This document shows, piece after piece, positions 1-64,000 of a stretch of 64,000 bases of DNA. Source of the stretch: Phycisphaerae bacterium (lineage in GTDB: Bacteria; Planctomycetota; Phycisphaerae; UBA1845; Fen-1342); the NCBI GenBank assembly GCA_050115495.1, contig JASFQK010000005.1, forward strand, positions 32,001-96,000, in the 5' to 3' direction. A program made the position numbers and the translations under genes. The notes beneath the pieces are model-generated. The model made no database searches. It was not told the DNA's origin and was given only the letters and a program-made list of their open reading frames with translations. Every line of letters starts with the position of its first letter. The stretch's first letter is position 1.

Positions 1-554
1 TGCCGTGTCTGCAGTGCCCAGAAGTCCGCCGCGTTGTCCTTGAGCGAGCAGTTGTGCATCCCGAGTTCGATCGGCCGGTCCTCCGCCGGGTACCGGTCTG
101 GAAACAGGTGCTGCTCGGTCGCCTTGCGCGAGAGGGGGGATTGATGGTCGCCGATGTTGGCGCCGTAGAGGACGACATGCGACTTGCGACTCGGATCGAC
201 GCCGGTGACGCGTTCGATGCGCGTTTCGTGCTCGACCTTCATTTCCTGCAACAGCGCCACGGTGTAGCGGCCGCCGTCCTTTTCCTTGTCGATCGTGCGG
301 TGACACGCCTGGCACACCAGCATTAAGTTAGCGAGGTCGTTGATTTCCTCCGGTTTCAAGGCCTCGTTGCCGCGCGCCCCGCCCGCACTGAACGCGTAGA
401 TGTGCGCCTTCTCCGCGATGTTGACCGGCTCCTGAGTGACCGGCGATTTCCACAGGATCTGATTGCAGCCGCGGAATTCGCAATGCCCCGCGGCTTTGCC
501 CCAGAGCAGGAGTTGCACTGGGTTAGGTATGTAGCGTGTGATCTCTTTGGGCAT
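1..554 (-). CDS. cap5: HNH endonuclease-SAVED CBASS effector (Cap5-like); 3' part runs off the window
   Basis: Manual translation from ATG at 554 (GGAGG upstream): MPKEITRYIPNPVQLLLWGKAAGHCEFRGCNQILW...AHIYAFSAGGARG...NLMLVCQACHRTID...KSHVVLYGANIG. This has Zn-binding Cys motifs, an HNH core and a linker typical of HNH-SAVED proteins. No stop before base 1; most of the SAVED domain would lie outside the window. Confidence 0.85.
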   Translation of the reverse strand, partial: MPKEITRYIPNPVQLLLWGKAAGHCEFRGCNQILWKSPVTQEPVNIAEKAHIYAFSAGGARGNEALKPEEINDLANLMLVCQACHRTIDKEKDGGRYTVALLQEMKVEHETRIERVTGVDPSRKSHVVLYGANIGDHQSPLSRKATEQHLFPDRYPAEDRPIELGMHNCSLKDNAADFWALQTR

Positions 555-755
555 CTCTCAAGCCCTCCACTGGCAGCCCGCCCCTGTCAACCGCAGGGAA
601 TGACGTGGCAGGCCGGCCACACTCGCACTGTAGACCGCGGCCGACGACCGCTCCAATTCTTAGTGCCGAGCAGCCGAGTCCATTCGCCACTTTTTTTTGT
701 TTTTCTCGACGCGGCAAATCGCCCTGGCTGCCCGGCAGTACAATGGAGCACAATC

Positions 756-1397
756 ATGGAGAACTCGGCGGCATCGGTACTGGCCCGGATGAAGGATGTG
801 GACCTGCATTCGCTGGTCGAACGCCTCACTATCTATGCGCTCAGGAAAATGCGGAAGCTCCGTTGGCGGGGCATTCGGTACGCGCCGGGGAGGCGTGGGC
901 TGACGGGGACACGCGGAAATGGACCCGAGGACCTAGTCAGCGATGTCGTACTCCGTGTTATCCAGGGAGAACGCGTCGGTTCATGCCAGGATCAGGCCGA
1001 ACTGGAGCGTTTCCTCCGCAGCGTTATCGACAGTCGCGTCAACCACCTTGTCTGCTCAATTGAAAACCGCTGCACGAATGAGGCGGTGGTTGAGGCCGCG
1101 GCGAAGGCGGATATGCCCAGTCTCGAATCACGGTTGCCGTCCCGCGGCGACGCGACACCGCTTGAGATCATCGTTGATCACGAGGACAAGAAGCGTTTTC
1201 GGGCCGTGGCTCGCAAGGCCGTGGAGGCGGACGCCACGCTCGCGCCGCTGCTTGAGTGTCTCCTGGCTGGCCTGTCACCTGCTGAAGCGGCCGAGTATAT
1301 GGCCGTCGATGTCACGGAGGTCTACGCTGCACGCAAGCGCCTCGATCGAGCTCTCAGCAAGGCCCTCGGCAAACTCGCACGGAGTCAGCCCCAATGA
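756..1397 (+). CDS. ECF-like sigma-70 family factor
   Basis: Region-2-like 'PEDLVSDVVLRVIQG' and region-4 HTH 'LSPAEAAEYMAVDVTEVYAARKRL'. ATG 756 has GGAG upstream; the ORF-track start at 402 overlaps the opposite-strand cap5. Confidence 0.75.
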   Translation: MENSAASVLARMKDVDLHSLVERLTIYALRKMRKLRWRGIRYAPGRRGLTGTRGNGPEDLVSDVVLRVIQGERVGSCQDQAELERFLRSVIDSRVNHLVCSIENRCTNEAVVEAAAKADMPSLESRLPSRGDATPLEIIVDHEDKKRFRAVARKAVEADATLAPLLECLLAGLSPAEAAEYMAVDVTEVYAARKRLDRALSKALGKLARSQPQ

Positions 1398-1831
1398 CCC
1401 CTTCTGAGGAACATGAGAATACGTCCTGGGATCCCGTGTTCGATTTCCTGGCCGACGAGGTTGACGAGATGAGCCAGGAGGAAGTGCGCGCCGAACTGCG
1501 CAGCTTTCGTATAAACGTCGAACCGACGGTCCACCAGATCAAACATGCCCTGCAGGTCACCGAAGCGCGTGAGGCGATGGAAAAGGCGCCCCTCCGCCGC
1601 GCACGGATCCTTGAGAAACTTCGCGACGCGGTGCTTCAGCCAATCGAGAATGCTCGCCGGGATATTCGTGCGTTCCTGCAATCGCAGCGTTTGTCCACAG
1701 TTCACCAAGTGTATTTCAACCGGCTCGAATCAGCCGCTTCGGAAGAGGATCTACGTTCTCTAGTGGAGGATCTTGCAGCCCTCGATTTGTTTGACGATGA
1801 GGACACGAATGGCAAGCAACAGGAGACCTAG
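1394..1831 (+). CDS. Small acidic helical protein, putative anti-sigma or peptidase substrate
   Basis: ATGA overlap with the sigma gene and overlap with the downstream peptidase gene; role inferred from context only. Confidence 0.6.
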   Translation: MTPSEEHENTSWDPVFDFLADEVDEMSQEEVRAELRSFRINVEPTVHQIKHALQVTEAREAMEKAPLRRARILEKLRDAVLQPIENARRDIRAFLQSQRLSTVHQVYFNRLESAASEEDLRSLVEDLAALDLFDDEDTNGKQQET

Positions 1832-2591
1832 TGCCATCCCATTCGCCAAGGCGGCCCAACTCTGGGAGACGTTTGATTGGAAACACCCAGACGCCCTCAA
1901 TCTCGATAATCTGGCGATGGCGCTTGGTGCATTGGTCTTGTATCGCCCGCTTCAATCAGCGGAAGCTCGACTTACGCGGAAAGGTGACCGCGGCATAATC
2001 CGAGTGCGAGACGATCTCGATCCTCCGACACGTCGCCGGTTTGGCGTCGCCCACGAGATTGGCCATTGGCAATTGCACCAATCCGTCTCTCAGCTCTTCG
2101 TGTGTACCGAAGCGGACATGGTCGCCGACTATCGTAATAGCCGTATCGAGGCCGAAGCGAATTCCTTTGCGTCCGCGCTGCTGATGCCGGCGCATCTGTT
2201 TGTTGAGCGAATCCGAAGTCACCGACCGACCTTTGATGAGCTGAAATCACTCGCTGCATATTTCGATACTTCTTTGACCGCCACAGCGATTCGGCGCGTG
2301 GATCTGTCCTCCGACTACTGTGCCCTCGTCGTGTCGCGCGCAGGCCGAGTGAAATGGTGGCGCGGAAGTGAAGACTTTGAGGACGCGTACTGGATTAACC
2401 CTGGTGGTGCGCTTCCACGACAGTCACCCGCCAGAGAGCTTACGGCGACACGTCGTACTTCCGGGCCAGTGCGCACACTGGCGGACGTGTGGGCGGATGA
2501 GCGACACGGGATGTACGCTCAGGAGTTTATCGAGGAATCTGCGTATTTCCCACGCTACGACTTCACCATGACACTAATCTCCCTGCCGTAG
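1809..2591 (+). CDS. ImmA/IrrE-family Zn metallopeptidase (CapP-like)
   Basis: 'RRRFGVAHEIGHWQLH' HExxH motif and 'EAEANSFASALLMP'; C-terminal GAF-like extension as in IrrE/CapP. Confidence 0.9.
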   Translation: MASNRRPSAIPFAKAAQLWETFDWKHPDALNLDNLAMALGALVLYRPLQSAEARLTRKGDRGIIRVRDDLDPPTRRRFGVAHEIGHWQLHQSVSQLFVCTEADMVADYRNSRIEAEANSFASALLMPAHLFVERIRSHRPTFDELKSLAAYFDTSLTATAIRRVDLSSDYCALVVSRAGRVKWWRGSEDFEDAYWINPGGALPRQSPARELTATRRTSGPVRTLADVWADERHGMYAQEFIEESAYFPRYDFTMTLISLP

Positions 2592-2922
2592 GCCCCACCA
2601 AACCACGGGGTATATGCGAGAGTTCTGCGCCAGCTTCGGGAGACCGGCCCGTAGGCATCTTGTGGGGCGAGCGACAGTCAACCGTGGCCACTGTCCGCCG
2701 CGGTGATCGCCCGCGGTCTGCTCGCCGCCACGTAAACCTGCACAGCGCACTCAGGCCTCGGGTAACCCGTCCGCAAGCCATCGGTTTCGCCGCCTGACGA
2801 ACGATGCGCCGCACAAAGCTCCTTGCACCAGCATGGCTTACGCCGCACAAAGTCCAGCCGAGGAGCCCTCCAACTCGGGCATTACCGGCAGGTGGGAGCA
2901 GTAGCACAACATGGCACGATGG

Positions 2923-3015
2923 CTGGTCTGCCTAAGCCATCCTCATCGGGTCCCAAGGGCCTGCCGGCCTCACGGGGCGAGGACCCGACGACGACGGCTT
3001 CATACGGCAGACCAG
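2923..3015. repeat. Long imperfect hairpin, copy A of a diverged repeat flanking the type III CBASS
   Basis: CTGGTCTGCC (2923-2932) pairs with GGCAGACCAG (3006-3015); inner TCGGGTCC/GGACCCGA stem; sequence aligns with 6966-7044. Confidence 0.6.
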
Positions 3016-3079
3016 GCACAAGCCAGCCGCTCCGAGGACGCAGCCTCCAGGTGCAACGGAAGCGGCCGGCACCAACCAC

Positions 3080-3108
3080 GTCACGGATCACGGTAACGCC
3101 GCCATAAC
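3080..3108 (+). promoter_or_regulatory. GTCAC-N18-CATAAC motif, copy 1
   Basis: Exact bipartite match shared with 9962, 10385 and 16949 (minus); intergenic, upstream of the CBASS operon. Confidence 0.5.
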
Positions 3109-3591
3109 ACTTCTCACTAGGTGGATCACGCTGACGCTCGCCGCAACGTCTGCAAAGGAAGCTCAATGAGGCCACTGAGGTCATCCGCCCGTGTGTAGGG
3201 TGGTTTCACTGTTTCCCCCGTGGCAGACGCCCTGCCCCGCTTCGCCGGCTAACTCCAGAACGCCGGCAATCGCTCCGAAGCAGACGGTCGGTCGCCCAGC
3301 CCTGGCCGCCGCGGAGGTTTGACCCCAGACTCCCAAGGCCCCGAGCCCACGATACCTCACCATGCAAGGCTCTCCGCAGCTTTGCCATTGTTAGAGTCAT
3401 GTTCGGGAATCGTGGGGACGAGTTCGGTGCCTCCTGCCAATCTGACAGCACCACCAAATCTAGTGGTCAAATGGGCAGGCGTGCACAATTCAGTCGCGAA
3501 ACCAAGTGCCTTGTAACCACTGTCCCTGCAATATGTTACGCCGTTTCTGCTGCGTCACATGAGTGGTACGCGCATTGCTTACGCTCAAGGC

Positions 3592-4578
3592 ATGAACGAG
3601 TCCAAAAACACCATTTCGCCCCCGATCTCCCAAGCCGACGTTCGTCGATTCGCGGAGGGCCGCGTCAACCTGCCACCCGAAGTGGCCAAACAACGTCGTG
3701 AACACGTTAGCGGATTTCGCGAGCGGCTGCAGAAGTGGATCAGAGAGAACCCGAATTGCGGACTCGTCAAGTCGTACCTTTCCGGCAGCCTCGCCAAGGG
3801 CACATCGCTCAGCGTGTCGAGCGACGTAGATATCGCGCTATATCTCAAACATGATGGCGAACGCAAGGTCGACCTGGATCTTGCCAACTGGATCGCCACG
3901 CGAATCCGAAAAGCATTTCCGCAAATGTCTCCGGACCAGATTGAACCCCAGGAGTACTCCGTTAAGGTGACTTTCAAGGGTGCCGGTGTGGACATTGACA
4001 TCGTGCCGGTCTTCTACGACGGCGATCCGGACGACAAGGGCTGGCTCGTCTCGAAAAGAACGGGACGCCTGATGATGACCAGCATCCCGATGCACCGCGC
4101 ATTCATTCGCAAACGTAAGGAAGCCCAACCACAACACTTCGCTCAGGTCGTCCGCTTAGCCAAGTGGTGGGCGGCCGAACAGAAGGGCGCGAACGCCGCC
4201 TTCCGACTGAAATCCTTTATCATCGAATTGATCTGCGCCCACCTCGCGGACAACGGGCACAGCTTCTCCGATTACCGCGAAAGCCTGGAAATTCTGTTCA
4301 ACTATGTTGTCGATACCGAACTGCGGGAGCGAATTGCCTTCGCCGATTACTACGACACCAGCAAGTCGCCCACGACGCTAACGCACCCGATTCAGATCTT
4401 CGACCCGGTCAATCCGGACAACAACACTGCCTCGCAATACACCGAAGAAAATCGTCGGCTGATCGTGACCGCGGCACAGGACGCCCTTGACGCCCTGAAC
4501 GAAGCTCACACTGCCGCTACCAAAGGGCATGCCGTCGAGATGTGGCGGATCGTGCTGGGCAATTCGTTCAGGGGATAG
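3592..4578 (+). CDS. cdnC: CBASS cGAS/DncV-like nucleotidyltransferase (CdnC-like)
   Basis: 'SGSLAKGTSLSVSSDVDI' GS...DxD motif, 'DIDIVP', 'KSFIIEL', 'IFDPVNPDNN'; followed by HORMA, Trip13 and NucC genes. Alternative start at 3559. Confidence 0.92.
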   Translation: MNESKNTISPPISQADVRRFAEGRVNLPPEVAKQRREHVSGFRERLQKWIRENPNCGLVKSYLSGSLAKGTSLSVSSDVDIALYLKHDGERKVDLDLANWIATRIRKAFPQMSPDQIEPQEYSVKVTFKGAGVDIDIVPVFYDGDPDDKGWLVSKRTGRLMMTSIPMHRAFIRKRKEAQPQHFAQVVRLAKWWAAEQKGANAAFRLKSFIIELICAHLADNGHSFSDYRESLEILFNYVVDTELRERIAFADYYDTSKSPTTLTHPIQIFDPVNPDNNTASQYTEENRRLIVTAAQDALDALNEAHTAATKGHAVEMWRIVLGNSFRG

Positions 4579-4581
4579 GGC

Positions 4582-5088
4582 ATGACAGCGACATTCACAA
4601 CAACCGAAACATGGTCCTGCACACACGCGCGCTACATTGCCGGCAAAGTTGGGGCCGATTTGCGGCAGATGCAGCAGGCATATGGTCAGCCGACCGATGA
4701 GCACCTTAGTGACCTCGTCGCCGAGTTGACCGCTTACTTGGCTGACGACTACCTCGACTACGTTGAATACGGGTTTCGCCGAGGGGACACGTGGGTCGTC
4801 GCCCACAAGTACACTGCTGGCGAACTCGGCGCTGCAGCCAACGACGACCGCTCAGGGCGTGTGAGACGGGGTGCGAATGTCAGCGGCGCTTACTGGTCCT
4901 CCTACCTTGTCAAGAACGGGCGCTGGTGGAGTCTGTCGCAAGCAGAGCGTGACCGTTATGAATCGCAGATCGCGATCAAACGAACGCCCGGAACCGATGC
5001 AACCCCGGCGTCCGGCGGCTGGGCCACGGAGAGGTCGTATGCGGCAGGTGGCGGAAGCATCAGCCGATCGGGATGTGGGCCAAACTGA
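4582..5088 (+). CDS. cap7: Bacterial HORMA-domain protein (Cap7)
   Basis: 'THARYIAGKVGADLRQMQQAYGQP', 'YGF' and C-terminal 'SYAAGGGSISRS' closure-motif-like tail resemble the E. coli type III CBASS HORMA. Confidence 0.9.
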   Translation: MTATFTTTETWSCTHARYIAGKVGADLRQMQQAYGQPTDEHLSDLVAELTAYLADDYLDYVEYGFRRGDTWVVAHKYTAGELGAAANDDRSGRVRRGANVSGAYWSSYLVKNGRWWSLSQAERDRYESQIAIKRTPGTDATPASGGWATERSYAAGGGSISRSGCGPN

Positions 5089-6041
5089 TGAGCCATGCGG
5101 ATGTTTTTGAAGATGTTGTGCACCTGCCCAGTGCTCGCGTGCAGACGGAGTACGACCGCCTTGTCGGTCTCGACGAGTACAAGGAGCGGCTTGTTAAAGA
5201 AACGCTTCTGCTGCTTGACCCAGACCTGCTCAGCGAGTGGGACCGGAGATGCCACGGCGGCACACTTGCCGCAATCGACTACTTCCAGTCTCGCCCGCCG
5301 CTCTTCGTGCTTGCCGGCGATGTTGGCACGGGGAAGTCAGCGTTGGCACGCTCCTTTGGAAACGAGGTTGCCAAACGTGCGAGGGCCCCAATTCACCTCT
5401 ACGCCCTGAGCCTCAACGCGCGCGGAAGTGGCGCAGTAGGTGAAATGACACGGCTCATCTCCGGTGCGTTTCAACAGGCTCGCGGAGCCGTCGCAAACAC
5501 CCGAGGCGGCGGCAACAAAGCTGGGCGAGGCGTTATATTGCTCATCGACGAGGCCGATGCCCTCGCTCAATCACGGGAAGCGGCACAGATGCACCACGAG
5601 GATCGTGCCGGTGTGAATGCCCTCATTCGTGGCATTGATGAAATCGCCGCCGAGCGGCTCCCGATTGCAGTTATCATGTGCACGAATCGATTGGGCGCCA
5701 TTGATCCTGCCGTTCGCCGACGTGCCGCCGCAGTGTTCGAATTCCACCGTCCCAACCGTAGGCAGCGTGTTCACGTCCTGCGTGAAGCTCTTCGTGGGAG
5801 CGGCTTGGCGGAATCCGAGCTTGAGGCTCTCGCCGACGCCACCGGAAATAACCGGGAACGTGCTTATGGATACACATATTCGGATTTGACCCAGCGTCTC
5901 GTACCGAGCATCGTGCTCGACGCGTTTCCCGACCGCCCCATTGTCGGCTCCCGTGCGATTGACATCGCGCGGTCCACCGTGCCGACCCCGCCATTCGGCG
6001 TAGCTGGTGACGCAGACCGTGAGGAAAACCACCATGGCTAG
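5088..6041 (+). CDS. cap6: Trip13/Pch2-like AAA+ ATPase (Cap6)
   Basis: Walker A GDVGTGKS, Walker B 'LLIDEAD', 'TNR...DPAVRRR' arginine finger; TGATG coupling to cap7. Confidence 0.92.
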   Translation: MSHADVFEDVVHLPSARVQTEYDRLVGLDEYKERLVKETLLLLDPDLLSEWDRRCHGGTLAAIDYFQSRPPLFVLAGDVGTGKSALARSFGNEVAKRARAPIHLYALSLNARGSGAVGEMTRLISGAFQQARGAVANTRGGGNKAGRGVILLIDEADALAQSREAAQMHHEDRAGVNALIRGIDEIAAERLPIAVIMCTNRLGAIDPAVRRRAAAVFEFHRPNRRQRVHVLREALRGSGLAESELEALADATGNNRERAYGYTYSDLTQRLVPSIVLDAFPDRPIVGSRAIDIARSTVPTPPFGVAGDADREENHHG

Positions 6042-6795
6042 CCAGCAGAGAACAGTGGACATCAGGGAGCTTTTCCTGTCCCTGCAAAAGCAGATGCAGG
6101 CGCGACTGGAAACAAACCGTTGTCACATCACGCATCCCGGGTCCAAAGGCGATGCTACCGAGCAATGCTGGCGGGACATGCTCGGTGATTACCTTCCGCA
6201 CCGCTATCAGGTCGAAAAGGCCTTTGTAGTTGACTGCGAGGGTGGTTTGAGTGAGCAAATCGATGCTGTGATTATTGACCGTCAATACTCCCCGCCACTG
6301 TTCTGCCAAGATGGGGAGAAGTTCGTTCCGGCGGAGAGCGTATACGCCGCCTTTGAAATCAAACAGGAACTTACACGCGACTACATCCTCTATGCGGGAC
6401 AGAAGGTTGCTTCCGTGCGGCGACTTCGCCGCACATCGGCACAGATCACCCACGCGGGCGGCACTTTCAAGCCACGCTCGCCGTTTCCCATAATCGGCGG
6501 GATCGTAGCGCTCGCGAGTAGCTGGAACCCGCCACTCGACGGTCCATTCCGGAGCGCATTGTGCGAACTTGCGCGAGACGAACAACTCGATATCGGTTGC
6601 GTCCTGCAAGCGGGCGGCTTCGAGTGCTCCTGGGATGGCGGTGATTGCGAGGTGCGTGTCAGCGAGAGCGGCGACGCGCTGATCACTTTCTTCCTTCGGT
6701 TGCTTTCCAGACTGCAGGGCTTGGGCACTGTACCCGCAATGGACCTGGAGGAGTATGAGCGGGCACTCAGCCTGCGGGGACCAAAGGTAGAGTAG
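6034..6795 (+). CDS. nucC: NucC cyclic-oligoadenylate-activated endonuclease
   Basis: 'HPGSKGDATE', 'SEQIDAVIIDRQYSP', 'PAESVYAAFEIKQ' (ID...ExK) and 'LQGLGTVPAMD' match NucC. Confidence 0.92.
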   Translation: MASQQRTVDIRELFLSLQKQMQARLETNRCHITHPGSKGDATEQCWRDMLGDYLPHRYQVEKAFVVDCEGGLSEQIDAVIIDRQYSPPLFCQDGEKFVPAESVYAAFEIKQELTRDYILYAGQKVASVRRLRRTSAQITHAGGTFKPRSPFPIIGGIVALASSWNPPLDGPFRSALCELARDEQLDIGCVLQAGGFECSWDGGDCEVRVSESGDALITFFLRLLSRLQGLGTVPAMDLEEYERALSLRGPKVE

Positions 6796-6965
6796 ACGCT
6801 TGGCTACACATCAAAGTCGCCGTGTGAGCAGAATGGCGAGGTAGCCGAGAAACACGCCGGTCGCGGCGTTGGGATGGGCAAGCGCGAGGCCGCCTAACAT
6901 CAGTATCAGAATCAAGCCAGCGTTCATGACCGTTCCTATGCCATATCTAGCGGAGAATGTCACGC

Positions 6966-7044
6966 GCCGGCGGTCGTCCCCGTCGGATCCCAGGGCTTGG
7001 CGGCCTGGGCTGGCGAGACCCCGAGGACGACGGCCTATACCGGC
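6966..7044. repeat. Long imperfect hairpin, copy B of the diverged repeat
   Basis: GCCGG/CCGGC, GTCGTCC/GGACGAC and CCCAGG/CCTGGG stems; aligns with 2940-3010. Confidence 0.55.
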
Positions 7045-8579
7045 AGCGCAAGGCAGCCATCTGTCCGCGCAGATCGTCGCTCAGAGGTACGTGCAGCCCC
7101 CGACGGCGGCGGGCTCTCGTGTAGCTTGGGCTGTCGAGCGGAGCCGGACGGCACGCAGGCCTGCACATCGCGCTTGCCGAATGGCGGCGAAGTGTGGCAT
7201 GCTGATGCCATGGATACATCACTAGAACATTCAACAAACTCGATGGAGCGAGCAGCGTTCCACGTAGCGCTGGCCGAGAACGTCGATGCGGTCCTGGACG
7301 CGCTTGACTCGATGCGTGGCGAGGCGGAGCTTTGCGGCGAGCGCTGGGCGGCACAGTTCTTTGCCCGTGTTGCGGCCGTGTTGCGACAGTTCCGCGTGAG
7401 CTGGCCGTCCGGCCACGTCACGCACGAGGCTGCGCCTGCTACGATGGCTCGCACTCTCTCCAGACCCGGCGACGAGCACTGAGATGCAACCGCCTCGCGC
7501 TGGGCCTGGGCCAGCATCGCACCGGCGGCATCCTCGTCGCCCTGGGACACGTACGCCCACAGCCCCCGGCTCACAACCGCCACGAACAACCCGCACGGAT
7601 TACGGCGGCCGACGCGCAATGCGTGAACCGCCGCAGCGTAGAAACGCAGCCGATCAGCGGGTGTGTTCGCCAACAAGCCGGCCCGGACCACACGCCGGAA
7701 TCTACTCATCAGGCCGTCGGCGTCGCGCAGTTCCTGGAGCCGCATCGCTCGCAGGCTCGCACCTCGACCATCCCCAGACACCACGGCCCGTTTCTGGTTC
7801 TTCACGTCCGTAAGGAGTTTTCTTTTCTCTATGGAGGGTGACAATCCGGTGCTTCGCCGCACTCCGCGGGGTGGTGTTTCAGTGTCGTATGGTATGGCGT
7901 GCAGCTCGATCAATGCGCCCCAGCGGCGGCGCCAGGCGCAGTTATCCACAGAGCGTGTCACCCAACCCAGCGCGGCGAGTTCTGCGGCGGCGCGTTTCAC
8001 ACTCCGCTCGTGGAGTCCGAACGCCTCTGCGACGAACCGAATCGAGCACCGCCCTCGTGCGGAATAGGCCCCGCCCCGCTGCAGATAACAGCATCGGCAC
8101 GCCGTGCCCAGCAGGAACGCTGCCGATGCCGCGTTGCCGCGCCATGCCAGGTAACGCAGCACACGCCGTGGAACCGGCACGCGCCCGGCACGCCTCAGCC
8201 GCGCGAGCATCGGTTCCACATCGCTACCAGGCGTCTCGCAGTCGTTGACGCGCAACACGCCGTCGGCCTGGGCCAGCACGCCCACCGCCAGTAGTTCCCG
8301 CAGTACGGCGCGGATCTGCGTCGGACGCGCGCAGCCGACGAGTTGCTGAAGCTCGCCGACAATCTCCGCGGCGACGATACGATAAGGTCGATAAGTGCAA
8401 CCACGCCGTCGAAATGAACGCTCAGTCGCCTCACGACGCGCTGCAACCTCCTGCAATGCCAGAAACACACGCACCGCCAGCCACGAAAGCCCGCTGGAAC
8501 GATACGCCGTCCATACCCGACAGAACTGCTTGACCGGTAGCAGTTGGTAGCCCCCTGGGGGGCAATTCGATTCCGCCAT
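7035..8579 (-). CDS. HTH-containing protein, putative replication initiator of the ICE
   Basis: HTH-like 'CSIRFVAEAFGLHERSVKRAAAELAALGWV'; GGAGG upstream of ATG; divergent from parA. The last ~150 aa look low-information and may be read-through. Confidence 0.55.
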   Translation of the reverse strand: MAESNCPPGGYQLLPVKQFCRVWTAYRSSGLSWLAVRVFLALQEVAARREATERSFRRRGCTYRPYRIVAAEIVGELQQLVGCARPTQIRAVLRELLAVGVLAQADGVLRVNDCETPGSDVEPMLARLRRAGRVPVPRRVLRYLAWRGNAASAAFLLGTACRCCYLQRGGAYSARGRCSIRFVAEAFGLHERSVKRAAAELAALGWVTRSVDNCAWRRRWGALIELHAIPYDTETPPRGVRRSTGLSPSIEKRKLLTDVKNQKRAVVSGDGRGASLRAMRLQELRDADGLMSRFRRVVRAGLLANTPADRLRFYAAAVHALRVGRRNPCGLFVAVVSRGLWAYVSQGDEDAAGAMLAQAQREAVASQCSSPGLERVRAIVAGAASCVTWPDGQLTRNCRNTAATRAKNCAAQRSPQSSASPRIESSASRTASTFSASATWNAARSIEFVECSSDVSMASACHTSPPFGKRDVQACVPSGSARQPKLHESPPPSGAARTSERRSARTDGCLALPV

Positions 8580-8870
8580 AATCCTCCACGGTTATTAAGG
8601 GCTCGCAACAAGCGGAGCCGGCCGGCGCGGGAAGCCGCGCTTTGCCGGTTGACCTCAGCGGTGGATGTGATACGGTCGAATTTGATCATCGAATTGTCTC
8701 ACCATCCATCGAACCGCCAGCGTTACCGGCACGATCTGCCCTGATCGTACCGGGACGCGCCGGTCTTCCTGCTGTCCTGCCACAGGCGAGCCTGGTTTTC
8801 GAGTTTCAGCACTAGCATACGATGTGTACACGGTGGCGCAAGATGCAAAACTGCTGGCAACAACACACGT

Positions 8871-8906
8871 ATGCCGGCATGCGTGCGTTTATGCTTGCAT
8901 GCTTGC
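8871..8906 (+). repeat. ATGCnnGC octamer array, candidate centromere or operator
   Basis: ATGCCGGC-ATGCGTGC-gttt-ATGCTTGC-ATGCTTGC directly upstream of parA. Confidence 0.4.
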
Positions 8907-8929
8907 CCGAACTGTGGCACGTTTGCTTC

Positions 8930-9601
8930 ATGATCATCGCGTTTGTCAACCAGAAGGGAGGTGTGGGCAAAACCACGCTTGCCGTGCACTTCGCACTGTG
9001 GTGCGCCCAGCGCGGCCGGCGCGTGGCGCTCATTGATACCGATTGCCAGCAGACTGCGACGAAGTGGATACGGACCGCCGACCCCAGTATCACACTGCGG
9101 GCGCAATTCGAGGCTGACGCCGTGATCGAAGAGGCCGACCGACTGTCCGGTGCACACGACTTGGTTGTCGCCGACGGTCCAGCCAACCTAGCAGATTGTA
9201 CGCGTGCGTTGCTGCTGGTCGCCGATCGAGCAATAGTCCCGTGCGGTCCTACGCTCCCGGACCTGGAAGCGACCACCGCCACGTTACGGATCCTGGCCAA
9301 CGCCAGACGCGTGCGGAGTGACCGGCTTCCACAACCGTTGCTCGTGCTGGCCCGGCTACGCAGCCCACGATACCGGCTGAGCCGTGAGGCGCTCGCCGCC
9401 GCGCAGACACTGGCCGTCCCCGTGGCCCGCCGACCGCTACCGCTACGCGAAGCGATCGCCGACGCCCCCGGACAACGTTGCGCGGTATGGAGCCTGGGCT
9501 CAGCCGCCCGGGCTGCAGCCGACGAGATGCTGGCCCTGATGAAGGAGATTGACTGCCATGCCGAATGCCAGAAGGTCGGCGCTCGAACAACTGAGTGCTG
9601 A
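8930..9601 (+). CDS. parA: ParA-family partition ATPase (short, type Ib-like)
   Basis: '[16 protein letters not shown]' deviant Walker A, 'LIDTDCQ', 'VVADGP'. Confidence 0.9.
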
Positions 9602-9905
9602 ACAACGCGAGTTCCTGAACGACGCCGACGGCCGCCGGGCGCCATCCGTAACATTGACGGCTGGCACGCAAATCCGGTCGGCCGAGGCGGCGCCGTGTCA
9701 CATCGGAGCGGCGCCGACCGTTGCCAATGTCCACGGCCAGTCGCTGCGCTCGGTTACGCTACGGCTAACGCCGGCCACCGCCGATGCCCTGCGCCGCGCA
9801 GCCGCACAGCGCGGCTTGCGCTACGAGCACCCCTTCACCCAGCAATCGATCGCCGAGGCGGCCATCCGTGCCTGGCTCGCGCGACAGGGCTACCCGCCTC
9901 AGTAA
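9558..9905 (+). CDS. Ribbon-helix-helix partition partner (ParG-like)
   Basis: AAGGAG RBS; overlaps parA; C-terminal '[18 protein letters not shown]...[14 protein letters not shown]' RHH pattern. Confidence 0.65.
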
Positions 9906-9961
9906 TTCCGCACATCTGCAGTCGCAGCCTGCCGCTTGTGCATGCCCCAGCGACATTACAC

Positions 9962-9990
9962 GTCACACTCTCGCCCATAGCCCGCATAAC
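9962..9990 (+). promoter_or_regulatory. GTCAC-N18-CATAAC motif, copy 2
   Basis: GTCACACTC-N10-CCCGCATAAC, 60 bp upstream of the 10051 gene. Confidence 0.6.
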
Positions 9991-10050
9991 ACTCTCACCA
10001 GGTTGGAGCCGCGCAGTCCCGCGCGAAAGTTTGAAAACAGGAGGTATATC

Positions 10051-10287
10051 ATGTCAAAATCCACCAAACCCCCCGTTCACGAAATCCGTTTCGGTTACGC
10101 AAAGGCCGTCATCTGGGAGAACGACACGAGCAACGGCACGCGCTACAACGTGACCGTCGCCCGGCTCTACAAAGACGATGGCGGTGAATGGAAGGAGACG
10201 TCCAGCTTCGGCCGCGACGACCTGCTCGCTTTGGCCAAGGCCCTGGACCACGCTCACACGTGGATTCACGCGCAGCGGGAAAGCTAA
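10051..10287 (+). CDS. Small beta-rich protein, possible ssDNA-binding protein
   Basis: CAGGAGGT RBS; 'PVHEIRFGYAKAVIWEN...YNVTVARLYKDDGGEWKETSSFGRDDLL' with aromatic/basic strands. ssDNA binding is inference. Confidence 0.7.
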   Translation: MSKSTKPPVHEIRFGYAKAVIWENDTSNGTRYNVTVARLYKDDGGEWKETSSFGRDDLLALAKALDHAHTWIHAQRES

Positions 10288-10384
10288 ACACCCGTCGCGT
10301 CTTGAGGTTGACTGCCCGCCGCGTCGGCGACGCAGCCGTCGAAGTTTGTCCTCGCGGGTCCGGCGCTCCACCTGGCCCACGAAT

Positions 10385-10413
10385 GTCACACTCCCAGCAC
10401 ATTCCCGCATAAC
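10385..10413 (+). promoter_or_regulatory. GTCAC-N18-CATAAC motif, copy 3
   Basis: GTCACACTC-N10-CCCGCATAAC with both halves identical to copy 2; upstream of the 10536 gene. Confidence 0.6.
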
Positions 10414-10535
10414 TCTGGTAGGACAAACCATCAGCCCAGATCGGCCGGCATGGCGTTTTCGACTCATGAGAGACCGGTGGTGCAAAGCGGCCGTTGTGAA
10501 GGTTTGTCCAAACCCTATTTACGAAAGGAAACGTC

Positions 10536-11603
10536 ATGCAGAATCTTATGCGTGCAAGCAACGAGTTGTTTCGACGAACGCCTGATGAGCGATTTGGGTC
10601 GCTCATCGAACTCTGGCAGCATTGTCAGAACGAGAAGGAGCAGTCAGTCGAGCGATGGCATCCGCCGCAAGTCCTCGTCAGCCAACCAGCCGACAATCGG
10701 CTCACGCTGGCGATGGGCGAGGACGGATCCTTCGGGATGACCGACTGGAGTTTTTCGCAGTTGTGCAAGCTGGCAGACGTGAGCAAGGACACGCTCAACA
10801 AGCTAACGCCGGACACGGCCAGCCGTGTGCTTGGCGAGACACTGCCCAGCGGAACCAAGCCGTTTCAGGCCCTGACTACGGGGCAGACCGTGCGAGCGAT
10901 CCACCAGGCGAGTTACACTCGGCTCTACAACGCCGACTTGCTCACCATGGTTCGCGAGTTCGCGACGGACTTCGTTCCGCCGCAGAAAGCCGGCGACGGC
11001 AGCGTCAGCAGCGAAGCCGAAACCAACATCGATGGCGGGACCGGGCTGTATTGCGGCGAGCAGGACATGTTCTGCTTCCTGATCGATCCAACCGGCTGGA
11101 CGGAGATCGAAGGCGAGGCCTTCGCTCCGGGGTTCTTCCTGTGGAACTCCGAGGTCGGCAAGCGGTCGGTTGGCGTGCAGACGTTCTGGTTCCAGGCGGT
11201 TTGCCAGAATCACATCGTCTGGGATGCCGTCGAGGTTGTGGAATTCAGCCGCAAGCACACGGCCAACGTCCACGATTCGCTGCGCGAGATCCGCCGGCTG
11301 GTCGAGGGCCTGGTCGAGAAACGCGACCAACGCCGCGACGGGTTCGTGCGGGTCATCCGCAAGGCCATGGAGACGAAGCTCGGCGAAGACGCCGACGATG
11401 CAATGGACGTGCTCAACAAACGCGGGATCACCCGCAAGTTGGCCAAAGAGGCCGTCGAGGTTGCCCGGCAACAGGGTGGATTGACCATCTTTTCCGTTGT
11501 CGATGCCCTCACCCGTATCGCTGGGAAGCTCAAAAACGGCGGCGACCGCACGGAGGCCGACGCGAAGGCGTCTGCGCTTCTGGCCCTTGCCGCCACCGCC
11601 TGA
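10536..11603 (+). CDS. DUF932-family mobile-element protein
   Basis: 'RRTPDERFGSL', 'GFFLWNSEVGKRS', 'FQAVCQNHIVW', 'RKHT'; AAAGGA RBS. Confidence 0.75.
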   Translation: MQNLMRASNELFRRTPDERFGSLIELWQHCQNEKEQSVERWHPPQVLVSQPADNRLTLAMGEDGSFGMTDWSFSQLCKLADVSKDTLNKLTPDTASRVLGETLPSGTKPFQALTTGQTVRAIHQASYTRLYNADLLTMVREFATDFVPPQKAGDGSVSSEAETNIDGGTGLYCGEQDMFCFLIDPTGWTEIEGEAFAPGFFLWNSEVGKRSVGVQTFWFQAVCQNHIVWDAVEVVEFSRKHTANVHDSLREIRRLVEGLVEKRDQRRDGFVRVIRKAMETKLGEDADDAMDVLNKRGITRKLAKEAVEVARQQGGLTIFSVVDALTRIAGKLKNGGDRTEADAKASALLALAATA

Positions 11604-11820
11604 TTCACAAGGTAGAGAAGGCCATGCACCACCGGGTCCTCTCACCATCCTCATGTGCGGAGAATCCGGGAAGAAAGTCCCAGCACAAATCGCCCGTGCC
11701 AGGCGAGTTCGGCGGTTCTCGCTTGATATTGGGTGAGCGCGCCGGTTACGATATAGCTTGCGGTCTCGCCAACGCGGTTGGGGCACGCACCTCGTTTCAA
11801 ATGGCCGGAGGACGTTCTCT

Positions 11821-14800
11821 ATGTGTTCTCTTCGTATCTTGGTCTGTGTGTGTAGCATCATCCTGGTTGGGATGGCCATCGAGGCTGCGGCTCAGGATTA
11901 CAGTTGTTCGTATGCCGGTGAGCTTGTTCTGGCGCCCGTTCACATCGAGGTTACGCAGGGAATCCAGCTTGCCGACAATACCGTCCCACTCCTAGCTAAT
12001 AGGGCCACGATGATCCGCGTCACCGTCGGCTGCGTCTGTATGCACGGCTGCCTTGCGGGCAAGGGATTTCCTTCGCAGGAAAGCAGCGGGGAGGCAGAAT
12101 GCAATATCTGCCCAACCGCTACTTGCGAGGTTACGGGAACGCTTTCTGTCTCCGAGCAGATCGGCTCTGATGCCTGGCGCGAGTATATCTCCGACACACC
12201 TCCGTTGAACGCTGATGCCACCGTCTACGTCTATCCGATCGACGACGAACATGACTATCTCAGCAACGACCCGATTTCGCCTGAAGTTTTTCCTGTCGAC
12301 GAATTCGACAATACTCTGAACTTTCTTATCCCGGCTGGGCAGCTTCGTGAAGGCCCCCAGGAGTTCACTGTGCGGTTGGAGCGGAGACAGTACTGCAGCC
12401 AAGACTACGTTTGCCCCGGAATCAACGCAGTCGAATTGACCGTTGAACCAGAGGTGCCACCGTTCCGCGTGTTCGAGAGGCGCGTTCAATGGATCGGTGC
12501 TGGGCACACCCAGAACCTTGACCACCTTGATAGTGGAGAGCGCTATCGGTTCGCTGATGCGATCATGCCAGCGCGGATTCAGCCGGTTGTGCTCAAGCGT
12601 GAGACCGAGACTCTCGGCAGCATAAGGGTGGGTTACAATACGCCAGGCGTTGACTACGACTTCTACGACGTTCGCGGGATGTCCAGCTTCCGACAGAGAC
12701 TGAAGGCAGAATCCGCCAAGCTGAAGGAATGGGGCGTCCAGCATGATGCGTACTTCGCTTGGATTACCACGGATGAGAGCATTAGTTATCGCTACCGCAG
12801 TTGGTGGGTAGCGAAGGTCAGGACATCTGCAGGAGTGTGTTTGAGAAAGCGATTCCACGACGTTGTCATTGGGTATGGACGAACATCTCAGGCTGATTAC
12901 AGCATCATCTTTGCGCACGAACTCGCTCATGGACTGTATGTTCTGTTCTGCCATCCCGGTGATTGCGATTCGGCGGACGATTGCCCCTCTGACTATTGCG
13001 ATCTTCCGGCGGATCTCGCTATCGGCTTTCCAGAAGGACACACCCTCATTCGACCAGGAATCGACGTGCGTGGTGGTCTCCCCAACCGTACCGGTCCGGG
13101 TATTCACACGCAGGGAACCTGGCAACACGTACGGCGATCGAGTCAGAAAGATTTCATGTGTGGAACATTGGATATTACTGGCGCTTTCAATACATGGGTG
13201 CATCACGAGACGTATAGCCGTTTGCTTGAACACTGTTTTCGTTCAGCTAGGAGATTGCGCACTGATCCGGTCCTTCTTATTCAGGGCTTCTTGTTCGAGG
13301 GGGAGACGACCATAGAGGATCTCGCGGCGATTCCACTGAGCGAAGGCACACCAACATCTGTCAGCCCAGATGGGGATGTTCTTCTCTTTGCCTACTCCGC
13401 TGCCACCCAACCCGAAACGCTGCTCTTTGAACGCCGTTACGAACTGGCACATTATGATACAGAGGCAACACAGTACCTGTCAGTCTTCATCGAAGCGACT
13501 TATGGCGGACTTTCGGTTGACCGCGTAGTGTTGGCTGCTCCAGACAAGGGCGTGGAGTATGGCAGCCTGTCACGATCTCCGAACGCCCCGATCATCACGT
13601 TTGACAGTATCCCACCCACAATCGACGAAGTGACGCCAATCAGCTGGACGGGGAGTGACGCCGATGGCGATTCATTGCTGTACTATCTGCGATACGAGTC
13701 TGATGCGCCGGGTGCTGCTTGTGTGCCCTTGGTGCTCGGAAGCACCATGACCAGCATCATGCTAGACCCTAACACCCTCCCGCGCAGTTCGACTGGCGGT
13801 GCGACGCTGCATCTGACTGCAACGGATGGCTTCAACGAAACAACAATCGCGGCGACTGGGTTAACGGTCGATGTTGCGCATGCCCCTAGTATCCAGATCC
13901 TCTCACCAGCCGATGGCTTTTCTATCTCACGGGGCGCGGTCTTCACGCTGGAAGCCTACACACATGATCTCGAAGACGGTGAACTTGATGACGCTAGCAT
14001 CATCTGGTCTTCCAACATCCACGGTGTGTTGGGCAGGGGGCGAACACTTCTGGAAAGCAGACTCGCCGTTGGTCACCACACGATAACCGCAACGGTACGT
14101 GACAGCGATGGCGCCACGGCGCAAGACAGCGTGAACATTGAGATCCACGCGGCTCCGCGGGCATTGGGCGACATTGACCGGGATGGCGAAGTCGATTGTG
14201 ACGATTGGTTGTACTTGAGCGATGAGGTTGATACCGGAGAGTCACGATGCCATTCGTGTGATCTCGACGGTGACTCGGTCGTTTCCACACTTGACCTTGA
14301 TGTTCTGCTCGGCTTGATGTTCGATTGTAACACGAACGGACGTCCGGATGTCTGTGACGTACAGGAAGGTGCCGGCACGGACAGCGACGCGAACGACATC
14401 CTCGACGAGTGCGAGGCTGACGCATCGACATGGTACGTCGACGACGATGCTCCGAACGATCCTGGCCCCGGTGACCCAAGCACAAGCGACCCTGACGAGG
14501 ACGGTTCCGAGTCGCACCCATTTGACTCAATCCAGGAGGCCATAGATGCTTCGGGCGACTACGACCGTGTCCTCGTTGCCGATGGCGTCTACACCGGCGA
14601 TGGCAATCGCGATATAAGCTTCCTCGGAAAACCCATCACTCTTCAATCCATCAACGGGCCGCAGGATTGCGTTGTTGATTGCCAAGGCTCAACCGAAGAA
14701 CCTCACCGAGGCTTTCGATTCCAGAACGGTGAGACGATGCTATCGATCCTGGACGGGCTCACCATCAGAAACGGATACTCAAATGGCCTTGGGGGAGGAG

Positions 14801-16107
14801 TGTCAATTGACAACAGTCATCCCACGATAAGGAACTGCATGATCAAGGAGAACTACGCGTACTCTGGTGGTGGAGGAATATCCTGCAACGGTAGTAGCCC
14901 CAGAATCTTGGATTGTGTGCTCTCGAATAACAGCTGCCGGTCGACCGCACGTGGAGGGGGATTCCTCAGCCAAGACAGCAGCCCTTTCCTGGCAAGATGC
15001 CAGATTGACAGCAACCAGGAGGGTGGTGTCTTCATCCGTGGTGGAAGTCCTTTTGTGACAGGTTGTTTCATTTGGGGAAACGGAGTGAGTTGGGAGGGTC
15101 TCACGGGTGCAGGGATTGGATGCACAGGCAGCGACACGATCATAACCGATTGTACCATTGTCGGCAATGTCTCTGAGTCCTTAAGCATTGATTCTACCGC
15201 AGGTGGACTGTGGTTTCAGCTTGATCGCTCCATAGTCAGGAACTGCGAGATTTTCGGCAACAACAATCTGTCTGGTGGCGGGCATGGAGGGGGAATCACT
15301 TGCGCTCATGGTAGCCCCAAACTGATCGAGAACTGTTCGGTCTTTGCGAACGCGGCACAATTCATCGGAGGAGGGATCTTCTGTACTTATCCATTACTGG
15401 ATCCATACTGGGGAGAATCAACACCGGTGATACGCAATTGTACCGTATATAGCAATATGGTTCTGTGTGTTCCTGGTGATTGCCCTCCTGCCGAGACTGA
15501 TGGGGCGGGAGGAGGGATTGCAGCAGCGTATGGTGCGAGTCCCAGTGTCGTGGGCTGCATTCTCTGGGGGAACTTCGCTACGCGTGGCTCACAGGTGTAT
15601 CTCGGTCGGGGACCATCGGAGTGGGGGCCGCTAGAGTCTGATGCCTTCATGACCCTGGCCTACTCGGACGTGCAAGGGGGACTGGGGGGGACGTTCAGCG
15701 ATGGCGGCAGCGTACTCACCTGGGGAGATGGCAACATTGATGCTGATCCCCTATTCCTCGATTCGGCTCAGTATGATTTTCGACTGGAAACTGGCTCACC
15801 GGCAATCGACGCAGGGGATCCGAACAGCGTGGCATTCTCATCGCGTGACCTGAGTGGCGGACCTCGCGTGCAGGGCGGTAGGGTTGACATGGGTGCATAC
15901 GAGTATCGGTTCTTCGATCTTGATGGAAACGGCGTTCTTGGTGCTACTGATCTTGCCCTTTTCGTGAGTTGCCTGAACGGCCCGGACAACTGGTTCCCAC
16001 CTTCGGGATGTGATCCTGCTGATTTCACACGATCGGACTTCGATGGTGACGGCGACGTTGATCTGCGTGATTTCGCGATGTTCCAGGTGACGTTCGGCGG
16101 TCCCTGA
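11821..16107 (+). CDS. Large secreted multidomain protein: Zn-metallopeptidase-like domain, Ig-like domains, right-handed beta-helix, dockerin/EF-hand-like tail
   Basis: Signal peptide; HELAH with downstream 'DFM' Met-turn-like motif; GGG/N-rich beta-helix repeats; 'SPAIDAG...DMGAYE'; DxDGDGDVD loops. Confidence 0.8.
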   Translation: MCSLRILVCVCSIILVGMAIEAAAQDYSCSYAGELVLAPVHIEVTQGIQLADNTVPLLANRATMIRVTVGCVCMHGCLAGKGFPSQESSGEAECNICPTATCEVTGTLSVSEQIGSDAWREYISDTPPLNADATVYVYPIDDEHDYLSNDPISPEVFPVDEFDNTLNFLIPAGQLREGPQEFTVRLERRQYCSQDYVCPGINAVELTVEPEVPPFRVFERRVQWIGAGHTQNLDHLDSGERYRFADAIMPARIQPVVLKRETETLGSIRVGYNTPGVDYDFYDVRGMSSFRQRLKAESAKLKEWGVQHDAYFAWITTDESISYRYRSWWVAKVRTSAGVCLRKRFHDVVIGYGRTSQADYSIIFAHELAHGLYVLFCHPGDCDSADDCPSDYCDLPADLAIGFPEGHTLIRPGIDVRGGLPNRTGPGIHTQGTWQHVRRSSQKDFMCGTLDITGAFNTWVHHETYSRLLEHCFRSARRLRTDPVLLIQGFLFEGETTIEDLAAIPLSEGTPTSVSPDGDVLLFAYSAATQPETLLFERRYELAHYDTEATQYLSVFIEATYGGLSVDRVVLAAPDKGVEYGSLSRSPNAPIITFDSIPPTIDEVTPISWTGSDADGDSLLYYLRYESDAPGAACVPLVLGSTMTSIMLDPNTLPRSSTGGATLHLTATDGFNETTIAATGLTVDVAHAPSIQILSPADGFSISRGAVFTLEAYTHDLEDGELDDASIIWSSNIHGVLGRGRTLLESRLAVGHHTITATVRDSDGATAQDSVNIEIHAAPRALGDIDRDGEVDCDDWLYLSDEVDTGESRCHSCDLDGDSVVSTLDLDVLLGLMFDCNTNGRPDVCDVQEGAGTDSDANDILDECEADASTWYVDDDAPNDPGPGDPSTSDPDEDGSESHPFDSIQEAIDASGDYDRVLVADGVYTGDGNRDISFLGKPITLQSINGPQDCVVDCQGSTEEPHRGFRFQNGETMLSILDGLTIRNGYSNGLGGGVSIDNSHPTIRNCMIKENYAYSGGGGISCNGSSPRILDCVLSNNSCRSTARGGGFLSQDSSPFLARCQIDSNQEGGVFIRGGSPFVTGCFIWGNGVSWEGLTGAGIGCTGSDTIITDCTIVGNVSESLSIDSTAGGLWFQLDRSIVRNCEIFGNNNLSGGGHGGGITCAHGSPKLIENCSVFANAAQFIGGGIFCTYPLLDPYWGESTPVIRNCTVYSNMVLCVPGDCPPAETDGAGGGIAAAYGASPSVVGCILWGNFATRGSQVYLGRGPSEWGPLESDAFMTLAYSDVQGGLGGTFSDGGSVLTWGDGNIDADPLFLDSAQYDFRLETGSPAIDAGDPNSVAFSSRDLSGGPRVQGGRVDMGAYEYRFFDLDGNGVLGATDLALFVSCLNGPDNWFPPSGCDPADFTRSDFDGDGDVDLRDFAMFQVTFGGP

Positions 16108-16144
16108 CGTGGCACCTGTCACGACCTCGTGACCACAGGTATTT

Positions 16145-16789
16145 TCAATCTGCAACATGCGGGAAAGCCAACTCAAACGGGCGATAGATCCGCCGCTTCA
16201 ACCGCAAGCATTCCAGAGGAACCGGCTCGAAACCAGCCTGTTTCCTCGCTCGATTCACCGCTCGATGCACGGTCAGGAGTTGTCGGCGAATGGGCGCGTA
16301 GGGTTCGTAGTGGAGCATCCGAAACTCGTTTTCCATGTGCTCAGCTGAACGCCGTGACCCGAGGTCCGTCAGGTAGATCTTGAGCCGGTTGTATGATGCC
16401 TGGGCGATGCGAACCGAGGCATGACCGTTCCGATGGCTGACGCTGTAACCACCGATCTTGAAGGGTGATCGCCGGATGTCGCGGATCATGTTGGCTTCTT
16501 CCTCGAAGAACCGGTGCTGACCGTGAGTGGCGATTAGAATGAACGTTCGGCCGTGCCTGAGGTAGTGCAGGTTTGCGAGGCCGGCTTTCTTTCGCCGGGC
16601 TCGCTCCCACTTGGAGATGTCGATGCCGTATTTCTCGATGAGCTTACGATCGACAGCCTCCGCGTCCTTGTCGAGCGGGATCCAGCCCGGCACGTAGAAC
16701 CAGTATCCGTGCGCCACGTAGGCAACGGCCAATTGCTGGATGAAACCCGGCAGCAGCACGGCTCGACAACGATACATCTCCTTTCCCAT
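16145..16789 (-). CDS. Basic hypothetical protein downstream of the candidate large RNA
   Basis: Globular-looking sequence ('GFIQQLAVAYVAHGYWFYV', 'KWERARRKKAGLANLHYLRH', 'YEPYAPIRRQL'); start either 16789 or 16777. Confidence 0.7.
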   Translation of the reverse strand: MGKEMYRCRAVLLPGFIQQLAVAYVAHGYWFYVPGWIPLDKDAEAVDRKLIEKYGIDISKWERARRKKAGLANLHYLRHGRTFILIATHGQHRFFEEEANMIRDIRRSPFKIGGYSVSHRNGHASVRIAQASYNRLKIYLTDLGSRRSAEHMENEFRMLHYEPYAPIRRQLLTVHRAVNRARKQAGFEPVPLECLRLKRRIYRPFELAFPHVAD

Positions 16790-16948
16790 GTTTCTGATGA
16801 AAATGGTGAGGATTGTTTTCCGGCACAATCCTCAAAGCCGTTGAGCCGCATACAACCAAACGGGTGGCAACCCACGCGTCCGAGCACACGGCGGCGACGT
16901 CGTTCTCGACAGGATAGACTCCTCTCGACAACAGCCGCGCCTACGGTT

Positions 16949-16977
16949 GTTATGATGCACAATCCCGCAAGCGTGAC
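16949..16977 (-). promoter_or_regulatory. GTCAC-N18-CATAAC motif, copy 4
   Basis: Minus strand GTCAC-GCTTGCGGGATTGTGCAT-CATAAC, pointing at the 16145-16789 gene. Confidence 0.55.
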
Positions 16978-17344
16978 TCAGAAAAACAACGTCCAGCCGC
17001 CGAGATGCTCGGCCAGATCTCGCCACTGCGTCGAAAACCTCTACGCGAACCTTCCTGTCCCCGTAGCCAGTGCAACCATCTGCGACCCTATCTGCTTACA
17101 TGAAACCTCCATTCTGAGCCCGCGAATGGGCACGATCGAACTCGTTTCTTGAGTTGACCGTGCCCAATTCATAGCGGTTGCTCAAATGAAACCCTCGAAG
17201 AAAACCGCCGTGCGCATCGTGCACGTCCATCTTCGTCGCCGCTTCGTTGCCAGATGACATCCGCTCGCCAGAGCAAATCTCACCCGACCACGTCGCTCTC
17301 TTGCCAAAGAACCGGCCAGGGACCATCACAAACAAAGCTTGCTC

Positions 17345-18450
17345 TGCCCTGCCCTGGCCGGCACGCCATCGAGACGGGTTAAACCCGTCGCCGCTTTCGT
17401 CGTCGCATCCGTATCCGGCACCACCCGGACACGCGAACGACTCCGCCACTGCCTTGCAGCGGCTTCGCTCCACCGGCTCCAGCCGGCGGACTTCTACTGG
17501 CGGCACACTCCCACACTGCGGCATTTCAATCACCTGGCTGACCATCCGCGCCTCACGCGCGGAGCCAGGCACCGGGCACCACCCCGGCCGCCACAGTGCT
17601 TCCCGGATTAGTGCTGGTCTTCGCCCAATCGGTCACGTCGCTAGTGGGTGTTACCCCACGGGTCATCGTCGCACGTCTCAGGCTCCCGCCTGAGCGCAGT
17701 TTCCACGGGCAACCCGGCAAATCGCCGTGCTGCTTCGTGATTTCAGCAGGCCGAAACGAGAAGCACCCGCTTACCCATCGACAATGATCTTTCGCAGTTC
17801 GGCACCGTCTCCGACTGGATTCACTGGCAAGCCCTTGCGGGCCTTTCATGGTTGAGCTTTTCGCCGTCCGCCGTTTGAGCGGATCGCCGAACCCGGTCAC
17901 AGGTCCGGTCGCACGCGTCGCCGCGTCGCGAACTCCCCACGCCAGCCGAGGTTGAACGAGCCTGACGAGCTTTGCACCCGAATTGGTCCGCGCGCACGCG
18001 GACTATGGCCCGAACCCCCTGAACAGGATTCTCACCTGCTTTGACCAACACGGCCTGGCCGCCGACCGCTGCACGGTCGCCGGCCAGGTCTGTCTCCGTC
18101 GCCCCATTTCTGAAATGGAAAGAACATCGGATAGAACGCCGGGATTGCTCCTCGATTGGTGGTCGAGGCTTTAGTCCGACGAGCCTCCGTCGAACCGGAC
18201 AAGCCACTCTCATGGCATCCGGCTCTACGGGCCAACGCGTTGGCGGATGGTGAATTCCGCCGCCTTAGCCGAGGTGGTGAGCCCCGGTTTACCGGCCTGC
18301 GTCGCCCGTCTCGATGACGTCAGCCACGTTTTTCGTTACTGACGATTCGGGGGCCGAAGCCCCACGAGCCTAACGTAGCGTACTTGGAGATTTCCGTCAG
18401 CTACGTCGCGGAGCGGGCCGATCACGGTGCGCGATTCGGCGACGGGCACG
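17345..18450 (-). ncRNA. Candidate large (~1.1 kb) highly structured non-coding RNA; boundaries approximate
   Basis: About 20 hairpins; minus-strand cUUCGg, GCGA, GCAA and GGGA tetraloops and a UGAGAAU T-loop-like loop; G-U pairs only on the minus strand; complementary loop pairs; no credible ORF. Confidence 0.65.
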
Positions 18451-18553
18451 TCAGAGGTTATGATGCCGCCTTGGCTGCCCAATGGCACGCTACTCGGGAC
18501 GGGATCCCGGCTCTGCGCGACCCCTGACCGAGCACTAGCTTGGATAGCGACAT

Positions 18554-19546
18554 ATGGCTCGCGAGCAGACAATACGAATCAACGGACACAACGTTGGCGT
18601 GCTCGACGTGTTCGTGATTGGCGGCAAGCGTCTGTTCGCCGTCGAGCGACTCAGCGGGATTCGTCCACGCTACAAGATCTTCGATCCGCGGGCCGGCGCG
18701 GCAGGCGACTATCGAGTGCTACAGATCCTACCGCATTCAGAACACGTGATGCAGTACGTCCACGTTCTGGCGCGCGTCTCCCAACACAACGGCAACTGCC
18801 CGACAATTCTCGATTTCGAGGCCCGCGATGGCCGCATCTTCGTGCTATTACAGTGGGTCGCAGGGCCGACACTCGGCCACTACCTGCGCCGCTCGCGTGA
18901 CCATCGTAACCCAGGGCTGAGCATCTACGAGGCCATTCGGTTGTTTCACGGGTTCGCCCACGGACTGACGCAGCTTAGCCATCGCAAGAACATTGTGCAC
19001 GGTGACCTACACCCCGAGAACCTCGTTATCTGCCGCGAGCCCAACCGGCTAGTCATGCTCGATTTTGGCAGCGCCTGGTTGGTCGAGCGATTGGCCCGCC
19101 GTCGACCGTCCGACGGCGTGCATCACGTCTATGCGGCCCCGGAACTGCTCACCAGTGAACGCCGCCTCGTGGACTTCCGGGCTGATCAGTTCTCCGCATC
19201 GGTCATCTACTACGAGATGCTCACTGGCCGCGTGCCCTATGAGGGCGTCGGCGGCCAGGCCGGGCTCGACGGGTTCGAGTCTTACCGCGAACTTGTCCCG
19301 CCGAGCGTGGCTTGCCCTGATCGCAAACTGCTCCCCGCACAGGTTTGGGAGAAGATTGACGCAGCGGCGATGCGCGGACTGGCGCTGGCCCCCAAGCAGC
19401 GGTTTCGCAATCGCCGCGAGTGGTTGGGGGCGCTGGGCGACGTGAAATACGCCCTGGAGAAGTCCGACCGTCTGGACGAGGAGGACGTCTTCCTGATCCG
19501 CATCATCCGCTGGTTGAACCGGTTGTTCCCGCAGCGAAGATCCTGA
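18554..19546 (+). CDS. Hanks-type Ser/Thr kinase-fold protein
   Basis: 'VHGDLHPENL', DFG, APE, 'ADQFS', 'EMLTGRVPY'; no clear Gly-rich loop or beta-3 Lys. Confidence 0.85.
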   Translation: MAREQTIRINGHNVGVLDVFVIGGKRLFAVERLSGIRPRYKIFDPRAGAAGDYRVLQILPHSEHVMQYVHVLARVSQHNGNCPTILDFEARDGRIFVLLQWVAGPTLGHYLRRSRDHRNPGLSIYEAIRLFHGFAHGLTQLSHRKNIVHGDLHPENLVICREPNRLVMLDFGSAWLVERLARRRPSDGVHHVYAAPELLTSERRLVDFRADQFSASVIYYEMLTGRVPYEGVGGQAGLDGFESYRELVPPSVACPDRKLLPAQVWEKIDAAAMRGLALAPKQRFRNRREWLGALGDVKYALEKSDRLDEEDVFLIRIIRWLNRLFPQRRS

Positions 19547-19579
19547 CACGCTGCGATATCATTCGTCGTCGTCGTAGTC

Positions 19580-20710
19580 CTAGTCGTCCCCATCGTCATA
19601 CAACCCTTTCTCATACGCCTTCTCGTGTGGCGGAATCCAACGAAACCGATCGCCACACTTGCTGTGGTATTTCCGCGAGTCCACGCCACTGATCGTATGC
19701 GGCTTGATTATCCGCCCGCGCTGCCGATGCTCGGTCTCACCGGGTCGATGGACGAACGGCTTGCCCAACTTGCAGTGTCGGCACATGCCCTGGTGATTCG
19801 GATAGGCAGGTGCAGCCTTGCGCTCCTGCCAACCACAGACCATCTGCCTGGCCATTGTCAGGCCGTTACGCAGAGGCGTCCAAGAGCCCGGTGAATCCAT
19901 TGCCACGGCGATACCTTCATAAGACCCATCACCAAACAGGACGATGCCATATGGGCTCTCTGCACCCTCACACTTCTCCAGCAGGTGGCAGTACGCCGCC
20001 ATGCGCGCATAGTGCTGCCGGTACAGCCTGCGCTGGTCTCCCCCCACGGACGTGCGCTTCCGAAACACCGGGATGCGCAGCGAGCCCCGGCGTAGGACGC
20101 GCCAAGGCCGCCCCGCGAGACGCCAGGGCTCAAACCGCAACGGCTCCTTGTAGACGATCGACTCGAAACCCGCCCGCCACAACGACCACCAGTTGACGGC
20201 CTGGTTTTCACGCTGCTCGGGATTGGGCTCCCTTGGCTCCGCTTTCTGTGCAAGATCCCGGATGGCGCCAAGCTCCTCAATCTGCCCACGGTGCGTTTCG
20301 ATAGAGCCCCACAGCCTTACGACGAGAATCATCGCAGTCAGCAACAGGCCGCCCAGCGGTATCATGGCGTAGAGCACACTCCAGGTAATCACGCCGATAA
20401 TGAGCGCCGACAACACCGCGATGATCCCAACAACCCGCAGTGCAGCCAGACGATTCTTCAGCGCTGCAAGCTCTGACTTGACCTGTTCGGTTAGCAAGTT
20501 GAGGGCACGCTCAATCGAGTGCATCTCCCAACGCGGAATGTAATCAAGGCGCGGTCCCCGATCCTCCGCTTCGACACCTTGGTCTTCGTCCTGCTCTTCG
20601 TAGGCCATCAGCCCTGCCCGGGGACAGAAGACGAATTCCGTGAGCACGTGAACGCCAATCCAGGGATCGTCCGAGCGAGCATCCAGTGGACTATTGCGCG
20701 CCATACACAT
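19580..20710 (-). CDS. Cas4-like PD-(D/E)xK-fold protein with two inserted transmembrane helices
   Basis: 'LTEFVFCPR' at the N-terminus, 'MAAYCHLLE...YGIVLF', C-terminal CxxC...C; hydrophobic hairpin 'VVGIIAVLSALIIGVITW...LGGLLLTAMILVV'. Confidence 0.65.
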   Translation of the reverse strand: MCMARNSPLDARSDDPWIGVHVLTEFVFCPRAGLMAYEEQDEDQGVEAEDRGPRLDYIPRWEMHSIERALNLLTEQVKSELAALKNRLAALRVVGIIAVLSALIIGVITWSVLYAMIPLGGLLLTAMILVVRLWGSIETHRGQIEELGAIRDLAQKAEPREPNPEQRENQAVNWWSLWRAGFESIVYKEPLRFEPWRLAGRPWRVLRRGSLRIPVFRKRTSVGGDQRRLYRQHYARMAAYCHLLEKCEGAESPYGIVLFGDGSYEGIAVAMDSPGSWTPLRNGLTMARQMVCGWQERKAAPAYPNHQGMCRHCKLGKPFVHRPGETEHRQRGRIIKPHTISGVDSRKYHSKCGDRFRWIPPHEKAYEKGLYDDGDD

Positions 20711-20729
20711 CTCCCCACTTCATCGTTTC

Positions 20730-21824
20730 TCACCAGATTCTCAAAACCTTGAGCACGGCCCCTACACTCCCAGGTCGCTTGCTCGCCGGCTGAAGGCAGG
20801 ACTTAGCCACGCGTCGCACTTTAGCTGGAAGCCCCACTGCATCCAGCGTGCGGCTCGCGCTGCCAGGGTTCAAACGCGCGTCCCCAGAGGCTGCATGCGC
20901 CACGATCATGGCCCAACTAAACAGGTCACTGTTTTTCTGCGATTTGCCTCCGTACACTTCAGGGGCACGATAGGGATCGTCGGGCCATTCGTCCGTGGCG
21001 ACCGTAGGACTCCCGTCCAGTAGCTTGGCGAGCTCGAAGTCGGTCAGGATCGCTCCACTTTTCGTCAGAAAGATGAAGCGAGGCGACAGTTCGCGCCGAA
21101 TGACGTCGGCCTTGTGCAACGCCTCCAGCCCCAGCGCGACATCCACCATGAGCTGGCGCAGCTCATCGAGCGGTAACGGTCCGCGCTCAATTCGCCGATC
21201 GAGCCGTTCCCCCTCGATCCACTCATCCACGACCCACCAGCAGTGTTTCGTGGTTCCGTCCGGCATGACACCGTAGTTGCGAGCGATATTCAAGTGGGCA
21301 CCCACGCGATCGCATACCTCCGCGTGCCGTGCGACGAGATATCCCTGAAAGTCATACTGGTGCTTCGATGAAAGATGGCTGAGGTCGTAGAACTTGCCGC
21401 GGCCGACCCGGTTGCGAACGTGCCTGTGCTCCAGCTTCTGGACCCGCCACTGCAACCCATTCGGAGCCACCGTGTACGGCTCGGGCGGTCCGATGCAACG
21501 CCACTGGTTAATGACGGTCGAGCGACTCTCGGATTCACCCGCTCCCACCAAGTCAGCGATCGACAGAGGCTCGTCGAGTATGAGGTTCAGTTTCTCAACC
21601 AATAGCCGTACTGTTTTTGGACCGACCGGTTTGCCACTCTCCGCTGTCACAACCGTCGTCCGCGATATTTCGGGAATCGACTGCTTGTGCCCCAACGTCG
21701 CAAGATCATCCTGCGTCAGCCCCAGATCTACGCGGAGCTTCCGCAGTCGCGCAAGAACGTAAGAGGGACGCTGGTTGCAGACCCGCACAGTGTCCATCGG
21801 TTTATTGCCTTTCTGTGCGCACAT
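20730..21824 (-). CDS. XRE-type HTH fused to a Ser/Thr kinase-like domain
   Basis: N-terminal 'LRKLRVDLGLTQDDLA...ISRTTVVTAESG'; kinase motifs 'RRELSPRFI', 'DFELAK', APE, 'SDLFS'. Confidence 0.85.
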   Translation of the reverse strand: MCAQKGNKPMDTVRVCNQRPSYVLARLRKLRVDLGLTQDDLATLGHKQSIPEISRTTVVTAESGKPVGPKTVRLLVEKLNLILDEPLSIADLVGAGESESRSTVINQWRCIGPPEPYTVAPNGLQWRVQKLEHRHVRNRVGRGKFYDLSHLSSKHQYDFQGYLVARHAEVCDRVGAHLNIARNYGVMPDGTTKHCWWVVDEWIEGERLDRRIERGPLPLDELRQLMVDVALGLEALHKADVIRRELSPRFIFLTKSGAILTDFELAKLLDGSPTVATDEWPDDPYRAPEVYGGKSQKNSDLFSWAMIVAHAASGDARLNPGSASRTLDAVGLPAKVRRVAKSCLQPASKRPGSVGAVLKVLRIW

Positions 21825-22203
21825 AGAGCGCCCTTTTGCCGGTCATTGTACCGACTGTGCAGCACCATTATGCCAGAATCAATCCCATCAGCAAACACAT
21901 GTAGGAGCTAGAGGATGGTGGACCGTTGCCACGATACTCAGAACAGGCACACAAGCACGCTTGTGAATCGCTGCAAAGGCGGTTGGATCCCGGCGCCCCA
22001 ACGCACATCGCAAGATCATCGTGCCCAGTCGATCCGATTCCGACAATATCGCCCCGCGCCCCGCGCTGGCGGCGCGAATCCACTGGCCGGCAATCGCGCT
22101 CACTTGCGTCCTCATAGGCGGCGCGCACTCGGTTGCACGCGACCGCTGCCACTCGTTGCCTCGCTCAATCACGCTCTCAGGATGTCAGTCAGGAGTCTGA
22201 GTC

Positions 22204-22758
22204 ATGCTGATACCGTTTCAGTCACGCGCAAGGCGGCCCGCAGTACGTCCGGCCCGATGCAGTCATACGGCAGTGTGGATGCTGGTCGGCCTACTGAGCG
22301 TGTGGGTTATCATCACAGTGAAACTGCCGCCGCGTCTCATCACACTCAACGTATCACCGAGCATCGCTCCCGGCTTCTACATCGCAGTCAGGGCCAGCCC
22401 CGCGGTGGGCTCGTTCGTTGAGTTTCCACTACCGCAGGCATTCCGCGACACATTGCCCGGGTGCGCTGTATGCGCTCGCCAAGACGCGCTCATTCTGAAG
22501 CCAATCGCTGCCGGGCCGGGTGACCGCGTGGACACCACCGGCGCCCGACTGGTGATCAATGGCGTGCCGTTGGCACCGATCCGAACGCAGGATTCACAGG
22601 GTCACCCCGTTCCCGTTTGGAGGGCCAATCGTGTGCTCGGCGAGGACGAGTACTTCGCCTTCAGTGCGCGTGTTCCCAACAGCCTGGACTCGCGCTACTT
22701 CGGCCCAATTCAACGGAGTGACATCGTCGCGCTGCGAGCGCCGCTGGTTACCTGGTAA
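22204..22758 (+). CDS. traF: Conjugative pilin-processing S26 peptidase TraF
   Basis: 'NVSPSIAPGFY', 'LKPIAAGPGD', 'PNSLDSRYFGPI'. Confidence 0.88.
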   Translation: MLIPFQSRARRPAVRPARCSHTAVWMLVGLLSVWVIITVKLPPRLITLNVSPSIAPGFYIAVRASPAVGSFVEFPLPQAFRDTLPGCAVCARQDALILKPIAAGPGDRVDTTGARLVINGVPLAPIRTQDSQGHPVPVWRANRVLGEDEYFAFSARVPNSLDSRYFGPIQRSDIVALRAPLVTW

Positions 22759-22831
22759 CCGTGTTTGCCGCGTGGCACTGCAGAGACAACGAAGGATCGA
22801 ATTCATGAGCAAAACCATGTCCAAATCGGAA

Positions 22832-22880
22832 GGCAAGATAAAACGGCAGCCTCTCTGCCGCTCCATGTTTTTGTCCCGCC
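22832..22880. promoter_or_regulatory. Nested inverted repeat upstream of the relaxase, candidate oriT or operator
   Basis: GGCAAGATAAAA...GTTTTTGTCCCGCC imperfect arms around a CGGCAG/CTGCCG hairpin, between traF and the relaxase. Confidence 0.35.
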
Positions 22881-22962
22881 GTGAGTTACCGGGAGGCACC
22901 CTCGGTCTTGAGACTCTTGTGCAGGCTAACCCGTTGTCACGGAGTTGATTGGAGAGACTCTC

Positions 22963-24981
22963 ATGTCTGCTCAGCCACACGATGACCTAGAGCCACGGCG
23001 AATCGGCCGCTCCACGCGAAGAGGCATGACGCCCGCGAAACGGGCTCATGTCGGCAGCGGCGGTGCGCTACGCGGCCGCGGAACGAGCAGTGCGGGTAGA
23101 CGTGGTTTTGGGGCGTCCAACGCACCCGCGCTTCCGCAACGCGTGGTCGTCAAGGTGCGCATCGTTCGCCACCGTTCGCCCGCCAAAGGGCGCGGTTCGT
23201 TACGGGCTCACCTCAGCTACCTCTCTCGCGAGGCCGTCACGCGCGACCCTGGAAGCGGCCGCTTCTACGATGCTGCCAGTAACGACCTAGACGCGAAGGT
23301 AGCAACGCGTCCTTGGCGTGACGATCGCCACCACTTTCGCATCATACTGAGCCCGGAAAACGCTCACCAGATACCTGACCTGAGCGCCTTCACGCGCGAG
23401 GTCATGCGCCGCGTGGAACGAGATCTCGGACCGCTCGAATGGATCGCCGTCAACCACCGCAATACCGACAATCCGCACACACACCAGCTCTACAGGGGAC
23501 GAGCACACAACGGTGCGGACCTCGTCATTTCCCGCGAGTACATCTCGCACGGAATCCGCGATCGAGCCGCCGACGTCGCAACCGAATGGCTTGGCGAGCG
23601 AACGCGCGAGCAAGCGCAGATGGCGCTGGCAACGGAGATTCTGGCCGAGCGGTACACCAGCCTCGACCGTGCGCTCGCGCGCTTCGCGAGTCGCAGCGGT
23701 AACGTGCTCACGATCACCCTCCAACAGGTAACGCTAGGGCGCTTTGCACTGACCACACGCGAGATGCTGGCCGGGCGACTGGAGTTCCTGACGCAGCTTG
23801 GCCTGGCCGAGCACGCCACCCGCAGACCAGGCCAGTCTCGCGGCCATGACCGCACATGGACGCTCGCCCCCGACTTCCAGCCCCGATTGCGCGAACTCGG
23901 CGAACGCAATGACATTGTCAAACAGCTCTACGGCACGCTCGGGCCGCGGGCCGCCCGCGTGGCACCGCAAATCCAGCGTTTGTCGATAACAGCCAATGAA
24001 GAAGGACCGCCGACAGCGTCGGTGCGCGGCCTGCTCATCGCCAAGGGCGCCATAGACGAAACCGGCGACACGCGTTTCGTCGTGGTTGAAGATCGTCACG
24101 GCACGCCGCACTACGCGCGCGTCTGGTCCGACCAAGCCATCGATGCGGCAGAGGTCGGTTGCGTCGTTGAGGCAGGGCGCAGCGCGCACCGGCGTCAGGC
24201 TCTGCTACAGGAAGTCATCTCAGTCGCACATGCTCACACGGACTCCTTGTACTCCACCGGCGCCCACCGACAGTGGCTTCGCGAACATCGCTCCGATTTG
24301 TCCGCTGAACGGATCGAGCACCGGTTGCGGAATTGCTCGAAAGTGGTCGCTGGCCTGGCACGCCAGCGTAATTCCGGCGTTACGCGCGCTGCAGACAACG
24401 CCGTGAAACTCGATGACGAATTGCTTCGGCGTTTCACGACGCGAGCCGCTCGTCATCTCGATGTGCGTGTGCTGGCGGCCAATTCGCTTGCAACGCAGAC
24501 CGTCGCCGAGGCCTACACCTGGCTCGATCGGCAAATCATCCGCGAACGACTCAAGGGCGGCCTACCCGACAATGACATTGCACGTTTGCCGGCGGTGCGT
24601 GACGCCATGGCGAAGCGCGCCGATTGGCTCATTATGCGCGGCTTCGCCGAGCGTGACCCGGAAGCGCCATACGGAAGCGCGGTTCGCTTTCACTATGGTG
24701 CTACAGAACAACTCAAGATGCTGGAACACCGCGAGTTCGCAAACCGCTGCAAGCAGCGTTTCGGCAAGAGCGTTTCCTTCCTGCGACCCCGCGACACCCT
24801 CAAGGGCGTGTACTGTGGAACGGCTTACCTTCACCGCGGCGTGTACGCGCTGGTCGCTACGAAACAACAGCTCTTCGCGGCCCCGGTTTCCCGTGAGCCC
24901 CGCATCGATCGCGGCCGATCAGTAACCGCCCGTGTCGTCGCGCGCAACCACACGAAATGGGACTTCGGATTGGATAGATGA
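22963..24981 (+). CDS. MOB-P/VirD2-like relaxase (RlxS/DUF3363 type)
   Basis: 'AHLSYLSR' catalytic Tyr, 'DRHHFRIILSPE', 'AVNHRNTDNPHTH' His triad, 'DLVISREYISHGIR'. Confidence 0.92.
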   Translation: MSAQPHDDLEPRRIGRSTRRGMTPAKRAHVGSGGALRGRGTSSAGRRGFGASNAPALPQRVVVKVRIVRHRSPAKGRGSLRAHLSYLSREAVTRDPGSGRFYDAASNDLDAKVATRPWRDDRHHFRIILSPENAHQIPDLSAFTREVMRRVERDLGPLEWIAVNHRNTDNPHTHQLYRGRAHNGADLVISREYISHGIRDRAADVATEWLGERTREQAQMALATEILAERYTSLDRALARFASRSGNVLTITLQQVTLGRFALTTREMLAGRLEFLTQLGLAEHATRRPGQSRGHDRTWTLAPDFQPRLRELGERNDIVKQLYGTLGPRAARVAPQIQRLSITANEEGPPTASVRGLLIAKGAIDETGDTRFVVVEDRHGTPHYARVWSDQAIDAAEVGCVVEAGRSAHRRQALLQEVISVAHAHTDSLYSTGAHRQWLREHRSDLSAERIEHRLRNCSKVVAGLARQRNSGVTRAADNAVKLDDELLRRFTTRAARHLDVRVLAANSLATQTVAEAYTWLDRQIIRERLKGGLPDNDIARLPAVRDAMAKRADWLIMRGFAERDPEAPYGSAVRFHYGATEQLKMLEHREFANRCKQRFGKSVSFLRPRDTLKGVYCGTAYLHRGVYALVATKQQLFAAPVSREPRIDRGRSVTARVVARNHTKWDFGLDR

Positions 24982-26864
24982 TCATGAGACATGTCACAGC
25001 ATTTGCCATCATCTCGGCGGCCCTGGCCATAGGCATCGCCATCGCAACGCACTGCACCGCGCGGCGTTTGGGCAACCACAGCCTCGGTCATCGCGTCACG
25101 CTGGCAGGCGCGACGTTTTATCCCCCGTGGGACTTCTTCATCTGGCAGGCCAGGTGGGGCGCGGCCAAGCCGGCGGTCTTTCGCGACGCGCGCGCCATCA
25201 TCGCCGCCCATGGAGCAGGCGGCGTGCTACTCGTCGCGTTGCTCAGAGGACGCGCACCGGTCGTTCGGCCGATTGGCGCCGGTCAGTGGGCCACGCTCCG
25301 CTCAGTTCGACGTGCCGGCCTGCTCACCGGCAGTGGAACCGTTGTGGGACGTTACCGCGGGCGTCTGCTCACATACGCCGGTCCCGAACACCAACTCGTG
25401 GTCGGTGCTAGCCGCTCCGGAAAAGGCGTTGGTCATGTGATCCCCACACTACTCACCTGGCCTGAAAGCGCGGTGGTCCATGACATCAAAGGTGAGCTTT
25501 GGAAGATCACCGCCGGCTTCAGGGCGCGATTCTCGCACTGCCTCTTCTTCGACCCAACGCGACTCGATAGCGCCCGCTACAACCCACTGCTCGAAGTTCG
25601 TAAAGGGCAGAACGAGATTCGCGATGCGCAGAACATTGCGGAAATGCTGGTAAACCCGGACGGCTCCAAGGAGCAACTCGACGTCTGGGATCAGCACGCT
25701 TCGCAGCTCCTGGTCGCGCTGATCCTGCACGTGCTGTACACCGAGCCTGACGACCGCAAGCACCTCGGCGTCGTCCGCGAGCGTCTGCTCGACCTAAACA
25801 ACACATTCAAGGACATGATCGAGCTACCACACCGGCGCCATCCGTCCACTGGAATACCGGAACCGCACGCCGAAATCGCCCGTGTGGCCAAGGAACTTAT
25901 GCACCAGGCGCCACGATTCGCCGCAGGCGTGCGCGCCACAGCCGCCGGATATCTAGCCCTATTCGCCGACGAAACTGTCTGCCGCAACGTCGCGGTATCC
26001 GACTTTGCAGTCGCTGACCTCGTCTGCACCGAGCGCCCCGTGACGCTTTACATCCAACCGCCGCCATCCGACCTGCCCCGGTTGCGTCCGCTCACGCGGC
26101 TGATTTTCAACCAAATCTGGCGTGCCTTGCTCGACAAGCTCGACACTGACAATCGCGGGCGTCAGAAGCGGCATCGGCTCCTCGCGGAACTCGACGAGCT
26201 GGCAACCATGGGGCGAATGGAGTTCTTCTCGGTCAACCTGCGGCAGATGGCGGGCTACGGCATTAAGGCCCACATGGTCGTGCAGTCGTTCAACGACCTG
26301 ATCGAACGCTATGGTCCGCACCAGTCGATCATCGACAACTGCCATGTGATCACGGTCTTTGCGTGTGCTGACACAGTTACGCAACAACGTGTCAGCCAGA
26401 TGACCGGCGTGGCCGTGGAGTATCGCAGCAGCTACGGTCACCGGCGTCTGCCCTGGATTGCCGTTGACTCCATCCAGCAGGGCGAACAGGTACGTCCTCT
26501 GTTGCAGCCCGGCGACGTACGTTCGCTCCCCGGTGACGAACAACTTGTCTTCGTCACCGGTCACCCGCCGATTCGGGCGAAGAAGGTTCGGTACTACGCC
26601 GAGCGGGAATTCCGGCGGCGTGTGCTCCCACCGCCGGACCAGTCTGCCGGAGTTGACTCCCCGCGCGCTGCTGACCTCCATCCGGAGCACGGCGTACCGC
26701 AGGACTGGCTTGGCGAACGCGCGAAGGGACAACGTATCCCCAGCGACGAGATCTTCGATTCCAGCCAGCTCGACGACGAGGAGTGGATGCCACCGGGCGC
26801 GGTAGGTCTGACCGAGCAGCCCGGCTCTGACATGACAGGACACCAGGATCAGTACGCGCTATGA
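24978..26864 (+). CDS. traG: Type IV coupling protein TraG/VirD4
   Basis: N-terminal TM segments, Walker A 'GASRSGKG', 'HDIKGE', 'YNPL', 'LDE', 'MAGYGIK'. Confidence 0.93.
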   Translation: MIMRHVTAFAIISAALAIGIAIATHCTARRLGNHSLGHRVTLAGATFYPPWDFFIWQARWGAAKPAVFRDARAIIAAHGAGGVLLVALLRGRAPVVRPIGAGQWATLRSVRRAGLLTGSGTVVGRYRGRLLTYAGPEHQLVVGASRSGKGVGHVIPTLLTWPESAVVHDIKGELWKITAGFRARFSHCLFFDPTRLDSARYNPLLEVRKGQNEIRDAQNIAEMLVNPDGSKEQLDVWDQHASQLLVALILHVLYTEPDDRKHLGVVRERLLDLNNTFKDMIELPHRRHPSTGIPEPHAEIARVAKELMHQAPRFAAGVRATAAGYLALFADETVCRNVAVSDFAVADLVCTERPVTLYIQPPPSDLPRLRPLTRLIFNQIWRALLDKLDTDNRGRQKRHRLLAELDELATMGRMEFFSVNLRQMAGYGIKAHMVVQSFNDLIERYGPHQSIIDNCHVITVFACADTVTQQRVSQMTGVAVEYRSSYGHRRLPWIAVDSIQQGEQVRPLLQPGDVRSLPGDEQLVFVTGHPPIRAKKVRYYAEREFRRRVLPPPDQSAGVDSPRAADLHPEHGVPQDWLGERAKGQRIPSDEIFDSSQLDDEEWMPPGAVGLTEQPGSDMTGHQDQYAL

Positions 26865-27292
26865 GCAATATCCATCGGAAAATCCAGATGACCGTGCGGC
26901 TTGAACCGGAAGTGTTCCGCGCAGCGCGCGAGTTTGAGCGTCGCACCGGCACGCCGCGCTCGGTCCTTGTGGCCGAGGCCGCCAAACAAGTGCTGCTGCC
27001 CCCGCCGCATGAGTCGCCTGAAACGCGCATGGAGAATCTCTCCAGACGCGTACTGACGCGTCTGAACGGACTTGAGCACACCATTGGAACCGAACTTCAA
27101 ATCATCAAGGAGCTACTCGCGCTCGGCATGCGGGCCTATTTCAATCACACGCCCACCATCCCCGATTCGGAGCGTGAGACGGCATCACTTAGCGGCCGGG
27201 CACGTTTTGCCCGACTCGTCGGCCTGCTCAACCAGAACCTTCAGGATGGCGCGTCCATCCTCAATGACACGGAGCCACACGATGCAACCTGA
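26861..27292 (+). CDS. CopG/RHH-like protein between traG and trbB
   Basis: 'QMTVRLEPEV...PRSVLVAEA' RHH pattern; typical position in Trb-type ICEs. Confidence 0.7.
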   Translation: MSNIHRKIQMTVRLEPEVFRAAREFERRTGTPRSVLVAEAAKQVLLPPPHESPETRMENLSRRVLTRLNGLEHTIGTELQIIKELLALGMRAYFNHTPTIPDSERETASLSGRARFARLVGLLNQNLQDGASILNDTEPHDAT

Positions 27293-28283
27293 ACAGACTT
27301 CCACCACTACAACCGCTAGCGACGGACGCCGGCAGACGGCGCACGCCCGTCGCCTGGCGAGTATGACCCATGCTCTAGGAGCGGAGATCACAGAGGCCCT
27401 GCGCGACCCGGACGTCACGGACATCCATCTGAACGCGGACGGAGTCCTGCGCAGTGTGGGGCATGGCGCCGGCTGCAAAATCCTCGGTCAGCTTTCATCG
27501 GAACGCGCTGAATCAGTCATTCGTCTGCTGGCTTCGCATATGGGTGCTGAAGTCACTCCGGAATGTCCGACCGTATCCGGCGTGCTACCCGGAACGATCG
27601 CTCGGTTTCAAGGGGTGGTTCCTCCGGTATCGGAGCGACCCATCTTTGCCATCCGAAAGCACGCCCAGGTCATCTACACACTGGACGACCTAGTTCGTGA
27701 CGGAGTTCTCTCGAATGTCGGCGCTAGCGCAATTCGTTCCGCCGTTGTGCAACGCGAGAATCTACTCATCGTTGGGGGTACCGGATCGGGCAAGACGACA
27801 GTAGCAAACTCCATTTTGGCCGAGCCCGCCTTCTGTCAGGACCGCGTCGTGCTAATCGAGGACACGCGTGAACTGCAATGCGCCGCCGCCGATTGTGTCG
27901 AGTTGGTTGCGGCGCCGACACTCGAAACCGTCACGATGGACGAACTCGTCCGCACCACGCTACGTCTTTTCCCAGGCCGCATCGTCATTGGCGAGGTGCG
28001 CGGCCCCGAAGCGCTATCCATGATCAAGGCCTGGGGCACCGGTCATCCCGGCGGCCTATGCACGTTGCACGCCAACGGACCGCGTGACGCACTCTACCGG
28101 CTTGAAGACCTAATCGGTGAAGTAGCAGTGAGCATTCCGCGCCGCACGATCGCCAACGCCGTGGGACTCATCGTCTTCATCGAGCGTGGGCAGTTCAACG
28201 CTGCCGGACGCCGGGTTACCGGCATGACTCGGCCATCTCTCGACGAGGAGGGGAACTACGACTTCGAGGATATCGATCTGTGA
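27282..28283 (+). CDS. trbB: Conjugal transfer ATPase TrbB (VirB11)
   Basis: GGTGSGKTT, 'IEDTRELQ', 'IGEVRGPEA', 'TGHPGG.CTLHA'. Confidence 0.93.
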   Translation: MQPEQTSTTTTASDGRRQTAHARRLASMTHALGAEITEALRDPDVTDIHLNADGVLRSVGHGAGCKILGQLSSERAESVIRLLASHMGAEVTPECPTVSGVLPGTIARFQGVVPPVSERPIFAIRKHAQVIYTLDDLVRDGVLSNVGASAIRSAVVQRENLLIVGGTGSGKTTVANSILAEPAFCQDRVVLIEDTRELQCAAADCVELVAAPTLETVTMDELVRTTLRLFPGRIVIGEVRGPEALSMIKAWGTGHPGGLCTLHANGPRDALYRLEDLIGEVAVSIPRRTIANAVGLIVFIERGQFNAAGRRVTGMTRPSLDEEGNYDFEDIDL

Positions 28284-28330
28284 ACCAGCACACATCCAGA
28301 CAAGGTCCATCGCTCATCGGAGGAAGTCAG

Positions 28331-28660
28331 ATGCCTGAATCGAGGGTCTGTTATCGTCGTCCGTTGGTGGCCGCTGCGGTAGTTCTCGCCACGATCTCGC
28401 TTGCCACGCCGGCGCACGCTACCACAAGCGGCGATCTACCGTGGGAGGAACCACTCCAACGTCTTGCCGACAGCTTCGCCGGCCCGGTCACCCAGGCCGT
28501 CCTTATTCTGGCAATCGTCGCGTTGGGCTTTGCCCTGGCTTTCTCCGAGGGTCCCATCCTCCGTCGAGTGCTGGGCGTGATACTCGGCTGCGCCATCGCT
28601 GCCACGGCAACCAGTTTTGCACTCTCGTTCTTTGGTTTCAGCAGTGGAGCTACGTTTTAG
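28331..28660 (+). CDS. trbC: Pilin TrbC (VirB2)
   Basis: Signal ending 'PAHA', 'LPWEEPLQRLADSFAGPV', two TM helices. Confidence 0.9.
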   Translation: MPESRVCYRRPLVAAAVVLATISLATPAHATTSGDLPWEEPLQRLADSFAGPVTQAVLILAIVALGFALAFSEGPILRRVLGVILGCAIAATATSFALSFFGFSSGATF

Positions 28661-28662
28661 CC

Positions 28663-28932
28663 ATGGCCAACCCAAAACACATCGACGGCTACGAGGCGCC
28701 CCTGTACGTCGCACTCACGCAGCCACCGCTCTTCGGCGGCGTACCGCGCGAATTCGGCATTCTGACGCTGGTGCTCACGCTAGTCGTAGCGGTCGGGTTG
28801 CGAATGTGGTGGCTCGGCTTGCCGGCTGGGCTCGCTTTGCACGGCGTGTCCGTCGCAATGACCCGCCGCGACCCGTATTGGCTGCTCGTCTTTCGTGCCC
28901 ACTTGAAACAACCCACGTTCCTGGATTGGTGA
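28663..28932 (+). CDS. trbD: TrbD (VirB3)
   Basis: 'PLYVALTQPPLFGGVPR', 'RRDP'; position in the operon. Confidence 0.88.
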   Translation: MANPKHIDGYEAPLYVALTQPPLFGGVPREFGILTLVLTLVVAVGLRMWWLGLPAGLALHGVSVAMTRRDPYWLLVFRAHLKQPTFLDW

Positions 28933-28936
28933 CGCC

Positions 28937-31390
28937 ATGTGGAATCTTCGCGAATACCGCCATCGCGCCCAGCGTCTTTCCGATCACCTGCCGTGGGCAG
29001 CGTTGATCGACCGCGGCGTGATCCTCAACAAAGATGGCAGCTTCCAGACAACGATCCGCTTCCGAGGTCCGGATGTGGACAGCGCCACGCCTGATGAGTT
29101 AATGGCGCTCCGCGCGCGGATGAATAACGTCCTGCGCCGCCTGCCGTCGAACTTCTGCGTACAGGTTGACGCGACGCGACGTCCCGCACCGTTGTTGTCG
29201 CCAGGCGAGTTTCCCAACGCCATCGCGCAGCGCATTGAGACCGAGCGTCAGCAAACGCTTTGTTTGTCCCCGGCGTTCGAGTCCGTTCAGCACTTCACAC
29301 TGACGTATCTGCCATTGGCCGATCATGTCCGGCGTGCCGCGGACTTCCTCATGAGCGAACCCGAGCGAACGCACGACCGCGGCGCGTCCTTCTACCGCGA
29401 CCAATTGCAGGCGTTTGAGCGTCGCGTCGCCCAGGTGATCAACGTTCTGACAACGTTCATGCCTGAAGTTCGCCGCCTCGATGACGACGAGACGCTCAGC
29501 TACCTACACGACTGCGTTTCCGAACGTCAGCTTTCCGTCAAGACGCCGCATGTTCCATGTTACCTGGACGAGTTCCTGACCGATACGCCGCTGATCGGCG
29601 GCCTTAGTCCGCGTCTGGGTCGCAACTACCTCAAAGTCGTGTCCGTGCGAGCATACATCAACAAGACCACACCCTGTCTGCTCGACGCGCTCAACGAATT
29701 GCCGGTGGCGTGTCGTTGGTGTGCCCGCTACCTACCGATGGACAAGGACGTTGCCGACGCCGAACTCAAACGACTTCGCCGCCACTGGTATGCCCGGCGC
29801 AAGGGCGTTGTCACGCTCATCAAGGAGTTTATCACTAAGGAAGAGAGCGCGCTGACCGACACGGATAGTCTCAACAAGGTCCAGGACGTGTCCGATGCGC
29901 TCGACGCACTTGGCGCTGACTGCTGCTCGTTCGGCCATTTCACGTTGACAATTACGACCTGGGATCCGGACGAGCACTCCGCTGAGGAGAAGGCACAAGT
30001 AATCCAGCGTGTCTGCGATAGCGCGGGACTAGTTTCGCGGATTGAAGACTTCAATGCAGTTCAAGCTTGGCTCGGCAGCCTGCCGGGACACGCCTACGCC
30101 GACGTGCGCCGCCCCATTCTGTCATCGCTGAATCTCTGCGACCTGATTCCGACTTCGAGCGTATGGTCCGGTGAAGTGCGGAACGCGCATCTCGACGGTC
30201 CGCCGCTGGCTGTCGTACATACCACTGGCTCGACACCTTTCCGACTCAATCTGCATCACGGCGATGTCGGCCACACGCTCGTTGCGGGGCCAACCGGCAG
30301 CGGCAAATCCACGCTGCTCAACTTCATCGCCCAGCAGTCGCTACGCTACCCGGGCGCCCAGGTCTACCTTTTCGACAAGGGACGCAGTTGCCTACCCATG
30401 ACGCTGGCGATGCGCGGCGATTTCTACGACCTCACCGCTGACGCCGCGACAGTCAGTTTCCAGCCGCTGGCCGCACTTGATCGCGAGGGCGAGCTCACGT
30501 GGGCTCACGGTTGGCTCATCGACATACTGCTGCGCGAGGGCGTGGAGGTCAGTCCCACACTCAAGGGTGAACTCTGGTCAACCCTTACCAACCTCGCAAG
30601 CATGCCGGTCGCCCACCGCACACTCACAACGCTGCTGGAACTGCTGCAAAGCACCACGATGCGTCAGGCCCTGCACAGCTATACGTTGGACGGACCACAC
30701 GGTCACCTGCTCGACGCGGACCACGACGCACTTTGCGACGGCAGTTGGCAAGCCTTCGAGATGGAAGCGCTAATGCACAGCCCGGCGCTTGTGCCGGTAT
30801 TGCTCTACCTGTTCCATCGTCTGGAACAGCGTTTCGCCGCACCGTTCACCGATCCGGAGGGCAAGACACAGAAGCCGCGTCCAACGTTCATGTTCCTGGA
30901 TGAGGCCTGGTTGTTCCTGGCCAATTCGACCTTTGCGACCAAAATCCGGGAATGGCTCAAGACGCTGCGCAAGAAGAATGTGGCGGTTCTCTTCGCGACA
31001 CAAAGCCTGGCAGACATCGCTGAGTCGTCGATTGCGACCGCCATTATCGAGAGTTGTCCGACGCGAATCTTCCTGCCCAACCCTTCGGCGTTTGAGCAGA
31101 ACACGCGCACCCTCTACGAGTCATTCGGTCTCAACGAGCGGCAAATCGCCATCCTGCAGAGTGCCGTCCAGAAGCAGGACTACTACTACCAGAGTCCGTC
31201 CGGCAATCGGCTCTTCCAGCTTGGTCTAGGCCCGGTCGCCCTCGCCCTCTGCGGCGGCGGCTCGCCCAAGGTGCAGGCCGCCATTCCCAGCCTGATCGAA
31301 CGATACGGAACTGATGGTATGGCCGAAGCCTATCTGCAAGAGCTTGGCGGCCTCACCGCCATCAACCGAGGAGACACGCAAGATGAATAA
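28937..31390 (+). CDS. trbE: TrbE (VirB4) ATPase
   Basis: 'LPWAALI...LNKDGSFQ', 'DVGHTLVAGPTGSGKS', 'LDEAW', 'WLKTLRKKN', 'ESCPTRIFLPN'. Confidence 0.95.
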   Translation: MWNLREYRHRAQRLSDHLPWAALIDRGVILNKDGSFQTTIRFRGPDVDSATPDELMALRARMNNVLRRLPSNFCVQVDATRRPAPLLSPGEFPNAIAQRIETERQQTLCLSPAFESVQHFTLTYLPLADHVRRAADFLMSEPERTHDRGASFYRDQLQAFERRVAQVINVLTTFMPEVRRLDDDETLSYLHDCVSERQLSVKTPHVPCYLDEFLTDTPLIGGLSPRLGRNYLKVVSVRAYINKTTPCLLDALNELPVACRWCARYLPMDKDVADAELKRLRRHWYARRKGVVTLIKEFITKEESALTDTDSLNKVQDVSDALDALGADCCSFGHFTLTITTWDPDEHSAEEKAQVIQRVCDSAGLVSRIEDFNAVQAWLGSLPGHAYADVRRPILSSLNLCDLIPTSSVWSGEVRNAHLDGPPLAVVHTTGSTPFRLNLHHGDVGHTLVAGPTGSGKSTLLNFIAQQSLRYPGAQVYLFDKGRSCLPMTLAMRGDFYDLTADAATVSFQPLAALDREGELTWAHGWLIDILLREGVEVSPTLKGELWSTLTNLASMPVAHRTLTTLLELLQSTTMRQALHSYTLDGPHGHLLDADHDALCDGSWQAFEMEALMHSPALVPVLLYLFHRLEQRFAAPFTDPEGKTQKPRPTFMFLDEAWLFLANSTFATKIREWLKTLRKKNVAVLFATQSLADIAESSIATAIIESCPTRIFLPNPSAFEQNTRTLYESFGLNERQIAILQSAVQKQDYYYQSPSGNRLFQLGLGPVALALCGGGSPKVQAAIPSLIERYGTDGMAEAYLQELGGLTAINRGDTQDE

Positions 31391-32150
31391 ACGAACCTCG
31401 ACGAATACAGCTCGTCGCGCGAGGCTCACCATCGCCCTCGTCAGCTTGGTGCTACTAATGCCGACTGGCAGCGCATTGGCGTTCTTCGGCGGCTTCGGCG
31501 GGATCGTCTTCGATCCTTCGAACTTCGTAGAAAACGTTCGCCAGGCGCTCGCGCTGCTGGAGACTATCGATCGCGCCAGCACGCAGATTCGCCAGCAACA
31601 ACGCATGCTCGCCGACTTGCCGGTCACCGTGGCGAACGCGCTCTCCGACGCGGGCGATGCGCTCCACGACACGCTTGCCGCCGGAGAATCCAGCCCCGAT
31701 ATCGGCGTGCAACTAGACGCTCGGTATCCGATTGACACGCCTGGTGACACACCGGCGTGGCTGGACGGGGTGCAGCCTCTCTGGACCGAGGCACAACGCG
31801 ACGCACTACTGCACGAACGTGAGGTCTACAGCATGGTGTACGACCAAGCTACGCCCTCAGCGGAACGGCTAGCGCAACTGATCGAAGCGTCCAACGGCGT
31901 TCACGCCGCCAGCAACGAGTTGCCCGGAGTCATGGCCGTTGCACAAGCGCACCACGAATTGCTGGCCGCGTGCTCAGGTGAAGTGGACAAGCTCATCGCA
32001 CTGCGTGTCGTGCGCACTCAACGTCGCATCGAAACCCGGGCCAGCGTCCAATCGGAAGCTGCGTATCACCTGGCCCGTCGTACCGCATTGCTGCGCGATT
32101 GGACTACCGAAACGCCCACGTTCTCTCGGCCGGCTGAATCTCCCTTCTAA
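31383..32150 (+). CDS. trbJ: TrbJ/VirB5-like protein, copy 1
   Basis: Signal peptide then 'IVFDPSNFVEN'; Gln-rich helices. Confidence 0.7.
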   Translation: MNKRTSTNTARRARLTIALVSLVLLMPTGSALAFFGGFGGIVFDPSNFVENVRQALALLETIDRASTQIRQQQRMLADLPVTVANALSDAGDALHDTLAAGESSPDIGVQLDARYPIDTPGDTPAWLDGVQPLWTEAQRDALLHEREVYSMVYDQATPSAERLAQLIEASNGVHAASNELPGVMAVAQAHHELLAACSGEVDKLIALRVVRTQRRIETRASVQSEAAYHLARRTALLRDWTTETPTFSRPAESPF

Positions 32151-32165
32151 GCGAGGAGTAGACTC

Positions 32166-32882
32166 ATGAACCGTACTCTCCGAACGACCGTCATTGCCAC
32201 CATGACACTGCTGTTACTGACGCCGCCCTTGCTAGCGGCGGTGATCGTCTTTGACCCGACTAACTTCGGCGTCAACCTGGAACAGGTGGCCCACCACCTC
32301 GAAGTGATCTCCCGGCTCGATCGCCAAATCCGCAACCAGGCCCGCATGCTGGAGAACTGGCAGTTCACGCACCTAGGCCAGCTCCTTGCGTCGATGGAGC
32401 GAATTCGCGGCACGGTCGAGGGCGTCGCTGCCGTCGATCTTCTCGGCCTGTATCCCATCGACTCCGGTGCATACGCCGATCGTGATGCCAACGCCATGCA
32501 GGAACTCCGTCGGCAACGATTGGAGTCACACCGCGCTGCCGTGCTTCAAGCCCGCACCGCCCAGAACCAGGTCGTCGGCGAGATGCCCGGCGCTCAGAGC
32601 CGCGTGCGCGACTACCTCGAACACTCGCGCGTCGCCCCCGGACAGACTGCCGTCCTGCAGGCCAGCAACGAGACAATCGCCACTCTCGCCGCGCAATTGC
32701 AGGACCTGCAAGCGTTGGAACTCGCCGAGGCCCGTGTCGAACTGGAAACCGAAGCACAGCATCAAGCGGAGGCTGCGTTCCACCGCCAGCGTTGCGCGTG
32801 GCTCATGCGTGACTGGTCCGCTGACGACATGTCCACGTCTGCGCCACAGCGCCCAATCCAGTCACCGTTTGGGAATCAATAG
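32166..32882 (+). CDS. trbJ: TrbJ/VirB5-like protein, copy 2
   Basis: Signal peptide then 'IVFDPTNFGVN', 'QIRNQARMLEN', 'GQTAVLQASN'. Confidence 0.75.
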   Translation: MNRTLRTTVIATMTLLLLTPPLLAAVIVFDPTNFGVNLEQVAHHLEVISRLDRQIRNQARMLENWQFTHLGQLLASMERIRGTVEGVAAVDLLGLYPIDSGAYADRDANAMQELRRQRLESHRAAVLQARTAQNQVVGEMPGAQSRVRDYLEHSRVAPGQTAVLQASNETIATLAAQLQDLQALELAEARVELETEAQHQAEAAFHRQRCAWLMRDWSADDMSTSAPQRPIQSPFGNQ

Positions 32883-32908
32883 GGCACGAGTTCGGACGAG
32901 GATTAGCG

Positions 32909-33886
32909 ATGAGCATCATCAACGAGACATTGCAGCAGTACCTCGACGCGATCAACTCCGGCTTTGGGTTCATCGGCGGCGACGTGCGCTGGCTGTTCAA
33001 CATCCTCGTCTTGCTAAACATCGTTGTGGCTGCGCTCTTCTGGGCGTTCAGTGAGGATCAGATCCTCGTTCCGCTGATTCGCAAAATCCTCTACATCGGC
33101 ATCTTCGCGTGGATCGTAGAGAATTGGGTCGAGCTCACCAACATTCTGGCCCAGACCTTCATGCTCCTGGGCATCAAGGCCGGCGGCGGGCACGTCGATC
33201 ACGATATCCTGCTCAATCCAGGCGACATCGCCGAACGCGGACTCACGACAATTACGCCGATGATCCAGGCCATTCGCGATCTATCGGGGCCGGTAGCCTT
33301 CTTCGAAAACTTCGCCGAAATCCTGCTGCTGACGCTTGCCACTCTAGCGGTCATCGCGGCCTTCTTCCTGATCGCGATTCAGGCAGCCATGGCCATTCTG
33401 ACATTCAAGCTGGGTTCGCTTGCCGCCTTCGTTCTACTCCCGTTCAGCCTCATCACGCATACCGCGTTCATGGCCGAGCGGCCGTTGGGTTGGGTCGTGA
33501 CCGCCGGTGTGCGTCTGATGTTGCTCACGCTGGTCGTTGGTCTTGGCGAGGCGATTTTCGCTCGCCTGGAGATTACCCCCGAGCAACTCACAATTCGCAC
33601 CGCACTGGACATCGCACTCGGGGCCATTGTCCTGATGGTGCTCGCGTTGACCTCTTCACGCCTCGCGAGCGACCTCGCCACCGGCACACCCCGTCTTGGC
33701 GCCCTGGACGCGGGCATTGCGCTCGGCGGCGTTGCAGTCACCGCCACGTATGCGACGCGCAAAGTCCTGGCTGGCGCCGGACACGTCGCATCCGGCGCGC
33801 GCCTCGCCGCTGCCAAGGCCGCTTCGGGGATATCGGGAGCAGCGAAGTCGTTCCGCGCAAACTCAAAGGACAAGAGCGGATCATGA
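32909..33886 (+). CDS. trbL: TrbL (VirB6)
   Basis: 'IN.GFGFIGGDV', 'KILYIG.FA', 'TFKL', 'TAFMAER'; polytopic membrane protein. Confidence 0.9.
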   Translation: MSIINETLQQYLDAINSGFGFIGGDVRWLFNILVLLNIVVAALFWAFSEDQILVPLIRKILYIGIFAWIVENWVELTNILAQTFMLLGIKAGGGHVDHDILLNPGDIAERGLTTITPMIQAIRDLSGPVAFFENFAEILLLTLATLAVIAAFFLIAIQAAMAILTFKLGSLAAFVLLPFSLITHTAFMAERPLGWVVTAGVRLMLLTLVVGLGEAIFARLEITPEQLTIRTALDIALGAIVLMVLALTSSRLASDLATGTPRLGALDAGIALGGVAVTATYATRKVLAGAGHVASGARLAAAKAASGISGAAKSFRANSKDKSGS

Positions 33887-33902
33887 TGGAGGAATCGACC
33901 CA

Positions 33903-34685
33903 ATGAGTTTCCCGAAACAAACCACGACCTATGGACCCCGTCCCGCACATGACACGACCGCGTCGCCGTACGATCGGGCCAAGCACGAATGGGACGAGCG
34001 CATCGGCTCGACTCGCGTGCAGGCCTTCCACTGGCGGCTCATCGCGTTTGTGTCGCTCGTTGGCATGCTCGGACTTGGCGTCACGCTCGCGTTTGTCACC
34101 GTCCGCAAGGACATCAAGACGTACGTTATCGAGATCGACCAACTCGGTAAGCCGGCTCGAATTACACTGGCCGGTGACTGCTACCGTCCCGATGCGGCCC
34201 ATGCCGCCTACTTCATCGGCCAGCTCGTGCGTTTGGTCCGCGCTCGCCCACTCGACCCCGTTGTCGTTCGCGACAACTGGAAATCAGCTTATGGATTCCT
34301 TGCCGGAGACGCCGTTCACACGATGAACGCGTATGCGGTCAGCGATCCACCGCTACGCAGCATCGAGGGACGACCGCTGACACGCACGGTGGCCATCACA
34401 AACGTGCTTCAGAAGAGCGCCGACACCTACCAAGTCCGTTGGCTGGAGACCGAATACGTCGGCGGAGTTCCGCAACGGCCCGAACAACATACGGGCCTTT
34501 TCCAGATCGAAGTCAAACCGCCGCGTACTGAAACAGACGTCTTCCGCAATCCGCTGGGCATGTACGTCGTTTCGTTCAGTTGGAGCCGGGAGTTCACCGA
34601 TGCCGTCGTCAGCGATACCCAACCGGCCTCAGTTCCCCAAGTACCGACCACTCAGGAGTCCGATCATGAAGTACACGAAAACTAG
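33903..34685 (+). CDS. trbF: TrbF (VirB8-like)
   Basis: 'SPYDRAKHEWDERIGS', 'DPVVVRDNW..AY', 'NPLGMYV'. Confidence 0.92.
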   Translation: MSFPKQTTTYGPRPAHDTTASPYDRAKHEWDERIGSTRVQAFHWRLIAFVSLVGMLGLGVTLAFVTVRKDIKTYVIEIDQLGKPARITLAGDCYRPDAAHAAYFIGQLVRLVRARPLDPVVVRDNWKSAYGFLAGDAVHTMNAYAVSDPPLRSIEGRPLTRTVAITNVLQKSADTYQVRWLETEYVGGVPQRPEQHTGLFQIEVKPPRTETDVFRNPLGMYVVSFSWSREFTDAVVSDTQPASVPQVPTTQESDHEVHEN

Positions 34686-35751
34686 CGGTCTGCTGGTGCT
34701 CATACTGCTGCTTCCTTGCAGCGGCTGTTTTCTGGCACGGCCCACCGACGGATTGGTCGTCTATCGCCGGCCATGGCAAATGATTGATTCCTCGCCCGTT
34801 GCGCGGCCGCCACGCCAACCACCGGATGTTCCGACAGCTTCAGACACATCACAAAACGCTGCCACCGCGACGGGCACTACGAAGCGTCGTGTCATTGGGC
34901 CCAACACTGACCGGCAGGATGTAACCCCCGCCGAAGCCGTGGAAGCCGCTCGTGAAGACGCCACGCAACAGCCGACACCCGAGGGATTCATCGATGCCGT
35001 ACAGGTCTACGACTACGAACCCGGGGCAGTATACGAAGTGCTCACGGCACCCGGATTCGTCACCGTGCTCCGCCTGCGCCCCGGCGAACAAGTGCAGAAT
35101 TTGGCCGCAGGCGATACGAGCCGCTGGCTGATCGATACTGTCGCAGCCGGCGTCGTAGATCCGCAGGCCGTGCTCTCGGACGATCTGTTGATCAAAACCG
35201 ATCGGCAGCCGGACACGAGACTCTCCGTGCTCATCAAACCACGTCGGCCCGCACTACAGACGAATCTCGTCGTCACCACCTCCGAGCGCACGTATCTAAT
35301 CGACCTGAAGAGCGTGGAAACCACTGCGTACCACTCCGTGGTTGAATGGACTTACCCACACGCGCCAACGAACTCGCCGCCCGTTGCCCCCTCGGCTACA
35401 CGCACCTCGGTCGATAGCGACACGCGTAATTACGCCTATCTCATCAAGGTTCCGCACGACCACGTGCCGCGCTGGACACCTGTGTGCGTGTTTGACGACG
35501 GCCACCGCGTGTACGTGCGTTTCCCCGACCACATCAACGACGTCCGCCGCCCGCCACTCTTCATTGTGGACCCGGATGGCGCCGTGCGGCTGGTCAACTA
35601 TCACGTCGAGGACCGCAGCTACGTCGTCCATGAGCTGTTCGACCGCGCCGAGCTGCGCCTTGGTGCCGAACGCGTCATCATTGATCGCGTCAAACCCAAA
35701 CGTCCGAGCTTGCTTGGCGCTGTCGCGGATTTAATCGGTATCGGGGACTAG
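34666..35751 (+). CDS. trbG: TrbG (VirB9)
   Basis: 'AVQVYDYEPGAVY', 'AGDTSRW', 'TNLVVTTSERTY', 'VFDDG', 'VNY'. Confidence 0.9.
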   Translation: MKYTKTSGLLVLILLLPCSGCFLARPTDGLVVYRRPWQMIDSSPVARPPRQPPDVPTASDTSQNAATATGTTKRRVIGPNTDRQDVTPAEAVEAAREDATQQPTPEGFIDAVQVYDYEPGAVYEVLTAPGFVTVLRLRPGEQVQNLAAGDTSRWLIDTVAAGVVDPQAVLSDDLLIKTDRQPDTRLSVLIKPRRPALQTNLVVTTSERTYLIDLKSVETTAYHSVVEWTYPHAPTNSPPVAPSATRTSVDSDTRNYAYLIKVPHDHVPRWTPVCVFDDGHRVYVRFPDHINDVRRPPLFIVDPDGAVRLVNYHVEDRSYVVHELFDRAELRLGAERVIIDRVKPKRPSLLGAVADLIGIGD

Positions 35752-35758
35752 GTGAACC

Positions 35759-36955
35759 ATGGACACGAAACCTGATCCGACAACAAGGCGCCCAGTAGAC
35801 GAAGTGCTGCGCGCGTATCCACCTCTTCCACGCGTTCGCCGGCTCAAACCCCGCGCCGTCGCACTCATTCTCGGCGCGCTGGCCCTGCTTTTCTGCGGGC
35901 GGATGACCGTCAAGCTCTTTGATCACCAAGTCGAATCCGACGACCAATTCAGCGGCACTCGGCTGCGTGCGACGGACGACATGCTGCAACGCGGCCCGAT
36001 CGGCCAGCTTCCGACAGACTATTCGTTCATTCCGCCGGAACCGCCGCCACCCGAGCCGGTTGTTGAGCTGCCGGCACACGAAACCGTGGAGGAACCGCCG
36101 GAGTTGAGCGCTGAGCAACGCCGCCGCCTTGAGGCCTTGCGCCAGGAAATGGAAAACGCGCTGGATTCGCCCATCTGCTTCGCCGGCACACGCATTGCAC
36201 AACCAGTCTCACAACAACCAACGATCGGAATGCCGTTTCAACGGGACGAAGCGTTTCCTGACATGGGCGATGTCGCGTCCGATCAGCGTCCGCGCAGTGA
36301 TGCGCACAACCGGGCATTCCTGCGTGAGGTCGCCAACGTTAAGACTCGTGTGGACAGTGCATTGGAGTTGCCATGTTCACCGTATGAGTTGAAAGCTGGC
36401 GCCATCATCCCGGCCGCGCTGGTCACCGCCATAAACAGCGACCTGCCCGGTGATGTAATCGGACAGGTTACTGCGAACGTGTACGACTCGGTCACCGGCC
36501 GCCATCTTCTCGTCCCGCAGGGCACACGCATGATCGGCCGCTACAACAGCGAAGTCCTCAACGGGCAGAACCGCGTGCTCATCGCCTGGCAACGACTCAT
36601 TTTCCCGAACGGTAGCTCGATCATCCTGGAGGCCATGCCCGGAACGGATGCGGCGGGAGTGTCCGGCATGGCCGACCGTGTTGATTATCATGGCGCTCAG
36701 CTTGCCGGCGCCACGCTACTCTCCACGCTCGTCGCGCTCGGCGGTAACTTCGCCGCGGACGTGAACCGCGAACAACAGGAACTCGCCATCGTTGCCAACA
36801 CGGTCGCCGAGCAGGCATCACGCGTGGCACAACGAATCATCGATCGCGAACTCGACATCAAGCCGACGATACTCATCCGCGCCGGACTACCGCTCAACGT
36901 CCTGGTGAATCGCGACCTTGAGCTTGCGCCATACGCACCGCGCGGCTGTCAGTGA
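35759..36955 (+). CDS. trbI: TrbI (VirB10)
   Basis: 'SPYELKAGAIIPAALVTAINSDLPG', 'WQRLIFPNG', 'PTILIRAG'. Confidence 0.93.
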   Translation: MDTKPDPTTRRPVDEVLRAYPPLPRVRRLKPRAVALILGALALLFCGRMTVKLFDHQVESDDQFSGTRLRATDDMLQRGPIGQLPTDYSFIPPEPPPPEPVVELPAHETVEEPPELSAEQRRRLEALRQEMENALDSPICFAGTRIAQPVSQQPTIGMPFQRDEAFPDMGDVASDQRPRSDAHNRAFLREVANVKTRVDSALELPCSPYELKAGAIIPAALVTAINSDLPGDVIGQVTANVYDSVTGRHLLVPQGTRMIGRYNSEVLNGQNRVLIAWQRLIFPNGSSIILEAMPGTDAAGVSGMADRVDYHGAQLAGATLLSTLVALGGNFAADVNREQQELAIVANTVAEQASRVAQRIIDRELDIKPTILIRAGLPLNVLVNRDLELAPYAPRGCQ

Positions 36956-36982
36956 CTCGCAGCCCCAATCGGAGGAAAGGAC

Positions 36983-37285
36983 ATGAAAGCAGACATCGCC
37001 TTACGTCCGTGTCATATCACGGAGACCACACGCTTCACCGTCGAGGCCGACTACGAGTTGACCGAAGCGTTGCACCGTTACCAAGCGTACTATCGCGAGG
37101 CCTACGGTCACGCTGTTACAGAAGCGGACTTGTTGCGCGCCATGGCCAGGCAGTTCATAGCCGACGACAAGGACTTCCAGGGATTCGGCCGCAAGCAGCG
37201 ACGTTCCACTCGGAGACGGTCCACCGCAGGCAAAGGCGATGGCGTCCCGGGCGACAAACTCGCCTTTGAGCAGGCGACGAAGTAG
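36983..37285 (+). CDS. Small protein following trbI (DUF2274-like)
   Basis: GGAGG/AAAGGA RBS; 'YQAYYREAYG', 'FIADDKDF'; typical position after trbI. Confidence 0.7.
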   Translation: MKADIALRPCHITETTRFTVEADYELTEALHRYQAYYREAYGHAVTEADLLRAMARQFIADDKDFQGFGRKQRRSTRRRSTAGKGDGVPGDKLAFEQATK

Positions 37286-37294
37286 GAGTCTCTC

Positions 37295-37639
37295 ATGCAC
37301 GACACGTCGAAGAGGCAACACCTATGCCGACCCAGCGCCGAGGGTGACCGTGCTTCGACGGTTGCGGCTTCTGCATCCCCTGGCTGGCACAATCACGCGG
37401 CCAGTCTCTCCGACCTGCCTGATCCGTGCACTTCCGCCCAACTAGCCGCCGTCCTGGGCAAATCCCCAAAGACCGTCGTCGACTGGTGCCAGGAGCGCGA
37501 TTACACTCTGATCCCGTGTTTCCGGCTCGGGAATCGGTGGTACCACCGTGTGCCCGAGTTGGTTCGATGGCTCAATGGGGTCAAGAGTGGTCGCATCGAG
37601 TTTCGCCGCAAACCGCGCATCTCCCGGCCAAGGAGGTGA
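37295..37639 (+). CDS. Excisionase/recombination directionality factor-like HTH protein
   Basis: 'TSAQLAAVLGKSPKTVVDWC...IPCFRLGNRW...ELVRWL'; directly upstream of the integrase. Confidence 0.75.
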   Translation: MHDTSKRQHLCRPSAEGDRASTVAASASPGWHNHAASLSDLPDPCTSAQLAAVLGKSPKTVVDWCQERDYTLIPCFRLGNRWYHRVPELVRWLNGVKSGRIEFRRKPRISRPRR

Positions 37640-37642
37640 TGC

Positions 37643-38929
37643 ATGGCGAGAAAGGAGGACCGGACAAACCGGTGGATCAAATCGGAACGCGTTGGCGAGG
37701 TCACGCTGTTTCGCACATCGCGGAGTCCGTACTGGCAGATGTACTGGACCGAATCGGTCAGCGGCCAGCATGGTCCCCGCATCAAACAGCAGCAGCGTAG
37801 CACTCGCGAGACGGATATCGGTCTCGCTCGGCAAGTGGCTAGTCGGCAGAGCGAAGCGCTCTACCGGCGAAAGCACTATCCCGAGCGTGAACGAGAGCGG
37901 AAACGGACGCCGCTACGGCCCATCGTCGAGGATTTCGTACAGTACCTTGAGACGCTCGGCCGCAGTCATGGGCATATCAGCAAGCTCAAGGGCCGGCTGC
38001 ACTGCCTGGCAGATTGGTTGGAGAGGCGACAGGTGATCAACGTGCAGGACGTTAGTGCGACACTGCTACGCGACTTTCAGTCGCATCTACGCAGCGTCCG
38101 CAATGTAGGTCCTGCCACAGTAAACCACTACATCGCGGGCATTCACAACTTCTATGGGTACGCAATCTACAAGCGGAAGCTGCTCGATGGCCCGAATCCC
38201 GCGGCCACTGGAAGGCAGGCCGAATTGGATAAGCTGCCCACGCGAAGTGTGCCACCGCCGACCATCTATCCGGACCAAGTGAACGCCGTCATCCAAGTCG
38301 CTCGCAAGCACAACGACACGCAGATCGCCAACCTGATCGCGTTCGTGTGCGAGGGCGGTTTCCGCTTCCAGGAGATGCAGTTCCTTCAGGTCGGCGACAT
38401 CAACGTAGCCGAACGGGAGATCATCCTGGAGGTGAAGCGACCGGACCCGCATCGCGTGCGGGCCGAACTACGCCGGACTTGTTTGACGGAAGATGGCCTG
38501 TGGATCCCCAAGACGCCGGCGGCTCGGCGACCGATTCACATCACGGATCGGCTCGCGCGTGTAATCGGCGCGATGGGACTTGGAGACGCGTCGGACTGGG
38601 TCTTCATGAACCAAGCCGGCAACCAGATCTCCGAGAACAAGACCCTCAGCTTGCTTAAGCGCTACGCACTCGAAGCAAAGGTGCTTGTGGACGCACACCC
38701 GAAGACGGGCAAGCCGTGGTCGCTGCTCAAGTGGCACTGGCTACGGCATTACCACCGCACACGGGCACACGTGAGCCGAATCCGTCGCGAAGTATCGAAG
38801 CTGGCAATGGGCCACGCCGCCGACCCAATCCACGACCATTACCGTGGTCTGGACCGGTACGCGTTCCATGAGGAGTATGAGAAGTTTGACAGTGGGATCG
38901 ACGATGCGCTATTCGCCCGCGAAACCTGA
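37643..38929 (+). CDS. Tyrosine recombinase/integrase
   Basis: Catalytic R (GGFRFQE), K (PKT), HxxR (HWLRH), H (MGH), Y (HDHY); AAGGAGG RBS. Confidence 0.93.
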   Translation: MARKEDRTNRWIKSERVGEVTLFRTSRSPYWQMYWTESVSGQHGPRIKQQQRSTRETDIGLARQVASRQSEALYRRKHYPERERERKRTPLRPIVEDFVQYLETLGRSHGHISKLKGRLHCLADWLERRQVINVQDVSATLLRDFQSHLRSVRNVGPATVNHYIAGIHNFYGYAIYKRKLLDGPNPAATGRQAELDKLPTRSVPPPTIYPDQVNAVIQVARKHNDTQIANLIAFVCEGGFRFQEMQFLQVGDINVAEREIILEVKRPDPHRVRAELRRTCLTEDGLWIPKTPAARRPIHITDRLARVIGAMGLGDASDWVFMNQAGNQISENKTLSLLKRYALEAKVLVDAHPKTGKPWSLLKWHWLRHYHRTRAHVSRIRREVSKLAMGHAADPIHDHYRGLDRYAFHEEYEKFDSGIDDALFARET

Positions 38930-38933
38930 AAAA

Positions 38934-38989
38934 AGTCCCCAGTTGGCACTGGGGACTGGCGTTTCGGAAGGCCCCGTTTACTGGGGACT
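38934..38989. repeat. Three copies of the 10-bp ACTGGGGACT motif, candidate integrase arm-type sites
   Basis: AGTCCCCAGT 38934-38943 (inverted); ACTGGGGACT 38948-38957 and 38980-38989; between the integrase stop and the ssrA 3' end. Confidence 0.6.
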
Positions 38990-39046
38990 CATCCGGCGCG
39001 CGATTTTTCAGGAGCGTAAGTCGTTTCTAAAAAACTACTTAGCTAA

Positions 39047-39398
39047 TGGAGGCGGGGGGAATCGAACCCCCGTCCCGGAACATTTCAGCCTGAGCCTCTA
39101 CGTGTGTAGTCGGTCATTTTGTGTCTGAGCCCGCCGCAGACCGGCCAACAGGTCATCGGCGGACCGAGCCCGGCTGTTTCTTATCGCCGCGCCGCCAGAC
39201 GGGGACGCAACGACCAGCCTGCTGTCGCGTCGGTACCCGCTAGCAGGCGTCGCGGGCCGACGGGTTGCCTTAGTTAGGCAGCCAGACGGTAGCCATCATT
39301 GGCATGTAAACAGTTTCGCCAGGTGTTTAACGAGGCCTCCTGACAACCTCGACACGCCACTCAGACCTCAACCTGCCCGGTCGAAGCCAATCGCCCCC
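39047..39398 (-). ncRNA. ssrA: tmRNA (transfer-messenger RNA), tag ANDGYRLAA
   Basis: 5' GGGGGCG..TTCGAC; 3' GGGGGTTCGATTCCCCCCGCCTCCA with G3-U Ala identity pair; tag reading frame GCCAATGATGGCTACCGTCTGGCTGCCTAA (39303-39274). Confidence 0.96.
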
Positions 39399-39744
39399 TG
39401 AGAACAAAGCACAGCCGCCGCTTGTCAAAGATCGCCGGCGAGCCCGCGAGCGAGCGTCGCCGTCCGCTGCATTATAGCCGTCCCGCACGGCTTCCGCACG
39501 CCGACCGGCTGAGGCACCGAGCGCAGAACAGCCTGGGACCGATATAAAAATGCTTGGTTCCACGCATACCCGCCTGTTATACTCACGTCGTGAGCGGGAT
39601 CTCTGTTGTGCGGCGTGCCATCGCGCCGATAGAGAAGGAGGCGGATCGTTTTTTCCATCTAGATGAGTTAGCGCCGAGGTCGCATCGTTGTGGCCCTCGG
39701 TCTGGGTGTTTCACGACAGGAGCAGAAAAGGAGGAACGTTGGCT

Positions 39745-42069
39745 ATGACAAACAGGATGCTCATTGCCGCAATGCTACTCACTCTGCCCGCCGTCGGCTT
39801 CGCCGGCGACGACGTGCTGACCAGAACCGACGACCTGGGGCACCAGGCCTGTGTGCGGTTGTTCAGCCCACCGATGCCGCCCTCCGGTGGTGAACTGAGC
39901 ACCGCCGTCCCCGACTGGCGCCCGCTCGGTCCCTACGGCGGCGACGTTGACGCTGTGTGCGCCTCGCCGACCGCGGCAGGTGTCGTGCTCGCCGGCATCG
40001 CCCCCGACGGCAGCAGCGGCGGCACGCTCTACCGTTCCGTTGACGGCGGCGCCAGCTGGTCCGAGGTCTCGGCCCTCTCCGGCCTCAGCGTGTACGACAT
40101 CGAGTTTGCTCCCGACGGCGCGGTTTACATCGGCACCGACGACGGCGTCTGGAAGAGCATCGACGACGGCGCTTCCTGGACCCAACTGCCCTTGGGCATC
40201 GGGCTCAACGACCAGACCATGGAAATCGCCATCGATCCCAACAACCCCAACAACGTCTGGGCCGGCGTCGCCGACGCCCTCGGCAATCAGGACGTCAACA
40301 TCACCCGCTCTACCGACGCCGGCGCCTCCTGGGTCGACGTCACGCCGCCGATGGCCTCGCCGCTGACCGGCATGGGCATCGCGTTCGATCCGAACGACTC
40401 GAACAAGGTCTACACCTGCTTCCGTGGTTCGTTCGGCGGCGGGGCCTTCTGGGTCTCGACCGACGGCGGTACCACCTGGACCGACCGCTCGCTGGGCCTG
40501 CCGAGCAACCCCCTCAACGACATCGTCCACGATGGGACGCGCGTGCTCGTCACCGGCGGGCAGCTCTTCGGCTCGCAGGACGTCGGCCTGTATGAGTCCA
40601 CCGACGACGGCGCCCACTGGACCGCCCTGCACGACGGGACCTGGCCGATCATGGCCTTCTCCGCCATCGCCCTCGATCCGAACGACTATGACACGATCTA
40701 CCTGGCCAGCCTCGGCGGCGGCCTGTACTTGTCCACCGACGGCGGCGACAACTGGACCTTCAACGCCGGTGGCACCAACGGCATGTCGCTCAACGCCGTC
40801 CGCTTCGCCCCCAGCAGTTCGACGACCATCTACGCCGGCGCCAGCTCCATCGGCGTGGTGATCAGTGTCGACGGCGGCGTCTCCTTCAACCCGTCGTCCG
40901 TCGGCATCGGCGCCCTCGAGGTGATGGCCGTCGGCACGAACCCCAACGACGTGGATGAAATCGCCATCGCCTTCCAGGCGCTCAACAGCGGCGGCGTCTA
41001 CACGTCGCTCGACGGCGGCCAGAGCTGGTCGCTCGAGCCCCTGCCCGGCACGCGCTGGAGCAACGTCGTCTTCCACCCGAACGGCACGCTCTACGCGATC
41101 TCCGACGGCCCCTCCAGCATCGCGCCCGAGGGCCTCTACCGGCGCAACGTCGACGGCACCTGGACCTGCCTCGGGCCCGATCAGGGTACCTACTACGAGT
41201 CCGACGTGCCGGCCGTCCGCTTCAGCAACAACGATCCCAACCTCTTCCTGCTGGGCGGCTCGGACTTCGGCGTCGCCGGCTATGAGGCGACCGTCTGGCG
41301 CTCGCTCGACGCCGGCGATACCTGGACCAAGGTCTACGAGGGCACGCTGTCCAGCGAGGCCGTCACCGCCATCGAAATCGTCGAGGACGGCACCGACAAG
41401 GTCATGGTCGCCTCCTTCTCGGCGATGGGCACGCCCCAGGAGGGCGGTGCGTTGCGCACGACCGACGGGGGCGATCTCTGGTACGACTCCTCCAACGGCC
41501 TCGACATCGAGTCGCAGGGCTACGACCTGGCCGGCTCGTTCTCCCAACTGAACACGTTCTACTTCGCCGACGCTGACTACGGCACCGGCAACGGCGGCGT
41601 CTATCGCACGGATGACGCCGGCGAAAACTGGTCGCTGCTCGCCTCGGTGGGCGCGGTGCAACGCATCATCTGGGATCCGCTGGATGCCAACGTCTTCTAC
41701 ATCATGCAGTCCAGCGGTGCGAAGGTCAGCCGCTCCGACGACGGCGGCCTGAGCTTCACCGCCTACGACAGCGGCCTGGGCACCGCCGGCTGGGTCCGCG
41801 ACCTGACCTACGCTACGGGCCCGGCCCCGCGCTTGCTGCTGGCCACGACCACCGGTGTCTACGCCCGCACGCTGCGCGACATCGGCGACATGAACTGCGA
41901 CGGACAGGTCAATAACTTCGACATCGCCCCCTTCGTCCAGGCTGTTACCAACCCGGCCAACTACGCCGCCCAGCACCCGGGCTGCGACATCATGCTTGCC
42001 GACGTCAACGGCGATGGTCTGGTGAACAACTTCGACATCGGTCCCTTCGTCGGGCTGCTCACCAAGTAA
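39745..42069 (+). CDS. Secreted BNR/Asp-box beta-propeller protein with C-terminal dockerin/EF-hand-like domain
   Basis: Signal peptide; many SxDxGxTW repeats; 'GDMNCDGQVNNFDI...DVNGDGLVNNFDI'; AAGGAGG RBS. Confidence 0.9.
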   Translation: MTNRMLIAAMLLTLPAVGFAGDDVLTRTDDLGHQACVRLFSPPMPPSGGELSTAVPDWRPLGPYGGDVDAVCASPTAAGVVLAGIAPDGSSGGTLYRSVDGGASWSEVSALSGLSVYDIEFAPDGAVYIGTDDGVWKSIDDGASWTQLPLGIGLNDQTMEIAIDPNNPNNVWAGVADALGNQDVNITRSTDAGASWVDVTPPMASPLTGMGIAFDPNDSNKVYTCFRGSFGGGAFWVSTDGGTTWTDRSLGLPSNPLNDIVHDGTRVLVTGGQLFGSQDVGLYESTDDGAHWTALHDGTWPIMAFSAIALDPNDYDTIYLASLGGGLYLSTDGGDNWTFNAGGTNGMSLNAVRFAPSSSTTIYAGASSIGVVISVDGGVSFNPSSVGIGALEVMAVGTNPNDVDEIAIAFQALNSGGVYTSLDGGQSWSLEPLPGTRWSNVVFHPNGTLYAISDGPSSIAPEGLYRRNVDGTWTCLGPDQGTYYESDVPAVRFSNNDPNLFLLGGSDFGVAGYEATVWRSLDAGDTWTKVYEGTLSSEAVTAIEIVEDGTDKVMVASFSAMGTPQEGGALRTTDGGDLWYDSSNGLDIESQGYDLAGSFSQLNTFYFADADYGTGNGGVYRTDDAGENWSLLASVGAVQRIIWDPLDANVFYIMQSSGAKVSRSDDGGLSFTAYDSGLGTAGWVRDLTYATGPAPRLLLATTTGVYARTLRDIGDMNCDGQVNNFDIAPFVQAVTNPANYAAQHPGCDIMLADVNGDGLVNNFDIGPFVGLLTK

Positions 42070-42128
42070 CCCCCCGGCGGCGGCGTCCATCCTGACGCCC
42101 CCCGGTGGAACCGGACACTAATCGGCAA

Positions 42129-42161
42129 CGGCCGGCGCCCACGTGGCGTCGGCCGCTGTTG
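42129..42161 (+). terminator. GC-rich hairpin, identical 33-bp copy at 46561-46593
   Basis: CGGCCGGCGCC-CACGT-GGCGTCGGCCG followed by T-rich sequence, just downstream of the gene. Confidence 0.55.
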
Positions 42162-42207
42162 TTTGGTTCCTCACGGGCTGGTGCAGTGCCTCAGAATAAC
42201 CGCATCA

Positions 42208-42271
42208 TGGGCAGGGCGGGCGTCTCGCCCGCCGACTGGCCCCTGCCTGGCAGGCGAAACGCCTGCCCCAC
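42208..42271. repeat. REP-like palindromic pair
   Basis: GGCGGGCG-tct-CGCCCGCC and GGCAGGCG-aaa-CGCCTGCC-CCAC in an intergenic region between convergent genes. Confidence 0.45.
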
Positions 42272-42389
42272 CCGGAACAGGGTGGCTTGCTTCTGACTCA
42301 CTGCACTAGCGGGGACGAACGTGGCGGGGTGGCGGTGGACCGAACAGACCACCATCGCACGTGGTACAAAGGACCCTGGCTCGCCGAGG

Positions 42390-43763
42390 CTACACTCCTT
42401 TCGGCGAAAGCTCTTCGGGCGCAGGCACGTCGGGCAGGTCGAGGGCCATCACAACGGAGGAACCGTAGAACGGATACTCGATGCGGCAACGGTAGCCCCG
42501 GAACTTGTCGGCGGCCCACCCGAGCTTGTCGCAGCAGTAACGCAGGGCGTCCACGTACCCGTCGATCTCCGACGTCGCGAAGTGCGACATCCCCTTGCCC
42601 ATGAATTGGATCGACTCCACGAAATGAAGCTGATCCAGGTCGCGGTTAGGGTCGTTGAGGTCGGGACAACCACGGACCGCCGTGTCGTAAATGCGCAGAT
42701 CGAACTCACACTCCGGCCAGATATCCTCGTGCAGCAGCACGTCGAGCAGCAACGTTCGGGCTGGGTGCTGGAGCTCGGCCCCGATGCCGCGCGTTCGCGG
42801 ATGCTCACCAGATAGCCGGTACCGAGGGAAGACGCGGCGACCCACCTCGGCTACAACGAAGTCGACGGGCGAGTTCCAGCCAACCGTGCTTCCGCCGAGA
42901 AGGTACTGATAGACGTTGCCGGTGCTCAGGAATTCCACCTCCGGGAGCGGAGACGAGCACAGTTGCATCATGAGAACGCCGTGTAAGTCACGGATGGGCC
43001 GACCCTCGAGCGTCTCGCGCACGAACGGGTCTCGCGGCGGCACTTCGCTTGGGTTCTCAATAACGTTGTTGGCGAGGCGAACCACAGCGCCAGGGCGAAG
43101 CCGGCGGAGCCCTACGAGACCCTCCATGCCCGCGTAGTCACACCACATCGGGTCGTTCGATGGGTGCATGATCGCCGTGGAGAAGCACACGTCGGCCATC
43201 ACGCCCTTGAGGTGGCTGTTGGCTCGGAAGGCGGCCTGCTTCTGCGTGGCCTCGAAGTTCTGCCGGGCCTCAGGTAGCCACCCGCTCAGGAGGGCGTCCA
43301 GCGATTGCCGGCCACCGACGTCCTGGTCGAGCATGTCTTCGTAGCGCTGCACCGCCGCCGCCGCGTCCTCAATCGTCGAGCGCGCCACGCCGGCTTTGTC
43401 GGCCTGTGCCAACAGGCGACGGAGCATGCTCGGCCCCGGCATCAACCGCAGAGCCGCCAGCGTACTGCCACGTCGGAGAGACGACAGGAGACGGCTGGTC
43501 AGCGGCTGGCTCAGATCGAGTTCACGCTGAAAGTCAGCATGGGAACGACATCCGCGGCGTTGGGCCACTTCGTCAATCGTTCGGCGAAGTGCATCACGGA
43601 GTTCGCTTCCAATACGTCTCACGCGGTGCTCGAGCGCCTCTCGCGAGGCGCCCGCCGACGTTGCTGGGGATAGCCCAATAACAGTGCCCCTGACGGGGGG
43701 CGGAGGCACCGAACGTGGTGGTTCGGGCGGCGCGGATTCGGAGTTGGGCAGGTTAGATTGCAC
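42390..43763 (-). CDS. Uncharacterised putative transcription regulator (paralog 1)
   Basis: N-terminal HTH-like 'HADFQRELDLSQPLTSRLL'; shares WLPEAR..FE...KQAAF, GLRRLRP, LLHED.WP and RGYRC.I.YP with 46618-47898. Confidence 0.7.
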   Translation of the reverse strand: MQSNLPNSESAPPEPPRSVPPPPVRGTVIGLSPATSAGASREALEHRVRRIGSELRDALRRTIDEVAQRRGCRSHADFQRELDLSQPLTSRLLSSLRRGSTLAALRLMPGPSMLRRLLAQADKAGVARSTIEDAAAAVQRYEDMLDQDVGGRQSLDALLSGWLPEARQNFEATQKQAAFRANSHLKGVMADVCFSTAIMHPSNDPMWCDYAGMEGLVGLRRLRPGAVVRLANNVIENPSEVPPRDPFVRETLEGRPIRDLHGVLMMQLCSSPLPEVEFLSTGNVYQYLLGGSTVGWNSPVDFVVAEVGRRVFPRYRLSGEHPRTRGIGAELQHPARTLLLDVLLHEDIWPECEFDLRIYDTAVRGCPDLNDPNRDLDQLHFVESIQFMGKGMSHFATSEIDGYVDALRYCCDKLGWAADKFRGYRCRIEYPFYGSSVVMALDLPDVPAPEELSPKGV

Positions 43764-43936
43764 GGTGGCATCATACGCGATTCTGGTTTCGACGGCAAGT
43801 CGCCGTTCAAAATTCTGGAATATTCTCGGGATAGCCGCTTCTTTCGGCCCGAGATGGCTCGCTTCCCTCTAATACGCATATATACAGACGTATCGAGTCA
43901 ATCCGGGCAGCGCTGGGGCTGACAACAAAAATTCCT

Positions 43937-43986
43937 GGAATACGCAAGGAATAACCTTGACAGGGGACCCGTTCCCCCGATATCCT
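43937..43986 (+). promoter_or_regulatory. Sigma-70-like promoter with tandem GGAATA repeat abutting the -35 element
   Basis: GGAATA-N5-GGAATA (43937-43953), TTGACA (43957), TATCCT (43981); a second GGAATA-N5-GGGATA at 43817-43833. Confidence 0.45.
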
Positions 43987-44149
43987 GCAGAAGATGGGTG
44001 AGTAACTGGGCCCCTCGGCGATGGGGACGCCGCCGGGAAGGTGATCCAGCACCTGTCCAGAATGGAATGTGCTCATCGTGAGCGCAGATATTTGTGCTCG
44101 GTTGTTCTCGAGTACACGGCATGTCCCGTTTTCACAATGGAGGAGAATC

Positions 44150-44848
44150 ATGATCGTGCGAGGTCTCTTGGTGTGCTGCGCTGTGGCGCTGTTTGTATCC
44201 GCACCCACCATGGCGGCTCAGGAATGGCTCGACGACATGGAGGCCTATCGGGTCGGCAGCTACCTGGGTGGCCAAGGGGGTTGGGAAGGCTGGGATGGTG
44301 TTTCGTACATGGGCGCGGCGTCGGTGGTTAGTCTCAGGGCGCATAGCCCAGTGGCTTCGTTCGTCACGTGGGAGTCCATCAACGTGGTCCATCCGTTCTC
44401 CGGGTATACGGAAGGGCAATGGACCTTCAGCGCCTGGCAGTATGCGGAGTCCGACCGCATCGGTGACTCGTGGGTCAACCTGTTGAACACCTACGACGTG
44501 GGGAACCACAACTGGTCGACCAGGTTGCGGTTCGACCCCGACCTCGACGTGATTGAGTCCCAGTCCGACGGGGCGCAGCTTCCCCTCATCTTGGACGAGT
44601 GGGTCCAACTGCGTGTGGAGATCGACCTGGATGCCAACATGCAGTCGGTCTACTACGGCGATGACCTTCTCACCACGAAGAGCTGGACCGAAGGCGAGAC
44701 CGGTGGCGGCGCGCTGAACATCGGCGGAATCAGCTTCGAGGCCTGCCCCTACGCCAGCATGATCTGGTATGACGACATCAGTCTGACGCCGGAGCCAGGG
44801 ACTTGCCTGTTGCTTGTGCTGGGCGCTGTCGCGCTTCGCCGGCGCTAG
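44150..44848 (+). CDS. Secreted PEP-CTERM sorting-signal protein
   Basis: Signal peptide; C-terminal 'TPEPGTCLLLVLGAVALRRR'; GGAGGAG RBS. Confidence 0.88.
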   Translation: MIVRGLLVCCAVALFVSAPTMAAQEWLDDMEAYRVGSYLGGQGGWEGWDGVSYMGAASVVSLRAHSPVASFVTWESINVVHPFSGYTEGQWTFSAWQYAESDRIGDSWVNLLNTYDVGNHNWSTRLRFDPDLDVIESQSDGAQLPLILDEWVQLRVEIDLDANMQSVYYGDDLLTTKSWTEGETGGGALNIGGISFEACPYASMIWYDDISLTPEPGTCLLLVLGAVALRRR

Positions 44849-45108
44849 CTGAAAATCGTGGAACCTGCCCAGTTTCTTGTGCCGGCTGCGGGAGCCTGAG
44901 TGAAGTGGCGGGCCTGTCTTCAAGATAATCTCCGGAAGGAGCGCCAAGCGAGGTTCAGGCAGTCAGTTCCAGAGAAACGAGAGTCGGACGAAACGGTGCG
45001 GGCGCGGCTGACGACGAATCGGCCGCGCCCCACCTTGGCCCGCAGCGTGTGTCCCGCGCCGGACGAAACTCCGGGGCAGCAGTAGTAGGGTATTTAGGAG
45101 GAGAGTTG

Positions 45109-46497
45109 ATGAAACGTCTGTTTGCCCTTGCAACCCTATTCTCATTGATTCTGATCAACCGCGCGTCGGCTGATAGTCCCCCCGCGTTGCCGACGCTCAT
45201 CGGCGATATCATCGTTGTCGATGACGCCTCGGTGTGGAACGTCGGCGGCATCTCGGTGGCGTACAACTCCACGGACGACGAGTTCAGGGTGTTCTGGTTT
45301 GACTCGCGCATCGAGGACCAGAACGACGTCTACAGCCAACGGCTTTCGACGCTCGGCGAGTTGCTGGGTGCCAACCTGACGATTTGCGCCGGAATACCTT
45401 CGTACAGCACCACGGCGTGTGCTTACGACCCGATCGCCAACCAGTATTTCTTCGTGTGTCGGTACCAGAACGGCGGGCCGGGCACCGAGGGATTCAACCA
45501 TGCATACGGCGGTCTGGTGTCTGCGAGGGGCGGGCTGATCAACGGGTTAACCGACGTCTGCAATGGCGGGTTGGAGCCGACGCTGGCGTACAACAGCGTG
45601 GATCAGCAGTTCTTCCTCGAGGCACGCAATTTCTACGGCGGCGGCGCGGAGGGCATTCGCGGGCAGCGCTTCGACCGCGATGGCAACGTGATCGGCGGCG
45701 GGGTCACCATCACAAACACCGACTGGCCGGCGCCGTGCGGCCAGGTGTGCTACAACAGCAATGCGAACCAGTATCTGGCAACGTGGCGCGAGCAGTCCAA
45801 CGAGAATCTCCAGGGGCGCATCATAAACGCCGACGGGACGTTCGCGACCAGCGCCTTCGTCATCAGCACCATGTTCCCGGAGTCCGTCCTGGCTGCGAGT
45901 GCCGCATTCGACCCCGTAAACGATCGCTACCTGGTGCTGTGGAGCGGATTCTACGGCGGCGGCGCCTATGGGCAATTCCTGAGTCTGACAGGTGCTCCGG
46001 TGGGCGGGCCATTCATGGTATTCGAGCCGGACGGCTACCGGCTGAAGACGTTCGTGGCGTACGACCCGGTCAATCGGGTGTATCTGGCGGCGTGGCAGGA
46101 CCTGCTGGACGTGTGGGTGCAACTGCTGTCCGACAGTGGTGAGCTGCTGGGTGATCCGATTAACCTCGGGGGGTATCCGGACGGAAGCCCGCGCGTCGCT
46201 GTCAACACCACGAGCGGCGGCTTCCTGGTCGTGTGGTGGGATCGGACGTACGTCGATAACAACAACGTGCTCGCGCAGCTCGTGGGTGTCGAACCCGAGT
46301 TCATGATCGGCGACGTCAACTGTGACGGCGTGATCAACAACTTCGACATCAATCCCTTCGTGCTGGCCCTGACTAATCCGGCCGGCTACGCAGCGCAGTA
46401 TCCGGGTTGCGATATCATGCTCGCCGACACCTCCGGCGACGGCGTGGTCAACAACTTCGACATCAGTCCCTTCGTGGGTCTGCTGACCGCCCCGTGA
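45109..46497 (+). CDS. Secreted beta-propeller-like repeat protein with dockerin/EF-hand-like tail
   Basis: Signal peptide; repeated 'AY(N/D)...Y/FL..W...(G/A)Q' units; 'GDVNCDGVINNFDI'. Confidence 0.85.
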   Translation: MKRLFALATLFSLILINRASADSPPALPTLIGDIIVVDDASVWNVGGISVAYNSTDDEFRVFWFDSRIEDQNDVYSQRLSTLGELLGANLTICAGIPSYSTTACAYDPIANQYFFVCRYQNGGPGTEGFNHAYGGLVSARGGLINGLTDVCNGGLEPTLAYNSVDQQFFLEARNFYGGGAEGIRGQRFDRDGNVIGGGVTITNTDWPAPCGQVCYNSNANQYLATWREQSNENLQGRIINADGTFATSAFVISTMFPESVLAASAAFDPVNDRYLVLWSGFYGGGAYGQFLSLTGAPVGGPFMVFEPDGYRLKTFVAYDPVNRVYLAAWQDLLDVWVQLLSDSGELLGDPINLGGYPDGSPRVAVNTTSGGFLVVWWDRTYVDNNNVLAQLVGVEPEFMIGDVNCDGVINNFDINPFVLALTNPAGYAAQYPGCDIMLADTSGDGVVNNFDISPFVGLLTAP

Positions 46498-46560
46498 TCC
46501 TGATCGCGCACACCGCGCAGTGACAAACGACTCTCCGCTGAGAGAGAACGTTCGAATCAG

Positions 46561-46593
46561 CGGCCGGCGCCCACGTGGCGTCGGCCGCTGTTG
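46561..46593 (+). terminator. GC-rich hairpin identical to 42129-42161
   Basis: Exact 33-bp match in the same context, between a dockerin-tail gene and a convergent regulator paralog. Confidence 0.55.
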
Positions 46594-46617
46594 CCTGGTG
46601 GTATGTGGAGGCCTCGT

Positions 46618-47898
46618 CTACGGGTTGAGGTCGCTATTGGCGGACGGCCTCGCCGGTGGGTCGAAGACAACGCAGGCGGACGTTCCGTAGATCGGATACC
46701 GAATATGGCAACGATAGCCACGCAGCCGCGACGCGTCCCACGACAGCGTGTCGCACACGTGCTGGAGCATCTCCACGTAATGTCCGACGCCGGCCACGCG
46801 GAAACGAGCCACCCCCTGGCCCATGTACGTGATCGACTCGTTCACTTTCAGTCGATACAGCTCGCCCGTCTGCGAGTTCGGGTTTGCCAGATCCTGCTGT
46901 GTCGTGTCGTACATGATCAGTTCGGGCGCCGCCTCGGGCCACACGTCCTCGTGCAGGAGCATGTCGATCAGCAACGACTTGCACGGCACCGTCGGATCGC
47001 CGAAGGCGGCGATGCGCCGAGGCGGCGTCGTCTGGTACCGCGGGTGTCGGCCCTTCATCGTGCAGGCCGTCGCCACGTCCACCGCCGACCCGGGGCCCAC
47101 CCCGTTGCCCGTCAGCAGGTAATGCGCCCGCAACTCCGTACGAACCACCTTGAACTGCGGCGGCGGCGATGAGCAGAACCGCCGCAACAGCGGGTACTCG
47201 TCCGACGCCTCCGGCGCCGCCAAACCGGCCATCGTGATCGCCTGCGAACCGTTGGCAAAGGCCCCGAGCGACGTGACACAGATCTCCGCGCTGGGCCGCA
47301 GCCGGCGCAAGCCCACCGAGCCGGCGACCAGCGCTGCGTCCACGCGCTCCCCCGTATCGTCCGGGTAGCCGATGAACGCACAGAACTCCGTGTCGGCGTA
47401 GTAACCCTTGAGATTGGCCATGGCCTTGAACGCGGCCTGCTTGTTGGCCATCTCGAACTTCCGGCGGGCCTCGGGCAGCCAGTCGCTGGCCACGCTGTGC
47501 AGGGCGCCCCAGCCGCCCACCTCCTGGTCGAGCAGCCGCTCGAGATCCACGATCGCCTGGCTGGCCCGCTCGATCGCCTCCTTGCGGACGCAGGCCCGGG
47601 AGGCCTTGAGGATCGTGCGCAGCCCTTCGGCCCGCGGCATCTCGCACAACGCCGCCAGCGGGTCGCTGTACTCCACGGCCTTCAGCAATCGCCCCACCAC
47701 GACGCGGTGTGCCTTGAGCACGCGGGCGAACTCGCGCGGCTTCGTGCTCTGCGCGGGCACATCGGCCACAACCTCGCGCAGCGCATCGCGCAGCTTCGCC
47801 GCCCCGTGGCGCAGCCGCACATCCAGTGACTCTCCCCGCGAGTCATCCGAGGGCGCGTGGCCGGAATGCGAAGGGTCATCAGTCGACGTGGGATACAT
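46618..47898 (-). CDS. Uncharacterised putative transcription regulator (paralog 2)
   Basis: 'PREFARVLKAHRVVVGRLL' HTH-like segment; collinear with 42390-43763. Confidence 0.7.
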   Translation of the reverse strand: MYPTSTDDPSHSGHAPSDDSRGESLDVRLRHGAAKLRDALREVVADVPAQSTKPREFARVLKAHRVVVGRLLKAVEYSDPLAALCEMPRAEGLRTILKASRACVRKEAIERASQAIVDLERLLDQEVGGWGALHSVASDWLPEARRKFEMANKQAAFKAMANLKGYYADTEFCAFIGYPDDTGERVDAALVAGSVGLRRLRPSAEICVTSLGAFANGSQAITMAGLAAPEASDEYPLLRRFCSSPPPQFKVVRTELRAHYLLTGNGVGPGSAVDVATACTMKGRHPRYQTTPPRRIAAFGDPTVPCKSLLIDMLLHEDVWPEAAPELIMYDTTQQDLANPNSQTGELYRLKVNESITYMGQGVARFRVAGVGHYVEMLQHVCDTLSWDASRLRGYRCHIRYPIYGTSACVVFDPPARPSANSDLNP

Positions 47899-48001
47899 CG
47901 TCAGAAATTGTCCAGGATGGAATGGTTGATGTCAACACCTACTGAGATGACTGCGCATAAATTTAGTATTAACGATAACTTACATCATATCATGTCGGGT
48001 C

Positions 48002-48052
48002 TCAGATGTCTCTCAGATTCCTCTTGATTCACGACCGGCACCGTGTTAGAAT
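48002..48052 (+). promoter_or_regulatory. Sigma-70-like promoter with tandem TCAGAT repeat abutting the -35 element
   Basis: TCAGAT-N5-TCAGAT (48002-48018), then TTGATT-N17-TAGAAT with extended -10 TG. Confidence 0.45.
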
Positions 48053-48230
48053 CACCTTTGTGCTCTGCAGGAACGCGCACTCGTCGCGCGCCTGCCCGAC
48101 CGCCCGGAGTATTTCCGCCGCGGCGATCCGCGGCACGCCGGCCAGCCGGTCAGAAGCACCGTTGGTGGACAGTGCGACCCCAGCGTCGGTGTCCGGCAGC
48201 GTTCGTAACCCACGTCAGGAGGAACATGTC

Positions 48231-49046
48231 ATGAGGCAAGTGGTGTATAGTGCGATGGGGGCTCTCCTGATGGCCGGTCTGCTTATCTGTCCGGCCACCA
48301 TCGCAGACTCGACCTTCACCATCTCCGATCCCGCCGTCGATTTCCAGGTCATCGACGCCGACGACGGCAGCGGTGAGTACTTCTTCGACGGCATCGGCGA
48401 CTTCGGCCCCTTCTCCACCTTTGCCGATGCCGCCCTCGGCACCGTGGGTGAGGCCCGCTCCATGGCCGAGTTCGACATTTCCGGCTTCAGCATCCCGTCC
48501 GGCGAGACGATTCTCTCCGCCACGCTCGAAGTGCGCCTCACGTCCATCGGCGTCTTCGGCATGGGCATCAACGGTGAGGTGCCGGAGAGCCTGGCCGTTC
48601 ACGGCTACATCGCCAACGGCGTCGACGAGCTGTCCGACTTCGAGGCCGGTATCGGCAACCAGTTGGATTTGGAGCCATTGGTCGACCCCCAGCTCCACGA
48701 CATCGTCACCTTCGACGTGACCGACTACACGGCCGACACGGTCGCCGCCGGCCGGCCCTACCTCGGGCTCATGGTCCGGGCCGCGACGTTCGGCGGGGTC
48801 TGGGTCGGCGAAGGCCAGGGCTATCCCCAGCTCATCATCGAGACGGGGACCCAGTCCTACGACATCGGCGACATGAACTGCGACGGGATCGTCAACAACT
48901 TCGACATCAGCCCGTTCATTCAGGCGCTGACCGACCCCACGGCGTACGAACTCCAGCACCCGGATTGCGACCGCATGCTGGCTGACGTCAACGGCGACGG
49001 CACCGTCAACAACTTCGACATCGGCCCCTTCATCGGGCTGCTATAG
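48231..49046 (+). CDS. Secreted protein with dockerin/EF-hand-like tail
   Basis: AGGAGG RBS; signal peptide; 'GDMNCDGIVNNFDI...DVNGDGTVNNFDI'. Confidence 0.85.
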   Translation: MRQVVYSAMGALLMAGLLICPATIADSTFTISDPAVDFQVIDADDGSGEYFFDGIGDFGPFSTFADAALGTVGEARSMAEFDISGFSIPSGETILSATLEVRLTSIGVFGMGINGEVPESLAVHGYIANGVDELSDFEAGIGNQLDLEPLVDPQLHDIVTFDVTDYTADTVAAGRPYLGLMVRAATFGGVWVGEGQGYPQLIIETGTQSYDIGDMNCDGIVNNFDISPFIQALTDPTAYELQHPDCDRMLADVNGDGTVNNFDIGPFIGLL

Positions 49047-49047
49047 C

Positions 49048-50529
49048 CTACCCTGCGGCCGAGGGTTGTGGGCCGCGCGACGACCCCTGCCCGGTCCCCC
49101 GATACTGGCGGGAGACCAGCTCGTTCAGGCGACGGGCGAGCACCAGTTCGTCCGTCGCCACGAGCGTTCCGTCACGCACGACCTCGCGACCCGCCACGTA
49201 CACGCGCTCCGCTCGCGGCGCTGCGCACAGGACGAGCGCCGCCAGCGGATCGTGCTCCACTGCCCCCGCCAGCGATAAGTCATCCCGACAGAACATCGCG
49301 AAGTCCGCCGCCGCTCCCGGCTGCAAGTGCCCCAGTTCCGGCCGATTCAGGCACGCCGCCGTGCCGGTTGTCGCCAGTCGGAACGCCTCGGTGACCGGGA
49401 AAAGCGCTTCGTGGTCATCCAGCGGCCCCGGCCGCGCGCGATCGGCGTGCGCCGCCGCCGGCCGCACCCGCGCGGTCAGCAGCGCCTGCTTGACCTCCGC
49501 CAGCAGGTTGCCGCCGTCCTGGCTGCTCGACCCGTCCACGCCGAGCCCCACGCGCACACCGCAATTCAGGAGCTGCCGAACCGGCGCCAGCCCGCTGCCG
49601 AGCCGCATGTTCGAGCTCGGGCAATGCACGACGCCCGTCCGCGTCTGCCCCAGCAGCCGCCGCTCGGCCTCACTGAGCCACACGCAATGCGCCAGATAGA
49701 CATCCGGACCGAGCCAGTCGAGGCCTTCGAGATATCGGACCGGCCGCTGCCGATACCGCTTCCGACAGTACTTCTCCTCGCTCAACGTCTCCGCCAGGTG
49801 CGTGTGCAGCAGCACCCCCCGCTCACGCGCCAGCACCCGCGTGTCCCGCAGCATCTCCCGCGTGACGTTGAACGGCGAGCACGGCGCCAAATCAATCCGG
49901 CACATCGCATACGGCGCCGGATCGTGATACGCGTCCAGCACGCGCACGTAGTCCGCCAGCACGTCGGCGTCGCGTTCCACGCAGTCGTCCGGCGGCAGCC
50001 CTCCGGCCGACGCCCCCAGCGTCATGCTCCCCCGGCACAGATGCAGCCGAATCCCCAGCGTCTCCGCCGCCTCGAGCACCGCCTCCAGCCGCGCGTCCCC
50101 CGCCGGCGGCATCATGTAAAAATGATCGTTCGTCGTCGTGCAACCGTGCAGCAGTAACTCGCCGAGGCTCACCAGGGCGGCCGTCCGCACCGCGTCGTAA
50201 TCCAGACGCCGCCAGTACGGATATAGCCCGACCAGCCAGTCGAAGAGCTGCCGGTCCTGCACGGCGGGCAGGCAGCGGGTCAACGACTGATAAAGATGGT
50301 GATGCCCGTTCACCAGCCCCGGTATCACCAGGTAACGCTCGCCGGCGATCACCGCCGCGAACTCGCCCTGTTCGACCCGTCGGCCAACGGCGCTGGCTGG
50401 CAACAGCTCTGTAACTCGCCCGTCGGCGAAGGCGAGACTGTGCTCCGGCAGCACGCGAACCTCGTCGCCCGCAGGCGTGATAATCGTCGCATTGTGGATG
50501 ATCGCGCTCACGCGTGTCCGCTCCTGCAA
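49048..50529 (-). CDS. Amidohydrolase, 8-oxoguanine deaminase-like
   Basis: 'PGLVNGHHHLYQSLTR', 'APCSPF', 'HTHLAE', 'HCPSSNMRLGSG', 'GLGVDGS'. Confidence 0.88.
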   Translation of the reverse strand: MQERTRVSAIIHNATIITPAGDEVRVLPEHSLAFADGRVTELLPASAVGRRVEQGEFAAVIAGERYLVIPGLVNGHHHLYQSLTRCLPAVQDRQLFDWLVGLYPYWRRLDYDAVRTAALVSLGELLLHGCTTTNDHFYMMPPAGDARLEAVLEAAETLGIRLHLCRGSMTLGASAGGLPPDDCVERDADVLADYVRVLDAYHDPAPYAMCRIDLAPCSPFNVTREMLRDTRVLARERGVLLHTHLAETLSEEKYCRKRYRQRPVRYLEGLDWLGPDVYLAHCVWLSEAERRLLGQTRTGVVHCPSSNMRLGSGLAPVRQLLNCGVRVGLGVDGSSSQDGGNLLAEVKQALLTARVRPAAAHADRARPGPLDDHEALFPVTEAFRLATTGTAACLNRPELGHLQPGAAADFAMFCRDDLSLAGAVEHDPLAALVLCAAPRAERVYVAGREVVRDGTLVATDELVLARRLNELVSRQYRGTGQGSSRGPQPSAAG

Positions 50530-50720
50530 CCGCCGCTCCCGGCCGCGGTTCGGCGGATTGTAGCACAGTCTGCCGCGCGAAACGGACCCGGAACACGCTC
50601 CCGGGGGTCGTTGGCTTCGGACGCCGGCCGGCTACAATACGCAGGGATAATGGTTTCCCGACGGGCCGTGGCGCGGGATGTGATGCCCGGCGGCGAATTC
50701 CCCTCGAACGGTTTCCGAGT

Positions 50721-52136
50721 ATGCTGGCGACGACCACCTACCCAACAACAGATCCTCACATGCCCACGCTGCGTCGACGCTGGCTGCCCGGCTCCCGAAC
50801 AACGGCCGGACGCCTCGCCGTCGCGGCGCTGCTGCTGGCCGCCGCCGTCGGCTGCGCCGTGCCTCAGCCACGCGGTGCGGGCGAGCTCAAACGGGTCACC
50901 GAGCCGACGACGTCGCGCGCCTACTGGCTCTACCTGCCCGAGTCCTACGTCCAGGCCGACGAGACCGGCCGCGCCTCCCGCCCCTGGCCACTGGTCTTCA
51001 GCTTCCACGGCATGAAGCCGTTCGATACGGCTCACGCCCAGGCCCGCGAATGGCAGCAGGAGGCGGACCGCTACGGTTTCATCGTCGTCGCCCCCGAGCT
51101 GATCGCCCCCGACGTTCTGCGGCAGTTCCCCGTCCGCCGTGTCGCCCCCAGCTTCAAATCCGACGAAGAGGCGACGCTCGCCATCCTCGATCATGTTTGC
51201 GCCACGACGCATGCCGACTCGAAGCACGTTCTCGCCACGAGCTGGTCCTCCGGCGGGTACCTCGCGCACTACATGCTGAACCATCACCCGGACCGGTTCA
51301 CGTGCCTGGCCGTCCGGCAGTCCAATTACTCCGAACCCATCCTCGATGCCGCCGCCGTGCCTCGGTCTTTGCACCACCCGGTCCTGATCCTCAGCACGCA
51401 GAACGACTTCGCCGGCGTCAAACGCGAAACCCAGCAGGCCATCAACTGGTACCAGCGGTACGGCTACACGAACTTCGCCTGGATCGAAATCAAGGCGCTC
51501 GGCCACGAACGCACGCCCGACATGGCCGCGGCTTTCTTCGCCCGCGTCGCCGGCGTCTCGCCGAACCGCCCGCCGCTCGTCCTGGCTCGTCGCCAGGCTA
51601 TCGGCGGAAACCCGCGCGGGCTGGCCCTCCTCACCGATGCCGCCGCGCCTCCACCGCCGGTGGTCGCCCGCGCCACGCCGCAGCAGCCGGAGACCACCCG
51701 GACGCGTCCGCCGACAGGACCGCGTCCCACCCCGCACGCACGAGCCGTCACGCTCTCAGAGCGGAACGACCTCGAACAGCCCCGGCCACGACCGAGTACG
51801 CTCTCCCAGACCCCCGCCGAGACGCCGCAACCGTTGCCACGCGTCCCCGTCTCCATCCGCGTCTCGTCGGCCATCGGCACCGAGCCTTTCCTACTCGCCT
51901 TCTCCGCCGATTGCCCCGCCGATTGGCAGCGCACCGCCGACTTCCTCTGGACGCTCGACGGCAACCCTATCTGCACCGGCTTGAATGGACACAAGACCAT
52001 CACCGACACCGGCGAGCATACGCTGGGCCTGCTCGTCAAGACGCAGGAAAACAGCGAACACCGCGCTTACCGGCTCATCCGCGTGCTGCCCCACATCGGC
52101 TCTGCCGAACGCCCCGGCTGCTCCGGCGGCTCCTGA
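50721..52136 (+). CDS. Lipoprotein alpha/beta-hydrolase (PHB depolymerase/esterase-like) with Pro-rich linker and PKD-like domain
   Basis: Lipobox 'LLLAAAVGC', 'PLVFSFHG', nucleophile 'SWSSGG', 'LGH'; start may be 50760. Confidence 0.7.
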   Translation: MLATTTYPTTDPHMPTLRRRWLPGSRTTAGRLAVAALLLAAAVGCAVPQPRGAGELKRVTEPTTSRAYWLYLPESYVQADETGRASRPWPLVFSFHGMKPFDTAHAQAREWQQEADRYGFIVVAPELIAPDVLRQFPVRRVAPSFKSDEEATLAILDHVCATTHADSKHVLATSWSSGGYLAHYMLNHHPDRFTCLAVRQSNYSEPILDAAAVPRSLHHPVLILSTQNDFAGVKRETQQAINWYQRYGYTNFAWIEIKALGHERTPDMAAAFFARVAGVSPNRPPLVLARRQAIGGNPRGLALLTDAAAPPPPVVARATPQQPETTRTRPPTGPRPTPHARAVTLSERNDLEQPRPRPSTLSQTPAETPQPLPRVPVSIRVSSAIGTEPFLLAFSADCPADWQRTADFLWTLDGNPICTGLNGHKTITDTGEHTLGLLVKTQENSEHRAYRLIRVLPHIGSAERPGCSGGS

Positions 52137-52140
52137 TCCG

Positions 52141-52560
52141 CTACGCTACCGCATTCAGCACGAACGCCGCTGCCAGCGCCACTGCCGACAGAATGACGCC
52201 CGCGACCGCCTGCCGGCGCCGCTGCGCCCGTCGGTGCCGCCCCCAGTCCGCGACCAAGTCGGCGACGAATGCCGCCGGCACGGCCCCCGCCGGATGCAGC
52301 ACCTCCACGCGGACGGCGCCGGCCGGCCACTCGTCCACGGCCAGTGTGCCGCTCCATAGTCCGCCGAGCAGCACGTCCGTTTGCGTGAAGATGACGCGGC
52401 TGGCGCTTTTCTCGCGAGCGGCGCGATCCACTTCATCCACGTCGCGTGGTGCGCACCAGCGCACGGCTGCCCCGGCCGGCACCAGTTCCTCGACGCTCGC
52501 CGCCAAAGCGTCGTTTTGCCCACCCACGATAATGATCGGCGTATCGTCGCGCTCGTTCAT
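52141..52560 (-). CDS. Hypothetical protein with C-terminal TM helix
   Basis: ATG overlaps the upstream stop; hydrophobic C-terminus. Confidence 0.55.
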   Translation of the reverse strand: MNERDDTPIIIVGGQNDALAASVEELVPAGAAVRWCAPRDVDEVDRAAREKSASRVIFTQTDVLLGGLWSGTLAVDEWPAGAVRVEVLHPAGAVPAAFVADLVADWGRHRRAQRRRQAVAGVILSAVALAAAFVLNAVA

Positions 52561-53354
52561 GGCGTGACCCCATAAGCAAGCCACATGTTGATCGTCAGCA
52601 GGCCCAGGGCGATGACGCCAACGACGCCCGCGTACGGAAAGATGCTCGCCCCCACCAGCCAACCCGGCCCCGTGTAGCGAATCAGCGGCCGAACCGTCAT
52701 GAGCACCAGCACGCCGCCGCCGTGCAGCCCCATCGACAGCCACAGCGAACCGCCCGTCGCCACAAACGCCACGCACAGCAGCAGGCCCAGCGCGACGTGC
52801 CCCGGAAACGTCCAGTAGCGCTTCACGCTCCGCACGTAGTGCGCACCGGCGAACACCAGCGCTCCGATCCCGACGGCGACGGCGGTCGGGCAGGAATCAA
52901 TCAATTCGCCCAGCAGCATGGCCCGAAACAGCAGCTCTTCCACCAGCGCCGCCAACACGGCCGTTCCCGGCACGCCGGCCAGCCGCCGCAACAGCCGCCC
53001 GGCACCATGCCGCATACGGAACTCCACGTTGCCCGTCAGCAGCCACGCCAAGTACAGCAGCGCCAGGTACAGCACGGCCGCCGCCGCCCCGTGGGCCAGC
53101 TCCGCCGGTCGTTCACCCAGCGGCAGAAACCTGGCGTAATACGTCACCGGCGACGCACCACGCAACAGCGGGTACACCAGCACCGCCGCGGCCAGCACAA
53201 CGTTGGCGATCACGCGGTTGGCCGTTCGCAGCCAGCGCGGCAGATCATTCCCGCCGATCTTCCCGCGCAGCGGCAGCCCCGCCCGCCACAGCAGCAGCGT
53301 CTGCCCGAGCCACATCGCCGCCGGCACCAGTACGAGTAGACCCAGCGCCCACAT
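52557..53354 (-). CDS. CPBP (CAAX/Abi) intramembrane metalloprotease
   Basis: 'EELLFR', 'FAGAH', 'GLHGG' motifs; multiple TM helices. Confidence 0.85.
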   Translation of the reverse strand: MWALGLLVLVPAAMWLGQTLLLWRAGLPLRGKIGGNDLPRWLRTANRVIANVVLAAAVLVYPLLRGASPVTYYARFLPLGERPAELAHGAAAAVLYLALLYLAWLLTGNVEFRMRHGAGRLLRRLAGVPGTAVLAALVEELLFRAMLLGELIDSCPTAVAVGIGALVFAGAHYVRSVKRYWTFPGHVALGLLLCVAFVATGGSLWLSMGLHGGGVLVLMTVRPLIRYTGPGWLVGASIFPYAGVVGVIALGLLTINMWLAYGVTP

Positions 53355-53358
53355 GCCG

Positions 53359-54390
53359 CTACTCCGTCCTCTCGCCGAGCGGCTGCGCGTAGCGCGCGTC
53401 GCCCCGCAGCAGCCGCGTCCAGCGTTTGTCCCCCCACAAGTACCATAGCGCCGGCTGCTCCTGCACGAACCGAGCGAACTCGTCCGCGAACCACTGCATA
53501 CAGCGGTGCACGATGTCCCGCCGCTCATCTCCGCCGCGGTCGCCGGTCGTGTGCGGACACGGTCCGCGCAGCACCAGCCTATGTCGCGAGCCCTCCATCT
53601 CCGCCAGCAGCATGTATAGCGACCGGCCCGTGCGCAGCGCCAGCCATGCCGCTCCCGCCGGCAGGTAGATCTCCCGTCCGCACCAGCGCACCGCCGTTCC
53701 GGACTCGCGCTTCTGCGGCAGGTCCGGCGTGATGAACAGCGTACGGCCGGCGCGCAGCGCATTCACCATGCGCCCCAGCCGTCCGAGCGAACCGGAAGCC
53801 CCGGCCGGCTCGGAGATCCAGTCCACGCCGCTGGCCTGGTACCATCGCTGCTTGGCTGTCTGCCGGCTCGCATCCTTCGAATAGCGCAGGTACACCGTCA
53901 GCGGCATCTCGCTGTTGAGCCGCGTCAGGTGGAGCAGGTAATCGTTGATGTGCGGGCCGACGAGAACCACGCCCTGCCCGCCCTGCGATGAGGCGCACAG
54001 CTCAGACACGGCGTCATCGAGCGTGATCCGCTCGGCGGCCAGCGCTGCCAGTACCTCGGTCCCGCCCGCCGGCGGCCGCCGCCCCGCACAGCGCAAGGCG
54101 TGCAGCGCCCCCGAGAAATGCCGGCCCGCCTGGGCGAAGTACGTGTGATGCACTGCTGGCGTGTACACCCCCACCGCCCGCATGTTCTCGGCCACCTGCC
54201 GGGCCAGCACCGGTAGCCACGCCCCGCACGTCCCCAGCGCCCGCCCGACGCACTCCACGCCGCCCGCCGTCAGCCGCGGCGCCGCCGCCACGGCGAGGTC
54301 CGTCGCTCGTCGGGTCAGCCAGTGCCGCAGCGCTCGCCGCAATATGCGTCTCCCATACCAACCACGCGGCCGCCGCGCGGTCCATATCAT
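53359..54390 (-). CDS. Lysophospholipid/lipid A acyltransferase family protein (LpxL-like)
   Basis: 'GVVLVGPH', 'LFITPD', 'PAGAAWLALRTG', 'P..WYLW..KRW'. Confidence 0.75.
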   Translation of the reverse strand: MIWTARRPRGWYGRRILRRALRHWLTRRATDLAVAAAPRLTAGGVECVGRALGTCGAWLPVLARQVAENMRAVGVYTPAVHHTYFAQAGRHFSGALHALRCAGRRPPAGGTEVLAALAAERITLDDAVSELCASSQGGQGVVLVGPHINDYLLHLTRLNSEMPLTVYLRYSKDASRQTAKQRWYQASGVDWISEPAGASGSLGRLGRMVNALRAGRTLFITPDLPQKRESGTAVRWCGREIYLPAGAAWLALRTGRSLYMLLAEMEGSRHRLVLRGPCPHTTGDRGGDERRDIVHRCMQWFADEFARFVQEQPALWYLWGDKRWTRLLRGDARYAQPLGERTE

Positions 54391-54473
54391 CGTGCGTGAG
54401 TATAATCCCGGCCGGCACGCGGCGACATCAACGCGACGACGACACGCACTCCGAGAACCCGGAGGACTCTGAT

Positions 54474-54812
54474 ATGCTCAAACGACTTCACTTCGCGGCG
54501 GTGGCCCTGGCCCTGCTCGCCCTGTCCGGGTGTGCCCACAACGCCATCACCGGCGACGGCAGCCGGCACGATCTCCTGCTCCACAACACGGCCCGGCTCG
54601 ACGGCGAGGACATCGACCTGACCATCCTCGCCGGCTCGGACGTGCGCAAGCTCTCCATCGTGGGTGAAGGCAACCGCGTCGTCATTCAGGACGGCGCCGT
54701 CGTGCACAAGGTCGAGGTTGTCGGCGAGGATAACGAGGTGACCTGCCCCGCCGGCATGCGGGTCGAGTACACCGAAATCGGTGAAGACAACGACCTCCGC
54801 TACCGGCCGTAG
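54474..54812 (+). CDS. Small lipoprotein with beta-solenoid repeats
   Basis: GGAGG RBS; lipobox 'LSGC'; repeated 'I/VxGxxN' units. Confidence 0.7.
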   Translation: MLKRLHFAAVALALLALSGCAHNAITGDGSRHDLLLHNTARLDGEDIDLTILAGSDVRKLSIVGEGNRVVIQDGAVVHKVEVVGEDNEVTCPAGMRVEYTEIGEDNDLRYRP

Positions 54813-54818
54813 CCGCCG

Positions 54819-56249
54819 CTAGCTTCCGCCGACCTGCGGTTGGATTGGCCCGCCGCCCCCGCCGGGCGCCGGACCGCCCAGCGCCGGCGGCCCGCCACCG
54901 CCCACCGGCTGCGTCACGATGCGACGAACGATGAACACGCGGCGTGCGGCGGGCTGTCGGGCCAGGGCGGCCGCCCGCTCAATCAGCACGATACAGAACA
55001 GCATCATCGACGCGTTGAAGTTCGTCGGGCTGGCCAGCTTGCTCTCCACGAGACCGGTCGCAGCCAGTGCCAGGAATCCGCCGAAGACCCCTCGCATCGC
55101 GTCCTTCAACACCGGATCCGCGTGCTTGCTGGCCAGCACGCGCACGCACTGCCACGCGGCGCGGGACATGGCCGCCAGCCACAATCCCAGGGCAACCGCC
55201 CCGCCGTCGTACCACAGCGACAGGTATGAGTTGTGCAACCCGCCCGTGAAGTACCGGTGCGAGAAATACTCGCTCATCCCGGCGCCGTGCCCAATGATCG
55301 GGTTCCGCATGATCGCGCCTAATGCCACCATCCAGCGGGTCATGCGACCGGTCGTCCCGCTCTCCTGGTACCACAGGCGTTTCACGATGATGGCATGCGT
55401 GACCGGGTCGACCATGCTCAGCACGATTGCCGTCGCCGCGACCACCAGCCCTATCAGCACTGCCGCCCCCAGCAGACGCTTCAGCCCGAGGCGAAACAGC
55501 AGCAGCGGTATCATGCCGATCATCGCCCCGAATAACCCGCCGCGCTGCGCCGTGCGAATCAGCATCGGCAGCATGATGATGGCGCCAGCCCCACAGGTGT
55601 ACTTGTACAGCTTGCGGTTACCTGGCTTCATCAACCCCCACAGGACAAACGAAGCCACACCGGCCGAAACCACGCCCAGCGACTGCGGATCCGTCACGCC
55701 GGCGAACTTGCCGCCACCCGTGGCCGCCTGCCCGCCGGCCGCACTACCGAAAACCAGGTTGACTGCGATCCAGACGACACCGACCAGGGCGACGACACCG
55801 ATGGCCCGTTGCAGACGCGCCGTGTCGGTCACATAGCGCAGCGTCGCCCCGGTCAACCCCACGGACAGCAGAACGAAGCCTATGCAGATTTGCAGGCTCC
55901 AACTGACGTTCTCTGCAAACGGCACCCATAGGAACATGTACAGGCCGTAACAGAGCATCAGCGCCGGGCCCAGGCCGACGCGCCGCATGCCGTACAACCC
56001 CAGCGGGAACAAGGCGAACACGGCTCCGTACCGCAACAGGGTCAGCACGCCCTGCGTCGGGCCGCCCATCAGCGAGAACGTTTGCCCCACCAGCAGCAGC
56101 ATTAGCAGCGGGCGATACGCCCGCATCACGATCAGCGCCACGCCGATCGCCACCGCCAGCGACAGCACCATGATCAGCAGGCCGCTGTACTCCGACTCCA
56201 TGACCTGCTGCAGACGTTCCAGAAGTGGATTTTGGTCGCCGCGTTGCAT
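54819..56249 (-). CDS. O-antigen ligase/polymerase family membrane protein
   Basis: Many TM helices; 'QRGG', 'TGR...W', 'PIIGHGAG', 'HNSYL'. Confidence 0.85.
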   Translation of the reverse strand: MQRGDQNPLLERLQQVMESEYSGLLIMVLSLAVAIGVALIVMRAYRPLLMLLLVGQTFSLMGGPTQGVLTLLRYGAVFALFPLGLYGMRRVGLGPALMLCYGLYMFLWVPFAENVSWSLQICIGFVLLSVGLTGATLRYVTDTARLQRAIGVVALVGVVWIAVNLVFGSAAGGQAATGGGKFAGVTDPQSLGVVSAGVASFVLWGLMKPGNRKLYKYTCGAGAIIMLPMLIRTAQRGGLFGAMIGMIPLLLFRLGLKRLLGAAVLIGLVVAATAIVLSMVDPVTHAIIVKRLWYQESGTTGRMTRWMVALGAIMRNPIIGHGAGMSEYFSHRYFTGGLHNSYLSLWYDGGAVALGLWLAAMSRAAWQCVRVLASKHADPVLKDAMRGVFGGFLALAATGLVESKLASPTNFNASMMLFCIVLIERAAALARQPAARRVFIVRRIVTQPVGGGGPPALGGPAPGGGGGPIQPQVGGS

Positions 56250-56287
56250 GTATGCTCAGCTCTGCGGTTGCTGTCAGGTTCCTTCGT

Positions 56288-57238
56288 TCAGCGGTGCTGA
56301 AACCGCACGATCCTCTCGTCCACGATCTGCCCCTCCCGAATGACGGTCGCCTGCTCCAGCACCGGGTTCACGCGTCCGCCGGCCAGGTCGTCGGCATACT
56401 CGGCCACTACCTCGCTGATCGACTGTGTCGCTGTCCGGTGATATAGCGCCGGGGCGTGATCCACGCAATAGTGCAGCACGCCGTCGCGGACATACACCGG
56501 GTCATCAATCGTCGTCGGCCGCGAGCTCTCCACGCCCATGCCTTCGTCGCAACTGATGTCGATGATCAGACTGCCCGGCTTCATCCGCCGCAAGTCCTCG
56601 ATATACACGAGGTGATCCGTCCGAAACACGTCCCACAGCACGCCGTTGACGACGACGTCGTACTGCTCGATCTCCTCGCGCAGCAGCGGCGACGTCTTGC
56701 GGTCGTAGACCGTAACCAGGCAGCCCATTCGCTCAAGCGCCCGCGTCGCCCCGCGGGCGACGTTTCCACGCCCGATAACTGCGGCCTGCGCATGGTACGG
56801 CACGCGCCCCCACTTCAGCATCGCGTGCGCCACGGCCGCCTCGCCGGATAGTTCATTATTGCGCCAGAAGCAATGCCGCCCGCGCTTGAACATGTCCTCC
56901 CAGGCGATCGCCGTCATCCGATGCTTCACCAGCAGGTCGGTGATCTCCCGGCCCTGGACGGCGTGCATCCAGCCAAACAGGGTCCGCCCCGTCTGGAAGT
57001 ACTCATCGGTGAGCATCGGCTTGGGGCAGCAGATGACGGAGCAGGCCACAACTTCTTCCCGATTAACAACTTGCGCTCCGGCCTCTCGATAGGCCTTGTC
57101 GTCGCACCCCATCGGCGCGCCGTAACCGGTCTCGACCAGCATGTCGCCTGGCCGGTTCAGTCGGCGAACGTCCTCCGGCGCGAGCGCCCGCCGAAGTTCA
57201 TTCTCCTTCCGGGGAATCGGAAAGCCTACTTTCGCCAT
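56288..57238 (-). CDS. ceo: N5-(carboxyethyl)ornithine synthase-like NAD(P)H oxidoreductase (AlaDH/PNT fold)
   Basis: 'KENELRRAL.P', 'ETGYG', 'FGWMHAVQ', 'AIAWEDM', 'NNELSGEAAV', 'IGRGNVARGA', 'DISCD', 'VDH.P'. Confidence 0.8.
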   Translation of the reverse strand: MAKVGFPIPRKENELRRALAPEDVRRLNRPGDMLVETGYGAPMGCDDKAYREAGAQVVNREEVVACSVICCPKPMLTDEYFQTGRTLFGWMHAVQGREITDLLVKHRMTAIAWEDMFKRGRHCFWRNNELSGEAAVAHAMLKWGRVPYHAQAAVIGRGNVARGATRALERMGCLVTVYDRKTSPLLREEIEQYDVVVNGVLWDVFRTDHLVYIEDLRRMKPGSLIIDISCDEGMGVESSRPTTIDDPVYVRDGVLHYCVDHAPALYHRTATQSISEVVAEYADDLAGGRVNPVLEQATVIREGQIVDERIVRFQHR

Positions 57239-57292
57239 CGCAGCCATTCTCCAGAGTATTTATCGGCGCCGCACGCCTCGCCACCGGAAGGC

Positions 57293-58942
57293 TTATTGGC
57301 CGGACCCTTCGCCGCCGACCGGGGCTTGGAACGTGGCCAGACCCAGCCGCTCGAGCGCCAGAAACGGGATGATTGTATTGCGGCCGTTGTACAGTTTTCG
57401 GAACTGGGTCTTCGGCATGATGCCGTAGTAGGCCATGTAGTGGTCATCATACAACGTATAACGGCCGGCGAGCTTGCACATCGCCCGATAAAACGGATTC
57501 GTGTACAGCCCGTGCTGCACCGCCCAATTGAGCCACCGCTTGACTAATGTCGGCTTGGCCTCCATCGGGTGCGTCTCCGCGGCTCCCGGTCGGCGGGACC
57601 ACATCTCCTGGGCGTGCGCCTCGTACAACAGTTCACGATCGGGGCTGTAGGTGCGGTAGACGACGGGAACGCGACTCCAAAAATCGAGAAGCTCCAGGTC
57701 CATCAGCGGCAGCCACCAGTCGTACCCCCAGAACTCGTAAACGCGCACGGCGTTGATGTTCAGCTTGGTGTTACGCTCCTGCCAGACCCACTTCTCGTAA
57801 GCGCGCTCCACCTCTTCAAACGTGTCCAGGCGCGGGGCTTCGCAGCAGGCCAGGACACGCTCCACGAGCTGCGGACGCAGGCGTTTCGCCCGAGCGTCCC
57901 AATCCGTCAGGCGGTAGTGCATGCCCACGATCGCCTCGGCGAGGACGTGCGCTCCGCTCTGCCCGGGCAGGAGCTTCAGGTAGCGGCTGCGCAATCTCGT
58001 GCCGGCGTGTCCGGGAACGAAAATCGTGTCGTCCGGCAACGTGCCGCGACGCTTCAACTCCCACACCGCCGGCCAATCCTGGAGGTGTTGCAGCGAGCTC
58101 ATCCGATCCGTGTACCGGTAGTACGCCTCGCGCTCCGGGCTGTGGAACCAGCGCCCCCAGGCCTCGTTGCTGTACGGCACGAAATGCCACGGGATGCCCA
58201 GCGACTCGGCGATCTGGCGGCTGACCTCCGACTCCTGGTTGCCCGGCTTGCCGTAGCTGAAGGCCATCACGCGGTCGTAACCGAGCCGGTTCAGCATGAG
58301 GCAGATCGACCGTGAATCCAGCCCGGCGCTGAGCGGCACACACACGTATCGCCCGTTCGCCCAAGTCAGCATCCGCTGCACGGCCTGCTCGAGGACTTCC
58401 TCGTGCAGCCGCTTCAGTTCCGCCTCCGTGGCGTCGAGTGGGTTTTCGTACAGCCGGCGGTAGTACCGGGCCATCCGGACGGTCACGCCCTGGTCGCTCG
58501 TCGCGAGGAGCAGGGTCTCGCCAGCCTGGAGGTTCTTGACGTTCGGGTAGAGCGTGTCCGGGCCAAGCACGTAGCCCACGAGCAGCAGTTCGGCGGCGGC
58601 CACTTCGTCGAAGGCTTTGTCGCCAACGCGGGCCCGCACCCACTCGGCATCATCGCTGATGTATACGCGGTCGGCGCATTGTCCGTAGAAGAGCGGGCAA
58701 CTGCGCGTGTGATCGACGGCCGCCCAGACTTCGCCCTCGCGCTCGACGATGACAGAGTGGAAGCCATTCAACCGTTTCAGGGTGGCCACGAAATCGTCCG
58801 CGGACTTCGTCGCCGCAAACACCTGCGGCAAGTCCGCCGCTTCCCGGGCACCATCCTTCCAGAATGCGCTGCCGCGAACGTGCGCGCCGCCTTCCGTCCG
58901 CCACAGGTGCGTGCTTCGGAGATGCACCTCGACGCCATTCAT
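57293..58942 (-). CDS. Asparagine synthase-related ATP-dependent amide ligase
   Basis: PP-loop 'PLSAGLDSR', 'LNGF', 'VDHTRSCPLFY', 'WWLPLMD'; no N-terminal Cys. Confidence 0.82.
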   Translation of the reverse strand: MNGVEVHLRSTHLWRTEGGAHVRGSAFWKDGAREAADLPQVFAATKSADDFVATLKRLNGFHSVIVEREGEVWAAVDHTRSCPLFYGQCADRVYISDDAEWVRARVGDKAFDEVAAAELLLVGYVLGPDTLYPNVKNLQAGETLLLATSDQGVTVRMARYYRRLYENPLDATEAELKRLHEEVLEQAVQRMLTWANGRYVCVPLSAGLDSRSICLMLNRLGYDRVMAFSYGKPGNQESEVSRQIAESLGIPWHFVPYSNEAWGRWFHSPEREAYYRYTDRMSSLQHLQDWPAVWELKRRGTLPDDTIFVPGHAGTRLRSRYLKLLPGQSGAHVLAEAIVGMHYRLTDWDARAKRLRPQLVERVLACCEAPRLDTFEEVERAYEKWVWQERNTKLNINAVRVYEFWGYDWWLPLMDLELLDFWSRVPVVYRTYSPDRELLYEAHAQEMWSRRPGAAETHPMEAKPTLVKRWLNWAVQHGLYTNPFYRAMCKLAGRYTLYDDHYMAYYGIMPKTQFRKLYNGRNTIIPFLALERLGLATFQAPVGGEGSGQ

Positions 58943-60438
58943 GCTCGCCGCTCCTTGCGCAATCGATGCGCCACGCCAACCGTGGCCCAGGTGCCGCTGA
59001 TCGCCAGGCCGACGGCGACCCAGATCGGCCCGCCCAGGAAGAGCTTGGCCGCCGCCGCCGGCAGAACGATGGGCAGCGTCGCCGCCAGGTTCCTGGCCAG
59101 GCGAACCAACCCCTCCCGCGGTTCGTTGCCGCTGATGCGCAGCAGCCACAGCATATACACGAACCACAGCGCCACGCTAACCGCGCCGAACAGCGCAATG
59201 GCCAGCAGCGGATCATCCCACAGACCGCCAACCAACAGGGCCCCGACCCGTCCCGCCAACAGGCACGCCTGGAAAATCAGGTCCCCCTGCTGCCGTTCGA
59301 GCACGTAGACCAGCGACGACAGCGGGGCCACCGTGAACACCACGAGCAGCCACGGACAGAGGAACTGGGCGTACACGCCCGCCATCATCCACTTCGGCCC
59401 GAACACGAGAGAGAAGACCTCCGGCGCGGTGATCATCAGCAGCGCCGCGTAGGGCGTACCGACGCCCGCCAGCCCGGTGAAGACGCGCAGCGTGATCCCC
59501 GCCGTCTGGCCCTGGCGGCTGGCCTCCGCGGCGTTGGAGAAGAACACCTGGCTGATCGCCTGGCCGATGAAGTTGAGCGGCGTCCACAACACCTGACTGG
59601 TCAGCACGTACAGCCCCACCGGGGCGGTGCCGAAGAACGCCGACAACAGCATGACCGGCAACTGCGCGCTGCACGTGTTCAGCAGGGCGGACCACGACGT
59701 GAACATCGGGAAGCGGCGATAACGCCGGGCTTCCTCCAGCACACGGGGCACCGAAACCTGCTTCAAACAGGCGAAATGGTCTCTCCAGAAAATACGGATC
59801 AGGGCGGCACCGCCCCCACCCCAGCGAACCACGTGCCCGAGCAGCAGCCCGAGCGGCCCGAGATACAGCAACCCCAGGCCGATCTGCGTGGTAACGGCCC
59901 CTACAGCCTGTGACAGCTTGCTTTGCGCAATCGCCGCGAAGGCCTTCTTGCGGACGCTCCAGAGCTGGAACGCCCCGTAGATACCTCCGACCAGCGTGTT
60001 GAAGGGCACGAGCCACAAGTACGGCCGCAGACGTGGAGCATCGAGCCACAACAGGACAACGTCCCCGAGCACCCACAGGACCACGGCGATCAGCGTGCTC
60101 ATGCCCACGACCAACGCCAGCACCAGCGCCAGCACGTTCGCGGCGCTGCCGTCCTCCTCCGGCGCCGGGATCGCCGACTCGTAACGCCAACTGATGACCA
60201 CCAGCCCCATCGATACCAGTGAGATGTACACGCCCAACACGCCGAAGTCGGGCGGCAGATACAGACGCGTGATGATCGGCGAGGCCGCCAGCACGAGCGC
60301 ATAGCCGACGCCGGTGCCGCCACCCACGACGGCCACGCTCCGAGCGAACGGCCCCATCGGCACGACGCGCTCGACGAGGCTCCAGAGCTTGCGCAGCCAT
60401 GCGGTCATGCCGGTTACGAACAAACCTTTGCGCAGCAC
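58939..60438 (-). CDS. wzx: Oligosaccharide flippase (Wzx-like)
   Basis: 'PIITRLYLPPDFG', 'RYESAI', 'RYRRFP', 'FGPKW..AG'; polytopic membrane protein. Confidence 0.87.
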   Translation of the reverse strand: MLRKGLFVTGMTAWLRKLWSLVERVVPMGPFARSVAVVGGGTGVGYALVLAASPIITRLYLPPDFGVLGVYISLVSMGLVVISWRYESAIPAPEEDGSAANVLALVLALVVGMSTLIAVVLWVLGDVVLLWLDAPRLRPYLWLVPFNTLVGGIYGAFQLWSVRKKAFAAIAQSKLSQAVGAVTTQIGLGLLYLGPLGLLLGHVVRWGGGGAALIRIFWRDHFACLKQVSVPRVLEEARRYRRFPMFTSWSALLNTCSAQLPVMLLSAFFGTAPVGLYVLTSQVLWTPLNFIGQAISQVFFSNAAEASRQGQTAGITLRVFTGLAGVGTPYAALLMITAPEVFSLVFGPKWMMAGVYAQFLCPWLLVVFTVAPLSSLVYVLERQQGDLIFQACLLAGRVGALLVGGLWDDPLLAIALFGAVSVALWFVYMLWLLRISGNEPREGLVRLARNLAATLPIVLPAAAAKLFLGGPIWVAVGLAISGTWATVGVAHRLRKERRA

Positions 60439-60597
60439 GGGTCTGGCCTCGTCCCCCGCCGGTGGCCACGAGGGCCACGACGGATCCAGAAGCCTGAAGA
60501 TCCTTCGGAAGAAGAACTTACGTCAACAGAGACGCAAACACGGAGAAGTCTATCACCTTTATCGGTCGTCCACACGGCGAGCCGCCAGCGCCCCGCG

Positions 60598-61674
60598 CTA
60601 ACCCTCACCCAGCAGCCTCCGGGCACGCTTGCGGCGAGCTTCGACCTTCGCCCGGTACAGCTCGTCGTGGCCCTGGGCGAGGAACTCGTCCGCCAAGCGG
60701 ATGACCTCGCGGGCTCGGGACGGATCCCGGTCGGCGCTGTCCAGGTACAGGTCCATCCGTCCCAGCAGGAAGTAGGGCCAGTCGGGGCGGAGCGCCTCGC
60801 CGTAGCGGAAGAGCGCCTCCGCCTCGTCGTTCCGTCTGAGCCGCTGCTGGCAGACCGCCGCGCGATAGACCGCGATCGTCTCGAGGTCCACGGGTCGTAG
60901 CGCCAGCACACGCGAGTAGCAGGTCAGGGCTCGTTCGGGGTCGCCGGCTCTATCCCACTCCTGTCCGCGCCGCATCTGATCCCAGGCGAGCACCTGCACG
61001 CCTGCCAGGATGATTACGGGGGTCGCCAGCACCAGGTTCCACAAATGTCTGATTCGAATTCGGGGCCAGACCAGAACCACGGCCGTCACGCCCAGAGCTC
61101 CGGTAACACAGGCCACCAGCAACGAGCTGCCGGCGACGGCCAGGCCTATGGCCGCCAAGCCCCCGACGACGGCCGCGTACTCGACCACCGTCCGGCGCGA
61201 GTAGCGGACCAGCGCCACGGCGAGTCCCACCGCCAGTACGGGCAGAAACAGCCGGCACTCCCACAGGAACCGGCGTTCGCCGGACACCTCGCCGAGTTGG
61301 AGCCAGTCGGGCCCGCGGATTTCGCCGCTGAGCGGCCACAGGTACGGTATCCCGCCGGCGAGGAGATCCAGCACGGTGTGCGAGGCAACCGCGGCGAAGG
61401 CGATCAGCAGGACCCGCCAGCGGTACTCGCGACAGACGAAGCGCAGGATGAGCAGCGTGGCCGTACCCGTGACCAGCAGCACCGGCAGCGCCGCCGGCGC
61501 TGAGTGTGGGAAGCGAAGGCCGGCGAGGCGGGCGAGCCATTCGAGCACATCGGGGAGGTAGGCCAGCAGGAAGATCGTCCCGAGCCATGAGGAAGACAGC
61601 GCGGGCCGTTGGGGATCGCCGGCAGTCGACACCCCAAGTGCCACCCCGACCAATCCGTGACCGAAATGGGGCAC
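60598..61674 (-). CDS. Membrane-bound metal-dependent hydrolase (YdjM-like) with C-terminal TPR
   Basis: 'GH', 'LPD', 'HS', 'SHTVLD', 'LWP' motifs; TPR-like helices; GTG start at 61674. Confidence 0.75.
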   Translation of the reverse strand: MPHFGHGLVGVALGVSTAGDPQRPALSSSWLGTIFLLAYLPDVLEWLARLAGLRFPHSAPAALPVLLVTGTATLLILRFVCREYRWRVLLIAFAAVASHTVLDLLAGGIPYLWPLSGEIRGPDWLQLGEVSGERRFLWECRLFLPVLAVGLAVALVRYSRRTVVEYAAVVGGLAAIGLAVAGSSLLVACVTGALGVTAVVLVWPRIRIRHLWNLVLATPVIILAGVQVLAWDQMRRGQEWDRAGDPERALTCYSRVLALRPVDLETIAVYRAAVCQQRLRRNDEAEALFRYGEALRPDWPYFLLGRMDLYLDSADRDPSRAREVIRLADEFLAQGHDELYRAKVEARRKRARRLLGEG

Positions 61675-61779
61675 AACCGACCTTTCCGCGACGCCCGCCG
61701 CACTTCCGACCGTCCGGCGCCTCGGACGGCACCGGCGCGCGGGGAGTCTACCCGGTGACGGCAACACTGGCCAGCCGCG

Positions 61780-64000
61780 CTAGGCTCCCGGGGCCTCGGC
61801 TTCCACCTGCGCCCGCGGCAACGTGATGGTCACCGCGGTGCCGCGACCCGGCTCGCTCTGTATCTCGATCGTCCCCCCATGCTCGGCGACGATGCCGTGA
61901 CAGGTGCTCAGACCCAGGCCGGTGCCGCCCTTCTCCAGACGCGTCGTGTAGAACGGGTCGAAGGCCCGCTCGACGTCCTGCGCGCTCATGCCGCAGCCGT
62001 TGTCCCGCACGACGGACACGATGCCGGCGCCATCCGGCCGCGTCTCGACCATGACCTGCCCGCCGGGAACGCAGGCGTGCGCAGCGTTGTGGATCAGGTT
62101 GACGAAGACGAGCTCCAGCTCGGTGGCGTTGGCCATAATCGTCGGCAGCGCCTCGCCGAGTTGAACGGTGACGTCGACGTGGTGCTTGCGGGCGTACTCG
62201 CGCGTGGCATCGATGGCGTGGCCGATGATCCGGTTGACCTCTTCGGGCCACTTCTCCGGGCGCTGGTCTTTGGCAAAACGCAATACGCTCTTGACGATGC
62301 GCGCGCAGCGCAGGACGTTGGTCTTCATCTGGCTGAGCAAATCGCTGACCGCGGCCTGGTCGGCGGCGGATTCCATCGCCTCGTCCGCGTCCAGCAGGAT
62401 CATGCCCAACGGGTTGTTGATTTCGTGGGCGATGCCGGCGGCCAGCGTACCGATTGACGCCAGCCGCTCCGAGCGGCGCAGCTTCTCCTGGGCCTGCCGC
62501 CAGGCGGTGATGTCCCGCCCGATGAGCGTCAGGGCGACGATCCGACCCTCCTGGCGGAACGGCCCCACGTGCGTCGCGTACCGCAGCGGCTCGGCCGCGT
62601 CATCCGCCGCCGGAATCGCCATCTCATAGGTTTCGAACCGGCCGGTGCGGAACACCTCGTCGTGGCAGGCCTGCACGTGCGGGCGATCCGTCGGCGAGAT
62701 GTACTCGAAGAAGCTCCGTCCGATGAACTGCGCCGCCTCGCCGCCGCCGGGCGGACGGTTGGCGTAGCGCACCGTTCCGTCGGGATCGACGATGGCGACG
62801 AAGTCGGGGGCGGTGGCCACGAGCGAGCGCCAGCGTTCCTCTGAAGCGGCCAGCTCCTCGGTGCGCTGGCGGACGCGCTCTTCGAGGTCGTGGTGCGCGC
62901 GGCGCAGATCCTCGGCCGCCTGCTTACGGGCCGTGATATCCAGGGCGCTGAAGGTGACGCCGGCCGCGAGATTCTCCAGGTCCAGAGGCGTCGAGCTGAG
63001 CAGTACGTCGATGATCCGCCCATCCTTGCGCTGCCAACGTGTCTCCACCGTGCCCGTGCCGGCCGCGCGAATCTGGGCGTACTTCTCACGCCCGACGTAG
63101 TCGTAGTCCTCCCGCGTGGGGTAAAGGAAGCGGGCTTCCCGGCCGATGAGCTCGGCCCGCTCGTAGCCGACCATTTCGCACATGCGGTCGTTAACCCGCC
63201 GAACGATACGGTTGGCGACCAGGCCGATCCCCACGGGCGCCACGCGGAAGATGCCCTGGAGCGTCGCTTCGCGGTCACGCAGAGCCGCCTCAGCCCGGCG
63301 CACTTCAGTCACGTCGTGGCCGGTCCCGATCACGTACTCGACGCGGCCGGTCCGGTCCATAAGCGCGGCGTTCGACCACTCGATCAGTCGGCGTTCGCCA
63401 CCCCTGGTCACCCAGTGGTTCTCGTACCGGCTCGGCAGGCCCTGCTCGGCCAGATCGGCGAAGACACGCTGCACGGCCGCGCTCTCTTCCGGCAATAGCA
63501 GGTCCCACACGTACCGCCCTTGCATCTCGTCCGACCGATAGCCGCTACACTCCTCGCAGGCCCGGTTGAAGCTCACGATGCGCCCCTCGCGATCCAGGAC
63601 GATGACCAGCGCCCCCACGGTGCGCAGCACGGTCGTGCTGAAGTCCCGCTCGCGACGCAAGGCCTCCGCCGCTCGCCGGCGCTCCGTGACGTCCCGGCCC
63701 GTCACCACGATCAGCGACCGGTTGCTGATCCGCGCCGCCCGCATGCTGACCTCGACGTCGAAGCAGGTGCCGTCCATGCGCTGGCAACGCCATTCCAGAA
63801 ACTGCGGCTGACCGGCCAGCACCAGCGCGCAGCGCTCCTGCACGACCTGCGCGGAGGCTGAGCCATCCGGCTGGTACTCCGGCGCCAGCTCGGCGGGCGT
63901 CTTGCCCATGATCTGCTCGCGCGTCGCCCTAAACATCTCGAACAGGCGACAGTTGCCGTCGATGAGCCGCTCACCGTCGAGGATCAGAATGGCGTCGCTG
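61780..64000 (-). CDS. Multi-PAS sensor histidine kinase; 5' end outside the window
   Basis: PAS/PAC repeats, H-box 'AHEINNP', N-box 'NLIHNA', 'DNGCG', 'FDPFYTT', 'GTGLGL'; frame stays open to the window edge. Confidence 0.93.
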   Translation of the reverse strand, partial: SDAILILDGERLIDGNCRLFEMFRATREQIMGKTPAELAPEYQPDGSASAQVVQERCALVLAGQPQFLEWRCQRMDGTCFDVEVSMRAARISNRSLIVVTGRDVTERRRAAEALRRERDFSTTVLRTVGALVIVLDREGRIVSFNRACEECSGYRSDEMQGRYVWDLLLPEESAAVQRVFADLAEQGLPSRYENHWVTRGGERRLIEWSNAALMDRTGRVEYVIGTGHDVTEVRRAEAALRDREATLQGIFRVAPVGIGLVANRIVRRVNDRMCEMVGYERAELIGREARFLYPTREDYDYVGREKYAQIRAAGTGTVETRWQRKDGRIIDVLLSSTPLDLENLAAGVTFSALDITARKQAAEDLRRAHHDLEERVRQRTEELAASEERWRSLVATAPDFVAIVDPDGTVRYANRPPGGGEAAQFIGRSFFEYISPTDRPHVQACHDEVFRTGRFETYEMAIPAADDAAEPLRYATHVGPFRQEGRIVALTLIGRDITAWRQAQEKLRRSERLASIGTLAAGIAHEINNPLGMILLDADEAMESAADQAAVSDLLSQMKTNVLRCARIVKSVLRFAKDQRPEKWPEEVNRIIGHAIDATREYARKHHVDVTVQLGEALPTIMANATELELVFVNLIHNAAHACVPGGQVMVETRPDGAGIVSVVRDNGCGMSAQDVERAFDPFYTTRLEKGGTGLGLSTCHGIVAEHGGTIEIQSEPGRGTAVTITLPRAQVEAEAPGA

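Follow-up and report, generated by a model that had tools for sequence, protein, structure and literature searches.

A circularly permuted group II ribozyme and a kinase/Cas4-fold trio as likely separable modules of Planctomycetota mobile elements

The window, that is, the whole stretch of 64,000 nucleotides that was analysed, carries a five-part region whose best reading is as two separable backbone modules of one Planctomycetota mobile-element family. The first module pairs a circularly permuted (CP) group II ribozyme with a distant relative of the protein AcpG; the second is an apparently undescribed trio, composed of a kinase-fold protein (kinA), a membrane-anchored Cas4/Dna2-fold protein (TM-Cas4) and an HTH-pseudokinase, which is likely a phosphorylation switch for the adjoining transfer operon. 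Taken together, ribozyme/AcpG plus a trio acting as transfer switch, recurring on these elements as two separable modules, is the explanation that we favour, with modest confidence. The initial annotation had considered the composition undescribed: the RNA with its AcpG relative is instead of a published kind, and the claim appears to stand for the trio, on which no paper was found in the full-text literature (few subscription papers included).

Organization of the locus

Regarding its layout (Table 1), the region has a cargo gene on its left and traF on its right, and the four ORFs first annotated between them were confirmed with their coordinates; acpG and the RNA point leftward, kinA points rightward, TM-Cas4 and the HTH-pseudokinase point leftward again, and the transfer genes follow. 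The basic hypothetical gene (pI 10.27) indeed lies downstream of the RNA, on the minus strand like it. The proposed gap of about 100 bp between the RNA and the kinase gene holds if the hairpins extending to about 18454, 100 bp from the kinA ATG, are counted with the RNA; it may be nearer 190 bp, because similarity to the RNAs of close relatives begins only at 18345-18372.

As for the element, no second attachment site was detected on the contig of the window, and a 23-nt match lies on another one. The gene named Rep is a probable assignment from its position, and other loci have homologues (26-35%) upstream of the RNA. The element that carries the trio also carries CBASS. Searches found no sigma-70 promoter and no operator palindrome common to the window and other elements; a spaced palindrome was present in 5 of the 29 other loci, and a single 8-mer was shared.

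Table 1. Positions of the features discussed in the text, numbered from the first letter of the window
Feature	Positions	Strand	Remarks
Probable Rep	7035-8579	-	divergent from ParA
ParA	8822-9601	+	Pfam
Secreted cargo gene, 1449 aa	11758-16107		left flank of the five-part region
acpG, AcpG-related basic gene	16145-16828	-	ORF confirmed
3' D4 extension, between ribozyme core and acpG	16830-17362	-	role suggested by position
Ribozyme core (5' part of split D4, D5, D6, exon, D1-D3, D4 stem)	17363-18372	-	5' end approximate
Delta nucleotide (17759) and EBS (17758-17753)	17753-17759	-	6/6 pairs with IBS
5' splice site GGGCG	18100-18104	-	start of D1
Internal exon, predicted 21-nt RNA circle	18105-18125	-	IBS 18110-18105
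D6	18126-18190	-	bulged A at 18132; 3' splice site AU 18127-18126
D5	18192-18225	-	AGC triad 18224-18222, GAGA loop, UU bulge
5' strand of the 16-bp long-range helix	18305-18320	-	pairs with 17378-17363, closes split D4
kinA	18554-19546	+	ORF confirmed
TM-Cas4, 376 aa	19580-20710	-	ORF confirmed
HTH-pseudokinase gene	20730-21824	-	ORF confirmed
Intergenic region, HTH-pseudokinase/transfer operon (divergent)	21825-22203		predicted control site, from position only
traF (Peptidase_S26)	22204-22758		right flank of the five-part region
Transfer operon: traF, RlxS-like relaxase, TraG/VirD4, Trb type IV secretion	22204-36955	+
Tyrosine integrase next to tmRNA	37643-39398		likely integration site

The CP group II ribozyme

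The large RNA of the initial annotation is real, and the class left unnamed there is, by its sequence, the known one of the CP group II ribozymes (Roth 2021, PMC8637638). The Rfam family Intron_gpII matched D5/D6 at 18227-18126 (minus strand) with 49.4 bits, above its cut-off of 40, and the fold of 18340-17400 had z = -4.1, with 0/20 shuffles as good. D5-D6 sit 5' of D1-D4, and the 3' region is structured and conserved. Other large RNAs of Rfam were rejected, as Intron_gpII alone reached its cut-off; a canonical or truncated group II intron was rejected on account of the permuted domain order and the missing RT ORF.

The ribozyme is predicted to back-splice a circle of 21 nt, and the circles of the class measure 15-86 nt in the accessible parts of PMC8637638. 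Of 50 non-duplicate homologues, 27 could be parsed for the junction D5-D6-exon-G(G/T)GCGA, and their exons measure 13-63 nt. As for the EBS-IBS pairing, 90 of 114 cells were paired against 74.3 ± 3.5 in linker shuffles (0/10000 as high), counted over the 19 of 24 sequences that had a linker-independent anchor, the other 5 having none; three near-duplicate or doubtful rows had been dropped beforehand, and an earlier scan for EBS without anchors was noisy. The delta pair was present in 13 of these 19 sequences, a raw count with no shuffle baseline. The helix that closes the split D4, which we infer to be omega-omega'-like, covaries and reaches at least 8 bp in 44 of 46 homologues, with a mean of 13.3 bp against 7.9 ± 0.3 when partners are swapped. 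A P2-D2 loop-loop pseudoknot has a 13-nt candidate in the window; over 46 sequences, with a crude mapping, it showed no excess (6.9 against 7.1 with swapped partners). Finally, the 3' D4 extension is kept at 82-85% in comparisons with three other loci (L001, L036 and L037), right up to the gene.

The AcpG-related protein

The acpG ORF encodes a basic product of 227 aa, and its likely start is the ATG at 16777 (210 aa); database entries begin at residue 18. On profile comparison, this protein is a distant AcpG relative: hhalign against the TTHC007/AcpG family gave a probability of 95.4 and E 2e-8 over 174 columns (control 0.1), with 79 for a narrower profile and 95 for a broader one, and pairwise BLAST against TTHC007 gave no match. 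Here TTHC007 stands for a CDS of 259 aa at pTT8 6164-6943, identified through its size and location. Neither the 227-aa protein nor the 376-aa one had a match in Pfam, PADLOC or NCBIfam. Both parts of the RNA were matched in 38 of the 43 AcpG loci with 1.5 kb upstream.

The structure model (pLDDT 90) has group II maturases as its best matches, 6ME0_C with a VIA Z of 9.1 and rmsd 3.8 over 177, a Z close to the level that common folds reach, and 7UIM_D with Z 8.4; it predicts a catalytically dead RT palm-thumb of maturase-like fold. The tie to RTs is purely structural, with a best Foldseek E of 2e-3 and a sequence probability of 1.8. YLRHGRTF aligns weakly with YVRYADDF of the group II RT, and the YxDD catalytic motif and a conserved Asp pair are both absent; a sequence search of solved structures returned chance matches only. 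No paper after 2021 that ties the CP ribozyme partner to RTs was found in the full-text literature, few subscription papers included.

The protein would likely aid back-splicing of the ribozyme. Because the permutation point lies in D4, the normal site of the RT gene of an intron, acpG is likely the remnant of an intron-encoded maturase; because the pair is often found after rep, it may, tentatively, serve element maintenance.

The proteins of the trio

Both kinA and the HTH-pseudokinase match Pkinase above its cut-off and both have lost catalytic residues, in line with the two degenerate kinases first annotated. In kinA, H149, D151, N156 and D170 (HxD..N and DFG) are kept in 35/35 sequences; the Gly loop and the β3 Lys are missing, Gln occupies the position of the Stk1 Lys, and Arg37/Arg39 are conserved. 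A WNK-like substitute for a missing β3 Lys is possible according to the accessible parts of PMC12599244, and kinA may stay active in WNK style through Arg37/Arg39; without Gly loop and β3 Lys, it may also be an inactive kinase, in which case no phosphorylation would take place.

The HTH-pseudokinase joins an XRE-like HTH to a pseudokinase in which HRD reads RRE, DFG reads DFE and the Asn is lost; its homologues have Glu at the catalytic Asp in 37/40 and DFE in 39/40, and Asn is not among the four commonest residues at the catalytic Asn site. The HTH matches are below the Pfam cut-off in the window protein (E 0.001) and recur in homologues.

TM-Cas4 corresponds to the membrane Cas4-like protein of the initial annotation, with two hydrophobic stretches that begin at residues 90 and 112 and a model with Cas4 fold (Z 14.3, rmsd 3.6 over 175). 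Its four invariant Cys have the 1+3 arrangement and, together with the fold, suggest an Fe-S cluster. The positions of the catalytic Asp, Glu and Gln, assigned by motif reading and not by superposition, read W203 (81/88), F216 (69/88) and R236 (86/88), and the protein is predicted to be nuclease-dead. No cas1 or cas2 was present among the annotated conserved neighbour clusters, and a sequence search of solved structures gave nothing.

The trio as a conserved unit and its proposed function

Among 42 loci, 38 have the HTH-pseudokinase gene immediately upstream of TM-Cas4, 32 have a convergent kinA, and 31 combine the two; the distances of the trio proteins intercorrelate (rho 0.48-0.64; 0/2000 permutations). 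Three of the 42 loci have a rearranged trio (L149, L151 and L152), and four have no adjacent kinA in the stretch compared, the gene being displaced by 13-17 kb in two. A transfer-type operon begins divergently from the HTH gene in 33/42 loci; it comprises a 140-aa gene, two genes of about 210-240 aa without Pfam match and a TraD-like ATPase, and its place beside the trio is taken in the window and in one other genome (G938) by an unrelated Trb/RlxS operon. One trio variant (G285:C3) has no transfer homologues detected nearby.

In the transfer switch that we propose, the membrane-anchored Fe-S protein TM-Cas4 would bind single-stranded DNA ends without cutting them, for example those of transfer intermediates or of DNA arriving at the membrane, and its signal would be relayed via kinA. 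The HTH-pseudokinase would be the receiver and the repressor of the divergent transfer promoter, its DNA binding depending on kinase contact or phosphorylation. If true, the trio adds a kinase-fold, DNA-sensing route to the control of conjugation, one that uses pseudoenzymes as its parts and can move from one transfer machinery to an unrelated one.

A possible, if unlikely, alternative keeps the two modules and makes the trio an abortive-infection or toxin-antitoxin defence unit, in which the dead nuclease would sense phage DNA and free a toxic kinase held by the pseudokinase, the HTH serving only autoregulation. PglW has nuclease, pseudokinase, kinase and HTH domains in a single chain and inactive REases have been proposed as sensors (accessible parts of PMC12839542), KKP is described as both prophage regulator and defence system (10.1101/2022.09.05.506569, in its accessible parts), and CBASS is at hand on the same element. 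Yet the trio is fixed at the head of two unrelated types of transfer operon and not in variable cargo, and the PADLOC run proposed in the initial annotation gave for it generic partial kinase matches only, with none for TM-Cas4.

Linkage and separability of the two modules

The co-occurrence check proposed in the initial annotation found both modules on shared contigs: of 43 trio loci, 17 carry acpG at a distance of at most 40 kb, 16 of them with it on the same strand and to the same side of the trio, and it is linked in 13 of the 18 trio loci with 21 kb of room. Order and orientation are also the same in both other strong class-level matches.

These data bear on an improbable alternative, close to the single RNA-protein unit first imagined, in which the five parts form one system and the trio signals to or from ribozyme/AcpG, for example by AcpG phosphorylation that times splicing. 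The constant layout in 16/17 linked loci speaks for it, as do the short gaps (about 0.1-2.7 kb) seen in the window, in G938 and in G771, and two element groups that recur in both trees; still, gaps range over 0.1-19.4 kb, and those of 6.4-19.4 kb hold rep, parAB or cargo, the relatives having replication, partition, toxin-antitoxin-like or cargo genes between the modules. Moreover, AcpG distances do not track those of the trio (rho 0.02-0.20), whose proteins track one another, and one member (G630:C33) changes group between the trees. A trio gene was found in only 2 of the 22 AcpG loci with 9.5 kb upstream, a count in which longer gaps are under-detected; TM-Cas4 is absent from 33 of 64 AcpG genomes, and the RNA occurs with no trio within 10 kb in two close relatives, L037 (76%) and L039 (70%).

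Another, quite improbable alternative makes the trio a membrane scaffold within the transfer machinery that works without catalysis or phosphorylation, for DNA hand-off or exclusion: canonical catalytic residues are lost in all three proteins, and a membrane anchor and the constant place beside transfer genes would suit this role, whereas the four residues kept throughout in kinA, the regulator-like layout of an HTH gene divergent from the operon, and the pairing with unrelated secretion systems argue against it. Independent acquisition of chance neighbours, also raised in the initial annotation, would agree with separable modules of partly different histories, and is already largely refuted by AcpG in 31/39 trio genomes against 7.6 expected (related genomes make this enrichment overstated), by the orientation fixed in all linked loci except one, and by G938, which has the layout of the window at only 41-50% protein identity.

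Both modules thus appear to belong to the backbone of a single element family. A bolder, rather unlikely version of the transfer switch would have a family of planctomycete conjugative elements run by domesticated dead enzymes, with a membrane-tethered dead Cas4 as ssDNA sensor, a WNK-like kinase and an HTH-pseudokinase repressor coupled to the ribozyme and its dead-RT AcpG maturase; if true, this would be the first biological role for CP ribozymes, as part of the cycle by which the element transfers or replicates.

Comparison with known systems

The window RNA shares with the CP group II ribozymes ('T-large') in the accessible parts of PMC8637638 the D5-D6-exon-D1..D4 order, the AGC triad, the bulged A, the NU and GGGCG splice sites, the EBS-IBS pairing, an exon within 15-86 nt, the lack of an internal ORF, an adjacent AcpG-related gene and a location in mobile DNA. 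It differs in its longer D4 extension and planctomycete-type host; planctomycete names are absent from four supplementary files of that paper, whose species abbreviations could hide them. Its partner, remotely related to TTHC007, is almost always directly downstream and co-oriented, and its model resembles group II RTs, whereas no homology is reported for AcpG in the accessible text of PMC8637638. With the group II intron-encoded RT/maturase (6ME0_C, 7UIM_D), the AcpG-like protein shares the predicted palm-thumb fold; in contrast, it is about 210 aa long, lacks the catalytic Asp pair and is encoded outside a split D4. The fixed backbone place and a maturase-like partner behind the split D4 make the question of what CP ribozymes do testable.

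As for TM-Cas4, the fold and the 1+3 Cys are common to the Fe-S PD-(D/E)xK nucleases Cas4, Dna2 and AddB (7MI4_A, 8D3L, 5EAN); it differs by Trp, Phe and Arg in place of the catalytic Asp, Glu and Gln, by the insertion of a helical hairpin whose tip is hydrophobic, and by its kinase neighbours, with no cas genes among the conserved neighbour clusters annotated. In ICEBs1 (ImmR/ImmA) and others, XRE repressors are divergent from the ICE transfer operon and their co-transcribed partner is a protease; in the trio, too, an XRE-like gene faces away from the transfer operon and has a probably co-transcribed partner, and kinase-fold and dead-nuclease partners replace the protease.

The trio also resembles PglW of type-2 BREX in its line-up of PD-(D/E)xK-fold domain, pseudokinase, kinase and HTH (PMC12839542, accessible parts); unlike PglW, a single chain of 1400-1600 aa with a NERD domain in a BREX operon, it consists of three separate genes, has a membrane Fe-S Cas4 fold, predicted dead, in place of NERD, has no BREX genes among its conserved neighbours, and reaches 36.6 bits with the NCBIfam PglW model against a cut-off of 990. 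Finally, KKP (PfkA-PfkB-PfpC), found on Pf6 and other mobile elements, has three genes with two kinase folds and controls the life cycle of its element, to which the role proposed for the trio may be likened; as far as the accessible parts of 10.1101/2022.09.05.506569 go, the trio differs in having no PP2C-type phosphatase, its third gene encoding a Cas4 fold, and in its HTH-pseudokinase.

Setting of the element

The four open reading frames and the gene-free gap were borne out on re-inspection of the window, and they sit within an integrated conjugative element. CBASS, a probable rep and parA lie on one flank, and traF-relaxase-traG-trb, an integrase and a tmRNA on the other; G+C is ~0.56-0.62 over positions 1-40000 vs 0.63-0.69 past the tmRNA.

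Coordinates of the features discussed (L-numbers, homologous loci in other genomes)
Feature	Sequence	Position (strand)	Remarks
CapP-like peptidase	window	1773-2591
Type III CBASS	window	3559-6795	cyclase, HORMA, TRIP13, NucC
167-aa gene and DUF932 gene	window	9784-11603	found again near acpG in many relatives; probably further backbone genes
1449-aa protein	window	11758-16107	acidic, secreted; beta-helix plus dockerin-like domains; local G+C is lowered
acpG (basic protein)	window	16145-16828(-)
CP ribozyme core	window	17363-18372(-)	5' end approximate
D5/D6	window	18227-18126(-)	Rfam match
GGGCG	window	18104
D1 loop	window	17758-17753
Split-D4 helix	window	18320-18305/17378-17363
kinA	window	18554-19546(+)
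TM-Cas4	window	19580-20710(-)
HTH-pseudokinase	window	20730-21824(-)
Integrase adjoining tmRNA	window	37643-39398
23-nt copy of tmRNA 3' end	contig C19	121352-121374	may mark the second attachment site
Canonical RT-encoding group II intron	L003	6176-9615	RT ORF 7126-8892; apparently inserted within D1 of CP ribozyme
Canonical RT-encoding group II intron	L004	4787-8237	apparently inserted just 5' of CP ribozyme D5
RNA-AcpG pair on plasmids	L012; L014	4118-6213; 4970-6600	planctomycete and Leptolyngbya
Trio variant	L149	6311-10429	all co-oriented; pseudokinase fused to NACHT-like NTPase region; transfer homologues not detected nearby
Operon with TraD-like ATPase	L178	11566-17146	also in many of L148-L189
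Genes between RNA and kinA	L213; L216	16161-18435; 4370-5118	small toxin-antitoxin-like pairs (judged by eye), UvrD-like gene

The RNA and the basic protein

Read 5' to 3', the structured region opens with D5/D6 instead of closing with it, and the AU end of D6 is followed by 21 nt and GGGCG; this layout is the anatomy of circularly permuted (CP) group II RNAs in Roth et al. (PMC8637638), and the window RNA is a member of that class. The splice junction was parsed in 27 of 50 non-duplicate homologous RNAs (exons of 13-63 nt), the others failing strict junction patterns; the D1 loop forms 6/6 pairs with the exon end, and EBS-IBS pairing occupies 90 of 114 cells across 19 anchored sequences vs 74.3 ± 3.5 with shuffled exons; a 16-bp helix, averaging 13.3 bp in 46 sequences vs 7.9 with swapped partners, agrees with the split-D4 closure reported in PMC13717195. 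Mapping of the P2-D2 pseudoknot across the 46 sequences gave no support. Kinship among the sequences inflates all of these controls.

As for the basic protein, a single search returned 3044 homologues, and a further one 1677 clusters at 50% identity; Pfam, PADLOC and NCBIfam gave no match. Its profile matched the TTHC007/AcpG family with a probability of 95.4 over 174 columns (unrelated control, 0.1), the closest family matches being records of Phycisphaerae and other Planctomycetota; on this sequence comparison it is a remote AcpG. Weak AcpG-like matches also occur on small Bacillus cereus plasmids. Upstream sequence reached 1.5 kb in 43 of the 87 non-duplicate loci, and in these both RNA parts were matched in 38 and neither in 4. 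The best matches of the protein model (pLDDT 90) were RTs, group II maturases among them (Z 9.1, 8.4, 8.1); Foldseek returned no significant match, and a weak sequence alignment placed YLRHGRTF on YVRYADDF. Normal group II introns carry their RT gene in D4, and since CP RNAs are cut there, we infer that acpG is a remnant of an intron-borne RT gene.

The trio proteins

TM-Cas4 (205 homologues; model pLDDT 92.5) has Cas4 as best match (Z 14.3) and Dna2 by Foldseek; four Cys are invariant (88/88), a hydrophobic segment is present in 84/88, and Trp, Phe and Arg occupy the catalytic positions. KinA retains the catalytic loop and DFG (35/35), with Gln at the beta3 Lys position and conserved Arg37 and Arg39 in the Gly-loop/beta2 region; because WNK kinases remain active with their lysine relocated to beta2 (PMC12599244), kinA may by analogy be active despite this loss. 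In the HTH-pseudokinase the motifs read RRE and DFE, and a conserved Lys (39/40) was read as the beta3 Lys.

Linkage and gene order

The initial annotation had proposed a possible new RNA-protein module or independently acquired neighbours. The components do co-occur: among 330 genomes of the order of genome G285, TM-Cas4 was found in 39, AcpG in 64 and both in 31, vs 7.6 expected. Within 43 of 63 TM-Cas4 rows (full-length, on contigs of known extent) and the best 78 of 104 AcpG rows, acpG lay within 40 kb in 17 of 43 trio loci, at 6.4-19.4 kb and in the window's orientation in 16; where 21 kb of room existed, 13/18 were linked, and in two of the five unlinked loci kinA is displaced and the contig runs out. 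Among 331 genomes of the window's class, 4 gave a TM-Cas4 match, including the window's own and one weak match, and both strong matches have RNA-acpG 2-2.7 kb from kinA.

The backbone seen repeatedly runs acpG <- RNA <- rep, parA parB -> kinA -> <- TM-Cas4 <- HTH-pseudokinase, transfer genes; G771 and the window differ in having rep-par beyond acpG. The genes found between RNA and kinA in G938 and G771 suggest an insertion hot spot. The trio arrangement is kept in 31/42 loci from the order (variants L149, L151, L152, L184), and in 33/42 the HTH gene is divergent from a conserved operon that encodes a TraD-like ATPase; in the window and G938, of the same family (proteins 35-62% identical), a Trb/RlxS operon takes its place. 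The L178-type operon, with a 140-aa gene, four genes of ~210-240 aa without Pfam match and the ATPase, is an uncharacterised transfer module, in which relaxase and Trb genes were not recognised.

Interpretation

RNA-acpG and the trio very probably form two modules. We lean towards the trio being a transfer switch, in which TM-Cas4, a predicted dead nuclease, would act as sensor, the atypical kinase kinA would act downstream of it, and the HTH-pseudokinase would follow as repressor; we infer every step from the folds, the lost residues and the positions of the genes. That the trio is instead a defence unit is doubtful. A five-part unit of RNA, acpG and trio is improbable: two groups recur in both the trio and AcpG trees, but 33/64 AcpG genomes lack TM-Cas4, a trio gene lies within 9.5 kb at only 2/22 AcpG loci, and among 18 linked elements AcpG distances do not follow those of the trio proteins (rho 0.02-0.20), which do correlate with one another (rho 0.48-0.64). 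A non-catalytic scaffold role for the trio is slightly less probable still, and chance neighbourhood is scarcely credible beside the observed co-occurrence.

Regarding known systems, the domain line-up of the trio recalls that of PglW (PMC12839542) and its setting that of KKP (10.1101/2022.09.05.506569), but the trio belongs to neither; a full-text literature search found no description of the trio. Already known are the CP group II RNA class and AcpG, to which the RNA and, remotely, the basic protein belong.
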